The translations under genes and the position numbers were made by a program. Below the pieces are notes generated by a model. It was not told where the DNA came from. It saw nothing but the letters and a program-made list of their open reading frames with translations, and did not search any database. Positions 1 through 64,000 of a DNA stretch of 64,000 nt are shown piece by piece (position 1 is the stretch's first letter; the number at the start of each line of letters is the position of its first letter). Source of the stretch: Cetorhinus maximus (Eukaryota); NCBI RefSeq assembly GCF_964194155.1, contig NC_135908.1, forward strand, positions 10,788,001-10,852,000, read 5' to 3'.

Positions 1-567
1 CCCTGTTCAAATTCTCACCCACTTTGCTAGCTCTCGATTTGTTTACCTGATGTTGAGAGAATGCAGAGATAGAGGAGCCTGGTTTTTATCCCTTAACCCT
101 TTCCTATCCAGTGAGTCGAACATACATTCCATATTTCAGCCAATATGCAAAACCTACATTTGCAGGGCCTCAGGTAGTTTTAACAAAATGTTCAAGGACG
201 CGTATATCAGCTCATTTCCTCCCCCCCATTTCAGTATCCAGTTCCAAACGTGGAGCTCTGGGGAGTGTGAGGGCTGAACTCTAAATCGCTGCCCAACTTG
301 TCACGTTCGGTTCCAGTTTGGTACTTGGCAAATTAGACCCATGCTTGCTTTTATCCCTAGCTCAGAGATCTCTTGACTCTCCGGTAACATTCTTCAGTCA
401 TGAGATGAGCAGGAGCAGGCAGCACAAGCCAAGGTGCTGCAGGCTGAAGAAGAAGAGGATTGATAGTGGGGACAATGCTGCTGTCTCTATGGAGACAGGA
501 GATGAGGGGCCGAGGCGTTTCACACCCTGAATTAGGGGTACAGGACAGATCAGGGTTCCAGGATCAG

Positions 568-767
568 NNNNNNNNNNNNNNNNNNNNNNNNNNNNNNNNN
601 NNNNNNNNNNNNNNNNNNNNNNNNNNNNNNNNNNNNNNNNNNNNNNNNNNNNNNNNNNNNNNNNNNNNNNNNNNNNNNNNNNNNNNNNNNNNNNNNNNNN
701 NNNNNNNNNNNNNNNNNNNNNNNNNNNNNNNNNNNNNNNNNNNNNNNNNNNNNNNNNNNNNNNNNNN
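568..767. other. Assembly gap (200 N)
   Basis: Run of 200 n, a round number typical of a scaffold spacer. Confidence 0.99.
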
Positions 768-1149
768 AGCAAATAGGTCAGCACGAGCGATGGGCCGACA
801 CGAGGGCGATGGGTCGAAAGTTCCCCAGCGGGTCTGTTGGGGGGGTGGTGTTGGTGCTAAACCCCTTGCTCAGTCCCAGAATATTGGGGCCTCACTTTTA
901 ACAAAAATAACCAAGTTTGTGGAGCTGATGCTGAGGAAATTCACAGAACCAATTGCGTGGAGGCTTCAGGAGCCGGGGGGTAGGAAACGTGACAAGACGA
1001 GTTTACAAACTTTCCAAAACCCCGTCCTTTCCAGATGGCGGGACAGAGGCGTATGTGAGGGAAAAGCCAAGGTTTTTGACGGGCAGAAATGAAACTTGAC
1101 CCCTAGGGCAGGCAAGGAGATATTACAACAGGTGGGCAAAGGGCTGGTC

Positions 1150-1172
1150 AGAGAGAGAGAGAGAGAGAGAGG
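1150..1172. repeat. (AG)n microsatellite
   Basis: agagagagagagagagagaga. Confidence 0.85.
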
Positions 1173-2119
1173 GAGGTTTTAAGGAGCCTCTTAAAGAGAG
1201 ATGGGAGGGAATTCCTGCCAGTGGTGAAACAACGGAAATCAGGGATGCGAAGGTGAGAGGAGTGTAGATGTTTTGGAGGTTTGTGGAGAGTGCAGGAATG
1301 CAGGGACAAGGCCACGTAGGGATTTTAAAACCAAAAGATAAGGATTTTTAAATTGCGGTGTTGTCTTAACTGTTCAAGTAGATTCTGATTGCCTCATGTT
1401 CCACTGCACACTGTGGGGATCGATTTATAATCAGTGTAAATGTGGGACTGTGCAGAAACTGACCCAAACCATAGGTTCCAGTTACATAGGCCAGGTCACA
1501 TGGAGTTGATCAAGGGAGAATGGCACATTCCACTGTTAGCTGCACTGCTGCAGCACTGTTTCAAGGTGGAGTGAATTATCTGCTCGATAATTGCCAAGGC
1601 TCAAGGTCCCTTGAATATATCCTCTAACCTGGGGCAGATTGAGACCCCCAGCTGCTGCAGTGGTGTCACACCGTCTCTCAAAAGTTTCAGTTACTCTGGT
1701 GTGATTTTGCGAGGAGTTGAGCGCAGGATAACAATGTCACAATGCCAGACGAGAGGAAGGAGAGAGCTCTCCTTGGTCTGGCCAGGATCACATGCTTCAA
1801 CAAAAATAATTTATTTCTATCAAGTGAACCTGGAACGTTTTCTCTGATTCTGCCACATCCTTTGTGAGTTTTCTACATGGGCAGCAGCAGTCACTAGCAT
1901 GGCAATCATTTGGGAGGCCTTCATCTTAGGAACCCTAATACAGTCTGAAATGAGCTGTTGGTCTCTGTGGTGGTTACCATAACTCCATAAACAAATATCT
2001 CCTCGGTATTAAAGCCTGTTCTTCAAATAGAATACAAACTACTCAAAACATCCCCTTGCGCTTTTAATCTTTCAGAAGGTTGGCACTGTGGGAGTACCGC
2101 ACTGTCAGACAGTTGGCGC

Positions 2120-2345
2120 AAAACCTTTTCACCCATAGGGTTGTGGGGACCTGGAACACTCTGCCTGAAAGGGTGGTTGATGCAGAAAGCCTCAAAATAT
2201 GTACTTGGATATGCACTTGAAGTGCTGTTCCCTACCAGGTTATGGATGAAGAGCTGGAAAGTGGACTTAGGCTGGATGCCTATTTGTTAGCTGGTTCAAA
2301 CATGATGGGCTGAATGCCCTTCTTCCGTGCTATGTTTCTATGCTA
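2120..2345 (+). mobile_element. CR1 LINE 3' end fragment
   Basis: FFTHRVVGTWNTLPERVV-like remnant plus CR1-type 3' UTR (gatgggctgaatgccct). Confidence 0.7.
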
Positions 2346-2979
2346 ATTTTTAACTTTGTGCCATTAAACTGTGCAATGATATAAAGTGAGCGATGGGATT
2401 ACTCAGTCCACATAAGCCATGTTGAACTGGATTTTGATGAGTGGGAGGTATTTAGTCACAAGTAGGTAGCGTTCCCGTCCCTGCGTTGATACCACCGTAT
2501 CTGTAATAATGAGAGAGGTGTTCCACTGAGTTACGTTGAACACTTTCAGCCAGTGCTACACTCGTGATAACAGTGATTGAATGACTCACTCACATGGCAA
2601 TGGGTTTTAATAATCCAACAGAAAAGTTATTGTTTAACCCACCAAAAAGAATGTGTTTAATGCAGTGTGAACAGATTAAGAAATGGCAGGGAAGAATGAA
2701 TATCTCATGCACACGATAGAAAGGCACAGACTTGTAACTAGCTGTCGCAGTGACTGGATGTTTGATTATTTTTCCTGATGATGAACTGGGTGCTATTTCT
2801 GACTGCTGCTTTCCCCTCCACCCCTTTCTCGGTGCTAGAATTGGTTTGTGGCCCGTTCTCATCAGCCCACACCCACATACACTGTTGAAAACATCTTGTG
2901 TCTGTTTAATGAATTTTAAAATAACTATCTTTGACGGGTATTTGCATCTCAGTGCCCTTCTCACACCAGTTTCCAGCAC

Positions 2980-3210
2980 TAGAAATATAGGAACAGAAGG
3001 AGGTAATTCAGCCCTTTGAACCTGTTATACTTTTTAATTAGATTATGGCTGATCTGTCTTAACTTCATCTACCTGCCTTGGTTCCATAACCCTTAATACC
3101 CTTGCCAGCAGAAAATATATCTGTTGCAGTTTTGACATTTTCAATCAGCCTCAATAGCTTTTATGGGGTGAGTGTTCCAGATTTCCACTGCCATTTGTGT
3201 GAAAAATATC
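2980..3210 (-). mobile_element. CR1 LINE 3' end fragment
   Basis: tagaaatataggaacagaaggagg...gttccagatttccac, reverse of a CR1 tail. Confidence 0.6.
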
Positions 3211-4049
3211 TGCTGGAATTTTGAGGTTATTTGGTTACTCGGGATGTTACAGTCAAACCCTTTCTGTCCTTGTGTGATGTTAATAAATATTCCCTTCAAG
3301 CATTTATAATTTTTGTTGTACCAGCAAAAATCTTCCAGACAGAACAGGATCTTGTAAAACTCTCAAAAACTGCAGGGATTCAGGACTGTTTTCAAACAAA
3401 AACCAGCTTAAAAGCAAAAACGAGTTAGGAGTGATTTTAGAATTTAGGCATATCTCCTTGAAAGTGGGCTTAAAAAAATCAATGGGTGGAAGGGAACATT
3501 TATTTGGACTGAATTTTAAAAGTACTGATTTATTGTGTGAGATTTAGGCACAAATAGTATCTGAAATGATACCAAGTTGGAGGGGTACAAAGTGCTTGGC
3601 TTAAACCTGTGGCTGAGGCAGGTAGTGCGGTATCTTTGGACTGGAATTTTCATGCAGTTTCTGCCCAGCAGTATGAGGGTGTTTGGTCTGTAATAGGCTG
3701 CACTCTCCGACTAACTGTACAACTGGCCGGCACTCCCAAACGCAGGGCCAGCAGTCGCTAATGAGGCAGTTTTACAACCTGGAGTCTGCGCCCCGGCTGC
3801 ACGTTCCTTAAGTTTTTGATATGAAGCAGCAGATGGTTGGTTATGAATACGCAAACATGTCACGTTTTTTTAACTGATTTATAACCAAGTTGAGTGGGAG
3901 CATTTGTAATCCTGCTGGGAGAATGGAGTATACCCCCGGTATGGAGTGATGTGTTAATTAAACCTCTGAGCAGTGAGATACTACACAATAATAGCTCTCC
4001 TTCATTAAATCAGAAATTTTCTGCCAATATCAAACAGTAGGTCGATGCC

Positions 4050-4680
4050 CTAGAATCAAAATGTTTATGGCACAGAAAGAAGCCACTCTGCCCATCATGT
4101 CTGTACCAGCCGAAAAAGGAGCCACCCAGCTTAATCCCACTTTCCAGCGCTTAGTCTGTAGCCCTGCAGGTTACGGAACTTGAGGCGCATAGACAGACAC
4201 CTTTTAAATGAGTCGAGGGTTTCTGTCTCTGCTACCCTTTCAGGCAGTGAGTTCCAGACCCCTACAACCCTCTGGGTAAAAAAAAACTTTCCTCATCTCC
4301 CCTCTAATTTTTCTACCTAGACACTGACCTCTCTGCTAAGGTAAGTAGGCCCTTCCCATCCACTCTTATCAGGCCCCTCACAATGTTGTACATCTCACTC
4401 AATTCTCCCCTCAGTCTCCTCTGTTCCAAGGAGAACACCCCCAGCCTATCCAATTTTTCGTCAGCTGCAATTTTCCAGCCCTGGCAACATCCTCATAAAT
4501 CTGCTCTGTAACCCCTCTAGTGCAATTACAACCTTTCTGTCATGAGGTGACCAGAACTACACACAGTATCAAGTCGTGGCCTAGCTAATGCTTTGTATAG
4601 TTCCAGCATAACCTCCCTGCTCTTATATTCTATACCTTGACTAATAAATGAAAGGATTCCATATGCCTTCTTAACCCCAT
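4050..4680 (-). mobile_element. CR1 LINE 3' fragment
   Basis: Reverse complement of the ORF2 C-terminus and 3' UTR seen in the + strand copies. Confidence 0.8.
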
Positions 4681-5029
4681 CTTAACTTTTTAAAAAATCT
4701 TTCACGGGATATGAACATCGCTAGCTGGGCCAGCATTTATTGCCCATCCTTAATTACCCTTGAGAAGGTGGTAGTGAGCTGCCGTCTTGAACTGCTGCAG
4801 TCCATGTGGAGTAGGTACCCCCACAGCACTGTTAGGGATTATTTGTTGAAGTGTTTTTAATCTTTCAACATTGCCCTTGGTTTTTTATGAGTCAAGCTGC
4901 AGATCATCAGAATGGAAGAATATAATCACTTGCTTATTTCATGCACCCAGTTTTAGCATTAACCCCTCAACCTGGTCAGGTACAGCACAGCCAGCTGCAA
5001 AGTGACTTCCTAACCTTGCTATCCTTATT

Positions 5030-5835
5030 TCTTTGACCTAAACAGGAAAGCACAGGGTATTTTCTAAATGGTGAAAAGCTAAAAAATAGTGAGCCCAGTA
5101 TATAGATCATCAAAATGTCAAGAAAAATTCAGAAAGGCTGATACAATGCTGGCCTTTATATCCTGAGGGCTAGAGTACAAAGGAGTAGAAGTCACGCTTC
5201 AGCTATACAAAGCCATGTTTTGTCTGGAGTACTTGAGCAGTTCTGGTTACCACACCTTAGGAAGGATATATTGGCTGAGGAGGGAGTGCAGCATGATTTA
5301 CCAGAAGAATACATGGACTCCAAGGGTTAGATTAGGAGAGATTACTCAAACCAAGTTGCAGTTCCTGGAATTTAGGTGGTTAGGAGAGATTTGATCAAAG
5401 TTTTCAAGAAACAGGGTAGCCGAGATTGTAGATTTCTGCTGATTGGGGAGTCCAGGATGAGGTGGCATAGTCTCTAAATTAAAGCTTTACTTTACTCACA
5501 AAAGGTGGTAGAAATTTGGAGCTCTTTTCTGTAAATGGCAAGTGATGCTGGATCTATTGGAATTTTAAATCTGAGATTGATAAATTTTGTTAACCAGAGG
5601 TATTAGAGGATAAAAACAAAAAACTACTGTGGACGCTGGAAATCCAAAACAAAAACAGAATTACCTGGAAAAACTCAGCAGGTCTGGCAGCATCGGCGGA
5701 GAAGAAAAGAGTCGACGTTTCGAGCCCTCATTAGAGGATGTGGGTTGGTATGTGCATTTAGGTCGCAGATCAGCCATGAACTCATTGAATGGTGGAACAG
5801 GCTCAAGGGGCTAAATGACTTCCCATGCTCTGATG
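5030..5835 (+). mobile_element. Old CR1 LINE 3' fragment interrupted by a short insertion
   Basis: Degenerate ORF2 C-terminus (ctggagtac...cagttctgg...aggaaggata) and 3' UTR, split at 5612-5729. Confidence 0.7.
5612..5729 (-). mobile_element. Penelope-like terminal fragment with 10-bp TSD
   Basis: aaactcagcaggtctggcagcatc...gacgtttcgag; direct repeat attagaggat at 5602-5611 and 5730-5739. Confidence 0.65.
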
Positions 5836-6224
5836 TTTCCCCAGCGCAGAAGGTGGATGAATGCAGTTTTAAAACCTTATATATAAAAAAAAAATCAAAT
5901 TTTAAAATCTTATATATAAAAATAATAAATTTTAGTTTTCAGATTGCCTATGCGCATAACACCAGAATTAAGAATGGAAGTTTACAAAAACTATACTGAA
6001 TGCAATCATTTTTCTTGATCCCTTTCTTTCCACGACTCCTTCCCCCACCAACTCAAACAAAACTTGGCCTAGACCCTATTTGGAATAAGTAGGTTATGAA
6101 ATGTTGGGCTGAAAACCATAGCCTTTGATACTAGAGTTATAATCCACAGTTTGATACCTTTCAGGGAGGGAGCAGGTTGAGGTGGAGACCAAGGTACTTC
6201 TAATGCCCAGTTGCTTTGTTTCAG

Positions 6225-6361
6225 GTGAACTTGTGGTGAGTGAGACCAGTAATGTTAGAAAATGTATCGCTACGGACACGAGTGCACACGACCTCTATGG
6301 GACATTGCTATGCACCAACTTCAAGATCTCCTTCATTACAAAGGATGTGACACCTTTTCGG
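6225..6361 (+). CDS. MTMR10: MTMR10 coding exon (ortholog exon 3)
   Basis: tttcag|GT GAA...CGG|gtttgt; GELVVSETSNVRKCIATDTSAHDLYGTLLCTNFKISFITKDVTPFR. Confidence 0.92.
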
Positions 6362-9300
6362 GTTTGTACATTCTTGTAAACATGCAACATATTAGTAAAA
6401 TTTCTTTATCATAAGCATAAATATATTGGAACTTGCATTTCATAGAACTCTAGACGAGAGAAAATTGAATTGTTCTACTTAAAGCAGTAAAAGATATGTG
6501 GAGATTTAATAGAACTGTTCAAATTCAAAAAGGATTTTGATGAAGTAAATAATGAGAAATTGTTTCCACTGATGTAAGGGCCAGTGATCAGAGGATATGG
6601 ATTTGATATCCTCTGATATCAAAGGACCTGAGGGGGAGATGAAGAGAACTTTTTTTTTTGCAGTGAGTTATGATCTGGAATGCACTGCCTGAAAGATAAG
6701 GTGGATTCAAAATTGGCTTAGTTATAGGAGACAGAGGGTGATGACGGAAGGATGCTTTAGTGACTGGAAGCCAGAGTCCAGTGGAGTACCACAGGGATCT
6801 GTGCTGGGCCCCCTATTATTCTCCATTTATATAAACGACATAGATGACTATGTGGGGGATAGGATTAGTAAGTTTGTGGAGAACACAAAGATTGGCCGGA
6901 TGGTTAACAGTGAAGTTGAGTGTCTTGAGCTACAGGACAATATAGACGGGATGGTCAAATGGGCAGATAAGTGGCAGATGGAATTTAACCCTGAAAAGTG
7001 AGAGGTGATACATTTTGGAAGGAGTAATTTGATAAGGAAGTATTCAATGAATGGCATGACACTAGGATGTTCTGAGGAACAAAGGGACTTTGGCGTGTGC
7101 GTCCATAGATCGCTGAAGGCGGAGGGGCATGTTAGTGGGGTGGTGAAAAAGGCATATGGGACACTTGCCTTTATCAATCGAGGCATAGATTACAAAAATA
7201 GGGAGGTCATGTTGGAGTTGTATAGAACCTTGGTGAGGCCACAGCTGGAGTACTGTGTGCAGTTCTGGTTGCCACATTATAGGAAGAATGTGATTGCACT
7301 GGAGGGGGTGCAGAGGAGATTCATCAGGATGTTGCCTGGGATGAAACATTTAAGTTATGAAGAGAGGTTGGATAGACTTGGGTTGTTTTCGTTGGAGCAG
7401 AGAAGACTGAGGGGCGACCTGATTGAGGTGTACAAGATTATGAGGGGCATAGCTAGGGTGGGCAGGGAGCAGCTGTTTCCCTTAGTTGAAGGGTCAGTCA
7501 CGAGGGGACATAAGTTCAAGGTGAGGGGCAGGAGGTTTAGGGGGGATGTGAGGAGAAACTTTTTTATCCAGAGGGCGGTGACGGTCTGGAATGCACTGCC
7601 TGGGAGGGTGGTGGAGGCGGGTTGCCTCACATCCTTTAAAAAGCACCTGGACGAGCACTTGGCTCGTCATAACATTCAAGGCTATGGGCCAAGTGCTGGT
7701 AAATGGGATTAGGTAGGTAGGTCAGGTGTTTCTCACGTATCAGTGCAGACTCGATGGGCCGAAGGGCCTCTTCTGTACTCTGTGATTCTATTTGAGACTG
7801 TGGCTAAGAGGAACTAAGGTAGTCGGCTAAGAACAGGGGTTGAAGGGACTTCTTGAAAGAGGTGAGACTGTTAAGGCTGTGTAGGAATGGCAGGAAAGAG
7901 GCAATGTGAGAGGGTTGGGGGTTCAATGATGTGATTGTTAGGGGAATGTAGGGGGAAAAGGAGGGACAAGTGGATAGCCCAAGTTTAGAAAATTATATAA
8001 TGAGAGCCTTAGATCAAATAATGCACACTGTACATCAATGAGGGGAGTGTTTATTGGGTAGTGCACAGACTTTAATATGACATGGGAGCATTATACTGGG
8101 TAATGCAGTCAGCATCATGGTGAAGCAGTCTGGGAAGAGCATCCTTCAGTCAGCATCGCGGTGAAGCAGTCTGGAAAGAGCATCCTGCAGTCAGCATTGC
8201 GGTGACGCAGTCTGGGAGAGTGTCCTGCAGTCAGAGGGGAAGAGCAATAGTGGTGGAAGACTCGATAGTAAGGGGAACAGACAAGCATTTCTGTGGCTGT
8301 AGACATGACACCAGGATGGTATTTTGCCTCCCTGGTCAGGGTCAAGGATGTCACTGAACGGCTGCAGGATATTCTAAAGGAGGAGGGCAAACAGATCGTG
8401 GTACATATTGGTACCAACGACATAGGTTGAAAGAAGGATGAGGTCCTGCAAGCAGAATTTAGGGAGCTAGGAAGCAGATTAAAAAACAGGACCTCAAAGG
8501 TAGTAATCTCTGGATTACTTCCAGCACCACGCGCTAGTGAGTATAGAAATAGGAGGTTAGTCCAGATGAATGCGTGGCTGGAGAGATGGTGCTGGAGGGA
8601 GGGCTTTAGATTTCTGGGACATTGGGACCATTTCTCAGGGCAGTGGGACCTGTACAAGGCGGACGGGTTGCACCTGAACCGGAATGGGACCAACATCCTT
8701 ACGGGGAGGTTCGCTAGTGCTGTTGGGGAGGGTTTAAATTAACTTGGCAGGGGACGGGATCCTGAGAGAAGGTTCAGCAGGGGGAGATGCACGGCCAAAA
8801 TTAGAAGAGAGAGCAAGTCAGTCTGGAAGGCAGAGAAATTATAGGCCAGTTAAGGTACAAAGGAGTTTGGCAAAGTTGGATGGTATTTATTTTAATGCAA
8901 GGAGTTTGAGGAATAAGGCAGATGAGTTGAGGGCACAAATTAACACATGGAAGTATAATGTCATTGCTGTCACAGAGACATGGTTGAGAGAGAGGCGGGA
9001 TTGGCAGCTCAATATTCCAGGATATAGGGTCTTCAGGCAAGACAGGGAAGGAGGTAAAAGAGGGGGTATCGCAATATTGATCAAGGAATCAATTACAGCA
9101 GTAAGGAGGGATGACAGCTTATAAGGCTCCTCAAATGAAGCCATATGGGTAGAACTGAAAAACAAAAAAGGAGCAATCACATCGCTGGGAGTGTACTTTA
9201 GGCCCCCAAACAGCCAGAGAGAAATAGAAGAGTAGATATGTAGGCAAATTTCAGAGAAGTGTAAAAATAATAGGGTGGTAATAGTGGGGATTTCAACTTC

Positions 9301-12300
9301 CCCAACATTAACTGCGTTAGCCATAGTGATAGGTTTAGAGGGAGTGGAATTCTTAAAATGCATCCAGGGGAGCTTTTTAAGCCAGTACATAGAAGGTCCT
9401 ACAAGAGAGGGGGCGATCCTGGACTTAATTTTAGGGAATGAAGCTGGGCAAGTGAAGAGGTATAAGTGGGGGAGCAATTTGCAGATAGTGATCATAACTC
9501 CGTTAGATTCAAGGTTGTTATGGAAAAAGCAAGGATGGACCCTAGAAATCAGAGTTCTAAATTGGGGGAAGGCCAATTTTAATAAGATCAGATATGATTT
9601 GGCTAGAGTGGACTGGGAGCAGCTACTTTTAGGTAAATCTGCGTCAGAGCAGTGGGACTCATTCAAGCAGGGAGAGTACAGGGCCAACGTATTCCAGTAA
9701 AGAGAAAGGTGGGACCAACAAATCCAGGGAACCATGGATGTCGAGGGACATACAGGATTGGATAAAGAGAAAAAGGGAGGCTTATGGCAGATACTGAGGG
9801 CTCAAAACAGTGGAAGCCCTAGACAAGTATAGAATGTGTAGGGGGGAACTTAAAAAGGAAATTAGGAGAGCAAAAAGGGGGCATTAATAAACATTGGCAG
9901 GTAAAATAAAGGAAAATCCAAAGTTATTTTACGAGTACATTAAGAGTAAGAGGATAACTAGGGAATGAGTAGGGCCCATTAAGGACCATAGTCGTAATTT
10001 GTGTATGGAACCAGAAGACGGAAGTAGGGTTCTAAATGAGTACTTTGTGTCGGCGTTCACAAGTGAGAGGGACAATGTGGGTATGGAAATCAGGCAGAAG
10101 GACTGTAATATAATTGAAGAAATTAGCATAGAAAGTAGATAAATCTCCAGGCCTGGATGAAATGTATCCCAGGATGTTGAGTGAAACAAGGGAGGAGATA
10201 GCAGGGGTACTACCAATAATTTTCAATACCTCTCTGGCCACAGGAGAGGTGCCAGAGGACCGGAGGACAGCCAATGTGGCACTGTTATTCAAGAAGGGAG
10301 GAAGGGATAAACCAGGGAACTACAGGGCAGTCAGTCTAACCTCAGTGGTGGGGAAACTATTGGAAGCAATTCTAAGGAACAGAATTAACCTACACTTAGA
10401 GAGGCAGGGATTAATCAAGGACAGTCAGCATGGCTTTGTTAAGGGGAGGTCATGTCTGACCAATTTGATTGAATTTTTCGAAGAGGTGACCAGGTGTGCT
10501 GATGAGGGCAATGCATTTGACGTAGTCTACTTGGACTTAAGCAAGGCTTTTGATAAGGTCCCGCATGGGCGACTGATAACGAAGGTAAGAGCCCGTGGGA
10601 TCCAGACAACTTGGCAAATTGGATCCAGAATTGGCTGAGTGGCAGGAAGCAGAGGGTGATGGTCGAGTGGTGTTTTTGTGACTGGATGCCGGTGTCCAGT
10701 GGGGTTCCACAGGGATCGGTGTTGGGTCCCTTGCTGTTTGTGGTATATATGAACGATTTAGACTTGAATGTAGAAGGGTTCAACAGTAAGTTCAAAGATG
10801 ACACGAAAATTGGTGGGGTGGTAAATAGTAAGGAGGATAGCCTTAGATTACAGGAGGATATAGACGGGTTGGTTAGATGGGCTGATCAGTGACAAAGGGA
10901 ATTTAATCTGGATAAGTGAGGTGATGCACTTGGGCAGGACAAACAAGGCATGGGAATACATGATGAATGGTAGGACCTTGGGAAGTACCGAGGATCAGAG
11001 GGACCTTGGTGTGCATGTCCACTGGTCTCTTAATGGGACAAGTAGATAAGGTGGTTAAGAAGGCATATGAGATACTTGTCTTTATTATCCGAGGCATAGA
11101 ATATAAGAGCAGGGAGGTTATGCTGGAACTGTATAAAACGCTGGTTAGGCCACAGCTAGAGTATTGCGTGCAGTTCTGGAATCCACATTATAGGAAGGAT
11201 GCGATTGCACTAAGGAGAGTGCAGAGGAGATTTACCAGGATGTTGCCTGGGCTGGAGAGTTTTAGTTATAAGGAGAGATTGGATAGACTGGGGTTATTTT
11301 CCCTGGAGCAGAGGAGATTGATGGGGGACATGATTGAGGTGTATAAAATTATGAGGGGTGTAGATAGGGTAGACAAGGAGGAACTTTTCCACTTGGTGGA
11401 GGGATCAATAATCAGGGGGCATAGATTTAAGGTAAAGGGCAGAAGGTTTAGAGGGGATGTGAGGAAGAATTTTTTCACCCAGAGGGTGGTGGGAATCTGG
11501 AACTCATTACCTGAAAGGGTGGTAGAGACAGAAACCCTCATAACATTTAAGAAGTATTTGGATGTGCACTTGCGATGCCATGGCATACAATGCTATGAAC
11601 CCAGTGCTTGAAAATGGGATTAGAATAGTTAGGTACTTGTTTGACTGGCGCAAACTCGATGGGCTGAAGGGCCTTTTTCTGAACTGTGGACCTCTATGAC
11701 TCTATATGACTCTATAATGCGCAGTGTTAACTCTATAATGCACAGTGTTATATATAAATGAGGGGAGTGTTATACTGGTTAGTGTGCAGTGTGTTTCAGG
11801 TCAATGAGGCGAATGCTATACAGTGTAACACACGGTTTTCTATAACAGTGATGGGAATGTTATGCTGGGTAGTGCACAGCATGTCATAGGACACTAAATG
11901 GATTGTTTTACTGGGTAGCGCACAGTCAGGGATAGCTTATACTTTATGGTCCTTTCCAGATAGACAATCTGAGGAAAGCTTTCTGCTTCTCTTGTCTCGT
12001 CTCTAATCACTGCCCCATTCATCTGTGCCTATTAAGAAACTTAAGTGGTGTAGTTGTCTGAGAGGAAGCACGTGCCCAGACAGGTTCATAAAATGAAGAA
12101 TTGGGACTGGCTGTTTAGCAGGAGGAGCGGAAAGCCTGTGTTAATCACCTCTCATTTCGTCACTGTAAACAAACCACATGCAGCTGAGGTGAGAATAACA
12201 GGAATATCACAGAGTCTTAACGGCACAGAAGGAGGCCATTCGGCTCATCATGTCTGCACTGGCTCTCCAAATGAGCATTATGACCTAGTACCATTGCCCT

Positions 12301-15300
12301 GCCTTTTCCTCGTACCCTTGCACATTGTTTCTATTCGAATAATCATCTAATGTCCTGTTGAATGCCTCAATTGAACCTGCCTCCACCATACTTCCAGGCA
12401 GTGCATTCCGGACCACTCACTGTGTGAAAACGTTTTTTCCCATGTCACATTTGCTTCTTTTGAAAATCAATTTAAATCTGTGACTTCTCATTCTTGATCC
12501 TTTTGCGAGTAAGAACAGCTTCTACCTATCTACTCTGTCCAGCCCCCTCATGATTTTGAACATTTCTATCAAATCTCCCCTCAGCCACCTTCTATCAAAG
12601 GAGAACAGCTCCAACCTCTTCAATCTATTCTCATAGCTGAAGCTTCTTATCCCTGGAACCATTCTTGTAAACCTCTTCTGCACTCTGTCCAGTATGTTCA
12701 CATCCTAAAATTTGGTGCCCAGAACTGTACACAATATTCCAGCTGAGGTCTAAAAAGTGTCTTATGTAAATTCAGTATAACTTCCCTGCTCTTGTACTCT
12801 ATGCCCCTATTAATAAAGCCAAGGATGCTATATGCTTTATTAACTGCTCTCTCCACCTGTCCTGCCATCTTCATTGATCTATGCACATATACACCCAGGT
12901 CTTTCTGATCCTGCACCCCCTTTAAAATCTCACCCCTTATTTTATATTGTCTGTCTATGTTCTTCCTACCAAAATGCATCACCTCACACTTCTCTGCATT
13001 GAACTTCATCTGCCACCTAATTGCCCACTCCACTTGAAGTTCTACATCCTCTTGAAGTTCTACACCATCCTCCTCACAGTTCACAACACTCCCAAGCTTC
13101 ATATCATCCGCAAACTTTGAAATTATCCCCTGGACACCAAGATCTAGATTATTAACATATATATCAGGAAAAGCAAGGGTCCCAATACCGACCTCTGGGG
13201 AACTCCACTACAAACCAGCCCAAAAAATATCCATTGACCATTGCACTCTGCTTCCTATTTTTCAGCCAATTTTGTATCCATGTTGCTACTGTCCCTTTTA
13301 TTTCATGTTATTATAAGTTGGAAGGAAAAATCCAAATGATAATTTCATACAGGGAAATTTCTTCTGTATTATTTGTGATAGAAATTTGCTTAGCTAAATC
13401 TTCAAGTGTATATATCAGTAAGTACATTAGAATGGTGTGCTAAAGATATTCGGGCTCGTTGGTGTTCCTCAGTTTGTTTAAAGTTGTCCCCAGTTTTGCA
13501 TGTGTAGGTAGTTTGCTAGGTTAAAATTGTAAGGTGACTTAAAATTGGTGTTCCTGCACCTGTATCACATGAGATTAACACTAGAATTTTACTTTTACAG
13601 TATTTTCTTTCTCTGTACTTATAAATTGCATGTTTCATTCTGTACCTATTGTTGATTGTTGCCACAGTACCTGAGACTACATTGTATACTTACAACTTTC
13701 TGTCTTGTAAAACTATATTCAATGTTTGCAGTCTTAAGGTGGAAAGCAAAGTTACTCATTCTTACTGACTGTCCTTCTCCTGTGAAGAGGTCAGAGTTTG
13801 ATTTTAACCTTTAACTTTTCAACCACAGAAATTTCAGTACCGAAACCTGCTGTTGGAGGAACATGACATCTCTCTGACCTGTGTGGACCAGGTCGTGGCA
13901 GGTATAGTGCTCTTCAGTCATCTGTTCTATTATTCATTCAGATCAATACCTGGTCCTTTACTGATGATATGTTAAATCGAAATTTGCCAAGTCTTAAAGC
14001 AGTGAAATAAAACCCCAAAATGTTGGAAAACAGAATTTAAAAAGAAGAGTGAGAGATTAATACTTGATTGACTTTACAGTCTGTGACTGAGTTGCTGTTT
14101 GTTTCTGATTTTAATTATTCTTTGTTGGCTTTTGTAGTGTATAAATTAAGGAGGTTGGGTTGTGAATGAGTCTCAAATTGGTGCTTATTGGCCAGTCTCG
14201 TTATTAGAGACTGTCTGATTATGAGACTATTAGAGAAAGTTCTGTGTTTGACTCAGATTCAGAGTATCAAACCTCAAAGATTTTTTCTAAACTCCCTTTT
14301 TATGCCTGTACAATTCTTGAATGTTTTCTTCCTGTTTTTGTTCACCACCTAGTGCAACTGTGCACAGCAGGAATGGAGTCTGGGAATTTCTGGATCTATG
14401 TGGCTCAGTACCATGCAGGATTGCTAACAGCTGTGGAGAGCTAGTGGGTCTTTTAAATCCATGTTGGAATTGTGTTAGTGAGAATGTTTCATGCTGCCCA
14501 GACTTTAATCCATGGTTAGGCTATTTGCTCTGAACTTTCCTACCTTTTAAGCCTCATAAGCAGCTGTGTTTTACACACTATTCCTCATCTGTGCATTCTT
14601 TTTGTGTTAAAAGAAAGGCTCATTGTGCAGTTTCTTATAATTTTACTTATTCCCGGCACTTCTAATTCCATGCAACTCCTCACCACCTTCAGTCTCCCCT
14701 TTCACCCACAATCTACAGAGCCCAGGCATGGTATCACCAAGCCTTGTCCTTCAGATTTGCCTTGTTATCTCTATGGTTGTTTGGGACCTTGATGTTGTCC
14801 TATACTGTGGGTTATGACCTTTCACCCTTGGTGCTATTCTCTGCTGTGGGTTTTGACACTTCAACTGCAATTCTCAACCTGATTTGATTTAGAATTTCAA
14901 AGTTTAAAAATAAGTTTGGGTATGTGACTAAACTTAAGTGTGAAAAATGTGATTTCAATCTGGCAATTCATGTGCTTTTGAAACTTTCTTTGCTGCTGAA
15001 GGGCAGGATGGGAGGCCTGTACTATTCAGTGCCAGTGCCATGTCTTGGACCTAGTCTAGTTTATTTGCCTGGGGAGATGGTGGCATTGGGGTATTGTCAT
15101 TGGATTAGCATCCCAGCGACCCAGGTTAATGCTTTAGGGACTCCGGTTCAAATCCCAACACGGCAGATGGTAAAATTTTGAATTTGATAAAAATTAAAAG
15201 TCTGAACATGAAGCCGTTGCTGATTGTTGTAAAAATCTGGTTCACTAATGTCCTTTAGGGAAGGAAATCTGATGTCTGGCCTGCATATGACTCCAGATCT

Positions 15301-18300
15301 GCTGCAGTGTGGTTGACTCGTAAATGCCCTCTGAACAAGAGCAATTAAGAGATGGGAATCATGGGCAATAAATGCTGGCCTAGCCAGGGATGCCCACATC
15401 CCATGAACGAATAAAAGAAACCATCCCCTGTACTTGTAGTTGCACCTTGCTGGACTGCGCCTGTCTCCATCCTGGATCAAGTATCACCAGTCCACAGTAA
15501 ACAATAAACCTTCTTTAATGAATGTGTGCAGGAGCATATTTGCCCCTCTAGTGTTTTTAACATTTCTATTCAAAATAACTTGGTCCTGTTCTGACTATAG
15601 CTGTAGTCAGTAGTTAATCTATGGGCAGCCATTGAACAAGGTTGCTGCAAATTGGAGGACTCGGCTAGGTCAAAATCCCCTATTAAAGGACGATTGAAGC
15701 CTTTTTGAGTTGTTTCAGTCAGATTATCTTTGCTAGCCGGCCCCTGTTGTTCCCTTCTTGACGTTATCTTAATGATAGCTGACAGCCTGCATCCCCTTCT
15801 TGCACTGTACCCAAGTGGTTTTAGAATTCAATGGGTGCCATCAACACCTGTTACCCATGAATGAGCATCGGCAGAATATTTGGCCATGATCCATTAATGT
15901 AACACCCTGATTGGTATTCTCAGCCCAGAGGCATTGAGGCTAATTGTATTTTTGCTGAGGTCAGCTAACTCAACACAAACTAGGGTTGGGAACACCTTGC
16001 AAGAAATAATAATGAAGCCAGAACTAACAATCCCTTTTTAAAGGGAAGTAGATAAATATTCTGGTATGTGAGGCTGAGTATCATGAAGGAGGGTAAGGCA
16101 TTGGTGCGATTGTTTAGTAGTGATGCCTGTGAGCTAGTTGGATCTTGTCATTTGGTTGCAGTCAGTATCTTGGAGGGCCACACTGCTTCTGTGGATAATC
16201 TGGAGCAAGGGCTTATCTGCATGTACCTAATACCTAAAGGGATCCAAACACTGAAAGGAATCCAAATTCATCCACAGTCAGCTCAACAGATTTGGACACA
16301 TTGTTAGTTACATGAAAGCAAATTCCACCATAGAGTCTTCAGGGTTGGAGAAATACCTGGAAAAACTCAGCAGGTCTGGCAGCATTGGCATAGAAGAGCA
16401 CGGTTGACATTTCGAGTCCTCATGACCCTTCAACAGAACAGTTGAAGGGTCATGAGGACTCGAAACGTCAACTGTGCTCTTCTCCACCGATGCTGCCAGA
16501 CCTGCTGAGTTTTTCCAGGTATTTCTGTTTCTGTTTTTGTTTTGGATTTCCAGCATCTGCAGTTCTTTGCTTTTATATTTGAGTCTTCAGGGTTGATGCG
16601 CGAAGATATTTTGATGTCCAGTGCTTTGTCTCTTGAGAACTAAAAAGCTAATTTCATGAAGGTAGGCGTGCAAGGATTGGGGAAGTGGCAGATTCAAGCA
16701 AAAGTCGGCGCACTGAACTGTGAAAAGTCTTTAAAAGAAAAAAGGAACTGGGGACAGAATGTGTGTAGATTCTGAAAGGCGCTGCTGCTTAATTTACTAC
16801 ATATTTGCAAAGTGTGTGCATATGCGGCATGCACATGATGTGTGTGTGTTTTTCACTTTAATGTGTCTGCCTGTGGCAGAGTTGGTCAGGCGGAGCTTGT
16901 TTCTGACCATGGGTTGGTTTGATGTTCTATTTTCCTTTGTCCAGTGAACGATGAGAGAAAGAAGAGGAAGGTTCTTGGACCCAACCAGTGCCTGAAGTTT
17001 AAACCTACCGAGCTGATCATTTACTGCAAGGATTTCCGTATCATCCGCTTCCGTTTTGATGAATCTATTCCAGAATCTGCTAGAAAGGTGAAAAGTGTAC
17101 CTGGATATGGTGGGCACAGTGTGGCTCTGGGTACTGGTTGTTTGGTGGTTGTGCAGACAGACTAACTACATGAAAGAAATGACAGAAATGGAAATGGAAA
17201 GCTGGCACTTGAGACAGGGCTCTCCTGTCTGAGTTGTGTAGCTGCTCTCTTGATGAATGGTAGTGATTGTATTGTGTGTACAATAAAACTGAAAAGAGCC
17301 TGGAGTAGTTCAGGAGTGGTCATGTGCTGTGCATGAAATGCTCTTTGTGTACGGCAGGAATGACTAGTGAGGTCTCTACCCCAGTGTGGACTTTAACTAT
17401 TTACTACACTTGCAAGCTGTGAATAATTGACCTTTCCTCCTCTTACAGGACTGCCATTTAGTAGAAGGTTTTCCCAAGTAGATAAAAGTACAAACTGAGA
17501 AGTTAGCTTTTCTTTAGCGTTTGCTGAATTCTCCTGAATCTGATATTTGCTGGAACATTATGGAAATGTAACTTTCTAAAAATCTTAGGATCTGGGATCA
17601 GGGGTTGCTAAAGTTAGCCTTAGTATCCAAGGCTTGGGTGGGTGTGGGTGGAGGGGGAGAAAGTAAAACAAATTCAGGATTTCCACTGTCATTATTATCC
17701 TGTTAACCCTGCAGAAAATTGCACGTGTGGGGATGACAGGTGATGACAGGATTGGGGTGAATGTCCTATTGTTTTGTCCACTGTCAAGTGGCTATTGGGA
17801 TGCTGCTGATGCCTCCTGCAAGGAGTAGCACCATCTGGTGTGAGGGGCAGCTGAATAGAAACATCCCTGGTTCCCACTTAGCATGATGAGTTATTTTGGA
17901 TCCCCAGGCTATTTTCTGTTGACACTTTATAGTTATATTCGAAACCCAAGGCCCAGTCTACGGCCACTGGAAGTGCTGAGTGCACTTTCCTGGCCCAGGA
18001 CGATATTCAACCCAGAAGGTCCTTGTTTAAAATTGTCTGGCCGGACTGCTGTGTAGTTATTGACTTGACCAACTTTACCAAAGACCCAGTACAGACATGA
18101 TAGGGCAAATTGCCTCCTCCTGTGCTGTATAATTCTATGACTCTGGGTATTTGCAGGAGGAGGGATTGCGTTGGTATCGAACCTTTCCGCAAGGTCTCGA
18201 GGCCTAACCGTAAAAGCATGAGATAGTGACTTATTTTTGGGAGAGTGTCAGACTCTGCCATTCAGGACAGAAGTGATGGTGAAGGAGCAGCCTGGGAGCT

Positions 18301-21300
18301 GAAATATTTTCACTTATTAATGCACTAGGTCTTACATGCTGGATGCCCTGGCAACAGCAGCAACTCGTAAGTTATAGTGCACCTTTTAATGTAGTAAGAT
18401 GTCACAATATATTTCACAGGAGTGTTATCAGACAGAATTTGTCACTGGAGCTCAAAAGGAGCTATTAGGAGGGGTGAACAGAAGCCTGGCTAAGGGGGTA
18501 ATTTTGAAGAAACACCTTAGAGGAGAAAGAAATGGAGAGATGTAGGGCAGGAATTCCAGAACTTAGGGCCCAGACAGTTGAAGGCAGAGCCTCAATGGTG
18601 GAATGATTAAATTGACAATTTGTGAAAAGGCCAGAGGATCGCAAGCATCTTGGAGGCTTGTAGTGCTGGAGGAGATTATTGAGATGGGGAGGGGTGAGGC
18701 TGTAGAGGGTTTTGAAATAAAGGATGAGAATTTTAAGATCAAGGTGTTGCTGAACAGGTGGGCAATCTAGGTCAGTAAGCACAGGAATGATGGGTGAACA
18801 GGACTTGAGTTCGGATATGCCATTGGACCTGGAGAAGAATGAAACTAGATCCTAATGAACCTTAGAGTGCATCCTTTTTGGCAGCTTTTTGGTTCCCCAA
18901 TGTCAAAGCACCTTTGGAGAACAGCTGTAAACTTGGGTTCAGAACCGTGTGGAGGGTAATCATTTCACTTTAGCAGGTTTGGTGACTGCTGCCATTGTGG
19001 AGAGTCACCAGAAGAATTTGGGCCATTCTTTAAAACTGTGACCTGACAGCTCCACCATTTCTGATGAGAAGCAGAGGCGACAGCTATTGGTGCAGTTTCC
19101 GCAACCTGTCCTTAATTGTGGATTCCTGCTTTATTCCAGATCTGCCTTGTGATTGCGCATTACTCTCAGCCTAAAGATCTCCAGTTGTTGTTTGGGTTTG
19201 CATATGCCAAGGAGAAGTGCCACAATTCAGGTAAGACGGTAGGAATATCACTGGGCACCAGGCACTCCGTCATTTGATGGTATTTGTCTTCTGGTGTTTA
19301 TTTGCCCCAGTGAGTCACATTTTTTACTGAATGGATTGTGCTCAACAATAACACTTGCATTCACTTGCAGAGTAAGCAAAGTTTCCTGTAAACTTCTCGA
19401 CAGGCCTGGTATTATCAGTGCAGTGAGTAACTGAGCTGTGCAGGTCAGGCTCTGCACTGAGTTCACTGTCCTTGGCTGGAAGTCTAGCCTTATACCTATG
19501 AGCTGTGGAGGGGAAAATTCAGCCAGAGTTTCTGACCCTGATCACTCTTATTGGCCCTTTTGGATTGTATGCTTGAGAATTATCATTTGAGGACAGGATT
19601 GGAGATCACTGGAACTGGATTTTATTGTAAATTGACCAGTTCTGGAGGTGAGGAAGGAAAAAGTGAAAAATTAAAAGAAAAAAAACTGGCATTTATACAG
19701 CGCTTTTCATGACCACTGGGCATCTCAAAGTGCTTTACAGCCATGAAGTAATTTTCAAAGTGCAGTCACTGTTGTAATGTTAGGAAGTGCAACAAGAAAT
19801 AATGCCCACCAACGAGAATCATTTTGCTGTAAAGCTACAGAGTGTGGCGCTGGTTGGGGAATCACATGATCCAATATTGGTGCTTGATTACAGTCAGAGA
19901 CTTCTGTCTCGAGTTACTGATGGAAAAATCTCTAAGTCACGATTGTCTTCTCTTAGTTGACAATATGAATGGAACAGACCCAGAAATGGATGGACTGCAG
20001 ACATCACTGTTTGAAACCTATTCAGACTGGGATAGGGAGATAAAGCGGACAGGGGCATCGGAGTGGAGGGTTTGTTCTGTCAATGAACACTATGCTACTT
20101 CTACGAGGTAAGAAAACTTCAGAAACATTGACAATGGCTTGGAAACATGCAACAGTGTTTAACATGGTTGTGTTTCACTAAGTGAATTAGATATCTAGAG
20201 TAAGTGAGAGTTGGGGACGGGGAGTTTGCAGGAGACGGTGGAGGGCGATGGAGTGGTAGAGAGTGGGATTAATCTGCTCTGTTGCTGTATGTGCAGAGTT
20301 TGAGTACCAATGCTTTAATGTGTGAAGTTTTACTGTGTTCATTCTATTGTGGTTTTTCAGCCTTCCGGAGTACTTCGTTGTTCCATCTTCTCTGGCGGAT
20401 GAAGACTTGAAACAGTTGGTTCCTTCTTTCAACGGTGACCGAATCCCAGTGAGTGTTGATCTGTAATCACAGTGCACATGCTTTCGTTTGACAGTAAGTG
20501 AACCGGAGGGATTCCCCAATGGTTTAAACACTTTAGTGCATCCAGACCTCCAGTTCTACTGTGTGCATGCAGCACACACCTTTAACTGGATAATTTTATT
20601 GCCTAGAGTGTTAATACACATGGCGCAGCAGCAGCACCATAAGCTCTTTGTGCTTTGGCTCTGCTTTCTGCATTGAGCTAGTGCTTCGAAATAAGGTATG
20701 GAACACAGCAAAAAGTACCAGGCAAGGGAAGTAACTCCTTCACTTTTATTTATACTGCAGGTTAATATATGTACAGATCAGACTGAGAGGCTAGTGAGAT
20801 TTGGAGGAGAAATATAGCTGCTACTAGGCAGAAGGCTCAGATCTTAAATATGGAGTTTATTCCTATAAAATCTACTTGGACATAGACACTAGGTAAAAAA
20901 GGGGGGTATTTAGCGAGGGGGAACACCTGGAATAAATCTGTTCTGGCCATACTGACTTTACATGTGTGCGGCCTGTAATTTCATTCCATCTGAATAATTC
21001 CTTCTACTTTCCATTTATGAAGTAACAGAATTGTTTGTAAAACCTTTGTAAAAGCAGTAAAAAATTTCAAATGAAAATGAGGGCAGTTTACAGATTATGT
21101 AATTAATTCATTTTGTGAGTGCTGTATTTTTGAAAGAAGCAAGGATTGTGATTGAGTTGGAAGGTAAAGCTTTGCCTCTGATTCTGTTACAGATGTGGTG
21201 CTGGCATCATTGGACTGGCAGTGCCCTGGTAAGAATGGCCAACATTAAACCTGGGCCAAAGCTGAGAAAACACAATACAAGGTAGGGAGATAGTAACCCT

Positions 21301-24300
21301 GCCTATCTCCAATGTTTGGCTCAGATTATTGATTTCCAATATGAATCAATTCCTCAACTAGTCACTAATAACCACATTGTGAGACTCTCATTGGGGGGCA
21401 GTTCGTGAAGGTGCTGACTCTCACTGGGGGAAGGGGGACAGTTCCTGAAGGTGCTGACTCTCACTGGGGGGCAATTCCTGAAGGTGCTGACTCTCACTGG
21501 GGACAGTTCCTGAAGGTGCTGACTCTCACTGGGGGAAGGGGGACAGTTCCTGAAGGTGCTGCCTCTCACTGAGGAGCAGTTCCTGATGGTCTGGAAGATG
21601 CTGGGTTGCCAATGTTGTTAATGCTGATGTGTTCCTCAGTAACATTGTTGAAATGTAACAGAAACTTCTCTTCCTTGTAGAACAAATGCAAGCTGCCTGT
21701 CTTGAGCTAAGTGCTGTATAACTAAATCTTCTCCTATCTTTGTTAGGATCCTTAAGGCAATAGCACAAAGTCATCCAGAGAAGAGTGAAGTATTTAAATC
21801 TGACTTGGATAAGAATTTACCAAGTATATCAGAGGTGCAGGCAGCGTTGGTGAGACTCAAGCAGCTGTGCATTAATGGTGAGGTGCGATTCAGGACTTCC
21901 CAACATTGTGTTTCTCGTGTTTGTGTTATGCTGAATTCCACAGAAATAGTTTGGATTGTTTTGTGTGCAGTTGGTTGGTGGGGGAGTTGTTTGTGTCCCT
22001 GTGGTTCCTCGTCTTTGAGACGATTGGAGTTATGTTGTCCCAGTTGCATGCTGTTGTGTTCTCAGCTGACTGGTCTCAGTGCCTGGGTTAGGGAAGGCAG
22101 GTAACAACAGATCACCATTGCTAGTGATTGCTCCCCACTTACCCATGCTGCCAATCCTGCATGTAGATGGTGGGTGAGGACTGAATTGGCCCGCCATAAA
22201 AAACAGTTTCACCTGGCAACATGCTGAGCCAATACTCGCTGTCAGGATTGACTGACTTATCGATGGTCATTGGATTGTGAGCATTCTGTGGAACTATGTC
22301 TTTGTTTGGAGTCATGGGGTTGTGGAATTGGCATTGCAACATTTTCTTCAGAAGTTGTTTCACTAATACCTTTCTCGCTGGCCCCTCATCGTCCATAAAC
22401 TCCAGTGGTCAGCTGCTGTAATCTGTACTGTTCACCCATCACCCCTATCTTCATTGACCTACACCAATTTCCTATCGCTGACATTATTACGTTTAAAATC
22501 ATTGTCTTCCTTTTCAAATCCATCCATGGCCTTGTGTCTGTAACCTTTTCCAGTCCAGGCTGACTGTGTTTCCTCTTCTTTTCTGTAAGCCCCGCCCTCC
22601 CTGAATCCTTTCCTAATTTAGCCCCCCTCCCTATCCTCTCTCACCTTCTCAAACCCTTTGCCCGCCTGCACCCCCCACAAAACCCTTTCCCTCTGCACTT
22701 ATTCTCAATCCTTAAAAGCCATCTGAAAACTAGCTGAGCTTTTTGACCAAGGCTTTGATAAACTTGTCCAGCCCTTGCTCCTTGGTTCTGCAGCTGCTCC
22801 TTTGTTGCCTTTATCAATTGCTTAACTCCTTATTTGCCCCCCCTGCCACCACAAACAGCCCCCCACCAGCCCCAACCTGGTAAAATGCCAGGGATCCTTT
22901 CTATATTAAAGTTGCTATTATAATTGAGAGTTGGCTAATTGTCCAGTGCAGTGGATACACCTTGAGGTTCTTGATAGAACTGAGTTAGATACTTGCAATT
23001 CCATTACCAGGAAACTCCCTGTTCCCAAACATCTGCAATCTCTCTACAACCTTTTGATTAAACAGCAAATAATCATATGAATGTGATTTGCTTCATTGTA
23101 GATTTATTTGAAGAAACAGATGAGAAGTGGCTGTCCTCTTTAGAAAACACTCGGTGGCTGGAATATGTCAGGTAAGAACAAGAAGCAGGAAAGAGAGAAG
23201 GCCACTCAGCCCATTACGGACATATCCAACTACTGATATTGAGTTAAAAGCAAAATACCGTGGGTGCTGGAAATCTGAAACAAAACTAAAAATAGCCGGA
23301 AAAACTCAGCAGGTCTGACAGCATCTGCGGAGAGGAATAGAGTTAACGTTTCGAGTCCGTATGACTCTGATATTGAGTGTTGATTAAGGGCGCCAGTTCA
23401 ATATTGAATACCTGAATTCTTTTGTCAATGCTGCTGTGTTTCCAGATCTGAAAGCATTTGGAACAGGAGAGGGCCATTCAGTCCCTTCAGCTTACTCTGT
23501 CAAGCAGTCATAACTGATCTATATCTTCTTCATTTCCCCTCTTGGGGGAATCCATACCCCAGCATGGGTCAAGGCCCATGGAACCTGTACTCCGGTAGGA
23601 GTCAGTGCCCACAGAACCTTAACCCCAGTGTGAGTCAGTGCCCATGGAATCTGTACCCTGGCGTGAGCCAGGACCTGTAGGATCATATCCAACGCAGCTC
23701 AGTGCTGTCAGGGAAAGAGAGAATAAAAGGAAATGTTTGTTTTGAGTGAACTCTGTGTGGTCTTCCTATTTTCATAGACTGTTCCTGAAGCACTCCACGG
23801 AACTCTCTCAATGGGTGTACAGCGAGAACATTTCTGTCATCATTCAGGGTGAGTAATAAATTTTTCACATGGTTAATAATGAGCATCCAGTGCACGAGTT
23901 TGAGCCGTGTCTTGTGTACAGAGCAATGTCAGGTGCATCCTATCCAGTCCTTAGAGCAATATTCAGGTGCTCCCTGTCCAGTACACGGGACAATATTCAG
24001 GTGCACACTGTCCTGTACGCGGAGCAGTATTCAGGTCCACCCTGTCCAGTACACGGAGCAATATTCAGGTGCACCCTGTCCTGTACACAGGACAATATTC
24101 AGGTGCACACTGTCCAGTACACGGAGCAATATTCAGGTGTACGCTGTTCTGTACACTGAGCAATATTCAGGTGTAAGCTGTCCTATACACGGAGCAATAT
24201 TCAGGTCCACCCTTTCCTGTACACGGAGCAATATTCAGGTCCACCCTGTCCTGTACACAGGGCAATATTCAGATCCACCCTGCCCTGTACATAGGGCAAT

Positions 24301-27300
24301 ATTCAGATCCACCCTGCCCTGTACACAGGGCAATATTCAGGTCCACCCTGCCCTGTACACAGGGCATTATTCAGGTGCACACTGTCCAGTATGCAGAGCA
24401 ATATTCAGGTGCACCCTGTCCTGTACACAGGGCAATGTTCAGGTGCACCCTGTCCTGTACACAGGGCAATATTCAGGTGCACACTGTCCAGTACACGGAG
24501 GAAGATTCAAGTAGGCACTGCCCATTATACAAAGCAATATCTGATGCACCATGTCCTGTAAGCAGAACAGTATTCGGTGTCTCTTGATGCTCCCGACATT
24601 CCACATTTCGCAGCAAAGGGGGAAGCAGCTTAAATGTATCCAGTGTAGCTTGAGGTTGTGTTCATTTTTTTTTCTTTATTCTTTCATGGGATGTGGGCAT
24701 CGCTGACAAGGCCAGCATTTGTTGTACGTCCCTAATTGCTCTTGAACTCAATGGCTTGCTAGGCCATTTCAGAGGGCAGTTAAGAGTCAACCACATTGCT
24801 GTGGGTCTGGAGTCACATGTAGGCTCGACTGGGTAAGGATGGCAGATTTCCTTCCCTAAAGGACGTTAGGGAACCAGATGGGTTTTTACAACAATTTATA
24901 GTTTCATGGCCACCATTACTGAGACTAGCTTTATATTCCAGATTTTATTAATTGAATTCAAATTCCACCAGTTGTCATGGTGGATTTGAACCCATGTTCA
25001 CAGGGCATGAGCCCGAGCCTCTGAACTACTAGTCCAGCAGCATTTCGAATACGTCCCCATCTCCCCCGCACCCCCCCAATGTACCTAATGCACCTTGGTA
25101 AGTGTGATTCAGGGCATTAACTGAATTTATCTACCAGAGAAAGGTTAGTGTCTTAGTGTTGGGTTCCTGCAAGAGAAGATGCTTGTCACGGACAGGCAAC
25201 ATTCTCTCTCTACTGCTCTGAATTTGCAGCAGCTTTTTAGTGGAGCTCAGTGCTCAAAATGAAGCTTTTCATCCATGTCGACCATGTGTCCCTTCATCAG
25301 AGGAGGAAGGAAGAGACCTGAGCTGTGTGATAGCCTCGGTTGTGCAGGTGATGTTGGACCCCCATTTCCGTACCATCCTGGGATTTCAGAGCCTGATTCA
25401 GAAGGAGTGGGTCGTGGCTGGTTACCGCTTCTTGGATCGTTGTAACCATCTTGGAGAGTCTGAGAAACATGAGGTGAGGATTACACCTGCTCTTCCTTCC
25501 TAACTTAAAATCAGGGTTTTTAGTTAGATTACAGCAGACTGCAGTAAGGCTGTGCTGGGAATTGGACAGATTGTGCACTCAACAGAGACCCCCTACGATC
25601 ACCTTCCAGTTTCAGCAGTAGGTTTAACCCTCTAATATGGTCAATAATTACATTAAAATTGCAGGACGGATTGTACCTTAGATCAAACAGTTACGTTTCG
25701 CATGAGCCCCACTGTAACAAGGAATTGTCCCAGGGTTAGTTTTTCTCACATAATCCCTCGCCCCCCACTATTTAGTTTAAAACCCTCTCTACAGCCCTAC
25801 TTATATGACTGACCAGAACGCTGGTCCCAGCATGGTTCAGATGAAGACAGTCCCAGCAGTACAACTCCCACTTGGCCCAGTACTGGTGCCAATGCCCCAT
25901 GAATTGAAACCCATTTCTGCCACAACAAATTTTGAGCCACGCATTTAACTCTCTAATCTTATTTGCCCTATGCCAATTTTCTCATGGTTTAGGTAATAAT
26001 CCAGGGATTACTGTTTTTGAGGTTCTGCCCATTAATTTAGCCCTTAGAAACGCATCTCTGAGAAGAATCTCTTTCCTAGTCTTACCAATGCCAGTGGTAC
26101 CTATGTGGGCCATGACAACGAGATCCTCCCCCCTCCCACTGTAAGTTCCTCTCCAGCCCAGAGCAGATGTCTTGAACCCTGGCATTGGGCAGACCACACA
26201 GCTTGGAGTGACGCTCTGTACTGCAGAGGAGCGCAGAGTGAAGCTCTCTACCGTCCCCAATACCACTATATTCCTGTTAAATCCTCCCGCTTGAATGGCT
26301 TCCTGCAGCAGGGTGCCATGGTCAGTTCGCTCATCCACCCTGCAGCTCCTGCTTTTGTCTGTATAGATTACAAGAATCTCAAACCTTTTGGACCAATGCA
26401 AAGGCTAAGGCTTCTCCAATTCTACCTTTGATTCTAATACCTGCCTTACTCGCAGTTGCATGTTCCTGTCTCTGACCAAACCAGACCACCCTATTCTAAA
26501 GGATGTGATGACCTCCTGGAACAAAGTGTCCGGGTAACTTTTCCGCTCCCTGGTGTTTGTGTCTGTAGTTTGGCCTCCAGCTCAATGACTTTGAGCTGAA
26601 GTTCCTCTAGCTGATGACACTGTGGATGTGTTTGCTTGGATCACACTGCTGACCATGAGCTAGCACATTCTGCAGCCACCACACATCATCTGCCCTGCCA
26701 TCTTTATAATGTTTAATTAATTATTTTGCTGATTAATTTAAATTCATGTCTCTACTTCTGACTGTGATTATATTATAATTTAATCAAATAAATTATTTAC
26801 TTACCCTAATTGAAATTCCCTAGTTAAGATAAATAGGAAAATTCAGCCAACCAAATGAGAAAAATATTCACCAATCAATCAACTACCTTTTTTTCTGTGA
26901 TATCACGCTTGATTTTTCTCAGAATGCAGCCAATCCGCTCTGGAGCCACGGACCGGACCGGACCGGACCGCCTTTCTCAGGGTCCTCCTCTGACCCATTC
27001 CTCTAGGTGTTGCTGACTGCCTTTCTCAGGGTGGTCTCCTTTCAAGCTACTCCCAGGTTTAGTTCTAATATTTTGGGGTCTAATTTTGACAGGGCTTCAG
27101 TTAGGAAACCCAGAGGAGGGTAAACTGACTTGGCTTGCCAATTCTTTTGGCTGCTCTTGGGGTTATTAATGCTCTGTAGCTGCATGCCTGCTATGTTTGA
27201 ACTTAGAGTGAGGCAGCTTGCTGTGATGTCCTAATTCTGATATGGATGCATTAAAGTATTAACTATACTGTGTTTTTCTTGCACTCAAGTGTCCCCTGTT

Positions 27301-29547
27301 TCTACTGTTCCTGGACTGTGTGTGGCAGCTACTGCAGCAATTCCCAGCTGCATTCGAGTTCACTGAGACATACCTGACTGTCTTATATGACAGCCTGAGG
27401 ATTCCCCTATTTGGCACCTTCCTTTTCAACAGCCCATATCAACGGATGCAACAGAGCCAGGTGGGTGCAGACAACGATAGAAGATACTGCCTGTTTGGAT
27501 CACTTTACCCTCATCTGAAGGTGTTGCCTGTTGGGATACAGTTTACCATCTGCTGAAGATGCTTCCTGTTGGGATACAGTTTACCTTCCCTGAAGGTGCT
27601 GACTGTTGGGGTAGTTTACCTTCCCCTGAAGGTGCTGACTGTTGGGGTCCAGTTTACCTTCCCCTGAAATTGCTGACTGTTGGGGTAGTTTACCTTCCCC
27701 TGAAGGTGCTGACTGTTGGGGTACTGCTGCTGGAAGCTTGCCGATGCTTTGTCCAGTGGTTACATAACCATGAGGGATGTTATAAACAGGGCCTGATACT
27801 GCCCTTCCCAAGTGTCCACATGCATTTGGGGCTTGGGTGTGTCTGGTTTGAATGAATGTACCACACTGGGAGCTGCACTAACTCAATGAGCTGTCTTAAT
27901 TACTGAATAAAATGTAATGTAAACAAACCACAGCAACACCGTGACCAGTGACTGAAACCTCACATAGTTAACATTTGGACATATTGCTAACTTACTTAAT
28001 TAGTCTACTAACTGTTAGATCTGTATTGAATTTACAGTGTCTGCAATGTTATACTTGGTGATTAGTTTAATTTAATTCTCTTCCATTAAATATAGGATTT
28101 TGCTGCTAACGGGAACCTACAAAGTGAAGGGAAAGGTCTGGAACTGCCCTCTGTCTGGAACTGGTCGCTGCAGTTCACGGCTAAAGATCTGTCATTGTTC
28201 AATAACCCTCTGTACGTTGGCAAAAGTGTGACATGTGTGCAGAATGGGACAATCAAATCCTTCAAAAGAGCAAAGGTGAGTGTGTCTGAGAGTTTGGGTA
28301 TTTGTTTCAAATGTTGTTTCGAGACTCCCATAAGATTGTTTCTTAGCCCCAGACTGTTTTCTCTCTGGTACCCTGGGGAGAATGGTGTTTTCTACAATGC
28401 CGGCCAACTCGACACTTCAACTCAGCTGTCACTAAAAGATAAACATTGTCGGGGACAGTAGGAATCCCAAGAGCTCAAGTTTCTTCCTCAGTAATATTTA
28501 TAGTTGATCTGGGGGAAGAGTAAAAATCCTAAGACCACAGTGCAGGGCAAGGCTGGGATTGGATAGATGCAAACTGGAGATGAGCTGTGGCGGGGGGAGT
28601 GGGGGATAGGGTTTTGGTGGGGTGGGGTGCGTGGGTGGGGGCTTCACTTGGGTGTGAAAGTCTAAATTGGAGGGAGGGTGAGGAGTTTGAGATAGTGGAA
28701 AGGAATCAGTCAGAGGAGAAGACTGTGCGACGTGCCTTGATTTTAAGGCAGCGAGAGAACTGTGTAGAAGGATCTCGAGAAGCAAGGAGTGAAAGCTGTA
28801 GGAGCCCGGAGACTGGAGGAGCTTTGAGAAAGATTGGAGAGGGTGGGGTGACTAATAGCTTTTCTCACTGCCCATCGCTGTTCTGTGACTGCTGTGAATA
28901 ATGGAGACTGCAGAAGCAGCTTGTTTACTTTACTGCTTATTTCTTATCAGAAGAATTCCTCCTCCTCCATCTATTCGGTGTACACGATGAAGAATGGAAA
29001 GCTCAGTGACCAGCTAGACTTCTTTCCGCGCAGAAACTCGATACAAAGACCGAGCCCTGATTTAGTGCAACTGAATGAGAGCTACAATTGCAACATGGAG
29101 CGTTACTTCAGGGACTGGCTCTCGAAGCCCTTGGACCTGCACGGAATCATTCTGCCACACCTCAGCAACGCGCATGCCCAGCTGTGGAAGCAATGTTACT
29201 TACGCTGGATCCCTGAGGCGCAGATCACCAACGGAGGATTTATCAGCGCCTTTCACAAGATCTCTTTACTGGCGGATGACATTGAAACTCTCCAGCAGCG
29301 TCTTCGTCAGTATTGGAGTGACTCCTGCCTATCCGGCTCTCCCAAGTCCTGCAGTCGCAGGATGTATTTCCGTGCCAAAGATTTCAGTGAAACACCTGGG
29401 ACGCTTGACTGTTTCTCCTCATCTTTTCCCTTCTCTCCTGTTGGGAACCTCTGTCGACGGAGCATTCTGGGAACGCCACTAAACAAATTCCTGCTCACTG
29501 CTGCCAAAACATGGCCTTCTACAGAAACCCTGGCCAACGAAGATTGA
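6225..29547 (+). CDS. MTMR10: Myotubularin-related protein 10 (pseudophosphatase), 5'-partial multi-exon gene
   Basis: 14 exons with GT-AG boundaries and consistent phase: 6225-6361, 13829-13901, 16945-17087, 19140-19230, 19957-20107, 20361-20448, 21193-21281, 21747-21877, 23102-23171, 23778-23848, 25301-25473, 27290-27460, 28096-28275, 28951-29547. Peptides VRKCIATDTS, LFETYSDWDREIKRTGA, QEEEGRDLSC and C-terminal STETLANED match remembered vertebrate MTMR10. The first ~40 codons were not located. Confidence 0.96.
6440..6695 (+). mobile_element. Old CR1 3' fragment
   Basis: ggagatttaatagaactgttcaaa...atctggaatgcactgcctgaa. Confidence 0.6.
6700..7790 (+). mobile_element. CR1 LINE, 5'-truncated (RT C-half and ORF2 C-terminus)
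   Basis: SSGVPQGSVLGPLLFSIYIND, LVRPQLEYCVQFW, RRLRGDLIEVYKI, RNFF...WNALP; one stop near 7000. Confidence 0.93.
8106..11715 (+). mobile_element. Large CR1 LINE: ORF1 SGNH-esterase half plus decayed ORF2 (APE endonuclease, RT)
   Basis: ORF1 motifs DSIVRG, VHIGTND, DGLHL (about 8240-8740); ORF2 YFNARSL, AVTETW, NYRAVSLTS, QHGF, DLSKAFDKV, GVPQGSVLGP, DDTK; 3' (ctatgact)n tail; many stops and frameshifts. Confidence 0.95.
12200..13310 (-). mobile_element. CR1 LINE, 5'-truncated
   Basis: ORF 12698-13102 WQMKFNAEKCEVMHFG...RPQLEYCVQFW. Confidence 0.9.
13829..13901 (+). CDS. MTMR10: MTMR10 coding exon
   Basis: ccacag|AAA...GCA G|gtatag; KFQYRNLLLEEHDISLTCVDQVVA. Confidence 0.92.
15075..15420 (+). 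mobile_element. tRNA-derived SINE (shark type)
   Basis: A-box-like tggcattgggg, B-box ggttcaaatcc, tail gggcaataaatgctggcc...cccacatcccatgaa plus A-rich end; homologous to 24665-25065. Confidence 0.8.
16348..16580 (+). mobile_element. Palindromic Penelope-like terminal element with 15-bp TSD
   Basis: About 86-bp inverted arms (16349-16434 / 16441-16526); TSD gagtcttcagggttg at 16333-16347 and 16581-16595. Confidence 0.75.
16945..17087 (+). CDS. MTMR10: MTMR10 coding exon
   Basis: gtccag|...AAG|gtgaaa; VNDERKKRKVLGPNQCLKFKPTELIIYCKDFRIIRFRFDESIPESARK. Confidence 0.93.
18355..18830 (-). mobile_element. L2 LINE 3' fragment
   Basis: PVQQHLDLKILILYFKTLYSLTPPHLNNLLQHYKPPRCLRSS resembles the L2 ORF2 C-terminus. 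Confidence 0.75.
19140..19230 (+). CDS. MTMR10: MTMR10 coding exon
   Basis: ttccag|ATC...TCA G|gtaaga; ICLVIAHYSQPKDLQLLFGFAYAKEKCHNS. Confidence 0.92.
19957..20107 (+). CDS. MTMR10: MTMR10 coding exon
   Basis: tcttag|...AG|gtaaga; DNMNGTDPEMDGLQTSLFETYSDWDREIKRTGASEWRVCSVNEHYATST. Confidence 0.92.
20361..20448 (+). CDS. MTMR10: MTMR10 coding exon
   Basis: tttcag|...CCA|gtgagt; LPEYFVVPSSLADEDLKQLVPSFNGDRIP. Confidence 0.92.
21193..21281 (+). CDS. MTMR10: MTMR10 coding exon
   Basis: ttacag|ATG...AG|gtaggg; MWCWHHWTGSALVRMANIKPGPKLRKHNT. Confidence 0.9.
21383..21590 (+). repeat. 33-bp minisatellite family array (about 6 units)
   Basis: gggggacagttcctgaaggtgctgactctcact repeats. Confidence 0.9.
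21747..21877 (+). CDS. MTMR10: MTMR10 coding exon
   Basis: tgttag|...G|gtgagg; ILKAIAQSHPEKSEVFKSDLDKNLPSISEVQAALVRLKQLCIN. Confidence 0.92.
22420..22930 (+). mobile_element. Degenerate L2 3' fragment
   Basis: gttcacccatcacccct...tttaaaatc...ttcaaatcc...tttgaccaag; similar to 44990-45535. Confidence 0.55.
23102..23171 (+). CDS. MTMR10: MTMR10 coding exon
   Basis: ttgtag|...AG|gtaaga; LFEETDEKWLSSLENTRWLEYVR. Confidence 0.92.
23245..23366 (-). mobile_element. Penelope-like terminal fragment with 12-bp TSD
   Basis: TSD ctgatattgagt at 23233-23244 and 23367-23378; ends in hairpin gagtc-cgtat-gactc next to aacgtttc. Confidence 0.7.
23778..23848 (+). CDS. MTMR10: MTMR10 coding exon
   Basis: tcatag|...CAG G|gtgagt; LFLKHSTELSQWVYSENISVIIQ. 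Confidence 0.9.
23885..24570 (+). repeat. 34-bp minisatellite (about 19-20 units)
   Basis: aatattcaggtgcaccctgtcctgtacacagggc repeats. Confidence 0.93.
24665..25065 (-). mobile_element. tRNA-derived SINE (same family as 15075-15420)
   Basis: T-rich tail, gggatgtgggcatcgctg, B-box complement ggatttgaacc. Confidence 0.8.
25301..25473 (+). CDS. MTMR10: MTMR10 coding exon (degenerate phosphatase P-loop)
   Basis: catcag|...GAG|gtgagg; EEEGRDLSCVIASVVQVMLDPHFRTILGFQSLIQKEWVVAGYRFLDRCNHLGESEKHE. Confidence 0.94.
25745..27050 (-). mobile_element. CR1 5' portion (5' UTR plus decayed ORF1), ORF2 absent
   Basis: VVMAHIGTTGIGK and RTSKTVIPGLLP esterase remnants; ORF1 end matches the end of the + copy near 8740. 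Confidence 0.7.
27290..27460 (+). CDS. MTMR10: MTMR10 coding exon
   Basis: ctcaag|TGT...CAG|gtgggt; CPLFLLFLDCVWQLLQQFPAAFEFTETYLTVLYDSLRIPLFGTFLFNSPYQRMQQSQ. Confidence 0.92.
27505..27725 (+). repeat. ~36-bp minisatellite sharing the cctgaaggtgctgact core
   Basis: ccctgaaggtgctgactgttggggtagtttacctt, about 6 copies. Confidence 0.85.
28096..28275 (+). CDS. MTMR10: MTMR10 coding exon
   Basis: atatag|GAT...AAG|gtgagt; DFAANGNLQSEGKGLELPSVWNWSLQFTAKDLSLFNNPLYVGKSVTCVQNGTIKSFKRAK. Confidence 0.92.
28951..29547 (+). CDS. MTMR10: MTMR10 last coding exon
   Basis: tatcag|AAG; ends SSSFPFSPVGNLCRRSILGTPLNKFLLTAAKTWPSTETLANED* (TGA 29545-29547). Confidence 0.95.
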   Translation, partial: KNSSSSIYSVYTMKNGKLSDQLDFFPRRNSIQRPSPDLVQLNESYNCNMERYFRDWLSKPLDLHGIILPHLSNAHAQLWKQCYLRWIPEAQITNGGFISAFHKISLLADDIETLQQRLRQYWSDSCLSGSPKSCSRRMYFRAKDFSETPGTLDCFSSSFPFSPVGNLCRRSILGTPLNKFLLTAAKTWPSTETLANED

Positions 29548-30111
29548 AGATCCCTAGATTGGGGACAGTGAGGCACTGGCATCCCAGTAAAGGCCAGAAG
29601 CTAAACCTAATCAAACTGAACACTGCTCTCTGACACTGATGATTAATGAATATGCAAAATGATATGTTAGAGATTTGCACAGATATTTTTAAGAGGAAGG
29701 AGACTAGAGGGAAAGCATTCGATGTTAGCACATCTCCGCTCCCAGAGGGTTTCTTAAATATTTCTTATGTTGAAGAAACCCTTGGTCTTTCTTCGAAGCA
29801 TAATTGCAGCCAAAAGCTGCCACTCATTGCCTGCTTTATGTTTGAAGTCCTTGTAATGGGTGGCACAGTGGGTTAGACACTGGCGTTTTACCTCTGGGAC
29901 CAGTCTGATGAGCTGAAACTCTGCTAGTTGTATGACCCTGACATAGAGTGACAATCTGACAGCAGTAACATTGCACTAATTGTAATCTCACTGGGTGCCT
30001 GAAATGAAAAGTGTTCCTCAGCACTAAGACCTCACACACCTTAATGACCAAGTTTGCCTAAAGAGTTTATAAAAATTCCAGTAATTTTTTTTTAAACAAA
30101 AGCTAGTCCTG

Positions 30112-30117
30112 AATAAA
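30112..30117 (+). terminator. Candidate proximal polyadenylation signal of MTMR10
   Basis: AATAAA about 565 nt after the stop, followed by T-rich sequence. Confidence 0.4.
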
Positions 30118-30597
30118 TTATTTTTTGTATATTTTAAAAACGGCACAATTTTTGACCAGCCTTGAATCCAGCTGGCTGCAAGGCAACTGTTGGGAGTTTG
30201 GGGTTGAGAATATCCCTGTGATGGGGAATTGCACTCCACCCAACCTCAGTGTGTTGTGTTCAGTTTAGAGATTCCTTCATACTAGAATAACTGAATTTGC
30301 TCAGTAGGAGCGAACGTCTCCAACCCCCACCCCCAGTTACCTCTCTCAGCAGTGCATTGTACAGCATGTGAGGCCTTTCACACTAATGCAACTAAACCTT
30401 GGTACAAGGAATACAGAGCATTAATCCTTTAACATCAAACCTTGGTCATTTGGCCTATTTCAATGGCTGATTGCTCTCACCATCATCCTGTGCACTCTGG
30501 TAACCTGGCTGAATGTTGCAGTGCTCACACTGACCACCCGATTCTCTATCCACCCATCAGTGAAGAAAATACGCCTCTGTTCAGTTCTTATTCTCCT

Positions 30598-31097
30598 TTC
30601 CTGAAGGTGCTGACTCTCACTGGGGGGGACAGTTCCTGAAGGTGTTGACTCTCACTGGGGGACAGTTCCTGAAGGTGTTGACTCTCATTGGGGGACAGTT
30701 CCTGAAGGTGCTGACTCTCACTGGGGGACAGTTCCTGAAGGTGCTGACTCTCACTGGGGGACAGTTCCTGAAGGTGCTGACTCTCATTGGGGGACAGTTC
30801 CTGCAGGTGCTGACTCTCATTGGGGGACAGTTCCTGAAGGTGCTGACTCTCAGTGGGGGACAGTTCCTGAAGGTGTTGACTCTCCCTGGGGGACAGTTCC
30901 TGAAGTTGCTGACTCTCAGTGGGGGACAGTTCCTGAAGGTGCTGACTCTCACTGGGGGACAGTTCCTGAAGGTGCTGACTCTCATTGGGGGACAGTTCCT
31001 GAAGGTGCTGACTCTCAGTGGGGGACAGTTCCTGAAGGTGCTGACTCTCACTGGGGGACAGTTCCTGAAGGTGCTGACTCTCACTGGGGGACAGTTT
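30598..31097 (+). repeat. 33-bp minisatellite (about 15 units) downstream of the MTMR10 stop
   Basis: Highly homogeneous gggggacagttcctgaaggtgctgactctcact. Confidence 0.95.
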
Positions 31098-33703
31098 GCT
31101 GGGCACAGGTAGACCTTGACTCTAAGTGACTGTTTCTCATGAACATCTGTAATAAGTATTGTTGGCAGCATTTTCGAGATGGGCAACCTCTCAGTCTCAA
31201 TTGTATTGTTAGCTGACACTGATGTGCAGCAGTTGCTGGATGGAAGGGAGCAGCAGGGACTCTGCTGGATATTTTCTTCTCATCCAGAAGTGCTAAAGCC
31301 CACGACAGTACCAGATCTTAGGGCTCAGCACTGCCAGACAGTGGGGCCTGGAACCCTATGGTCTCTGTGGCTGAGTAACATTCACTATAGTTCACAAAAT
31401 CATTTGTAAACCTCAACTTGGCTCCTACAACATTCCTCTCACCACACTGCAAGTGCCTGACCGTTGTAATTCTGAACTGTGATCAATTTTTACCCAACAT
31501 TATAATCACTTACAGCAGATATATTCTCCTAGTGTGGTAGAGTGTGGGAAGCCTGATATGAGACTTCTGTCAATGTAACTTACCACCAAAGGCTACAAAG
31601 AAACAGCTCGTATATCAGCTCAGAGTGGGTTGAAATTCTGAATTTATTCATGCAGGAAGTTGGTGGCTGAGCTGGTTTTGAAAACTTGTTTCTCCTTTTA
31701 GGGTGAAGCTGCGAGCTCGGCTTTACTCAGCCATGCTACCCAACTGTGCTACCACTTTGATCTGAGATGACTCTAGTCTAATGTTTTACTTCCACTGAAG
31801 ATTCTTTCAAGATGGCTGGGCATTTCTTTCAGGAGACAAGGAAAGTTGTGACTAATGGCTGTCTGCATTCGCAGTTACCCTCAGTGAGGATAACCTGAAA
31901 CTGTGCAATTGTCATTTTAAATCTAAAGACTTGTTATCTACACACAATGCTGAGCAGGAAAGCTGTAGAATTCGGAGGTGATAAGACTGTGAGGAAGGAT
32001 CTGATAGCTCAGCCTGGATCAATGAGCTGTCACTTCCATATGTCTCCGGTGTGGAATGAATCCTGGATTCTGCAGATTCCCATTGAGTGTCCTCTAACTA
32101 GCTTAAGTCGCACAAACATTGTAATTTCTCAGGCCCTGCCATCTCGGGTAGCAGAGCTGTGTTTAAGAAGCTTCATAAATCGAGATAGAGAATTCATAAA
32201 TTCTTAAGTGACATGAAAAACGCAGCATTTACACAGCAGGTTGGTCAGTCTGTGAAAAGTTAAAGTAAGCTGATGCTTTGGGTGAGTTTCAGCCACTGAA
32301 GGGTCATATCCCACATATTAATCTGTCTCTTCGCTTTCAGGTGTTGGTGACCTGCTGTATATTCCCACAGTTTGCACTTTTTCTCAGTAGGTTGGCGTCT
32401 GTTTTACTTTTTAATCTTTGAACTAGCAGAAACATTGAGAATTATTGACACAATCAGACGACTTCTGTGATCCTTCTTTATGACTTGTTCTGAGCTCTGA
32501 CAACAGCGGTTCAGTGATTGGTGACTAAAGTATGTTGTTGTGTAAAATGGATTTCTCCTCTAGATGTCTTCGCTGTGGGATCCTCCTCCGGATGTGCTTG
32601 GATTCCACAACAAACCCATTCCCAGAATAAGTTTAAATAAAAGGTTCTGGGAATAGGAATAAGAAAACGTTGGAAAAGCTTAGACAGCATCTGTAGAGCA
32701 TGGAGGAGAAAAGTGGGGGTGAATTTGGTGCCCATCTTCCTGGATACCTGATGAATGATAAAGAAAGGCACTGTTGCAGAACATTTCTTATGATCTTAAG
32801 GGCTGAGAGAGTTTGCTGACCAACCTGCACCTCTGGACTTGTCTGATACCTTAATTATATGTTTAATTTAAAGAAAATTACCTCTATATTAAAAATAGAA
32901 CTATTTTCTAGAATAATCAGTGAGCTATCTTTCCAGTCTGATTGCAGCTTAACCCAAAGCCATGTTATGTTCCCTGTGGTCAGTCTCCTCCTTGGCTGAG
33001 ACGCGATCTATCTACACACATTTCCCAGTGTTGAGTTAATTGCAGGTGGGGATACATTAATTAAGGTACATGAAGTGATTGTATTCTTATTTGCAATACA
33101 GTCCTTGCCATAAAATGTCCAACCAGAGCATTCTGTCCTGGAAGAGAGTGTTGGCTCAGACAAACAGAATCTTGCTCAGAATAAGTCTCGCCATATTAAA
33201 CAGAAAGAGTCCTACAAAACTGCCAGGAACCTCTGAATAGGGAATGTTTATAGTGAGCCTCTGCGGCTTGTTCATTATGAAACTTTTGCTTTGAATTACT
33301 GCAGTGTTTCAAACTCCAGTATCCTGGAGAATTATTCAGTAAGGGTTTGATCTGTTGAAGCTAAAGCATTAAAGCTAAAAATGAGGGAACCAGCAACTGC
33401 AGTCACTTGGGGAGTAGAGTAACTATTTCAAACCCTTTTGCATTTTAATATACAAATGTCTCCAATGCAGGATGTTTCTGCTTTCTTTGCACGTTGCACC
33501 CATCCTTGACACAATGTTATTGCTTTTCTTTGCTTGGTTATTCCTGTGTTATGCTATTTATTCAACGCCTGTTTTTATTTAATTCCAGGTTTAGCAGGTG
33601 TTTCTGTCAGCGGGTGTTGGAAGGGCTGGGTTTCAGCTGCTGTGCACTGTGTGCATTACAATGTATTTCAATACCTGTTCATCCTGTGTGCCTCAAATGA
33701 AGC

Positions 33704-33709
33704 AATAAA
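33704..33709 (+). terminator. Candidate distal polyadenylation signal of MTMR10
   Basis: AATAAA followed by TG/T-rich sequence; a further AATAAA at 32636-32641. Confidence 0.45.
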
Positions 33710-34169
33710 TACTTTGTTGTAAATGTTCCTTAACTTACCTGCCTAAAGCCTCCCATTGTATAATGAACATTATAGAGTGATGTGAAAATTCCAGGAGCAC
33801 TGTTGACCTGTTTGTGACATGCTGCAGTGCCTTTTCATCCCCAACAAAATCATCACTTTCAGCCATAGATTATTGTTTCATTAAATCTCCTGCGTCTATC
33901 CCAGGGTGAGGACCAGTGAAAGAAAAAAGAATTTCTCTGGCTGAGAACCCTTGGTAATGTATGCAAAGAAACTAGCTAAAATTAACAAGATATTGGGTTG
34001 TATTAATTGAATTATCCAGTATACACCAAATGCTGCATTTGATACTTTACAAGTTGCTTGTCTGGCTGCACCCTGAGGACTAGAACCAGTTTATGTTCCC
34101 CCTATATGGTCTAGAGGAAAGCAATAAGAACTAGCTTAAAAACCTCAGCTAGTGAGGCTCAAGGGCCTT

Positions 34170-34710
34170 GGTCTATTTACATTTAGAGCAATGTAAACTT
34201 AAGAGGCAACCTGATAGAGGTCTGTAAAATAATGAAAGGGTTGGATAGTATCCCTATTGACAGATTATTCCAGATAACAGTTTGAGGAGGACTGGGGAAC
34301 GTGGGTTTAAACTTTTGAAAAGTAGAAATAGATTGAATGGCAAGGGCTTCTCTTTTTCCAAAGAGTAGTGAGCCTCTTGAATGTGTTGCCAGCTCGTGTC
34401 AACTCTGCCTTCGAGAGGGAGCTGGATTGATTCCCGATTTGGAGGGTGGGGTTTGGCGAACACATCAGACAGATGATAATCTTTGAAAACATTGGGTATG
34501 GGAGATCTCTTTTGACTAGTTTTGATCACCTGAGGGGTCAGGGATGATTTTTCCATAGTAATTTTTCCTTTATTGGCCTTGGGTTCTTTTGTTTTTGCCT
34601 CTTCCAGATAAGAGGAGGAGAGGAGCATTTAGCTGTGATAGTCTAGCTATTGGGATAAGTTCAGGCTCAGTGGACCAACTGGTCTTTCCATGCCTGTTAA
34701 ATTCATTTGT
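34170..34710 (+). mobile_element. Degenerate CR1-clade LINE 3' fragment
   Basis: agaggcaacctgatagaggtctgtaaaataatgaaaggg (LRGDLIEVYKIMKG-like). Confidence 0.6.
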
Positions 34711-35159
34711 GGGCACACGGTGTCAGTCCTGTGTAAGATTTTGGGCTTGGGAGCCATAGATAACTAAAATAGTCGAGTATTTGTGATTAATTTTAAGGTA
34801 GAAGCAACGGTTTAGATCTAATGCATTAGTGCATTTCTTGACTCTGGGAGCCCCTGGTGTACTTGACGAGCTTAATGGGTGAGGCAGCTGGACTGTTTTA
34901 AAGTCAGAGAGAGGCACTTGCTACCATATACAGATAAAGCAGGAGTATGATGTTGAAATAGAGGATCAGCCTCGAAGGGCTGAATGACCTACTCCTGCTC
35001 CTATTTTCTATGGTTCTTACTCTTCAGGAGGCTGACTTTGCAATTTTCTGATTAATTTTGGAGCCCCAAGTCTGGCCATTGTTCAACTCTGCAGCAAGTG
35101 AGGCAGAGGGGCAATTTTGAAACCAGAGAGAGCCTGGCATTGAGACATTGATCATAAAA

Positions 35160-35497
35160 AGCCACCTGCACTGAAACACTTTAAGGATGCTCTCAAAACA
35201 TCCTTGAAGAGGTCAAACATCTTCACTGACTTCTGTTGACTGACCAAAAATGGGAGAAGGTTCATTCAGGAAGGCACCAAACACAGGCTTGTTTGGGAAC
35301 ATACAGAGGCGAAGTCAAGGTGGCAGAGAGAATGCAAAAGCCTCCAAACAACTCACTTAACTGACCCTCTAAGCAACATCTGCCCCACAAGTGGCAGAGT
35401 CTGCAGATCACACATTGGACTTATCAGCTATTGCAGAACCCATCAAACTGGAGTGGAAGCAATTTATCCCCAAGCCTGAGGGACTGCCTAAGAAGAC
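35160..35497 (+). mobile_element. RTE-type LINE 3' fragment
   Basis: KHFKDALKTSLKR...CPTSGRVCRSHIGLIS remnant and tail gagggactgcctaagaaga. Confidence 0.6.
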
Positions 35498-36044
35498 ACG
35501 TAAGGTACAGTATTTCAATTTGTACATTGGTTTTTCTGGGCGAGAAAAGCCCTCTGATTTAAAGGTTGTAAAACCTATCAATTCTCATTCACTGCTCTGG
35601 TTTGGTGGGGGACAGGAGAAGAGCTGAGATTCAGAACAGAAAAATCAACAGCTACTAAATAGACCCAGCCCCTCAAATCAACATCGCAGACAGTATCAAG
35701 TTGGGATCAATTTGCACTTTTGAAAAGGAAGAATCATAAAAAGATTAATAGGCCTGGAGTAGGAACTAAATGTGTGATTGATAGATGTGAGTTTGTGATG
35801 GTGTGTTAACACTTCAAATTTCTTGTTCTGGACTTCTGTCTAAGATCTGAAACACTTGATATTATTGCAACGTGATCATGATAAAGGGAACTAAACTGGT
35901 GAGCTGTGTAAAAATTTAGTATTTGGAACTAATGCTTTGTTGTTGTCACTGGTGTTAGGCTTAGAGAATACTATAACCTTCCTCGGGTTCAATCAGGCTT
36001 GCCCAGTAACAGAACCATAACACAACCAGGCACAGTATGAAATA

Positions 36045-36050
36045 TTTATT
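36045..36050 (-). terminator. Candidate FAN1 polyadenylation signal
   Basis: TTTATT on + (AATAAA on -) about 515 nt past the stop; alternatives at 36183-36188 and 36274-36279. Confidence 0.4.
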
Positions 36051-36564
36051 GTAGTTTCTATATGAGGACATCTCCAGAGCTCCTTTGTACAAGTATGAAG
36101 GTGCTGAAAATACTCAGCAGGTGTGGCAGTCTGTTAATGTTTTACCGTTATCAATATCATTTTTCAGCTTCCTGATACTTTTTTTATTTTAAAAAGTTTC
36201 ACAAAAGTGCTGTAAATACTCAAGTCTGAAAGAAAGTTACCGTTTCAAGTCGAATATTATGCTTTGAAATGTTTTTATTTCCAGCATCCGCAATATTTTG
36301 CTTTGATAGTTTTTCCTAGGCAGCTTGGCAGCAGGAGCGTGAGTCAGTGAAAGAGCTCCCTGGGCTATTTCAGAGCATTGTACATGGCATCAATAGTGGA
36401 TGGCTGATACTGGCTTTCTTCCAAGACCTCATCTAAGTTGCTATCTCCAGCAGGAGCCTTATTAACCTGGCCATGCCCATCCCATCCTGCAGGATGAGCA
36501 GGAATATGATCCTCCCTGACCCTGACCTGGAGGAGCGGTAGGAGGTCAAGCTGTCCTCTCACTG

Positions 36565-36705
36565 TCATGAGCTTAGTTGGTGACTCCGTGCTCCAATCGC
36601 ACTGACATGGCAAACTTCGACATCAGCCCCAAGTCTCCGCAGCTGGTCCAGCCACACCATCTGCTTGTGGGAGAGTTGGTCAGTTGGACCTTTCACTTCT
36701 GCGAG
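36565..36705 (-). CDS. FAN1: FAN1 last coding exon (catalytic EVK)
   Basis: [46 protein letters not shown]. Confidence 0.94.
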
Positions 36706-39700
36706 CTGGAAACCAAAGAGAAAAATGACAGGTGAAGAGTCTTTAAAGTGAAGCAGTCACTTCAGGTGTGACAGGATATTCAGGTAATGCAACATGTAAA
36801 GATGTATGACACACACACTGTCCTGGAGGCCAGTTCCATGGGCACAGCTACCCCAGTGTGCTCTCACTGGATAAGTGTGTTAGGGAGGATGAAAGACCTC
36901 ATAATACTGAGAAAGGAGCAGAAACCTAATTCTCCTCAGATTTCTCCTAACACGAAGGGCTGAGAAGCATTGGCTTCCACACTCTGGTTGAAATTCCAGG
37001 TTGTTCTTGCTCAAATGCAAATTAACACGAGAAAAACAAACAGGCAATAGTGGATCAGTCTTGATTCACAGAGGTTTCAGGCTAGTGAAACACCAGTCAG
37101 TCACTCACCTTGTACTGGAGGCTGTGGCTGTTCCACACAACAAGATCAGGGAGGCCTCCACGGCAGTGCCTCAGGTTTTTGGCCAGAATGCTACAAATGC
37201 CACTCAGGAACAGACCACCCAGACAGCTCACTAGACTCTGAAAACATTCCACAAACATGTCAATTCAGGACCAAAAGGGGACAACTTCATTCTAAATCAG
37301 GCAGTCCAATCACAGAAAGCTTACGGCACAGAAAGAGGCCACCTGGCCCATTGTGTCTGTGCTGGCCAAAAAACGAGCCACCCAGCCTAATCCCACTTTC
37401 CAGCATTTGGTCCGTGGCCCTGCGGGTTATGGCACCTGAGGTGCATATCCAGACACCGTCCTTTCACTGAGATTACAACAGAGTATAGTGGGTGGGAAAA
37501 TTTTAATCCTGTGTCACTGTAAACACTGGGGTACAGTATTGGTGGGGACAAGTAACTCACTGGGGTAGAAGCTGTATACCTGGGCTTGCTGAAGAGAGCT
37601 GAAGATCTCCCAGTTGATTAATGTGGCAGTTGTGTTTCTGTGATTGTTCCATACATCAGCGATCAGACTGTGGAGAGTTTCTATGGGTGCATCTTGCAGG
37701 AACTCCACCCTTGACTCAATGGGCTCCCTCCGGTGCTGATAGAAACAGTCAGTGTAGAGATCTAGAGGACAAGCCTAGACACACACAATCATTACCTTCG
37801 TACTCATCACAGTAACATAGCAATTGCCAGATGATAGAAGACTAGCTCTGTCTAGTTTGTCTTTTACCATTCTGCTGGTCGTATGGTACAATAATGGAGT
37901 TATTGACTAACCACAGTGATCAGTCTCTATCAATGAGTTTACAAGCCAGACATGAGGTGAGGAAAACCCCTAGTGGTGGAGAGCTTTGGGAACCAGAGAT
38001 TCAAAGTCACCTGTTCCTCCAGAGTCAGATACGTTCAGGATACGTCATGTCTCAAGTTACTCTGATACTGCAACCAAAATAGAATTATCGAGGGGAAATC
38101 TGATAGAGCTGTACAAGATTGACAGGTTTAAATGAGGTAGGCAGAAAAATAAGCTGTTCCTATTAATTAACTTATTGCACAAGGACCAGGGGACACTGAT
38201 TTAAAGTTTTAGGCAAAAGATACGAAGGAATGTGATGAAGAACTATTTTATGCAGCAAATGGTAATGACCTGGAACACACTGCCGCCGAGAGCGGTGAAA
38301 GTGGAGACGATCAAGGATTTCAAAAGGAAATTGGATGCAGTTGGCGCTTAAACTTGCAGGACTACAGAAGAGTGGGAGAATAGGACTGATTGCAATGCTC
38401 TCCAGAGCCGAATTGGCTCCTTCTGTGCCATAATGACTGACTCATTTGCAGCAGCATGAACTGACACTATTTAACAGCTTCCACTAGCCTCTGACAGAGG
38501 GAAGCACCTCTAACAACATGACGTTTTAGCTAAATACCTGATAGGGATTTCGAAAAACATCTGGGATTCCAGACAGAAAGATGATGTCCCAGAAGAGAAG
38601 TCCAAATAGCGTTAAGAATATGGCTCCTTCACCGTGTATTCCTGTAACAGACAGGGCAATAGATCACCACACAGTCCTTGTTCCTCAGCACCAAAAAGCA
38701 AGCAGATTTGGTGCAGTGGTTAATTACCCTGATCGAAGCCTTGCTGCCGATAGTGGGCCAGAGAAACCTCCTCCACCGAACAGATCACCGTAGAACAAGG
38801 CTCCCCCTGGCCCAGATTTGGCACTTCTCTGGTGTTCTCCATCAGAAACAAGGAGTTGCCCATCCCTGGGCACGTTCTGCCCTTTATCATCACCTAGAAA
38901 GGAAATTACAATCTAAGTTTCTAAATACTTCAGCTAGGACTCTCTCTCAGGGCATTACCATCCTGAAATAATTTGAAGGGTTAAGTAAGAGTCCCCTGGG
39001 CCAGGAAAGCAATGGTTGGTCTGGAATTCCAGGTCCGATCCTGGCCATGGAAACTCTTTCGAGTTATCAACAGTCACAGATTGCAACTCTTTCGAGTACA
39101 ATCACAGTTCTTGGTTTCCAGGAGTGGGACATGAACCCACAACCCTCTGATTCAAAGGCGAGGGTGCTATGAACTGAGCCACAATTAGCCCCAATCTCAA
39201 TGAACCGGAGAAAGGAAACAATCAGCCATAGTTCCAGCTGCAGGTGAGGAAGGTTCCTGTGAACAGATTGCACACGTCAGGTGTCCAAGTGACTGGCATT
39301 CTTTGTCACATATCTGCATCAGCACCTTCAGGAGTGAAGCTGGGTAAACGGGGGCCAATCCTCTTCCAGGGTAGGGAGAGGAGGGGGATCTGCTGGTCTA
39401 CCCATGCATTGAAATAGCAGCCGCTATGGTCCCTGACAATCAAGGGTGAATGTTTGTCACTGTTTTGCACAGACCCAGTCAGGCCTATGCTCTCAAAGTT
39501 ATGGGAATAACACAGTCAAAAAGAGTGTTAAACAAAAAATCATCCAAATTAGACTAAGAGAAAGAAAGAATGCGATGTCTAGCATTGGGTAAATTATTAT
39601 TGACCATGGGCCCCTGAGCTCCTGCCCTCACATGTGACACATCTTCCACTCTCATCACTGGCAGGTCCTGAAGAAGGTGATGCCATTTCTTGCAGCTCGG

Positions 39701-42700
39701 GGAATCATGTATCCGCATAGCCCGCTGGTATAGAGCCAGCCGATGTCCTGTGTGAACCCATACATCGTCCAAACCTTTCCGCAAACACTGGACTGCCTGG
39801 AATCCAAAATCACATGAACAGGAATCCATTCCAACAGAGTAATCCGAGGAGACAGTGAACAGAGTATGAATCAACTTCCACTGCCTGTTAAACCTTGAAC
39901 ATTCCTCAACCAGCTTACCTAATCTAGTTAATGATCAAACCTGGTTATTAAACAGCAAAATCTACCAGAATCAGAGTACTGGGTTCAATCCCCCCCCCTC
40001 TTGCCATTGCCTGTGAATGATCAATCAGAACTTGAACCTGCCCCCATCACACCAATGCAATGATGTGAAACATCAGAGGTTTTAGACAGCAACCACCCTG
40101 ACCCCTGCCCGCACTCTGTTACCTGTTCAGTCTGTTTCAAATGCTGATGGAGATTCAGACTCAATCGGTTCCACCAGCGCCCGCGGCTCGCTGGACAATA
40201 GATGCTTTGTTCCAAAAGACTTTTCAATTCTTCCACTGCCTCCTAAGAATGAGATTCAAAGACAGGGTTTAACATTCTGATACCAACAGCTTCAATCATC
40301 ACATCGAAAAATACGCTTAACTAAACAACCTGTGCAACTGCCCCCAGTCCCTGAACAGAATCCCCCTAGGCCCATACTGGCTCACCAGATCACTATACCC
40401 TGTACAAGATCACCAATTCCCCCACTGGATTGTCAAATCACTGTATTAGATCATGCTATTTCCCTATTGGGTGACTGTATCCTGTACTAGACTCCCAGTA
40501 CCAAATTATTGGATCCTTAAGCCCTGCACTAGGTCCCCATGCCAGTAACTGGATCAACACACCCTGCATTGAATCACTGGATCCCTGCACTGTACCACCA
40601 GATTACTATAACATATACAAGATCACTGAGATCCCCACTGGATCCCCAGCACTGAATTGCTGGATTATTTTACATTTTTACCTCGTACATGCGCAGTCGC
40701 TGTAAAATTTCAACCCCGCGGAATCGGATCCTTGTGTAGACCCAATCCGCAGTGAAACATCGCAGATATACCGGGAGCTCCTGATGGAACCTAAAAATTA
40801 ACCAACATTCATCAATTGCTGTAAGATGAAAAAACACTTGTCAGATATTGAATGTTTACAGTGTGCCTGTGCGAAACCAGGGATCAGACTTTGTCCTCAT
40901 GGCCCCTGGCTCAAACCTATCTGTCTGTTAGCTGTTACAGCACCTTGGCCAATTTCAACCAGGCACTGTGGGACCTAGATCCACAGCACAAAAAAGTACA
41001 GGAGCGACAGTGAACATATTACACTCTCGGGCAGTAGGCAGGAACATTGAGGGAGCTTCACTCTATCTAAGGTAGCAGGGCAGATAGATAAGGTGGTTAA
41101 GAAGGCATATGGGATACTTGCCTTTATTAGCCAAGGCACAGAATACAAGAGCAGGGACTGGAACTGTATAAAACGCTGGTTATGCCACAATTGGAGGACT
41201 GCGTGCAGTTCTGGTCACCACACTACAGGAAGGATGTGATTGCACTGTAGAGGGTGCAGAGTGATTTACCAGAATGCTGCCTGGGCTGGAGGGTCTGAAC
41301 TATGAGGAAAGATTGGATAGGCTGCGGTTGTTTTCCCTGGAGCAACGATGGTTGAGAGGGGACCTGACAGAGGTGTATAAGATTATGAGAGGCATAGATA
41401 GGGTGGATAGGAAGGCACTTTTTCCATTCGTAGAGGGGTCAATAACCAGTGGGCATAGATTTAAGGTAAGAGGCAGAAGCCTAAGAGGGGAGTTGAGGAG
41501 AAATTTTTTCACCCAGAGAGGTAGAAGTCTGGAACTCATTGCCTGAAAGGATGGTTGAGTCAGAAACTCTTGCAACATTTAAGTATTTAGATATTCACTT
41601 GCATTGCCATAGCCTCCAGGGCTATGGGCCAAGCGCTGGAAAATGGGGTGAGTGTAGTCAGACCTTTGTTAACCGGTGTGGAATGATGGGCCGAATGGCC
41701 TTCTTCTGTGCTGTAGACGTCTGAGTCTAATCCGAGGTGTACCTGCCCTGGAGCATTTGATGGAGAAGTGTAGGGGGAGCTTTACTGTGTATCTAACCCC
41801 ATGCTATACCTGTCCTGGGAGCACTTGATGGGACTTATCCAAACCTCTGCTGCTTGCAAAGGATTATGAGTCCGGTTCTCCTTTCCTGTATCCTTGCCAA
41901 CCTGCACAATGAATTCTTATTAACCATGGCCTCAGCACTAACCTACCTACCCTCTGCAACGCCCCCCTATTCTCTCACACCCACAACTATTCCAGATATG
42001 GTCTCCCTTTTGTTCACTCCACTTTGAGATGCAAAACCTTCAGCTGTTTTGTCCCAACATTCAGGAACTCTCTCCCTATTTCCAAAAAGCTCAGCCCAGT
42101 TTTGCCATGCCAGTGATCATCTCTTTAATTCTTTTATCAGTGCTGTCTCTGTGAAACACTCCGGGGACGTTTATTACATTAGAGACTCCATGTAAATACA
42201 AGGTGCTATTCTTCAGGTCTGTTTTCCCACCTACTATCTGAGCTTCTCCAAGCAGACAGGAGTGGTGCTCCCCAGTTACCTGAAATGTCAGCTCTCACAC
42301 ACTGTCAACACACAAAGTTATGGAATTAACAATACACCTTATTACAAAGCTGCACAAGGCCCTTCAATAGATCATTATTTGCCCTGGGGCGGAGGGGTTG
42401 CAGTGCTATCAAGAGAGGGGTCATTATCTCCATTGAAGGCTGTTACCACCCGACTGGGAGCATCACAGCCCCCTCGTATGCTGTGCATTCCCTCTTATTA
42501 CCTGACATCATTGCTATTTTCCAGCTGGATCCACTTCTCTCTGGCAGTTTTATAAATCTGGAGAGCATCGCTCCAGGTCCCACGGGTCATCGCTGTTAAC
42601 ATCTCAGCCAGAGAATAAGTGGCCTCAACGTACCTGTCAAGGAAGTAACAGGTCATTGTATTAAATGGCAGAAATTCTTCTTCAGAACAACACTGGGAAG

Positions 42701-45700
42701 CTTCACCCATCCACCTACACATCCAACAATCTAACTGATATAGCCATCTATTATACATCATTTAACTGGCAGTACATTGATCTTGCCATTAATTCCCACC
42801 CTGGGCGAGGCAATTATCCTGTTAACTGGATAGATGCTATACTGTATGTATTTTATTGAATAGATCAGGGTGTGGCATCACCTGAGCAGGTCATCTCTGT
42901 GCCGGAATATTTTCTTCTCCCTCAGCACGGTGTAACTGGGGAATGTGACATGACCCATGTTGGTAATGACTACGGTGGACAGCTGACTCTGGCCAGCGGC
43001 TGCCGCCTCCTCTTCATCCGTCCACTCCGTCAGATTGAAGAGTAGCAGCACCCGTGAGAACACAGCTCGGGCTGGTGCAGCAACTCTCACACAATGTCCG
43101 ACCAGTTCCTTTGTCCTGACAACACATAACACGATTAAACAAAAAGCCATTGAACACAAACAGAATGACGTAGGGTTTACAGCACAGATACAGGACATGC
43201 AGCTGGTCTGATATTTATGCTCCACATCAGCCTCCTCCCCACTCTCTTCATCTAATCGTATCAGTGTATCCTTTAATTCCTTTCGCTCTCTTGTGCTTAT
43301 GTAGCTTTCCTTTAAATGTATTGATGCTATTTGCCTCAAAGAGCAAAGAAAGGCCATCAGGCCCATGCACTGATTTTCTCTATTAGTCACCATGCAAACA
43401 ACAACAGCCCTCCCCCCTCACACCCGACCACCAACCATCTCTGGGAGTGGAAATTGCACCTTCTTCTCGTGCCGGTTAGGAGCTGCACACTGTCCCAGTT
43501 CAGCCTCCACCCCCCACATCATCCTATTCCTCCCCAGATCAGAGGCCCTTCCCCGCTGCCTCGTCCCTCCATGGAGCAGGGCCCCCAGTATCCTCCTTCC
43601 TCTCCCATGGGCAGTGTGGGCTCTGCTCTGGTCTAACTGCAGCTGGTTGCAAAGCTTAAATGGTGCCTTTTGAAAGACCTGTTGAGGATGGCGAGGCCAG
43701 GACTCGACGGGTTCTGGTTACAGCTGAAGATTGATTGCTGCTTGGCCAAACGTAACAGGGACTTCAGAATCTCTGCCCTCTGACCCTGGGGTCGCAGGTG
43801 GAAGCTTTTAGCCAATAGTTTGAGCTCAGGAGCCGACAGCAGATCCAGGGCCTCGGAAACATCGCATAGGTCTGACCCTGGGAGGGTGAAAAGAACACTG
43901 TCAGTGTTTAAATGCGCAGGGTCCTGGGAGGGTGTGGGCTGGAAACGCTGGGTAACTGGCAATCGGCTGTGGGTAATGGGTCTTGAGGAGGGGACTGTCA
44001 GTCCACTTCTCCTTGCCCCTCCATCCTGAGTCTACTCCAGATGTGTCTCAGGGAGTGACATCATGTGCCTCAGGTACATCTAGTTCAGGTACCGGAGAAA
44101 AACAAAAGGCCCTGGGGGAGAGGGGTAATAACAGAGATAAAATAAAGGAACAGACAGAGTCTAAAGTGATTTGCAAAAGAAGCAAATGTGACGTGAGAAA
44201 AAACTTTTTCACACAGCGAGTGGTTCGGGTCTGGAATGCACTGCCTGGAAGTATGGCGGAGGCAGGTTCAATCGAGGCATTCAAGAGGGCATTAGATGAT
44301 TATTTGAATAGAAACAATGTGTAGGGGTATAGGAAAAAGGCAGGGCAATGGCACTAGGTCACAATGCTCATTTGGAGAGCTGGTGCAGCAGACATGATGG
44401 GCCGTATGGCATCCTTCTGTGCCATTAAAATTCTGAGTGTCACTGGGAGAAAGGTTACCAAAACCATCTTTTAAACTAAGCTTTTGAGAAGGTTCTTACA
44501 GGTGAAGGGAAAAGGGGATTGGTTTGGGGAGAGAGTTCCAGAGAGTGCAGTCAAGGTGGCTGAAGATGCTGCCCTAAGGGAGCGGTGGGGTGGGCTTCAA
44601 AATAGGCTTGAGTTGAAGGTTCAAACAGTCCTTCAGCAGGTGCAAAGGCCATGGGGAGAGCTGGAGATTAAGATGATTTGGCATTTAGTAATGCAGCTTT
44701 CTTCAATGTTCTGATTAAAACCTGCCCTTGGATCCCATACCTGTCTGTAACAAGCCTGCGAGCCTCAGCTCCTCAATGCTGGGGGTCAGGTCCAGACCAA
44801 TCTCAGGATAATTCAGTTTTGTTATTTTCAGCCAATTCAGCTTCCGTTGAAAGAGTCGCACATAGAGCTTCTGGCCAGCAACTGTGGATGAGATGGAGCA
44901 CCCAGTAAGTACAGCAACAGCATCAGACCCAAACAGCAGGATAAATTGAGATGGTTGTTAAAAACACACACGGGAGTCTTGGTTTTATGCCTTTATTACC
45001 TCCAGACTCAACTATTCTAAATCTGATCTCCCACGTTGTATCATCTGTAAACTTGTAAGTCATCCAAAACTCTGCTGCCCATGTCTTAAATCACAACAAG
45101 TCCCGTTCACCCATCACCCCTGGGCTCCTTGACCTGCATTGGTTCGCGGTAAAGTAACATCTTAATTTTAAAATTCTCATTTTTGTTTTCAAATCCCTCC
45201 TTATCTCTAATTTCTTCCAGTCTCGCAACCCTCTGAGATATCTGCGTTCCTGTAATTTTGACATCTTATGCATTTCCAATCACAATTGTTCCACCATTGG
45301 CGACCGTGCCTTCAGTTGCCTGGGCCCCAAGCTCTGGAATTCCCTCCCTACACTTTTCCGTTTCTCTACTTCAATTTCCTACTTTAAGACACTCCTTAAA
45401 ATTTACATTTTTGACCAAGCTTTTGATCATCTGACCTAATATTTCATTATGTGGCCTGTGTCATACTGTTTTATAATGAAGCAGCTTTAGATGTTTCATT
45501 ACATTAAAGGTGCTATATAAATACAAGTTGTTATTAGAGTACAGTGAACCTTGATAAAATACTGCTTAGACCTCAGCTGCGGTAATGCGTCCATTTCTGG
45601 ACACCATACTTTAGAATGTCATGGCCTTGGAGAGGATGCAGAGGAAATTTACTAGAGTGATAGCAGGGATGAGGCACTTCAGTAATGTGGAGAAATGAGA

Positions 45701-48094
45701 AAAGCTATGGTTGTTATCCTTACAGCACAGGTTAAGGGAAGATTTCGTAGAGGTGTTCAAACTGAGGGATTTTGAGAGCAAATAAGGATAAACTATTTCT
45801 AGTGGCAGGAAGGTCAGGAATCAGAGTACGCGGATTTAAGGTGAATGACCTGGATAGCTGAGGAGATTTGTTTAATGCACTGAGTTATTATGATTGGAAT
45901 GTGATGTCTGAAGGGCAACACAAGCAGATTCAATCAACATTCGAAAGAGAATTTGAAAACACCTGAAAAATTGTAGAACTATGGGGAAAGAGCAGTGAAG
46001 TAGGACAAAATAGCTCTGCCGAAAAGGTGGCACAAGCTCGACAGGCCAAACGATCTTCTTTTCCCTTGAGATTTTCAGAACTAGATCTGAGATAAAGCCA
46101 ACTGAAGTCAGAGTTCAGCAACCTGTGGCTCTGGAGCCACAGTGGCTCATTGAGGCCTTGTTTGGCTCCCAACTTTTGATTGATCAAACCCATTTTGATG
46201 GTAATTAAATGGCTTGTCTCTTTGTTTTTTAAACTTTATTAACATTGTACTTCTGAGAAAGTATCATTTAATGAACCTTTTTGTAAAAAACCTTAAAAAC
46301 GCTGAAATGATTGTCTTGTTTCTCATTAGTATCGGCATTTGAGTAACAGCAATGTGGGGACTGCATTTTTGACTACATTTAAATTTGAAAATTTAAAAGT
46401 GGCTCTTACGAATTAAAAACAAAATATGCTAACATACAAGTTCAGCAGATAATAGGGAAGGCAAATGGAATGTTGGCCTTTATTTCAAAGGGAATGGAGT
46501 ATAAAATTAGGGAAGTCTTGCTAAAACTGTACAAGACACTAGCTAGACCATACCTAAGGTACTGTGAACAGCTTTGGTCCCCTTATGGAAAGATATACTG
46601 GCATTAGAGGCTATCTAGAGAAGCTTCACTGGCTTGATCTCGAGTATGGAGGGATTTTCTTATGAGCAGAGATTGAGTAGGTTGGGCCTGTACTCATTGG
46701 GGCTTAGAAGAATGAGAGGCGACCTTATTGAAACATAAGATTCTTAGGGGGCTTGACAGGGTGGATGCTGAGAGGTTGTTCCCCCTTGTAGGAGAGCCTA
46801 GGACCAGAGGGCATAATCTCAGAGTAAGGGGGCGCCCATTTAAAACAAAGACGAGGAGGAATTTCTTCTCTAAAGGGCAGTGAATCTGTGGAATTCTTTA
46901 TCGCAGAGGGCTGTAGAGACTGGGTCGTTAAGTATATTCAAGGCTGAGATAGACAGATTTTTAATCAGTAAGGGAATCAATCAAGAGTTATGGAGAAAAG
47001 GCAGGAAAGTGGAATTGAGCATGATCTGATCAGATCAGCCATGATCTCATTGAATGGCAGAGCAGACTCGATGGGTCGAATGGCCTACTTCTGCTCCTGC
47101 ATGTTATGGTCTACTATGGATATTGGAGATCTGGAAAGTTAAATTGGATTCAAACCGTTAACCTGTTTTTTTTTTCTCTCTGTCCACAGATGCTGCCAGA
47201 CCCGCTGAATTTTTACAGCACCTTGTTTGTATTGTCTGTGCCATGAGGGTTTTGTCGACCCCTTGTACTAATAATGGCTGTTCTACCACACAGCCATTCA
47301 ACAGTAAGAGTCACCAACACAAAACACCATGTTTTGATTGATCAGAAGTACAGGGACGCAAATAAATCCAGGCAAATCTGCCTGTATTTCAGTCGAACAA
47401 GTCTTCACCCCCACTGACCATGAGTGTCACCCAGAATATTTAACCATGGAATGGATCCCAGAGCCTGATCCGGTTCTCACTCAATGTCCATGGGTCAGCC
47501 CCTGCTCTGCGGTACTGAGGCCAACTGCAGCACCCGAGCTGGATTCATTCAGGTCAGTGCGGCTTCAGGCCACTCGCTGCTCCATTCACCTGAGAGTTTC
47601 TGGAATGTTCGCAGCCAGTGCTGGTCCTCCTCATTGAAAAGTTCTTTATCTTCACTCCCCAGAACTGCCTCCAGCACCATCAGGAAATTGCTCAGGTAAT
47701 AGGGGAGCGGGAAACGGTCCTCACCTTCTGCCTGTTCCGGCGCCTCATCTCCCCGGCCTGAAGCCTCAGCGGGGGCCGCCGCTCCAGCCCCACTGAGGCA
47801 ACCCGCCTCCGGGCCCGGCTCTAACTCCGAGGCCGGGGCAGGGGCCGCGGGCGCTTTCCGATATCGCCTCGAGAGCTTGGACCACCGGCGGCTCCCGCTC
47901 CCCTCGCCCTCCTGCCCCGATTTCTCCTCAGCCCCTGAGCCACTGTTGCCCGTGGGGAGAGCGGCCTCTGGTTCTGCCGCTGTCTCCGGCAGGCCGCGGT
48001 CTGAGGCTTGAGGACCGCCCCCGGCTGAGGCGTTGCTTCTTCGAGCTCGGAGAGAAAGGCCAGAGCGCGGCCTCTTCTTGACCGGTGAAAACAT
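36565..48094 (-). CDS. FAN1: FANCD2/FANCI-associated nuclease 1 (VRR-NUC, PD-(D/E)XK), about 779 aa
   Basis: 13 exons (minus): 48094-47590, 44881-44741, 43877-43679, 43115-42882, 42633-42502, 40790-40682, 40242-40123, 39796-39632, 38893-38728, 38641-38538, 37774-37580, 37237-37109, 36705-36565; total 2340 nt, GT-AG and in phase. Motifs [24 protein letters not shown] (SAP), SRGRWW, GIHGEG, GGLPDL...EVKGP are present. Confidence 0.95.
37109..37237 (-). CDS. FAN1: FAN1 coding exon 12 (catalytic PD)
   Basis: [43 protein letters not shown]. Confidence 0.94.
37580..37774 (-). CDS. FAN1: FAN1 coding exon 11
   Basis: [30 protein letters not shown]...[12 protein letters not shown]. Confidence 0.92.
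38085..38440 (+). mobile_element. CR1 3' fragment
   Basis: atctgatagagctgtacaagat...acctggaacacactgcc. Confidence 0.65.
38538..38641 (-). CDS. FAN1: FAN1 coding exon 10
   Basis: [35 protein letters not shown]. Confidence 0.93.
38728..38893 (-). CDS. FAN1: FAN1 coding exon 9
   Basis: [19 protein letters not shown]...[19 protein letters not shown]. Confidence 0.92.
39632..39796 (-). CDS. FAN1: FAN1 coding exon 8
   Basis: [55 protein letters not shown]. Confidence 0.92.
40123..40242 (-). CDS. FAN1: FAN1 coding exon 7
   Basis: [40 protein letters not shown]. Confidence 0.93.
40340..40665 (+). repeat. Degenerate old tandem repeat
   Basis: Recurring gatcac...ccctg(t/c)ac...tggat motifs. Confidence 0.5.
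40682..40790 (-). CDS. FAN1: FAN1 coding exon 6
   Basis: [36 protein letters not shown]. Confidence 0.92.
41070..41725 (+). mobile_element. CR1 LINE 3' fragment
   Basis: [40 protein letters not shown]. Confidence 0.9.
42502..42633 (-). CDS. FAN1: FAN1 coding exon 5
   Basis: [44 protein letters not shown]. Confidence 0.9.
42882..43115 (-). CDS. FAN1: FAN1 coding exon 4
   Basis: [26 protein letters not shown]...[10 protein letters not shown]. Confidence 0.93.
43679..43877 (-). CDS. FAN1: FAN1 coding exon 3 (SAP domain)
   Basis: [27 protein letters not shown]...GLAILNR; AG/GT boundaries. Confidence 0.92.
44155..44435 (+). mobile_element. CR1 3' end
   Basis: [19 protein letters not shown]...FKRALDDYL plus 3' UTR. 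Confidence 0.8.
44741..44881 (-). CDS. FAN1: FAN1 coding exon 2
   Basis: ccacag|...G|gtatgg; [46 protein letters not shown]. Confidence 0.93.
44990..45535 (+). mobile_element. L2 LINE 3' fragment
   Basis: [29 protein letters not shown]; tail aaggtgctatataaatacaagttg. Confidence 0.75.
45540..46070 (+). mobile_element. Old CR1 3' fragment
   Basis: ttagacctcagctg...ttctggacaccatac...gaggatgcagagg. Confidence 0.65.
46430..47112 (+). mobile_element. CR1 3' fragment
   Basis: gggaaggcaaatggaatgttggcc...gaatgagaggcgaccttattgaaac; tail gaatggcctacttctgctcct. Confidence 0.88.
47590..48094 (-). CDS. FAN1: FAN1 coding exon 1 (basic NLS-like start, no UBZ finger)
   Basis: ATG at 48094, [15 protein letters not shown]...[15 protein letters not shown]...FQKLS G|gtgaat; in-frame TGA upstream at 48122-48124. 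Confidence 0.88.
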
Positions 48095-48099
48095 GCCGG

Positions 48100-48645
48100 C
48101 GACCCACACCGGCCCCGCCAATCACAACCCGGGCCCCGCCCCACACCGGCCCCGCCAATCACAACCCGGGCACCGCCCATCAAAGCCCGGGGCCTGCCCC
48201 CGCCAATCACAGCCCCGGCCCCACCCCATACCGGCCCCGCCCCACACCGGCCTCGCCAATCACAACCAGGGCCCTGCCCCACCACAGCCCGGGCCCCGCC
48301 CCACACTGGTCCCCGCCCATCACAGCCCGGGCCCCGCCCCCGCCAATCACAACCCGGGCCCTGCCCCACACCGCCACCCCCCGCCCATCACAGCCCCCTA
48401 GGCCTCGCCAATCACAACACGGGCCCAATCCCTCACCGGCCCCCGCCAATCACAACCCGGGCCCCGCCCCACCCCGGCCCCCGCCAATCACAACCCGGGC
48501 CCCGCCCCACCCACACCGGCCCCCGCCAATCACAACCCGGGCCCCGCCCCACACTGGACCCGCCAATCACAACACGGGCCCCACCTATCACAGCCCAGGC
48601 CCAGTCCTGCCAATGGATTGGTTGAGAAGGCGGGAGAAGTGGTAA
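48100..48645 (-). promoter_or_regulatory. FAN1 proximal promoter: CpG-rich tandem array of CCAAT and GC boxes
   Basis: About 13 imperfect copies of a ~37-bp unit ccggccccgCCAATcacaacccgggCCCCGCCCcaca, directly upstream of the ATG. Confidence 0.75.
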
Positions 48646-49410
48646 ATGGCATTCAATCTGGAAAAATGTCAGGTAACGAATGCATTTGGGGAGGGAAAAC
48701 AAAGCAAGGGAATATGCAATAAACGGGAAGTTGAGAGTGGTTGAGGAAGTGAGACATTGGAGTGCATGTCCACAAGTCCTTGAAGGTGGCAGGACAGGTG
48801 GACAAGTCAGCCTATGGAATGCTTTCCTTTATTGGGCAAGGTATTGAGTACAAAAGCAGGGATATAATGATGAAACTGTATAAAACGCTGGTTAGGCCAC
48901 AGCTGGAACTTTGTGGACAGTTCTGGTGACATTACAGGAGGGACATAATTGCACTGGAAAGAATGCAGACGAGATTTACAAGTATGTTGCCAGGGCTTGA
49001 AAATTGCAACTAAGAGGAGGCTAAAAGGGTGACCTAATTGAGGTGCACAAAATTATGAGGGGCCTGGACAGGGTAGACAGTAAAGACTTGTGTCCCCTAA
49101 CTGAGGGGTCAATTACCAGGGGACATAGATTTAAGGTGATTGGTAGAAGGATCAGAGAGGACATGAAGAAAAACTTTTTCACCCAGAAGGTGCTGAGCAT
49201 CTGGAATTCACTGCTTAATTTGTTGGTTGAGGCTGAAACACTCAACTCATTTAAAAGGTACCTGGATCTGCATCTGAAGTGCTGTAACCTACAAGGCTAC
49301 AGAACAGGTTCTGGAAAGTGGGAATAAAATGAGCGGCTAGTTTCTTTTTGGCCAGCGCAGACAAGATGGGCTGAACGGCCCCTTTCTGCACCATAACTGT
49401 TCTACAGTTC
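48630..49410 (+). mobile_element. CR1 3' fragment between the MPHOSPH10 3' end and the FAN1 promoter
   Basis: HKIMRGLDRVD...KKNFFTQKVLSIWNSL plus 3' UTR. Confidence 0.88.
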
Positions 49411-49632
49411 TATCTGGCAGGCTCCCATCCAATTCACTTATGTTTATCAGTCTAAGATGTTCTTTGCACTTACCACTTTGAATCCTGTGGGCTATAAACC
49501 GGCAGAAAAAGCGATTCTTTTTGTCACACCGGTCAGTATGACTAAGTTTAGCAGGTGCCTGATGCAGCTCTATCACACGACCTGGGAATCTTATAAAGTG
49601 ACACTCCAACCAGCATAGAATAAACTCAGTAT

Positions 49633-49638
49633 TTTATT
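49633..49638 (-). terminator. MPHOSPH10 polyadenylation signal
   Basis: AATAAA on minus strand about 75 nt after the TAA stop. Confidence 0.65.
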
Positions 49639-49710
49639 AGGAAAAAGCCATGTTTTAAATAAGTACAGGAAACAGATGGGTCAATTTTTAGAAGAGGTAA
49701 AGGAGCTGTA

Positions 49711-49860
49711 TTAAAGTTTCAGCTTGCTTGCTGAAAGCTCTCTGTGTTTGTTCTGCTTCTTGGCTCCGATCTTGGCTCCTTTCAACTCAGCTTTCACTTG
49801 GTCTTGTAACTGGGAGAAAAAGGCCTTTGAAGAGCGTAGAGTTTTGTCTTTCCCTTCATC
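49711..49860 (-). CDS. MPHOSPH10: MPHOSPH10 last coding exon
   Basis: [22 protein letters not shown]...ELSASKLKL*. Confidence 0.93.
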   Translation of the reverse strand, partial: DEGKDKTLRSSKAFFSQLQDQVKAELKGAKIGAKKQNKHRELSASKLKL

Positions 49861-52800
49861 CTTTTAATAGTTAAAAATAATTGAGTTAGAGTCCACTTTT
49901 GAAAATTTGGCTTTTCCTTCCTGATGAATTACATTGGGAAAATAAAGGCATGAGAATACAGATTGTTCCATACAATGCTGCATTGTGCCAGGGTCTACTG
50001 TAATAAACAGGAGCTCCTATTCAGGGTACTGATGCCTCAGGCAGTATCTAAAAGGAGTGACTTTAGAAACTCTTATCTAAAGGAGTATATAACCCAGTAA
50101 ATGATGATTAAGTGAGAGGTTGCATTCAAGAACGAGCAGGTAATGCCGAAGTATGATGCAATTTGGGCAAGCAAACTGATCCAAGGTTTTGAGATAAAAT
50201 AGCGAATGCTAGAAATACACAATGGGTCAGAAAGGGGAGGTCAGTATTCCAGTCAGCTCTTCATACAAGGACCCAACCATAACATTAACCTATCTTTTCT
50301 CTCTCAGATGGTGACAGCCTGCTGTGTAGTATTTTTTTGAAACTATAGGGAATTTGAAGGGGAATGGAAGCAAGTTAAATGACACTGATGGTCTGTTTGA
50401 AATTGCAATGCTGTACATGGAAGGAACTTGGCCTGAACATTTTGTAAAGGAAACATTTGCTGGCAATTTATTCAGTCACTCCTTGCTGTGAACAGGAACA
50501 ATGAGACTCACAGGGTGATTATCTGGCGAAGGAAGCAATCATTGAAAGGAAATAAAACATTCTAAAATTAATTTAATCTCTCCTTCTGACATATTCAACA
50601 GCCTCATTACACTGCTCCAATGTTCATCACCATACGACAGTACTCACCTTCAGCAGCGTCGCCTTTCCTTCCTGGGTCAATTTCCTCACTTTTTCAGCAT
50701 TCTTTTCCTTCACTCGTTTATTACTCAGCTTCACATTCAGCTTCTCCAATACTTTCTGACGCGCCTCCTTCTCTCGTAATCGGAGACGTTTCAGTTTTTT
50801 CTTCTTCCTTCTCTCCCGTTTCTTGTCTGTTGCTGTCTTTTCGGTGTCTCCTTGGAGGTCCCCAGCTCGACCCTTCTCCTGTAATTATCAGCCCAATCAG
50901 CACTGCGACACTAACTGCAGGTCTTGCATCTCATTCAATACAATAATAAACCAGCTTCCATACAAAACAGCCTCGATAATAAATACAATAAACAGCCTCT
51001 ATAATAATAGCAATAAGTCAGCTTTCATAGAAAAACACATCTTACCCATCATCGCACCCCACCCCCCTCCCACCCCGTAGAGCCTCACTGGTGCTGCAAA
51101 TGCGATGAATCTCAACCATAATCCCAATCCTGATCCCGTTCTCATTCAAAGTGTGTATACTTATTTTCCAGCATGGAGTCACTAACACAATTAGGAGCAG
51201 AGGTACAAGCTTGGGTTCCTTCTCTAAAACCATAAGCGTAGAGAGTAATGTCACATTCCTTCCCCAGCTGGTATCAGTTAAAGGCTGGGCACTGCGGGGC
51301 TCAGTGCCATTCCATGGAGGGGCTTAGTGCTGTTTGCCTTTACATTACCTTCCTCTTTAGTTTCTTACCTTGACTTCTTCTGGTGCCAGTAGAGTGGCAT
51401 CACTGACATTCACTGGTGCCACTTCCTCCATACTAATGGACGGCAGGTTAGAGACCACCTTCACTTCAGGCACAGGCTGACAAAAGAAAAAAAGTGTCAT
51501 TACAAACTCACCCCTGACTACCAGGAAAGTTTAAGCAACCTTTGCCCTCCTACCTTGCTCCAAGGCCAGCTGAGGACACAGTTCAATGTGCAGAGATGCT
51601 CAAAGTGACCTGTCCTCCAGATATGGCAGCAGACAGAAACTGAATTTTGCACAGCACAAAGATCAGAGAGTCAGAGTGTTGTAGACTGCAGGATTAAACC
51701 TGGCCTTAGGGCAAGTGTGTGAGGGTCACAAACTGACTGCATTCAAACTGCAAGTGCAGTCCACTACACAAAAACAAAGTTTAAATGTCAAGGGAAATAC
51801 TGAGCACTTGAACTGTAGACTTTATGTTTTGGCGCCAGAGTCTGAACATTCAATTCTACTCCAGCAGTGTGGGGAATGAGTGCCTATGATTTTACCAGTT
51901 CTCTCTGACAATCTGCGCTCTGATAGTCTTCCCTCCTGAGACCTAACTCTTGTTGTCTACAGTACCACAGGTATTGCTCACATGGTACCACATCCAGGTA
52001 GTAATTCTTCCTGTGTGTGCTGAGATTAAGAGACATCCAATTACATTTTCCAGCAGGGGTCACAGGGTAATCCAAAGGAGCAGGAACTTTAGTTACTTTC
52101 CCCTTTACCAGGGTGCTGAGGCGCATTGTGGTTTCCCCCCCTGCTGCAATCAGCTAAATCAGCACAATCCAGAAATAGTGCGTGAGATCTTGCTGATCTG
52201 AATTGCTTCAGCAGCCAGCCAGTTCCAGTCACACTGAATGTAAAACATCAAACAACGCAACAGGGGTAATGACCATATCCAGTGGATGTCAGTGTGGCCC
52301 GGGAGTAGACAACAGCTGTGCCCTTGCAGCGGCGGAGTTAGGCAGTCCATGCTTGTCTCCAGTTAACCTCCAATGTTACACCATTTCCTTTACTTACCGG
52401 TTTTGGTGTGAACTGGAAGTTTGAGAGTGCGTCTAGTTTGAGGAAAAGGGAATCCATCAACTTCTGGATCTCAGCATGCTGCAGGTTTTCCTCCGTTTCA
52501 GACTTTTGCTGCAATAATAAAACTTTAATTTAAAGATCTGACAGGCACACAGCCAACCAACAGTTAGCTGATCTCTCAGACTCATATGACAACGGACTGT
52601 AAATCTAACATTTGACTCTCAGCAACTACATTTATTAATTACAACTTAACCGTTCCAAATATCACATTACTATTAAACAAGCAACTATACATATTCCTCT
52701 CCAAACTCTCTATTGACAAAGTCCAAATGTTTTAATTTTTGTCAAATATGTCCTCTACTCAAGGTGCTGACTCTCATTGGGGGACAGTTCCTGAAGGTGC

Positions 52801-55800
52801 TGACTCTCACTGGGGGAACAGTTCCTGTAAGTGCTGACTGTCACTGGGGGACAGTTCCTGAAGGTGCTGACTTTCACTGGGGGACAGTTCCTGAAGGTGC
52901 TGACTCTCCCTGGGGGACAGTTCCTGAAGGTGCTGACTCTCCCTGGGGGACAGTTCTTGAAGGTGCTGACTCTCAATGGGGGACAGTTCCTGAAGGTGAT
53001 GACTCTCAATGGGGGACAGTTCCTGAAGGTGCTGACTCCCACTAGGTGGGGTGGGATAGTTTTAATGGAACAGTTCTTGTTTATTACCATACCCATATGC
53101 TTAGCCTGCGTATGTGAAAAAAATGTGTCGCAAAAGCATTCAAAGTTTTTCCTGTTCATGGGATGTGGGAATCGCTGGTTAGGCCAGCATTTATTGCGCA
53201 TGCCTAAATGCCCTTGAGAAGGTGATGGTGTGCTGCCTTCTTGCACTGCCTCAGTTCATGTGTTGTAGGAACACCCACAGTGTTGTTAGGAAGGGAGTTC
53301 CAGGATTTTGTGCAACTGTGCCAGGCATCATTGCTGAGCCCGATTCTGGTCCAATTTCCTGTGTTTAATCTAGATGTTGAAATTGTTGTAATTCCATTCA
53401 AATTAATCCTTTGTTCAAACCTCATCTAATCCCCAAGGTGTTTGTGCCTCCTGAGATCACCTAAGATTATTACCTGAGTTTGCTTTAAATATTCTTGCTC
53501 GTAGACTTCAGCCAGACTCAGCTTGCTTTTCTCATGGTCCAAGGTGAGTCGCTTTTTGTATTCAAAGACCTCATCTTTTGGTTTTTCTTTACGTACAACA
53601 TCGTCCCAGGCCTGTAACACAGATCACATGATGCTTACCCATCAACAACTGATTAATGGCCATTCTTAAGTGGCTGTAATCAACAGAACTTACAAAACAG
53701 AAATAGTGCAGAGAACTGGACCCAACCGATTCCAATATGACTTCAGTTAAAAGGAACCTTGTGGAAAATCCACTGTTTAAGACAGAGTAAACATATCAAT
53801 ACTGAACATTCACCTCATCAATCCTAGCTGAAACAGAAAATGCTGCACATGCACATCAACACACAAAGTGAAGAGGCAATGAAACACTTGGGATGGGGAC
53901 CTCATCATAGCTCCAGCGGCCACCCAAACTGGTCCACCTGCTAACTGCACTTCTTCCTTTTCACCATCAGCCTGATTGACCTGCAATACATATTCTAGGA
54001 TTTTGTGTTATTTCTGATTGGAGGAAAGATAATTTATCCCAAAAGGGGACATTCAGTCCTTGTCACCAGAATCAAAGTTAGGAACTGGTTTTCCACAGCT
54101 CCATTTTCCTTCTTTCTTGCCCCATCTTTAACCACAGCAATTAGAATATTAAATCTAATGCCAACCACATGCAGCAAAGTGTTCCCTTTCCATAACTTCC
54201 TCCACACTGGCACATTACATTAATGCTTATCTCAAGGTCACAGCCTTGCCTTTGATCTGATCAATTGGCCTCGTTTATCCTGTTCATCATTTAGAATAGC
54301 TCAATGAACGCCTCCCACACTGATCTCTCTGCTCTTGCACACAAAATGGAGCGATATATTCTCAATCTAATTACAGACTCCAGGGCCAAGAAAGATCTAC
54401 TTTTAATTAGAGATGGTAGTAATTCAAGCATACAATTCATTATAAATTTGACATATATGTGAATCATTAATCCCACTTCAATAACTCCACTACTTTCCAT
54501 TCTTTACAACATCTTCATTTTCCACTCTATTAGCTGCAGTTGTCTTTTGTGTTTTCCACATTTTGTTCTACTTTAGATTAAGAATCTATTTTCTTGCTTT
54601 TCACGTTTGGTTTAAATGGAACCACATTTTCTCTGTAGCACTCCAGTGGGTGAAACGTGTGAATACACCACACTTGGCAAGCACTAGCTGCCCACATAAT
54701 TAGGCACCAATGCACAGTTAGAATATTCCAAGCCATCAGTTGCTAGGCATACTAGGGTACGTGGCACTAGCTGTTAGGTTGGAGATTTTCCTGAGTAACT
54801 TATTTCACAGCTTCTTGCTGTCAGTTACTCAGGAAAATCTCCAACCTAACATAAGCTGGTCCAGGAGTTACTGACAAAGCCTTCCACTGACCTGGTCTTT
54901 AATCCTCTGCATAATAACATCCTCCAGTTGAAGTGTTGTCTCCTCAGTGATGACAGGAGCTGGGAACAGAGATCAGAAATTAGTACAAACTCAATACAAA
55001 GCAAACTATAACACAACTTTAATGTTTCAGGTCAACGATCCTTCATCAGAACTATGAATTCTGATAAAAGATCACATACTTGAAACGTTAACTCCCTTTC
55101 TCGCTCTACAGATGCTGCCTGGCCTGCTGAGAATTTCCAACATTTTCAGTTATAATTTCAGCAAAGCTTAATGCTAGGCCAGTAAACACACTATCTCATA
55201 CATCCAGACATACCAAAACCAAAATGAGTGGTCTTTGCCAACCCTCCCGCTTCCCCAGTTTCAAGGTGAGTGTGCAAGGGCAAGACATACCCTTTCTGAC
55301 TGCATTGTCAAACAGGAGGTCCTCCTCCAGCAGGCTATTCTCTGGTCGTTTCTGGGCACTGACCTCTCCCAGGAGCTGCCAAGGCTTCTGTTCCAAGGCC
55401 GATTTCTCCAGCTGCTGGATTTGTGTGTTTAGCTAGAGGAAACAAAACACAACGCTGGTTACCCGTGGAATTACACTGCATAGAAATTACAGGCTGGACA
55501 CCAGCCATTCACCCAAGCAGCCCAAGTCGATGCTTATCCTCCACACAAGTTATTCTAATCCCATGTCACTGTTCTTTTCCTTCAACCACTAATCCAACCC
55601 ATTCCTAAACTAACTCTGCAACCTCTCAACCCTGAGTAAAAATGTTTCTCCTGCTCTCTGTCCCAATAATTTTACATTTAATCCTACATGCATATCCCCT
55701 CAATCACCAAGAACAGTCTTTCAATCTACTCTGTCCAATCCCTTCATAAGTTTAACCTCTTGTAACAAAAACAGTCCAGATTTTTCTAGAGCAAAATATC

Positions 55801-58800
55801 GCAGATGTTGGAGATCTGAAATGAAAACAGAAAACATTGGAAATACTCTCAACAGGTCAGGCAGCATCTGTGGAGAGATAAAAACACCTGATTTTTTTTC
55901 AAGGCTTTGTATTAAGACTTCTAACATCATCTCTTGCTTCCCCACAAATTTAAAATTCTCACACTTATGTTTAATTCCCTTCATAGCTGTTACCCTCCTT
56001 ATCTCTGCAACCTTTTCAGCCATACACCATCCACCCCAAAAATCCCTTTCCCCCAACTGCAACCCTTAGTGTCTCCCCTACTCCCATCACCCCACTATTG
56101 GTAGCCATACCTTCAGCCATATAAGCTCTAAGCTCTGGAACTCCTCTCTAAATCTCTTCATCTGCAAGACGCTCCCTGACCAAACTTTTGATCATCTTCC
56201 CAATAACTCCTTTGGGGGCTCTTTTATATCTCAGGGAAGTGTGTTGACATTTTCTTTCAGCTGAAAGTGGGTGTGGATATTGTGCCCTGTGCCTGAATTA
56301 ATAATCATTCCAATAATCACCTTTTCTTGGCGTTTTTCGAAGGCTGATTTTGTCTCTTCTGGCTTCTTTCCTCCTATCTCATTGGCCAATTCTTCCACAT
56401 CACTGTCATCTGACAGGTTAAAACTAACTTTCTTGTGGGCCCTCTTGGCCTCTAGGCTACTCTCGGATTCAGCCATCTCCTCCTCCTGGTCTCTGGGTTA
56501 CAGAAAAAAAGAAACAAATTAATACAACAAATAAATATGGGATCTACACTCTAGTTTATAAGTAGAATACATCTATTTTCAGCTTGTACTTATGTTGTTA
56601 TGTGCTATTAAGCATGATACCACAAATCAAATTCTTACAGATTACCAGGGGGGTGTGTGTGACACAGACCAATTGCTGGTGCTGTGCAGCGTATAATTCT
56701 TTCAATAGCTTCTACAGGACTCTGTTGCCAGTGGTTCTGAGGACCTGTGAAGCCAGTAGCCCAGACTGCATCCCATCGCTAATCTCATTTAGACCGTTAG
56801 TTGGGCTTCTACATCTAGTCTCAGTGCCATGACTAATTGTACATGAATAAAGAGGTTCAGCAATCCAGATGCATATCATTAAAAGCCAAAGCAGAGAAAG
56901 AACAGTAAGATCAATGGGTGCTGGACTTCATCATAAGGTACAGAATAAAAACCAAGACAGTACCCATTGCAGACACACATTGCTGGTAGTCTTCAACTGG
57001 AGGAAAGTCCAGCAACAGAAACCTGGATCATATATGGAACAAAGGAAATGGCAAACAAGGGTTATATTTGCAGGTGATGAGGAGGATAAGGGCTAATCTG
57101 TTACCCACTGTTGACCAGTTGGCGGACACTCAGTTTCACCTAAGACAGGAAGAGTCACCTGAAATGGATCATTCTCAGGATGACAGGCTGTTACTAGTGG
57201 GGTACCACAAGGATAAGTGCTAGGCCCACAGCTGTTCACAATCTATATAAATGATTTGGATATGGGAACAAATTGCAATATTTCCAAATTTATTGATGAC
57301 ACCAAACTGGGTGGGAACGCAAGTTGTGAGGAGGATGCGAGGAGGCTTCAAGAGGACTTGGACAGGCTAAGTGAATGGGTTAGAACATGGCAGATGGAAT
57401 ATAACGTGAATAAATGTGAAGTTATTCACTTTGGTAGGAAAAACAGAAAGGCAGAATATTTCTTAAATGTCGAGAGGTTGGAAAGTGCAGTTTCCAAACA
57501 GACCTGGGTGTTCTTGTTCATGAGTCACTGAAAGTTAGCATGCAGGTGCAGCAAGCAATTAGGAAGGCAAATTGTATGTGTTTGTTGGCCTTCATCGCAA
57601 AGGGATTCAAGTACAGAAGTAAAGATGTCTTGCTGCAGTTACATAGAGCCTTGGTGAGACCTCACCTGTAGTATTGTGTACAGTTTTGGCCCCCTTATCT
57701 ATGGAAGGATATACTTGCCACAGAAGGAGTGCAACAGAGATTCACCAGGCTAATCCTGGGATGTCAGGATTGTTTTATGAGGAGATATTGAGCAAACTGG
57801 GTCGGTATTCTCTAGAGTTTCGAAGAATGAGAGGTGATCCCATTGAAACATTCAAAATTCTTACAGGGTGCGACAGGGTGGATGTAGATAGGATGTTTCC
57901 CCTGGCTGGTGAGTCTAAAACCAGGGAACATAATCTCAGGATAAGGGGAGGCCATTTAGGACTGAGATGAGGAGGAATTTCTTCACTCAGAGGGTGGTGA
58001 GTCTTTGGAATTCTCCACCCCAGAGGGCAGTGGAAGCTCAATCACTGAGCATGTTCAAGACAGAAATTGATAGATTTCTGGAGGCTAATCCAGGGATATG
58101 GGGATAGTGCGGGAGAGTAGAGTTGAGGTAGATGATCTCATTGAATGTCAGAGCAGGCTCGCTGGGCCAAATGGCCTACTCCCGTTCCTATGTTGAAATG
58201 TCAGAGGAATGTCAGTGATGCTGGAGTTGGATCCAGTGCCTAAGGGTGGGGGTAGGAGGAAATGGAGGAAACAACTTCAGAAAACATACTCATCGATTTC
58301 TTCCCCCTCCTCAAATTTTTCTGGCTCTGGTTCCCCTTCTGCCTCAATGCTTTCTTTCTCCTCATCGCCATCTTCTTCTATAGGTTCCTCATCCATGACT
58401 GGGTTGAAGAAATCCTTGTACTGCAGGTTCCTGGAACTCTTGGTCTGACAAACAGCAAACAAAATTCAAACATGTAAAAACAGTAATACAACAGAGTTCC
58501 TTAATCTGATCTTAAGTCACAGAACATCACTTTGCACAACCTGCAGCACTGGGTACATCCTGCACACTGGCCACAGCTGACCTCTATCATCCCTTACTCA
58601 GAGTTGTAAAATTCAGCTGTCTGACTGTGTGCTCTCTCATCCTGCCTCTCCAATCCACAACATTGATATCTACTGAAGAGATTATACTCTCGCTGTTACA
58701 CTCTTCTCAAGGTGTCTTTGTAATCCAGATGTGTGTGAGGGGGAGACTGAGAGCAAGAGAAAGGAAGAGAAAACACAAGAGAACAAACATCTCTGAGATA

Positions 58801-61800
58801 ATCCAGCTGCCTTCAAACTGAGCCATTGAGATCCTTACACATGGAGTGTTCCTGTTGGCCACAGTCTCTCTGTAGGGACAATTCCCACTTATCCAAGTCT
58901 AGAGAGCTCTGCAGAAGTTGGCAGGAAGGGCTTTGCTGCAGTTGAACTAACTGAACCCACACACCTTACTTACAGTATTAACTGAAGCCTAGGGGAATGA
59001 ATCCCAACCCTAGCAACAGGTCAATCCAAACCAAGTCCCAGTAGTAATCCAGACTGGTTGGTTGATCAAGTCCCAGGGTACTGTGGGTCAAGTTTCAGAT
59101 TACAGAGACCATGAGATTCTTCACCAGCATGTTGTCTTGGAACTACCTTGATCCTATGCAGAAAGCTGTGGAGTTCCCTCTTCCACTCCATCAGGATAGT
59201 CGCTAACTGGTAGCAGAAGTTTCGCACTGAATCCCATGGACCAGTGATCCCACAAGTAGGAGGTGCAGAGTTTCAGCAGCAGCTATATCCCTGAAACCCA
59301 GTTATGAGGGTCACTGGATTTGGATAGACGAGTATGTGCGCTCAGACTATGTAATGCACCCTTTCCCCCAAAGTTTTCAGTTTCCTCGTCAACTGTATGA
59401 TAGAAATTTGCTCCAGTGAAGGCTGAAGAAGAGTGGGAGAGAAAGACAGAGACAGCTACAACACGAGACAGGAACATGGTTTTGTCTGTGAGCAATATTA
59501 TCAGCATGTGGTTACTTCATTAAAGATCTTCATTTCAACTCCGTCCTCAGGTAAATACATTATTAATGTGGTACCCAGCTATACAGTCCAGTGGCTCAAT
59601 CCCCAGCCTGTGCTAAGCTAACTCATCTCAGCTGGGAGAATGGCGAGGGTGCAGAATTTCCCCAGCAATCCTGGGGTAGAGAGAGGAAAAACGGATCAAC
59701 TGGGGTCCCTGATCCTGGTCACAATTGAGTGAGTGTCTGCACACTGGATGAAGGATGTGCTGCCTTCCATGATCCAGTAGCCCACTGCCTCTCATTGTTT
59801 CAGCTCATACCTAAAGAATGGCCATTAGTCAAGGTACTGGAGACTGATGGGCATCCATGAAACCATATCACGACAGAGATCAGCACCGGCGGCAAGCTGA
59901 ATACTGGGCAAGATTATTACCTTTATCTTAGTCTTTGTTTTCAGGACAAGTTCTTCATCTTCAGAGGGAATATCTTCAAAATAATCTATTTCTTCATCAT
60001 CATCTTTCTGCTTCCCTTCTTCCTTCTCAACTTTCTTCAAAAAATCTTCCATTTCCGAAAGTCTAAAGAATTTATCGTCCAGTTCTGAGCTGCTGGCAAA
60101 CCTTGGGCTCTTTCTCTGGAGTTTAGTCCTTTTCTCAACTTCATCAATATCAAAGTTGAGGTCAGAATCTTCATCACTAGGATTTTCTGTTTGAACATGT
60201 TCCCTGTCCACTGTCTGCTTTTTTGACTCTTCCTCCTCCTCATCACTCCCCTCCCCAATCTCACCATCTGCTTCTGTAGACTCGTTATTTTGGAACTCTT
60301 CCTCAGGAGCTTCAATCTCCACATCTTCTGTATCAATCAGTCTGATAAGAGTGTCCTGAAGTAAAAAAGCCACTGTATTCTTGAAATAGTTTAAGACCGA
60401 ATTGTTCTGCAGTTCGATCTCCTGCCAGATCTGCTCCTCATCAAACTGTTCTACCACCAGCTCCTTCAGCGGGCTTCCAGCAGTAGACTCTGGCTCTTGC
60501 ACCTTCTGAAAATCGTACAGCTCCTTAGTGAGAACAGTGAAGTCAGACGCCAAGCCATCCTGTACACTAGGAGAGAGAGAGGAACAGTGTTAATCCAAAA
60601 TCTCACCCTCAAACACAACAGCTCAGGATTCACTTCTTACATATTACATTCTGCCACCCTCCAATCTTCTCACAAACATGTTGACTCCTGTGGTTCTACA
60701 GGAAAGTCTGCTGCCAAGGTGCAAACCAGGTGGTGCACTCCCGGTCAGTATAACTGGGATCCGGACGGCGCGCTCCCGGTCAGTATCACTGGGATCCGGA
60801 CGGCGCGCTCCCGGTCAGTATCACTGGGATCCGGACGGTGCGCTCCCGGTCAGAATCACTGGGATCCGGACAGTGCGATCCCGGTCAGTATCACTGGGAT
60901 CCGGACGGTGCGCTCCCGGTCAGTATAACTGGGATCCGGACGGTGCGCTCCCGGTCAGAATAACTGGGATCCGGACGGTGCGCTCCCTGTCAGTATAACT
61001 GGGATCCGGACGGTGCGCTCCCGGTCAGAATAACTGGGATCCGGACGGTGCGCTCCCTGTCAGTATAACTGGGATCCGGACGGCGCGCTCCCGGTCAGTA
61101 TCACTGGGATCCGGACGGCGCGCTCCCGGTCAGTATCACTGGGATCCGGACGGTGCGCTCCCGGTCAGAATCACTGGGATCCGGACGGTGCGATCCCGGT
61201 CAGTATCACTGGGATCCGGACGGTGCGCTCCCGGTCAGTATAACTGGGATCCGGACGGTGCGCTCCCGGTCAGTATAACTGGGATCCGGACGGTGCGCTC
61301 CCGGTCAGAATAACGGATCCGGACGGTGCGCTCCCGGTCAGTATAACTGGGATCCGGACGGTGCGCTCCCTGTCAGTATAACTCGGATCCGGACGGTGCG
61401 CTCTCGGTCAGTATAACTCGGTTCCATAAGTGGCTCCTCGCTGGACTCCGGAGCCGCTGTCTCCCTGCCCCGGTTACCCAATGGGGAGCTCGGGCCGCCC
61501 CGGTTACCCGATGGGGAACTCTGGCCGCCCCGGGTTCCCGGTTACCCGATGGGGAGCTCGGGCCGCCCCGGTTACCCGATGGGGAGCTCGGGCCGCCCCG
61601 GGTCCCCGGTTACCCAAGCCGCCCCGGTTACCTGAGCAGCAGCTCCGGGGAGCTCGGGCCGCCCCGGTTACCCGAGCCGGGAAGCCCGGGCCCCCCCAGG
61701 TTACCCGAGCCGCCCCCGGTTACCCGAGGCGGGGAGCCCGGGCCGCCCCGGTTACCCGAGCCGGGAAGCCCGGGCCCCCCCCAGGTTACCCGAGCCGCCC

Positions 61801-61928
61801 CCCGGTTACCCGAGCCGCCCCCGGTTACCCGAGGCGGGGAGCCCGGGCCGCCCCGCTTACCTGAGCAACAGCTCCGGCCGCTCCGCCGCGCGCTCCAACC
61901 GCCGTGCGCACTCGCCCAGCGCCGCCAT
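49711..61928 (-). CDS. MPHOSPH10: U3 snoRNP protein MPP10 (M-phase phosphoprotein 10), about 662 aa
   Basis: 11 exons (minus): 61928-61861, 60566-59921, 58444-58290, 56492-56321, 55432-55291, 54959-54892, 53611-53474, 52508-52398, 51476-51369, 50878-50648, 49860-49711; total 1989 nt, in phase. Motifs [34 protein letters not shown]...[25 protein letters not shown]-terminal KLKL*. Confidence 0.96.
50648..50878 (-). CDS. MPHOSPH10: MPHOSPH10 coding exon 10
   Basis: [27 protein letters not shown]...GKATLLK. Confidence 0.93.
51369..51476 (-). CDS. MPHOSPH10: MPHOSPH10 coding exon 9
   Basis: [36 protein letters not shown]. Confidence 0.94.
52398..52508 (-). CDS. MPHOSPH10: MPHOSPH10 coding exon 8
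   Basis: [37 protein letters not shown]. Confidence 0.93.
52760..53043 (+). repeat. 33-bp minisatellite family array (about 8-9 units)
   Basis: Same unit as 30598-31097. Confidence 0.92.
53474..53611 (-). CDS. MPHOSPH10: MPHOSPH10 coding exon 7
   Basis: [46 protein letters not shown]. Confidence 0.94.
54772..54851. repeat. Perfect 29-bp inverted repeat with 22-nt spacer
   Basis: tgttaggttggagattttcctgagtaact (54772-54800) / agttactcaggaaaatctccaacctaaca (54823-54851). Confidence 0.95.
54892..54959 (-). CDS. MPHOSPH10: MPHOSPH10 coding exon 6
   Basis: [23 protein letters not shown]. Confidence 0.93.
55019..55165 (+). mobile_element. Penelope-like terminal element with two divergent hammerhead-like cores
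   Basis: Minus: CTGATGA-AGG..CCT-GAAAC; plus: CTGATAA-AAG..CTT-GAAACGTT; then gatgctgcctggcctgctgag tail. Confidence 0.6.
55291..55432 (-). CDS. MPHOSPH10: MPHOSPH10 coding exon 5
   Basis: [47 protein letters not shown]. Confidence 0.93.
55788..55886 (-). mobile_element. Penelope-like terminal fragment
   Basis: gcagatgttggagatctgaaat...aacaggtcaggcagcatctgtggagag. Confidence 0.6.
56321..56492 (-). CDS. MPHOSPH10: MPHOSPH10 coding exon 4
   Basis: [11 protein letters not shown]...[12 protein letters not shown]...[10 protein letters not shown]. Confidence 0.9.
57165..58195 (+). mobile_element. CR1 LINE, 5'-truncated
   Basis: [14 protein letters not shown]...[11 protein letters not shown]...[16 protein letters not shown]. 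Confidence 0.92.
58290..58444 (-). CDS. MPHOSPH10: MPHOSPH10 coding exon 3
   Basis: [16 protein letters not shown] plus acidic stretch. Confidence 0.9.
59921..60566 (-). CDS. MPHOSPH10: MPHOSPH10 coding exon 2
   Basis: [19 protein letters not shown]...[23 protein letters not shown]|gtaata. Confidence 0.94.
60735..61422 (+). repeat. 35-bp CpG-rich minisatellite (about 20 units) in MPHOSPH10 intron 1
   Basis: cgctcccggtcagtatcactgggatccggacggtg repeats. Confidence 0.95.
61466..61860 (+). repeat. GC-rich tandem repeat with ccggttaccc core in MPHOSPH10 intron 1
   Basis: About 13 copies of ggttacc(c) in units such as ggggagctcgggccgccccggttacccg. Confidence 0.85.
61861..61928 (-). CDS. MPHOSPH10: MPHOSPH10 coding exon 1
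   Basis: aagATGGCG strong Kozak context; [24 protein letters not shown]|gtaagc. Confidence 0.88.
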
Positions 61929-62989
61929 CTTGCCGCCCGGCGTGGGGTAACACTGAGATCGTCCCCGGAGCTCCGAGCCCCTCACACCCAGTTCCGGTTC
62001 CGTCCCCGTCCCCCTCACTCCTCTTTCCCGCCGCTTCTCAAAAGTTTTCGCCGATTTGGGGGCGGGATGTCCGCGCGTTAACTGACCTGAGGCAAATGTA
62101 ATGAGGTGTTAGGGTCTGAGGAGGCTGAACGTAAATCTCGAGGCCTCAAGCGTGGGGGCGGCCCGGATCAGTGTCTCCCGGGAGCTTGAACCGTTCTCTG
62201 GTCGAAGCGGCGGGAAAGCGGGGAGCCCGGGCCGCCCCGGGTACCTCAGCAGCAGCTCCGGCCCGCGAAATGTACCTCAGCCCCTGTCAAAGAATGGAGC
62301 TGAAAACAAAGATAATCCGTCCGATAATCCACCTCATAAACAACTGGGATTCAGGACAAAGGAGCTGCCTTCTTCCGACGAGGTGTCACCCAAGCTGGAC
62401 TGTGGTAACTTTGACAATCTGTTGGACGTAAACATTTTTTTAAAAAAAAAACCCCCGTTAAATATTATTATGTTAACTGTTAAAAGCTTGGAACTAATTG
62501 TTAGGTGTAAGTTTTCCGACGGGTCGCATTTCACAGCTGCACTGGAGTCACGTGATGTGTAAGGGAAGTTTAAATTGTTTTTTTTTACAAGGCAGCATGA
62601 CCAATATTAAACCAGAGTTCTCATCTTTCCAGGCTTGAAACGTGATTATTAACAACATCAAGGGACCAAAATGGTAGAGGCGATCTGCAGATGCTTCTAA
62701 ATAAACATTAAGTTTATTTACAATATACTCAGCAGCAACTACACCTGTGCTTTCAACTCCAACTCTTATCTCTGCACTGATTCCTGAGGTAGCCCACGCT
62801 ACTGTCTTATTGGTTACCACATGCGATCTTCCTGACAAGTATTATTCATAAATACATGCTAAATAAAACAATTACTACATTTCTCCCCCTTTAACTCAGC
62901 TATACATATATTTACAAGTACATATTTTTCAAGACAACATAATATTTACTCTGGGTAAGGAATTTACAAGTTCGGTCTTTCAGTTGGTT

Positions 62990-64000
62990 TCCTGTTACGC
63001 GTGGAACGTTGCAGCTCCACAACTTCAGATTCTTTACCAGGAACCTCCTTTTCTGGATTTGCCTGAACATCAGGTGCTTCGGTGGGCACTTGCAGTTCTG
63101 TATCCTCAGCTCAGAAAGCAGCACGGAGTTTGGAGATAGAAAGCCCATAAAGCACTGGAGTTCGGAGAAAGAGAGCCCATAAAGCAGCGCAGAGTTCAGA
63201 GAGGGAGAGAGTGCACAAGGAAAGCAGACCTGCATGAGAAAGGAGCGACGGTGGGAGATAAAAACTGGCGGCAGAGAGCCCCTTCAACCCGCTTCTACCT
63301 ATCGGAGCTGAAGTGTGACGTTCGTGTCTCTCCTCTTGATTGGCCAAGTGGTTTAAATCAGGAGACATTATTAAAGCTGAAGAGTACAGTTAAGAAATTC
63401 ACTTCTAAAATAAAGAGAAAATTTATTATGAAAATAAATTGACAAGAAATATAAAAACAAACAGCAAGAGCTTCTATGGGTTTTTAAAAAGAGAGTGGCT
63501 AATGTGAGCATGGGACCCTTGGAGGATGCAACTGGAGAATTGATAATGGGAAACAGGGAAATGGCAGATAATTTAAACCAATATTTTGCATCAGTCTTCA
63601 TGGTGGAGGACACTATAAACACCCCAAAGATATCAGATAAGCAAGGAGCTAATGGGAGGTAAAATCTTGTAACAGTTTCTATCATGAGGGACAAGTATTT
63701 GACAAACTAATGGGACTAAAGGCAGACAAGTCGCCAGGGCCTGATGGCCTGCATCCAAGGATTTTAAAGGAAGTGGCTGCAGAGACAGTGGAGGCATTGG
63801 TCGAAATATTCCAGAACTCACTGGATTCCAGAAGGGTCCCAGCGGGTTAGAAAACCGCTAATGTGGCGCCCCTGTTCAAGAAAGGAGGGAGACAAAAAGC
63901 AGGAAACTATAGGCTGGTCAGCCTAACATCCATTGTTGGGAAAATGCTGGAGCCCATTATTAAGGATATTTAGAAAAGCTTAACGCAATCAAACAGAGTC
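62990..64000 (+). mobile_element. CR1 LINE (possible 5' UTR-like segment plus ORF2 pre-RT/RT start), runs off the window
   Basis: KADKSPGPDGLHPRILKE, ANVAPLFKKGGRQKAGNYRLVSLTS at about 63715-63935. Confidence 0.8.

Follow-up and report, generated by a model that had tools for sequence, protein, structure and literature searches.

How does a vertebrate FAN1 work when its nuclease is intact and the motifs that dock it to its partners are missing? This question is raised by a gene in a 64,000-nucleotide stretch of the basking shark genome (Cetorhinus maximus, contig NC_135908.1), hereafter the window. The gene lies on the minus strand and has 13 exons, all GT-AG (Table 1), and its open frame of 779 aa, close to the length first estimated, is a 100% match to the NCBI shark entry XP_078388536.1. 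The domains FAN1_HTH, Fan1_SAP, FAN1_TPR and VRR_NUC are found in this order, all four above the Pfam cut-off, giving the same core as in human FAN1 (1017 aa; PDB 9GY0, 9CL7, 4RI8) at E 1.7e-218. As had been read from the DNA, the downstream exons and the catalytic motif are intact: D721/E736/K738 (human D960, E975, K977) are present, and identical in 16/16 chondrichthyan and 100/100 bony rows, and the equivalents of human Y374, R420, R424, K425, Y436, R679, H718 and R752 are also kept. The protein sits at its species' place in a vertebrate FAN1 tree built by a quick method. A second FAN1 copy was sought in the C. maximus genome with VRR_NUC and FAN1_TPR, and only this locus matched among the best candidates scored.

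Table 1. Features of the FAN1 gene, in positions of the window.
Feature	Position	Strand
In-frame TGA, 10 codons 5' of the ATG	48122..48124	-
GC-rich tandem array adjoining the ATG on the upstream side	48103..48602	-
Coding exon 1, ATG to phase-1 GT donor: 131-aa G/A/P-rich N-terminus, then start of HTH domain	47590..48094	-
Retained motif 1, K6-R19: basic nuclear-signal-like stretch	48038..48079	-
L13 codon, candidate DIP-box leucine anchor within motif 1	48056-48058	-
Retained motif 2, SKLSRRY, residues 72-78: degenerate MIM remnant	47861..47881	-
Exon 2, 141 nt	44741..44881	-
Exon 3, 199 nt: SAP domain and PCNA 'pincer' loops	43679..43877	-
Codon 263 CAA (Gln), aligned with human residue 507	43735..43737	-
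Exon 4, 234 nt	42882..43115	-
Exon 5, 132 nt: TPR start	42502..42633	-
Exon 6, 109 nt	40682..40790	-
Exon 7, 120 nt	40123..40242	-
Exon 8, 165 nt; skipped in 724-aa NCBI isoform X2	39632..39796	-
Exon 9, 166 nt	38728..38893	-
Exon 10, 104 nt	38538..38641	-
Exon 11, 195 nt	37580..37774	-
Exon 12, 129 nt, holds catalytic D721 (codon starts 37147)	37109..37237	-
Exon 13 to stop, holds catalytic E736 (codon starts 36699) and K738	36565..36705	-

Exon 1 (505 nt, 168 codons plus 1 nt, followed by a GT donor) proved to be, as originally described, a single open frame with an in-frame stop upstream; it encodes a single Cys (C99) and a single His (H159), with no CxxC, SPYF or PIP-like motif. The 606 bases upstream of the ATG carry 12 ATTGG (CCAAT-box) and 10 GGGCGG motifs, and the GC-rich array there is likely a promoter. 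The only run of N in the window is at 568-767.

The UBZ4 CCHC finger, the non-canonical PIP box (I30/F34), the MIP box SxYF and the KEN box are all absent from the N-terminus of the window FAN1, which is 131 aa long against about 370 in human FAN1 and has a reduced MIM. The absence of UBZ, PIP and SPYF beside an intact nuclease had been predicted; it is, however, not the oddity of one gene that it was taken for. Among N-termini from sharks, rays and a chimaera, CxxC, SxYF, PIP-like and KEN motifs were each found in 0/18 species, against 88/93, 93/93, 78/93 and 69/93 bony-vertebrate proteins, and N-terminal length is 44-281 aa against 330-426 aa. Two features had escaped the original prediction, the missing KEN box and the change at the R507 equivalent (see below). 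Since no Pfam model puts the FAN1 UBZ above its cut-off, even in coelacanth, a UBZ/PIP profile was built from 101 FAN1 N-termini; with it, coelacanth, amphioxus and hagfish reach E 3e-25 to 4e-14, but the best match among all six reading frames of the window has E 0.23. A 41-aa coelacanth PIP and UBZ query gave two matches in the C. maximus genome at E > 6, neither a finger, although this is a weak test because the WRNIP1 finger was missed too. The genome does contain an intact WRNIP1-type UBZ4 at another place, which speaks for a specific loss.

The UBZ is present in FAN1 of hagfish, amphioxus, one hemichordate and two echinoderms, and its presence in bony vertebrates, hagfish and amphioxus indicates that the chondrichthyan loss, which includes the chimaera, is derived and class-wide. 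In a core tree made by a quick method, chondrichthyan FAN1 forms a clade (SH-aLRT 99) and two changes are needed, in chondrichthyans and in lamprey. Lamprey FAN1, known here from one isoform model (Lethenteron reissneri isoform X3), also lacks UBZ4 but differs from the shark protein in having retained Arg507, KEN, SPYF, the MIM core and a PIP-like motif, and on the tree the lamprey loss is a separate one. On the chondrichthyan stem most of an ancestral N-terminus of ~390 aa would have been deleted, and what was left, apart from two islands that stayed conserved, would have drifted into G/A/P-rich repeats.

Shark FAN1 is likely a nuclease that relies on its SAP domain to find DNA, that contacts FANCD2 at one site, and whose links to PCNA and MLH1 are weakened. 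The full account, which we hold to be moderately probable as a whole, is that this single intact FAN1, of a lineage that lost PIP, UBZ4, SPYF and KEN, would be recruited to crosslinks through SAP, as mouse and human UBZ mutants suggest, would touch FANCD2 by a DIP-box only and would be weakly linked to PCNA and MLH1. Neither crosslink resistance nor fast recruitment depends on the UBZ in mammalian cells (PMC4803051).

The predicted FANCD2 contact lies in motif 1. According to a preprint of 2026 (bioRxiv 10.64898/2026.02.24.707417), the DIP-box is a second FANCD2 contact of human FAN1 seen by cryo-EM (R15/L17), and the UBZ binds FANCD2 itself and not its ubiquitin. The residues directly after KKRPR in the window FAN1 fit the DIP-box, L13 passing all ten of the published rules a-j as read here (+/-7 window summed, hydrophobic = VILMFWY), and this motif is a likely candidate for a FANCD2 contact, which would be made at one point via L13. 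The rules are passed in 13/18 chondrichthyan species, where 3.3 are expected from a shuffle of the first 22 residues only, and in 52/63 bony proteins; they are also loose, being matched by 479/5,700 human nuclear proteins, and stem from one preprint. A shuffle of the whole N-terminus (p about 0.00-0.03) was dropped as too lenient a null. LSL is kept in 15/18 chondrichthyan species though its flanks are unalignable, and R-L-S-x-K/R, with the spacing of USP1 R22/L23/K26, in 8/18; the leucine motif is absent in two skates and Narcine, and Carcharodon and Mustelus each fail one rule. Hagfish FAN1 has a UBZ and no motif that passes the rules.

On the partner's side, the equivalents of FANCD2 D667, E750 and E751, which form the acidic pocket, and of K561 are kept in 13, 13, 12 and 13 of 13 chondrichthyan proteins. 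FANCD2 is present in the C. maximus genome, where the part of the pocket that was read is the EE pair. A search for a co-evolved UBZ-binding surface, comparing 13 chondrichthyan with 27 bony FANCD2 proteins, gave nine differing positions, nearly all conservative. The acidic pocket is also used by USP1 and CtIP. With the pocket conserved and a motif retained that fits the DIP-box, the claim that this FAN1 is uncoupled from FANCD2 went too far. A DIP-box anchor is further expected to lie in a disordered region (pLDDT < 70). An AlphaFold2 model from an 18-sequence alignment places residues 1-128 at pLDDT < 50 without secondary structure, but this model is poor throughout (mean 46, nuclease included) and gives no basis for a claim of disorder. 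A complex prediction of FANCD2 596-845 (Carcharodon stand-in) with FAN1 1-32 scored 0.00; it used no alignments and a method unproven for peptides, and we count it neither way.

Motif 1 also reads as a basic nuclear-signal-like stretch, and its R10xxL13 as the reported D-box core, an APC/C D-box having been reported at human FAN1 14-17 (PMC3777502). It is a real, though minor, possibility that the enzyme is fully uncoupled, with both basic islands acting as import signals or degron and no functional contact to FANCD2 or MLH1. Both islands are K/R-rich, with K[KR]x[KR] in 10/18 and RxxL in 15/18 chondrichthyans (the fuller RxxLxxxx(N/D/E) in 2/18), the skates keep KRPR and lose the leucines, and the window remnant has Arg in place of the critical L155; moreover, human-cell UBZ mutants that keep R15/L17 form no MMC foci (PMC5648898), so a lone DIP-box may be too weak. 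Import, however, needs neither the leucines of LSL nor those of [KR]LS[RK], the latter kept in 17/18 species, and both persist amid unalignable sequence; the KEN box, partner of the D-box, is gone, and the FANCD2 pocket is conserved, even if it is a shared one.

The weakened PCNA link is predicted from the equivalent of human R507, a modifier site for Huntington's disease, which the human variant at this site hastens; human R507A and R507H are refractory to PCNA (PMC12078661). In the window FAN1 this position is Gln263, which leaves the Arg507 salt bridge to PCNA Asp232 without its arginine, while shark PCNA keeps the D232 equivalent. Gln is found in 15/17 elasmobranch species and Arg in 100/100 top-scoring bony proteins, mostly tetrapods; outside this pattern, a notothenioid and Pristiophorus have Lys, a bat has Pro, Mobula birostris has Arg, and hagfish, whose FAN1 still has a UBZ, has Gln. 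Arg would have given way to Gln later, on the elasmobranch stem, and stimulation by PCNA would be blunted in the way seen with the two human mutations. Other DNA-contact residues have drifted in chondrichthyans (R982 to Gln in 9/16 rows, the window protein included, and R706 to His in 8/16), so that Gln at 507 may reflect a general relaxation; K525 is Asn in the window protein.

As for MLH1, the SKLSRRY remnant keeps the L159 equivalent only, positions 155, 152 and 150 being R, G and G, and the window FAN1 thus lacks a MIM as defined by the LxxxL core (L155/L159) with I150 and L152. A hydrophobic residue occurs at 150 and 152 in 0/17 and 1/17 chondrichthyans against 94/96 and 96/96 bony proteins, and the L155 equivalent is Leu/Ile in 9/17 chondrichthyan species. 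The MIM segment with the 150/152 hydrophobics raises MLH1 affinity about 500-fold (PMC13473659), and MLH1 binding in cells has an absolute requirement for FAN1 residues 120-140 (PMC8424649). In the C. maximus genome, MLH1 keeps all seven hydrophobic residues of its S3 pocket, and E629, which bonds FAN1 R145, is Gly. MLH1 binding would be weak at best; the partial uncoupling from MLH1 that had been proposed agrees with a remnant lacking most MLH1-contact residues, and coupling is probably much reduced. Judged on sequence, the original prediction of an uncoupled FAN1 is partly supported overall.

We consider it unlikely that the enzyme is rewired but fully coupled, nearby changes (Arg at 244 and 249, inner pincer loop) restoring PCNA stimulation, a short MIM holding MLH1 and repeat stabilising being normal. 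Residues 244-263 do hold five of the 22 positions that are near-invariant in bony vertebrates and changed in chondrichthyans, Arg being the new residue at two; for MLH1, the MIM core has micromolar binding by itself, and the S3 pocket is kept. Against this, with the pincer loops as published, only 2 of about 9 near-invariant loop sites are changed, which is no clear excess, and the unchanged PCNA D232 equivalent, the need for residues 120-140 and the Gly at MLH1 629 point the same way.

An assembly or annotation artefact, with a GC-rich UBZ piece collapsed, or hidden in an exon further upstream that escaped annotation or in another gene, is very improbable and largely refuted: although the N-terminal part has a GC content of 70% and adjoins a GC-rich array spanned by no single listed contig, and some chondrichthyan models (P0008, P0010, P0048) are visibly truncated, the same architecture, with motif 1 joined directly to the remnant, recurs in 18 species and many assemblies, a whole 705-aa skate protein lies within 2.4-kb Logan contigs, contigs X1 and X3 (one sample, maybe the assembly's own) cover 47300-48132 gap-free, X7 and X16 (two other organisms; guessed to be RNA) track exon 1 with 9-12-nt indels and depart exactly at donor 47590, and the upstream Mpp10-family gene ends only ~1.5 kb from the ATG, with no UBZ-like frame in the window. 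The departure of X7 and X16 is a weak hint of splicing at this donor.

A vertebrate class without these docking motifs shows which FAN1 contacts can be lost, and the altered residue at 507 in the majority of sharks and rays adds to that picture; the contacts that survive point to where selection is strongest, and the retained motif supports the proposed DIP-box from evolution, apart from the human structure. The surprise is lessened because mouse cells are known to resist crosslinks without the UBZ and because many non-vertebrate FAN1 models also lack it. Going beyond the account of a DIP-box contact with weakened PCNA and MLH1 links, we suggest only tentatively that sharks and rays have a triple separation-of-function FAN1, with a lone DIP-box on FANCD2, no PCNA activation and no MLH1 sequestering. 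Sharks and rays include very long-lived species. Were this so, they would have managed for hundreds of millions of years with none of the repeat-stabilising arm of FAN1; that arm would become testable as a dispensable add-on, and repeat stability without it would become a question.

A literature search, in which subscription journals are thinly covered, found no paper on chondrichthyan FAN1. The DIP-box proteins FAN1, CtIP and USP1 have a K/R-flanked leucine in an N-terminal tail, as does the candidate in shark FAN1; human FAN1 combines DIP-box and UBZ contacts, whereas the shark enzyme would have the DIP-box only. It resembles a natural combination of the engineered C44A/C47A, MIP/MIM and R507A/H mutants of mouse or human FAN1, but it arose by deletion in place of a point mutation, is fixed throughout a vertebrate class, and has Gln at 507. 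The FAN1 of Schizosaccharomyces pombe and Pseudomonas aeruginosa is described (PMC7990447, PMC4201288) as a nuclease without UBZ or PIP, and both lineages are without Fanconi machinery, as PMC7990447 states for S. pombe. The likeness to these enzymes that had been proposed holds for the UBZ-less nuclease; it does not extend to the setting, since the shark loss is secondary and convergent, in an animal whose genome keeps FANCD2, MLH1 and PCNA. The window FAN1 also matches PDB 4R89 and 5Y7G, at E about 6e-26.

The FAN1 gene, on the minus strand, opens with an exon of 168 codons that runs from an ATG at 48094 to a GT donor after 47590, and continues through 12 more exons with GT-AG junctions to a stop at 36565. 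The translation, 779 aa in total, is identical at every residue to the NCBI model XP_078388536.1 of Cetorhinus maximus. The intron 3 donor (43678-43671, minus strand), GTCTTTCA, is far off consensus, and the NCBI model uses the same junction. FAN1_HTH, Fan1_SAP, FAN1_TPR and VRR_NUC scored over the Pfam cut-off, and D721, E736 and K738 align with human D960, E975 and K977, while residues 1-131 hold a single Cys and zero fingers; re-reading the locus thus bore out the original prediction of a short exon 1 behind an in-frame stop, a single Cys, and an intact nuclease and downstream exons.

A UBZ/PIP profile trained on 101 FAN1 PIP+UBZ stretches recovered coelacanth, amphioxus and hagfish controls, themselves from the training set, at E 3e-25 to 4e-14; in the window it found no match (best E 0.23), as the claimed absence of the finger implies. 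A second FAN1 copy was sought with VRR_NUC and FAN1_TPR, and among the best candidates scored in this genome the FAN1 locus was the sole match. Another contig of the genome carries an intact WRNIP1-type UBZ4 preceding an AAA ATPase, which makes the UBZ4 loss specific to FAN1. An assembly or annotation artefact as the cause of the short exon was rejected. Contigs of read runs X1 and X3, from a single sample that is possibly the assembly's own source, cover 47300-48132 gap-free. Contigs of X7 and X16, from two other organisms and presumably RNA, track exon 1 with short indels and diverge exactly at 47590, a weak hint that the short exon 1 is spliced there.

A search with the FAN1 core gave 893 proteins, of which 120 were listed (20 chondrichthyan rows and 100 bony). 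The chondrichthyan set held one protein for each of 18 species, from listed matches and cluster members, leaving out duplicate isoforms, the N-truncated models P0008, P0010, P0048, P0122 and P0123, and skate contigs; the bony set held 93, as 7 of the 100 listed failed the anchor pattern. CxxC, SxYF, PIP-like motif and KEN were each found in 0 of 18 chondrichthyan N-termini, against 88/93, 93/93, 78/93 and 69/93, respectively, in the listed bony proteins, so the proposed alignment of sharks, rays, chimaera and bony vertebrates also upheld the missing finger. Of the five bony proteins that failed the UBZ pattern, three are records that begin within the finger; the other two, the penguin records P0110 and P0111, have Arg for the first Cys, a possible natural finger loss or a record error. 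The chimaera protein has the short N-terminal layout of sharks. The loss of UBZ4, PIP, SPYF and KEN from chondrichthyan FAN1 is, we are almost certain, real. Reviews describe the FAN1 motifs as conserved in multicellular eukaryotes (PMC7990447); we found no paper on chondrichthyan FAN1, and the underlying sequences are public.

UBZ and SxYF are present in FAN1 of hagfish, amphioxus, Ptychodera, Acanthaster and Diadema. A quick tree agrees with the species phylogeny, unites the chondrichthyans (SH-aLRT 99) and places UBZ loss as two changes, in chondrichthyans and in the lamprey model P0282. Because the chimaera shares the loss, outgroups have the UBZ and the tree groups the chondrichthyans, the loss is older than the divergence of chimaeras and sharks some 400 million years ago. 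P0282 (Lethenteron reissneri isoform X3) is without UBZ4 and keeps the PIP-like motif, SPYF, the MLH1-interacting motif (MIM), KEN and Arg507; the stretch from SAP to TPR is missing from it as well, and so it may be a skipped-exon isoform. Hagfish FAN1, in contrast, retains the UBZ but carries Gln at 507 and a degenerate MIM. Outside vertebrates, FAN1 without UBZ is evidently common, judging from a wide representative set (at least 600 aa) in which only 32/126 rows show the UBZ pattern, although many of the 126 are unnamed or partial.

The chondrichthyan N-terminus aligns as two conserved islands within unalignable sequence of 52% G/A/P. The chondrichthyan linker (P0007, P0009, P0012 and P0013) has lengthened through lineage-specific arrays of tandem peptide repeats, reaching 281 aa in Stegostoma; in Narcine it has 44 aa only and neither island. 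Island 1 (KRPxxxLSL[RK]) puts shark L13 in the register of the human leucine anchor after KRPR, by comparison with the human N-terminus and coelacanth P0017. Cryo-EM of human FAN1-FANCD2 is reported to show two contacts, the UBZ and leucine anchor L17, with R15 on D667, the UBZ touching FANCD2 and not ubiquitin (preprint 10.64898/2026.02.24.707417). L13 passes all ten rules for a DIP-box, the proposed FANCD2-binding motif, and is predicted to bind; 13/18 chondrichthyan species pass versus 3.3 expected from local shuffling, and the motif is absent from two skates and Narcine. FANCD2, aligned for 40 of 120 listed proteins, 13 of them chondrichthyan, keeps equivalents of D667, E750 and K561 in 13/13 and E751 in 12/13. 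The DIP-box reading is weakened by its loose rules and by other partners' use of the same FANCD2 pocket; island 1 also resembles a nuclear import signal, and its residues are reported as an APC/C D-box in human FAN1 (PMC3777502). Of the predicted uncoupling from FANCD2-ubiquitin, the loss of the UBZ stands, but the candidate L13 and the kept pocket speak against a complete break.

Human R507 reportedly bridges to PCNA D232, R507A and R507H being refractory to PCNA (PMC12078661), and a second study reports the N-terminal PIP as the other contact (10.1101/2024.10.09.617442). The aligned window residue is Gln263 (CAA). Among listed matches, 100/100 bony rows have Arg; 15/17 elasmobranch species have Gln, with Lys in Pristiophorus and Arg in Mobula birostris. 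Chimaera, lamprey, amphioxus, hemichordate and echinoderms have Arg, so the change falls on the elasmobranch stem. The genome's PCNA keeps the D232 equivalent, a position placed with the help of the neighbouring V233 and P253 of PMC12078661. Exceptions at 507 despite a UBZ are Pro in the bat Rhynchonycteris naso (P0273), Lys in the notothenioid Pogonophryne albipinna (P0272) and Gln in hagfish; these weaken the case, as does change at 22/265 near-invariant bony positions in chondrichthyans. DNA-contact R982 (Arg in 100/100 listed bony rows) is Gln743 in window exon 13, as in 9/16 elasmobranch rows, and dimer-interface K525 is Asn281 at the exon 3/4 junction, with Asn in 10/16. Loss of dimerisation is reported to rescue the toxicity of FAN1 lacking its MLH1 contact (PMC8324060).

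Island 2 ([KR]LS[RK]) overlies the MIM. MLH1 binding reportedly requires human L155 and L159 (PMC8324060); residues 145-151 add about 500-fold affinity, I150 and L152 sitting in hydrophobic pockets (PMC13473659), and loss of the SPYF region abolishes binding in cells (PMC8424649). The window protein keeps the L159 equivalent alone. Across 17 chondrichthyan species, L155 is Leu/Ile in 9/17, L152 hydrophobic in 1/17 and I150 kept in 0/17; listed bony matches give 96/96, 96/96 and 94/96. The genome's MLH1 keeps all seven S3 hydrophobic residues, with E629 changed to Gly (numbering presumes that chain 9WOX_A spans residues 495-751); in the human structure, E629 forms a hydrogen bond with R145 of FAN1. 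The predicted partial uncoupling from MLH1 is probably right, with the L159 equivalent and the hydrophobic S3 residues kept.

We lean towards a combined mechanism, somewhat better than even in our judgement. Shark FAN1 would reach crosslinks via SAP-DNA binding, since UBZ mutants reportedly still resist crosslinks and still show the fast phase of recruitment (PMC4803051), and would touch FANCD2 at one point. It would no longer read ubiquitinated PCNA at stalled forks, because this reportedly requires PIP and UBZ (PMC5648898), both gone. Its activation by PCNA may be blunted, and it would sequester little MLH1.

The neighbourhood, with other features, is given in the table. The MPHOSPH10-FAN1-MTMR10 order is presumably the vertebrate synteny; a frame near 49711, read as the last exon, would end the Mpp10-family gene. 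The 606 bases 5' of the FAN1 ATG hold 12 ATTGG and 10 GGGCGG, with CCAAT/ATTGG at 2.6 per kb window-wide, and the array there looks like an unusually multiplied promoter-like element.

Features around FAN1 in window coordinates, and the MLH1 exon on stretch L028 of the same genome
Feature	Position	Strand
3-PAP-domain (MTMR10-like) gene, converging on FAN1 3' end	28948-29322	plus
CCAAT-box/GC-box tandem array, directly 5' of FAN1 ATG	48103-48602	
In-frame TGA before FAN1 ATG	48122-48124	minus
High-copy repeat upstream of FAN1	from about 48630	
Mpp10-family gene (matches), upstream of FAN1, same strand	51351-60565	minus
35-bp tandem array, about 20 copies, upstream of Mpp10 matches	60732-61425	
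MLH1 exon with E629 equivalent Gly	L028:1555-1719
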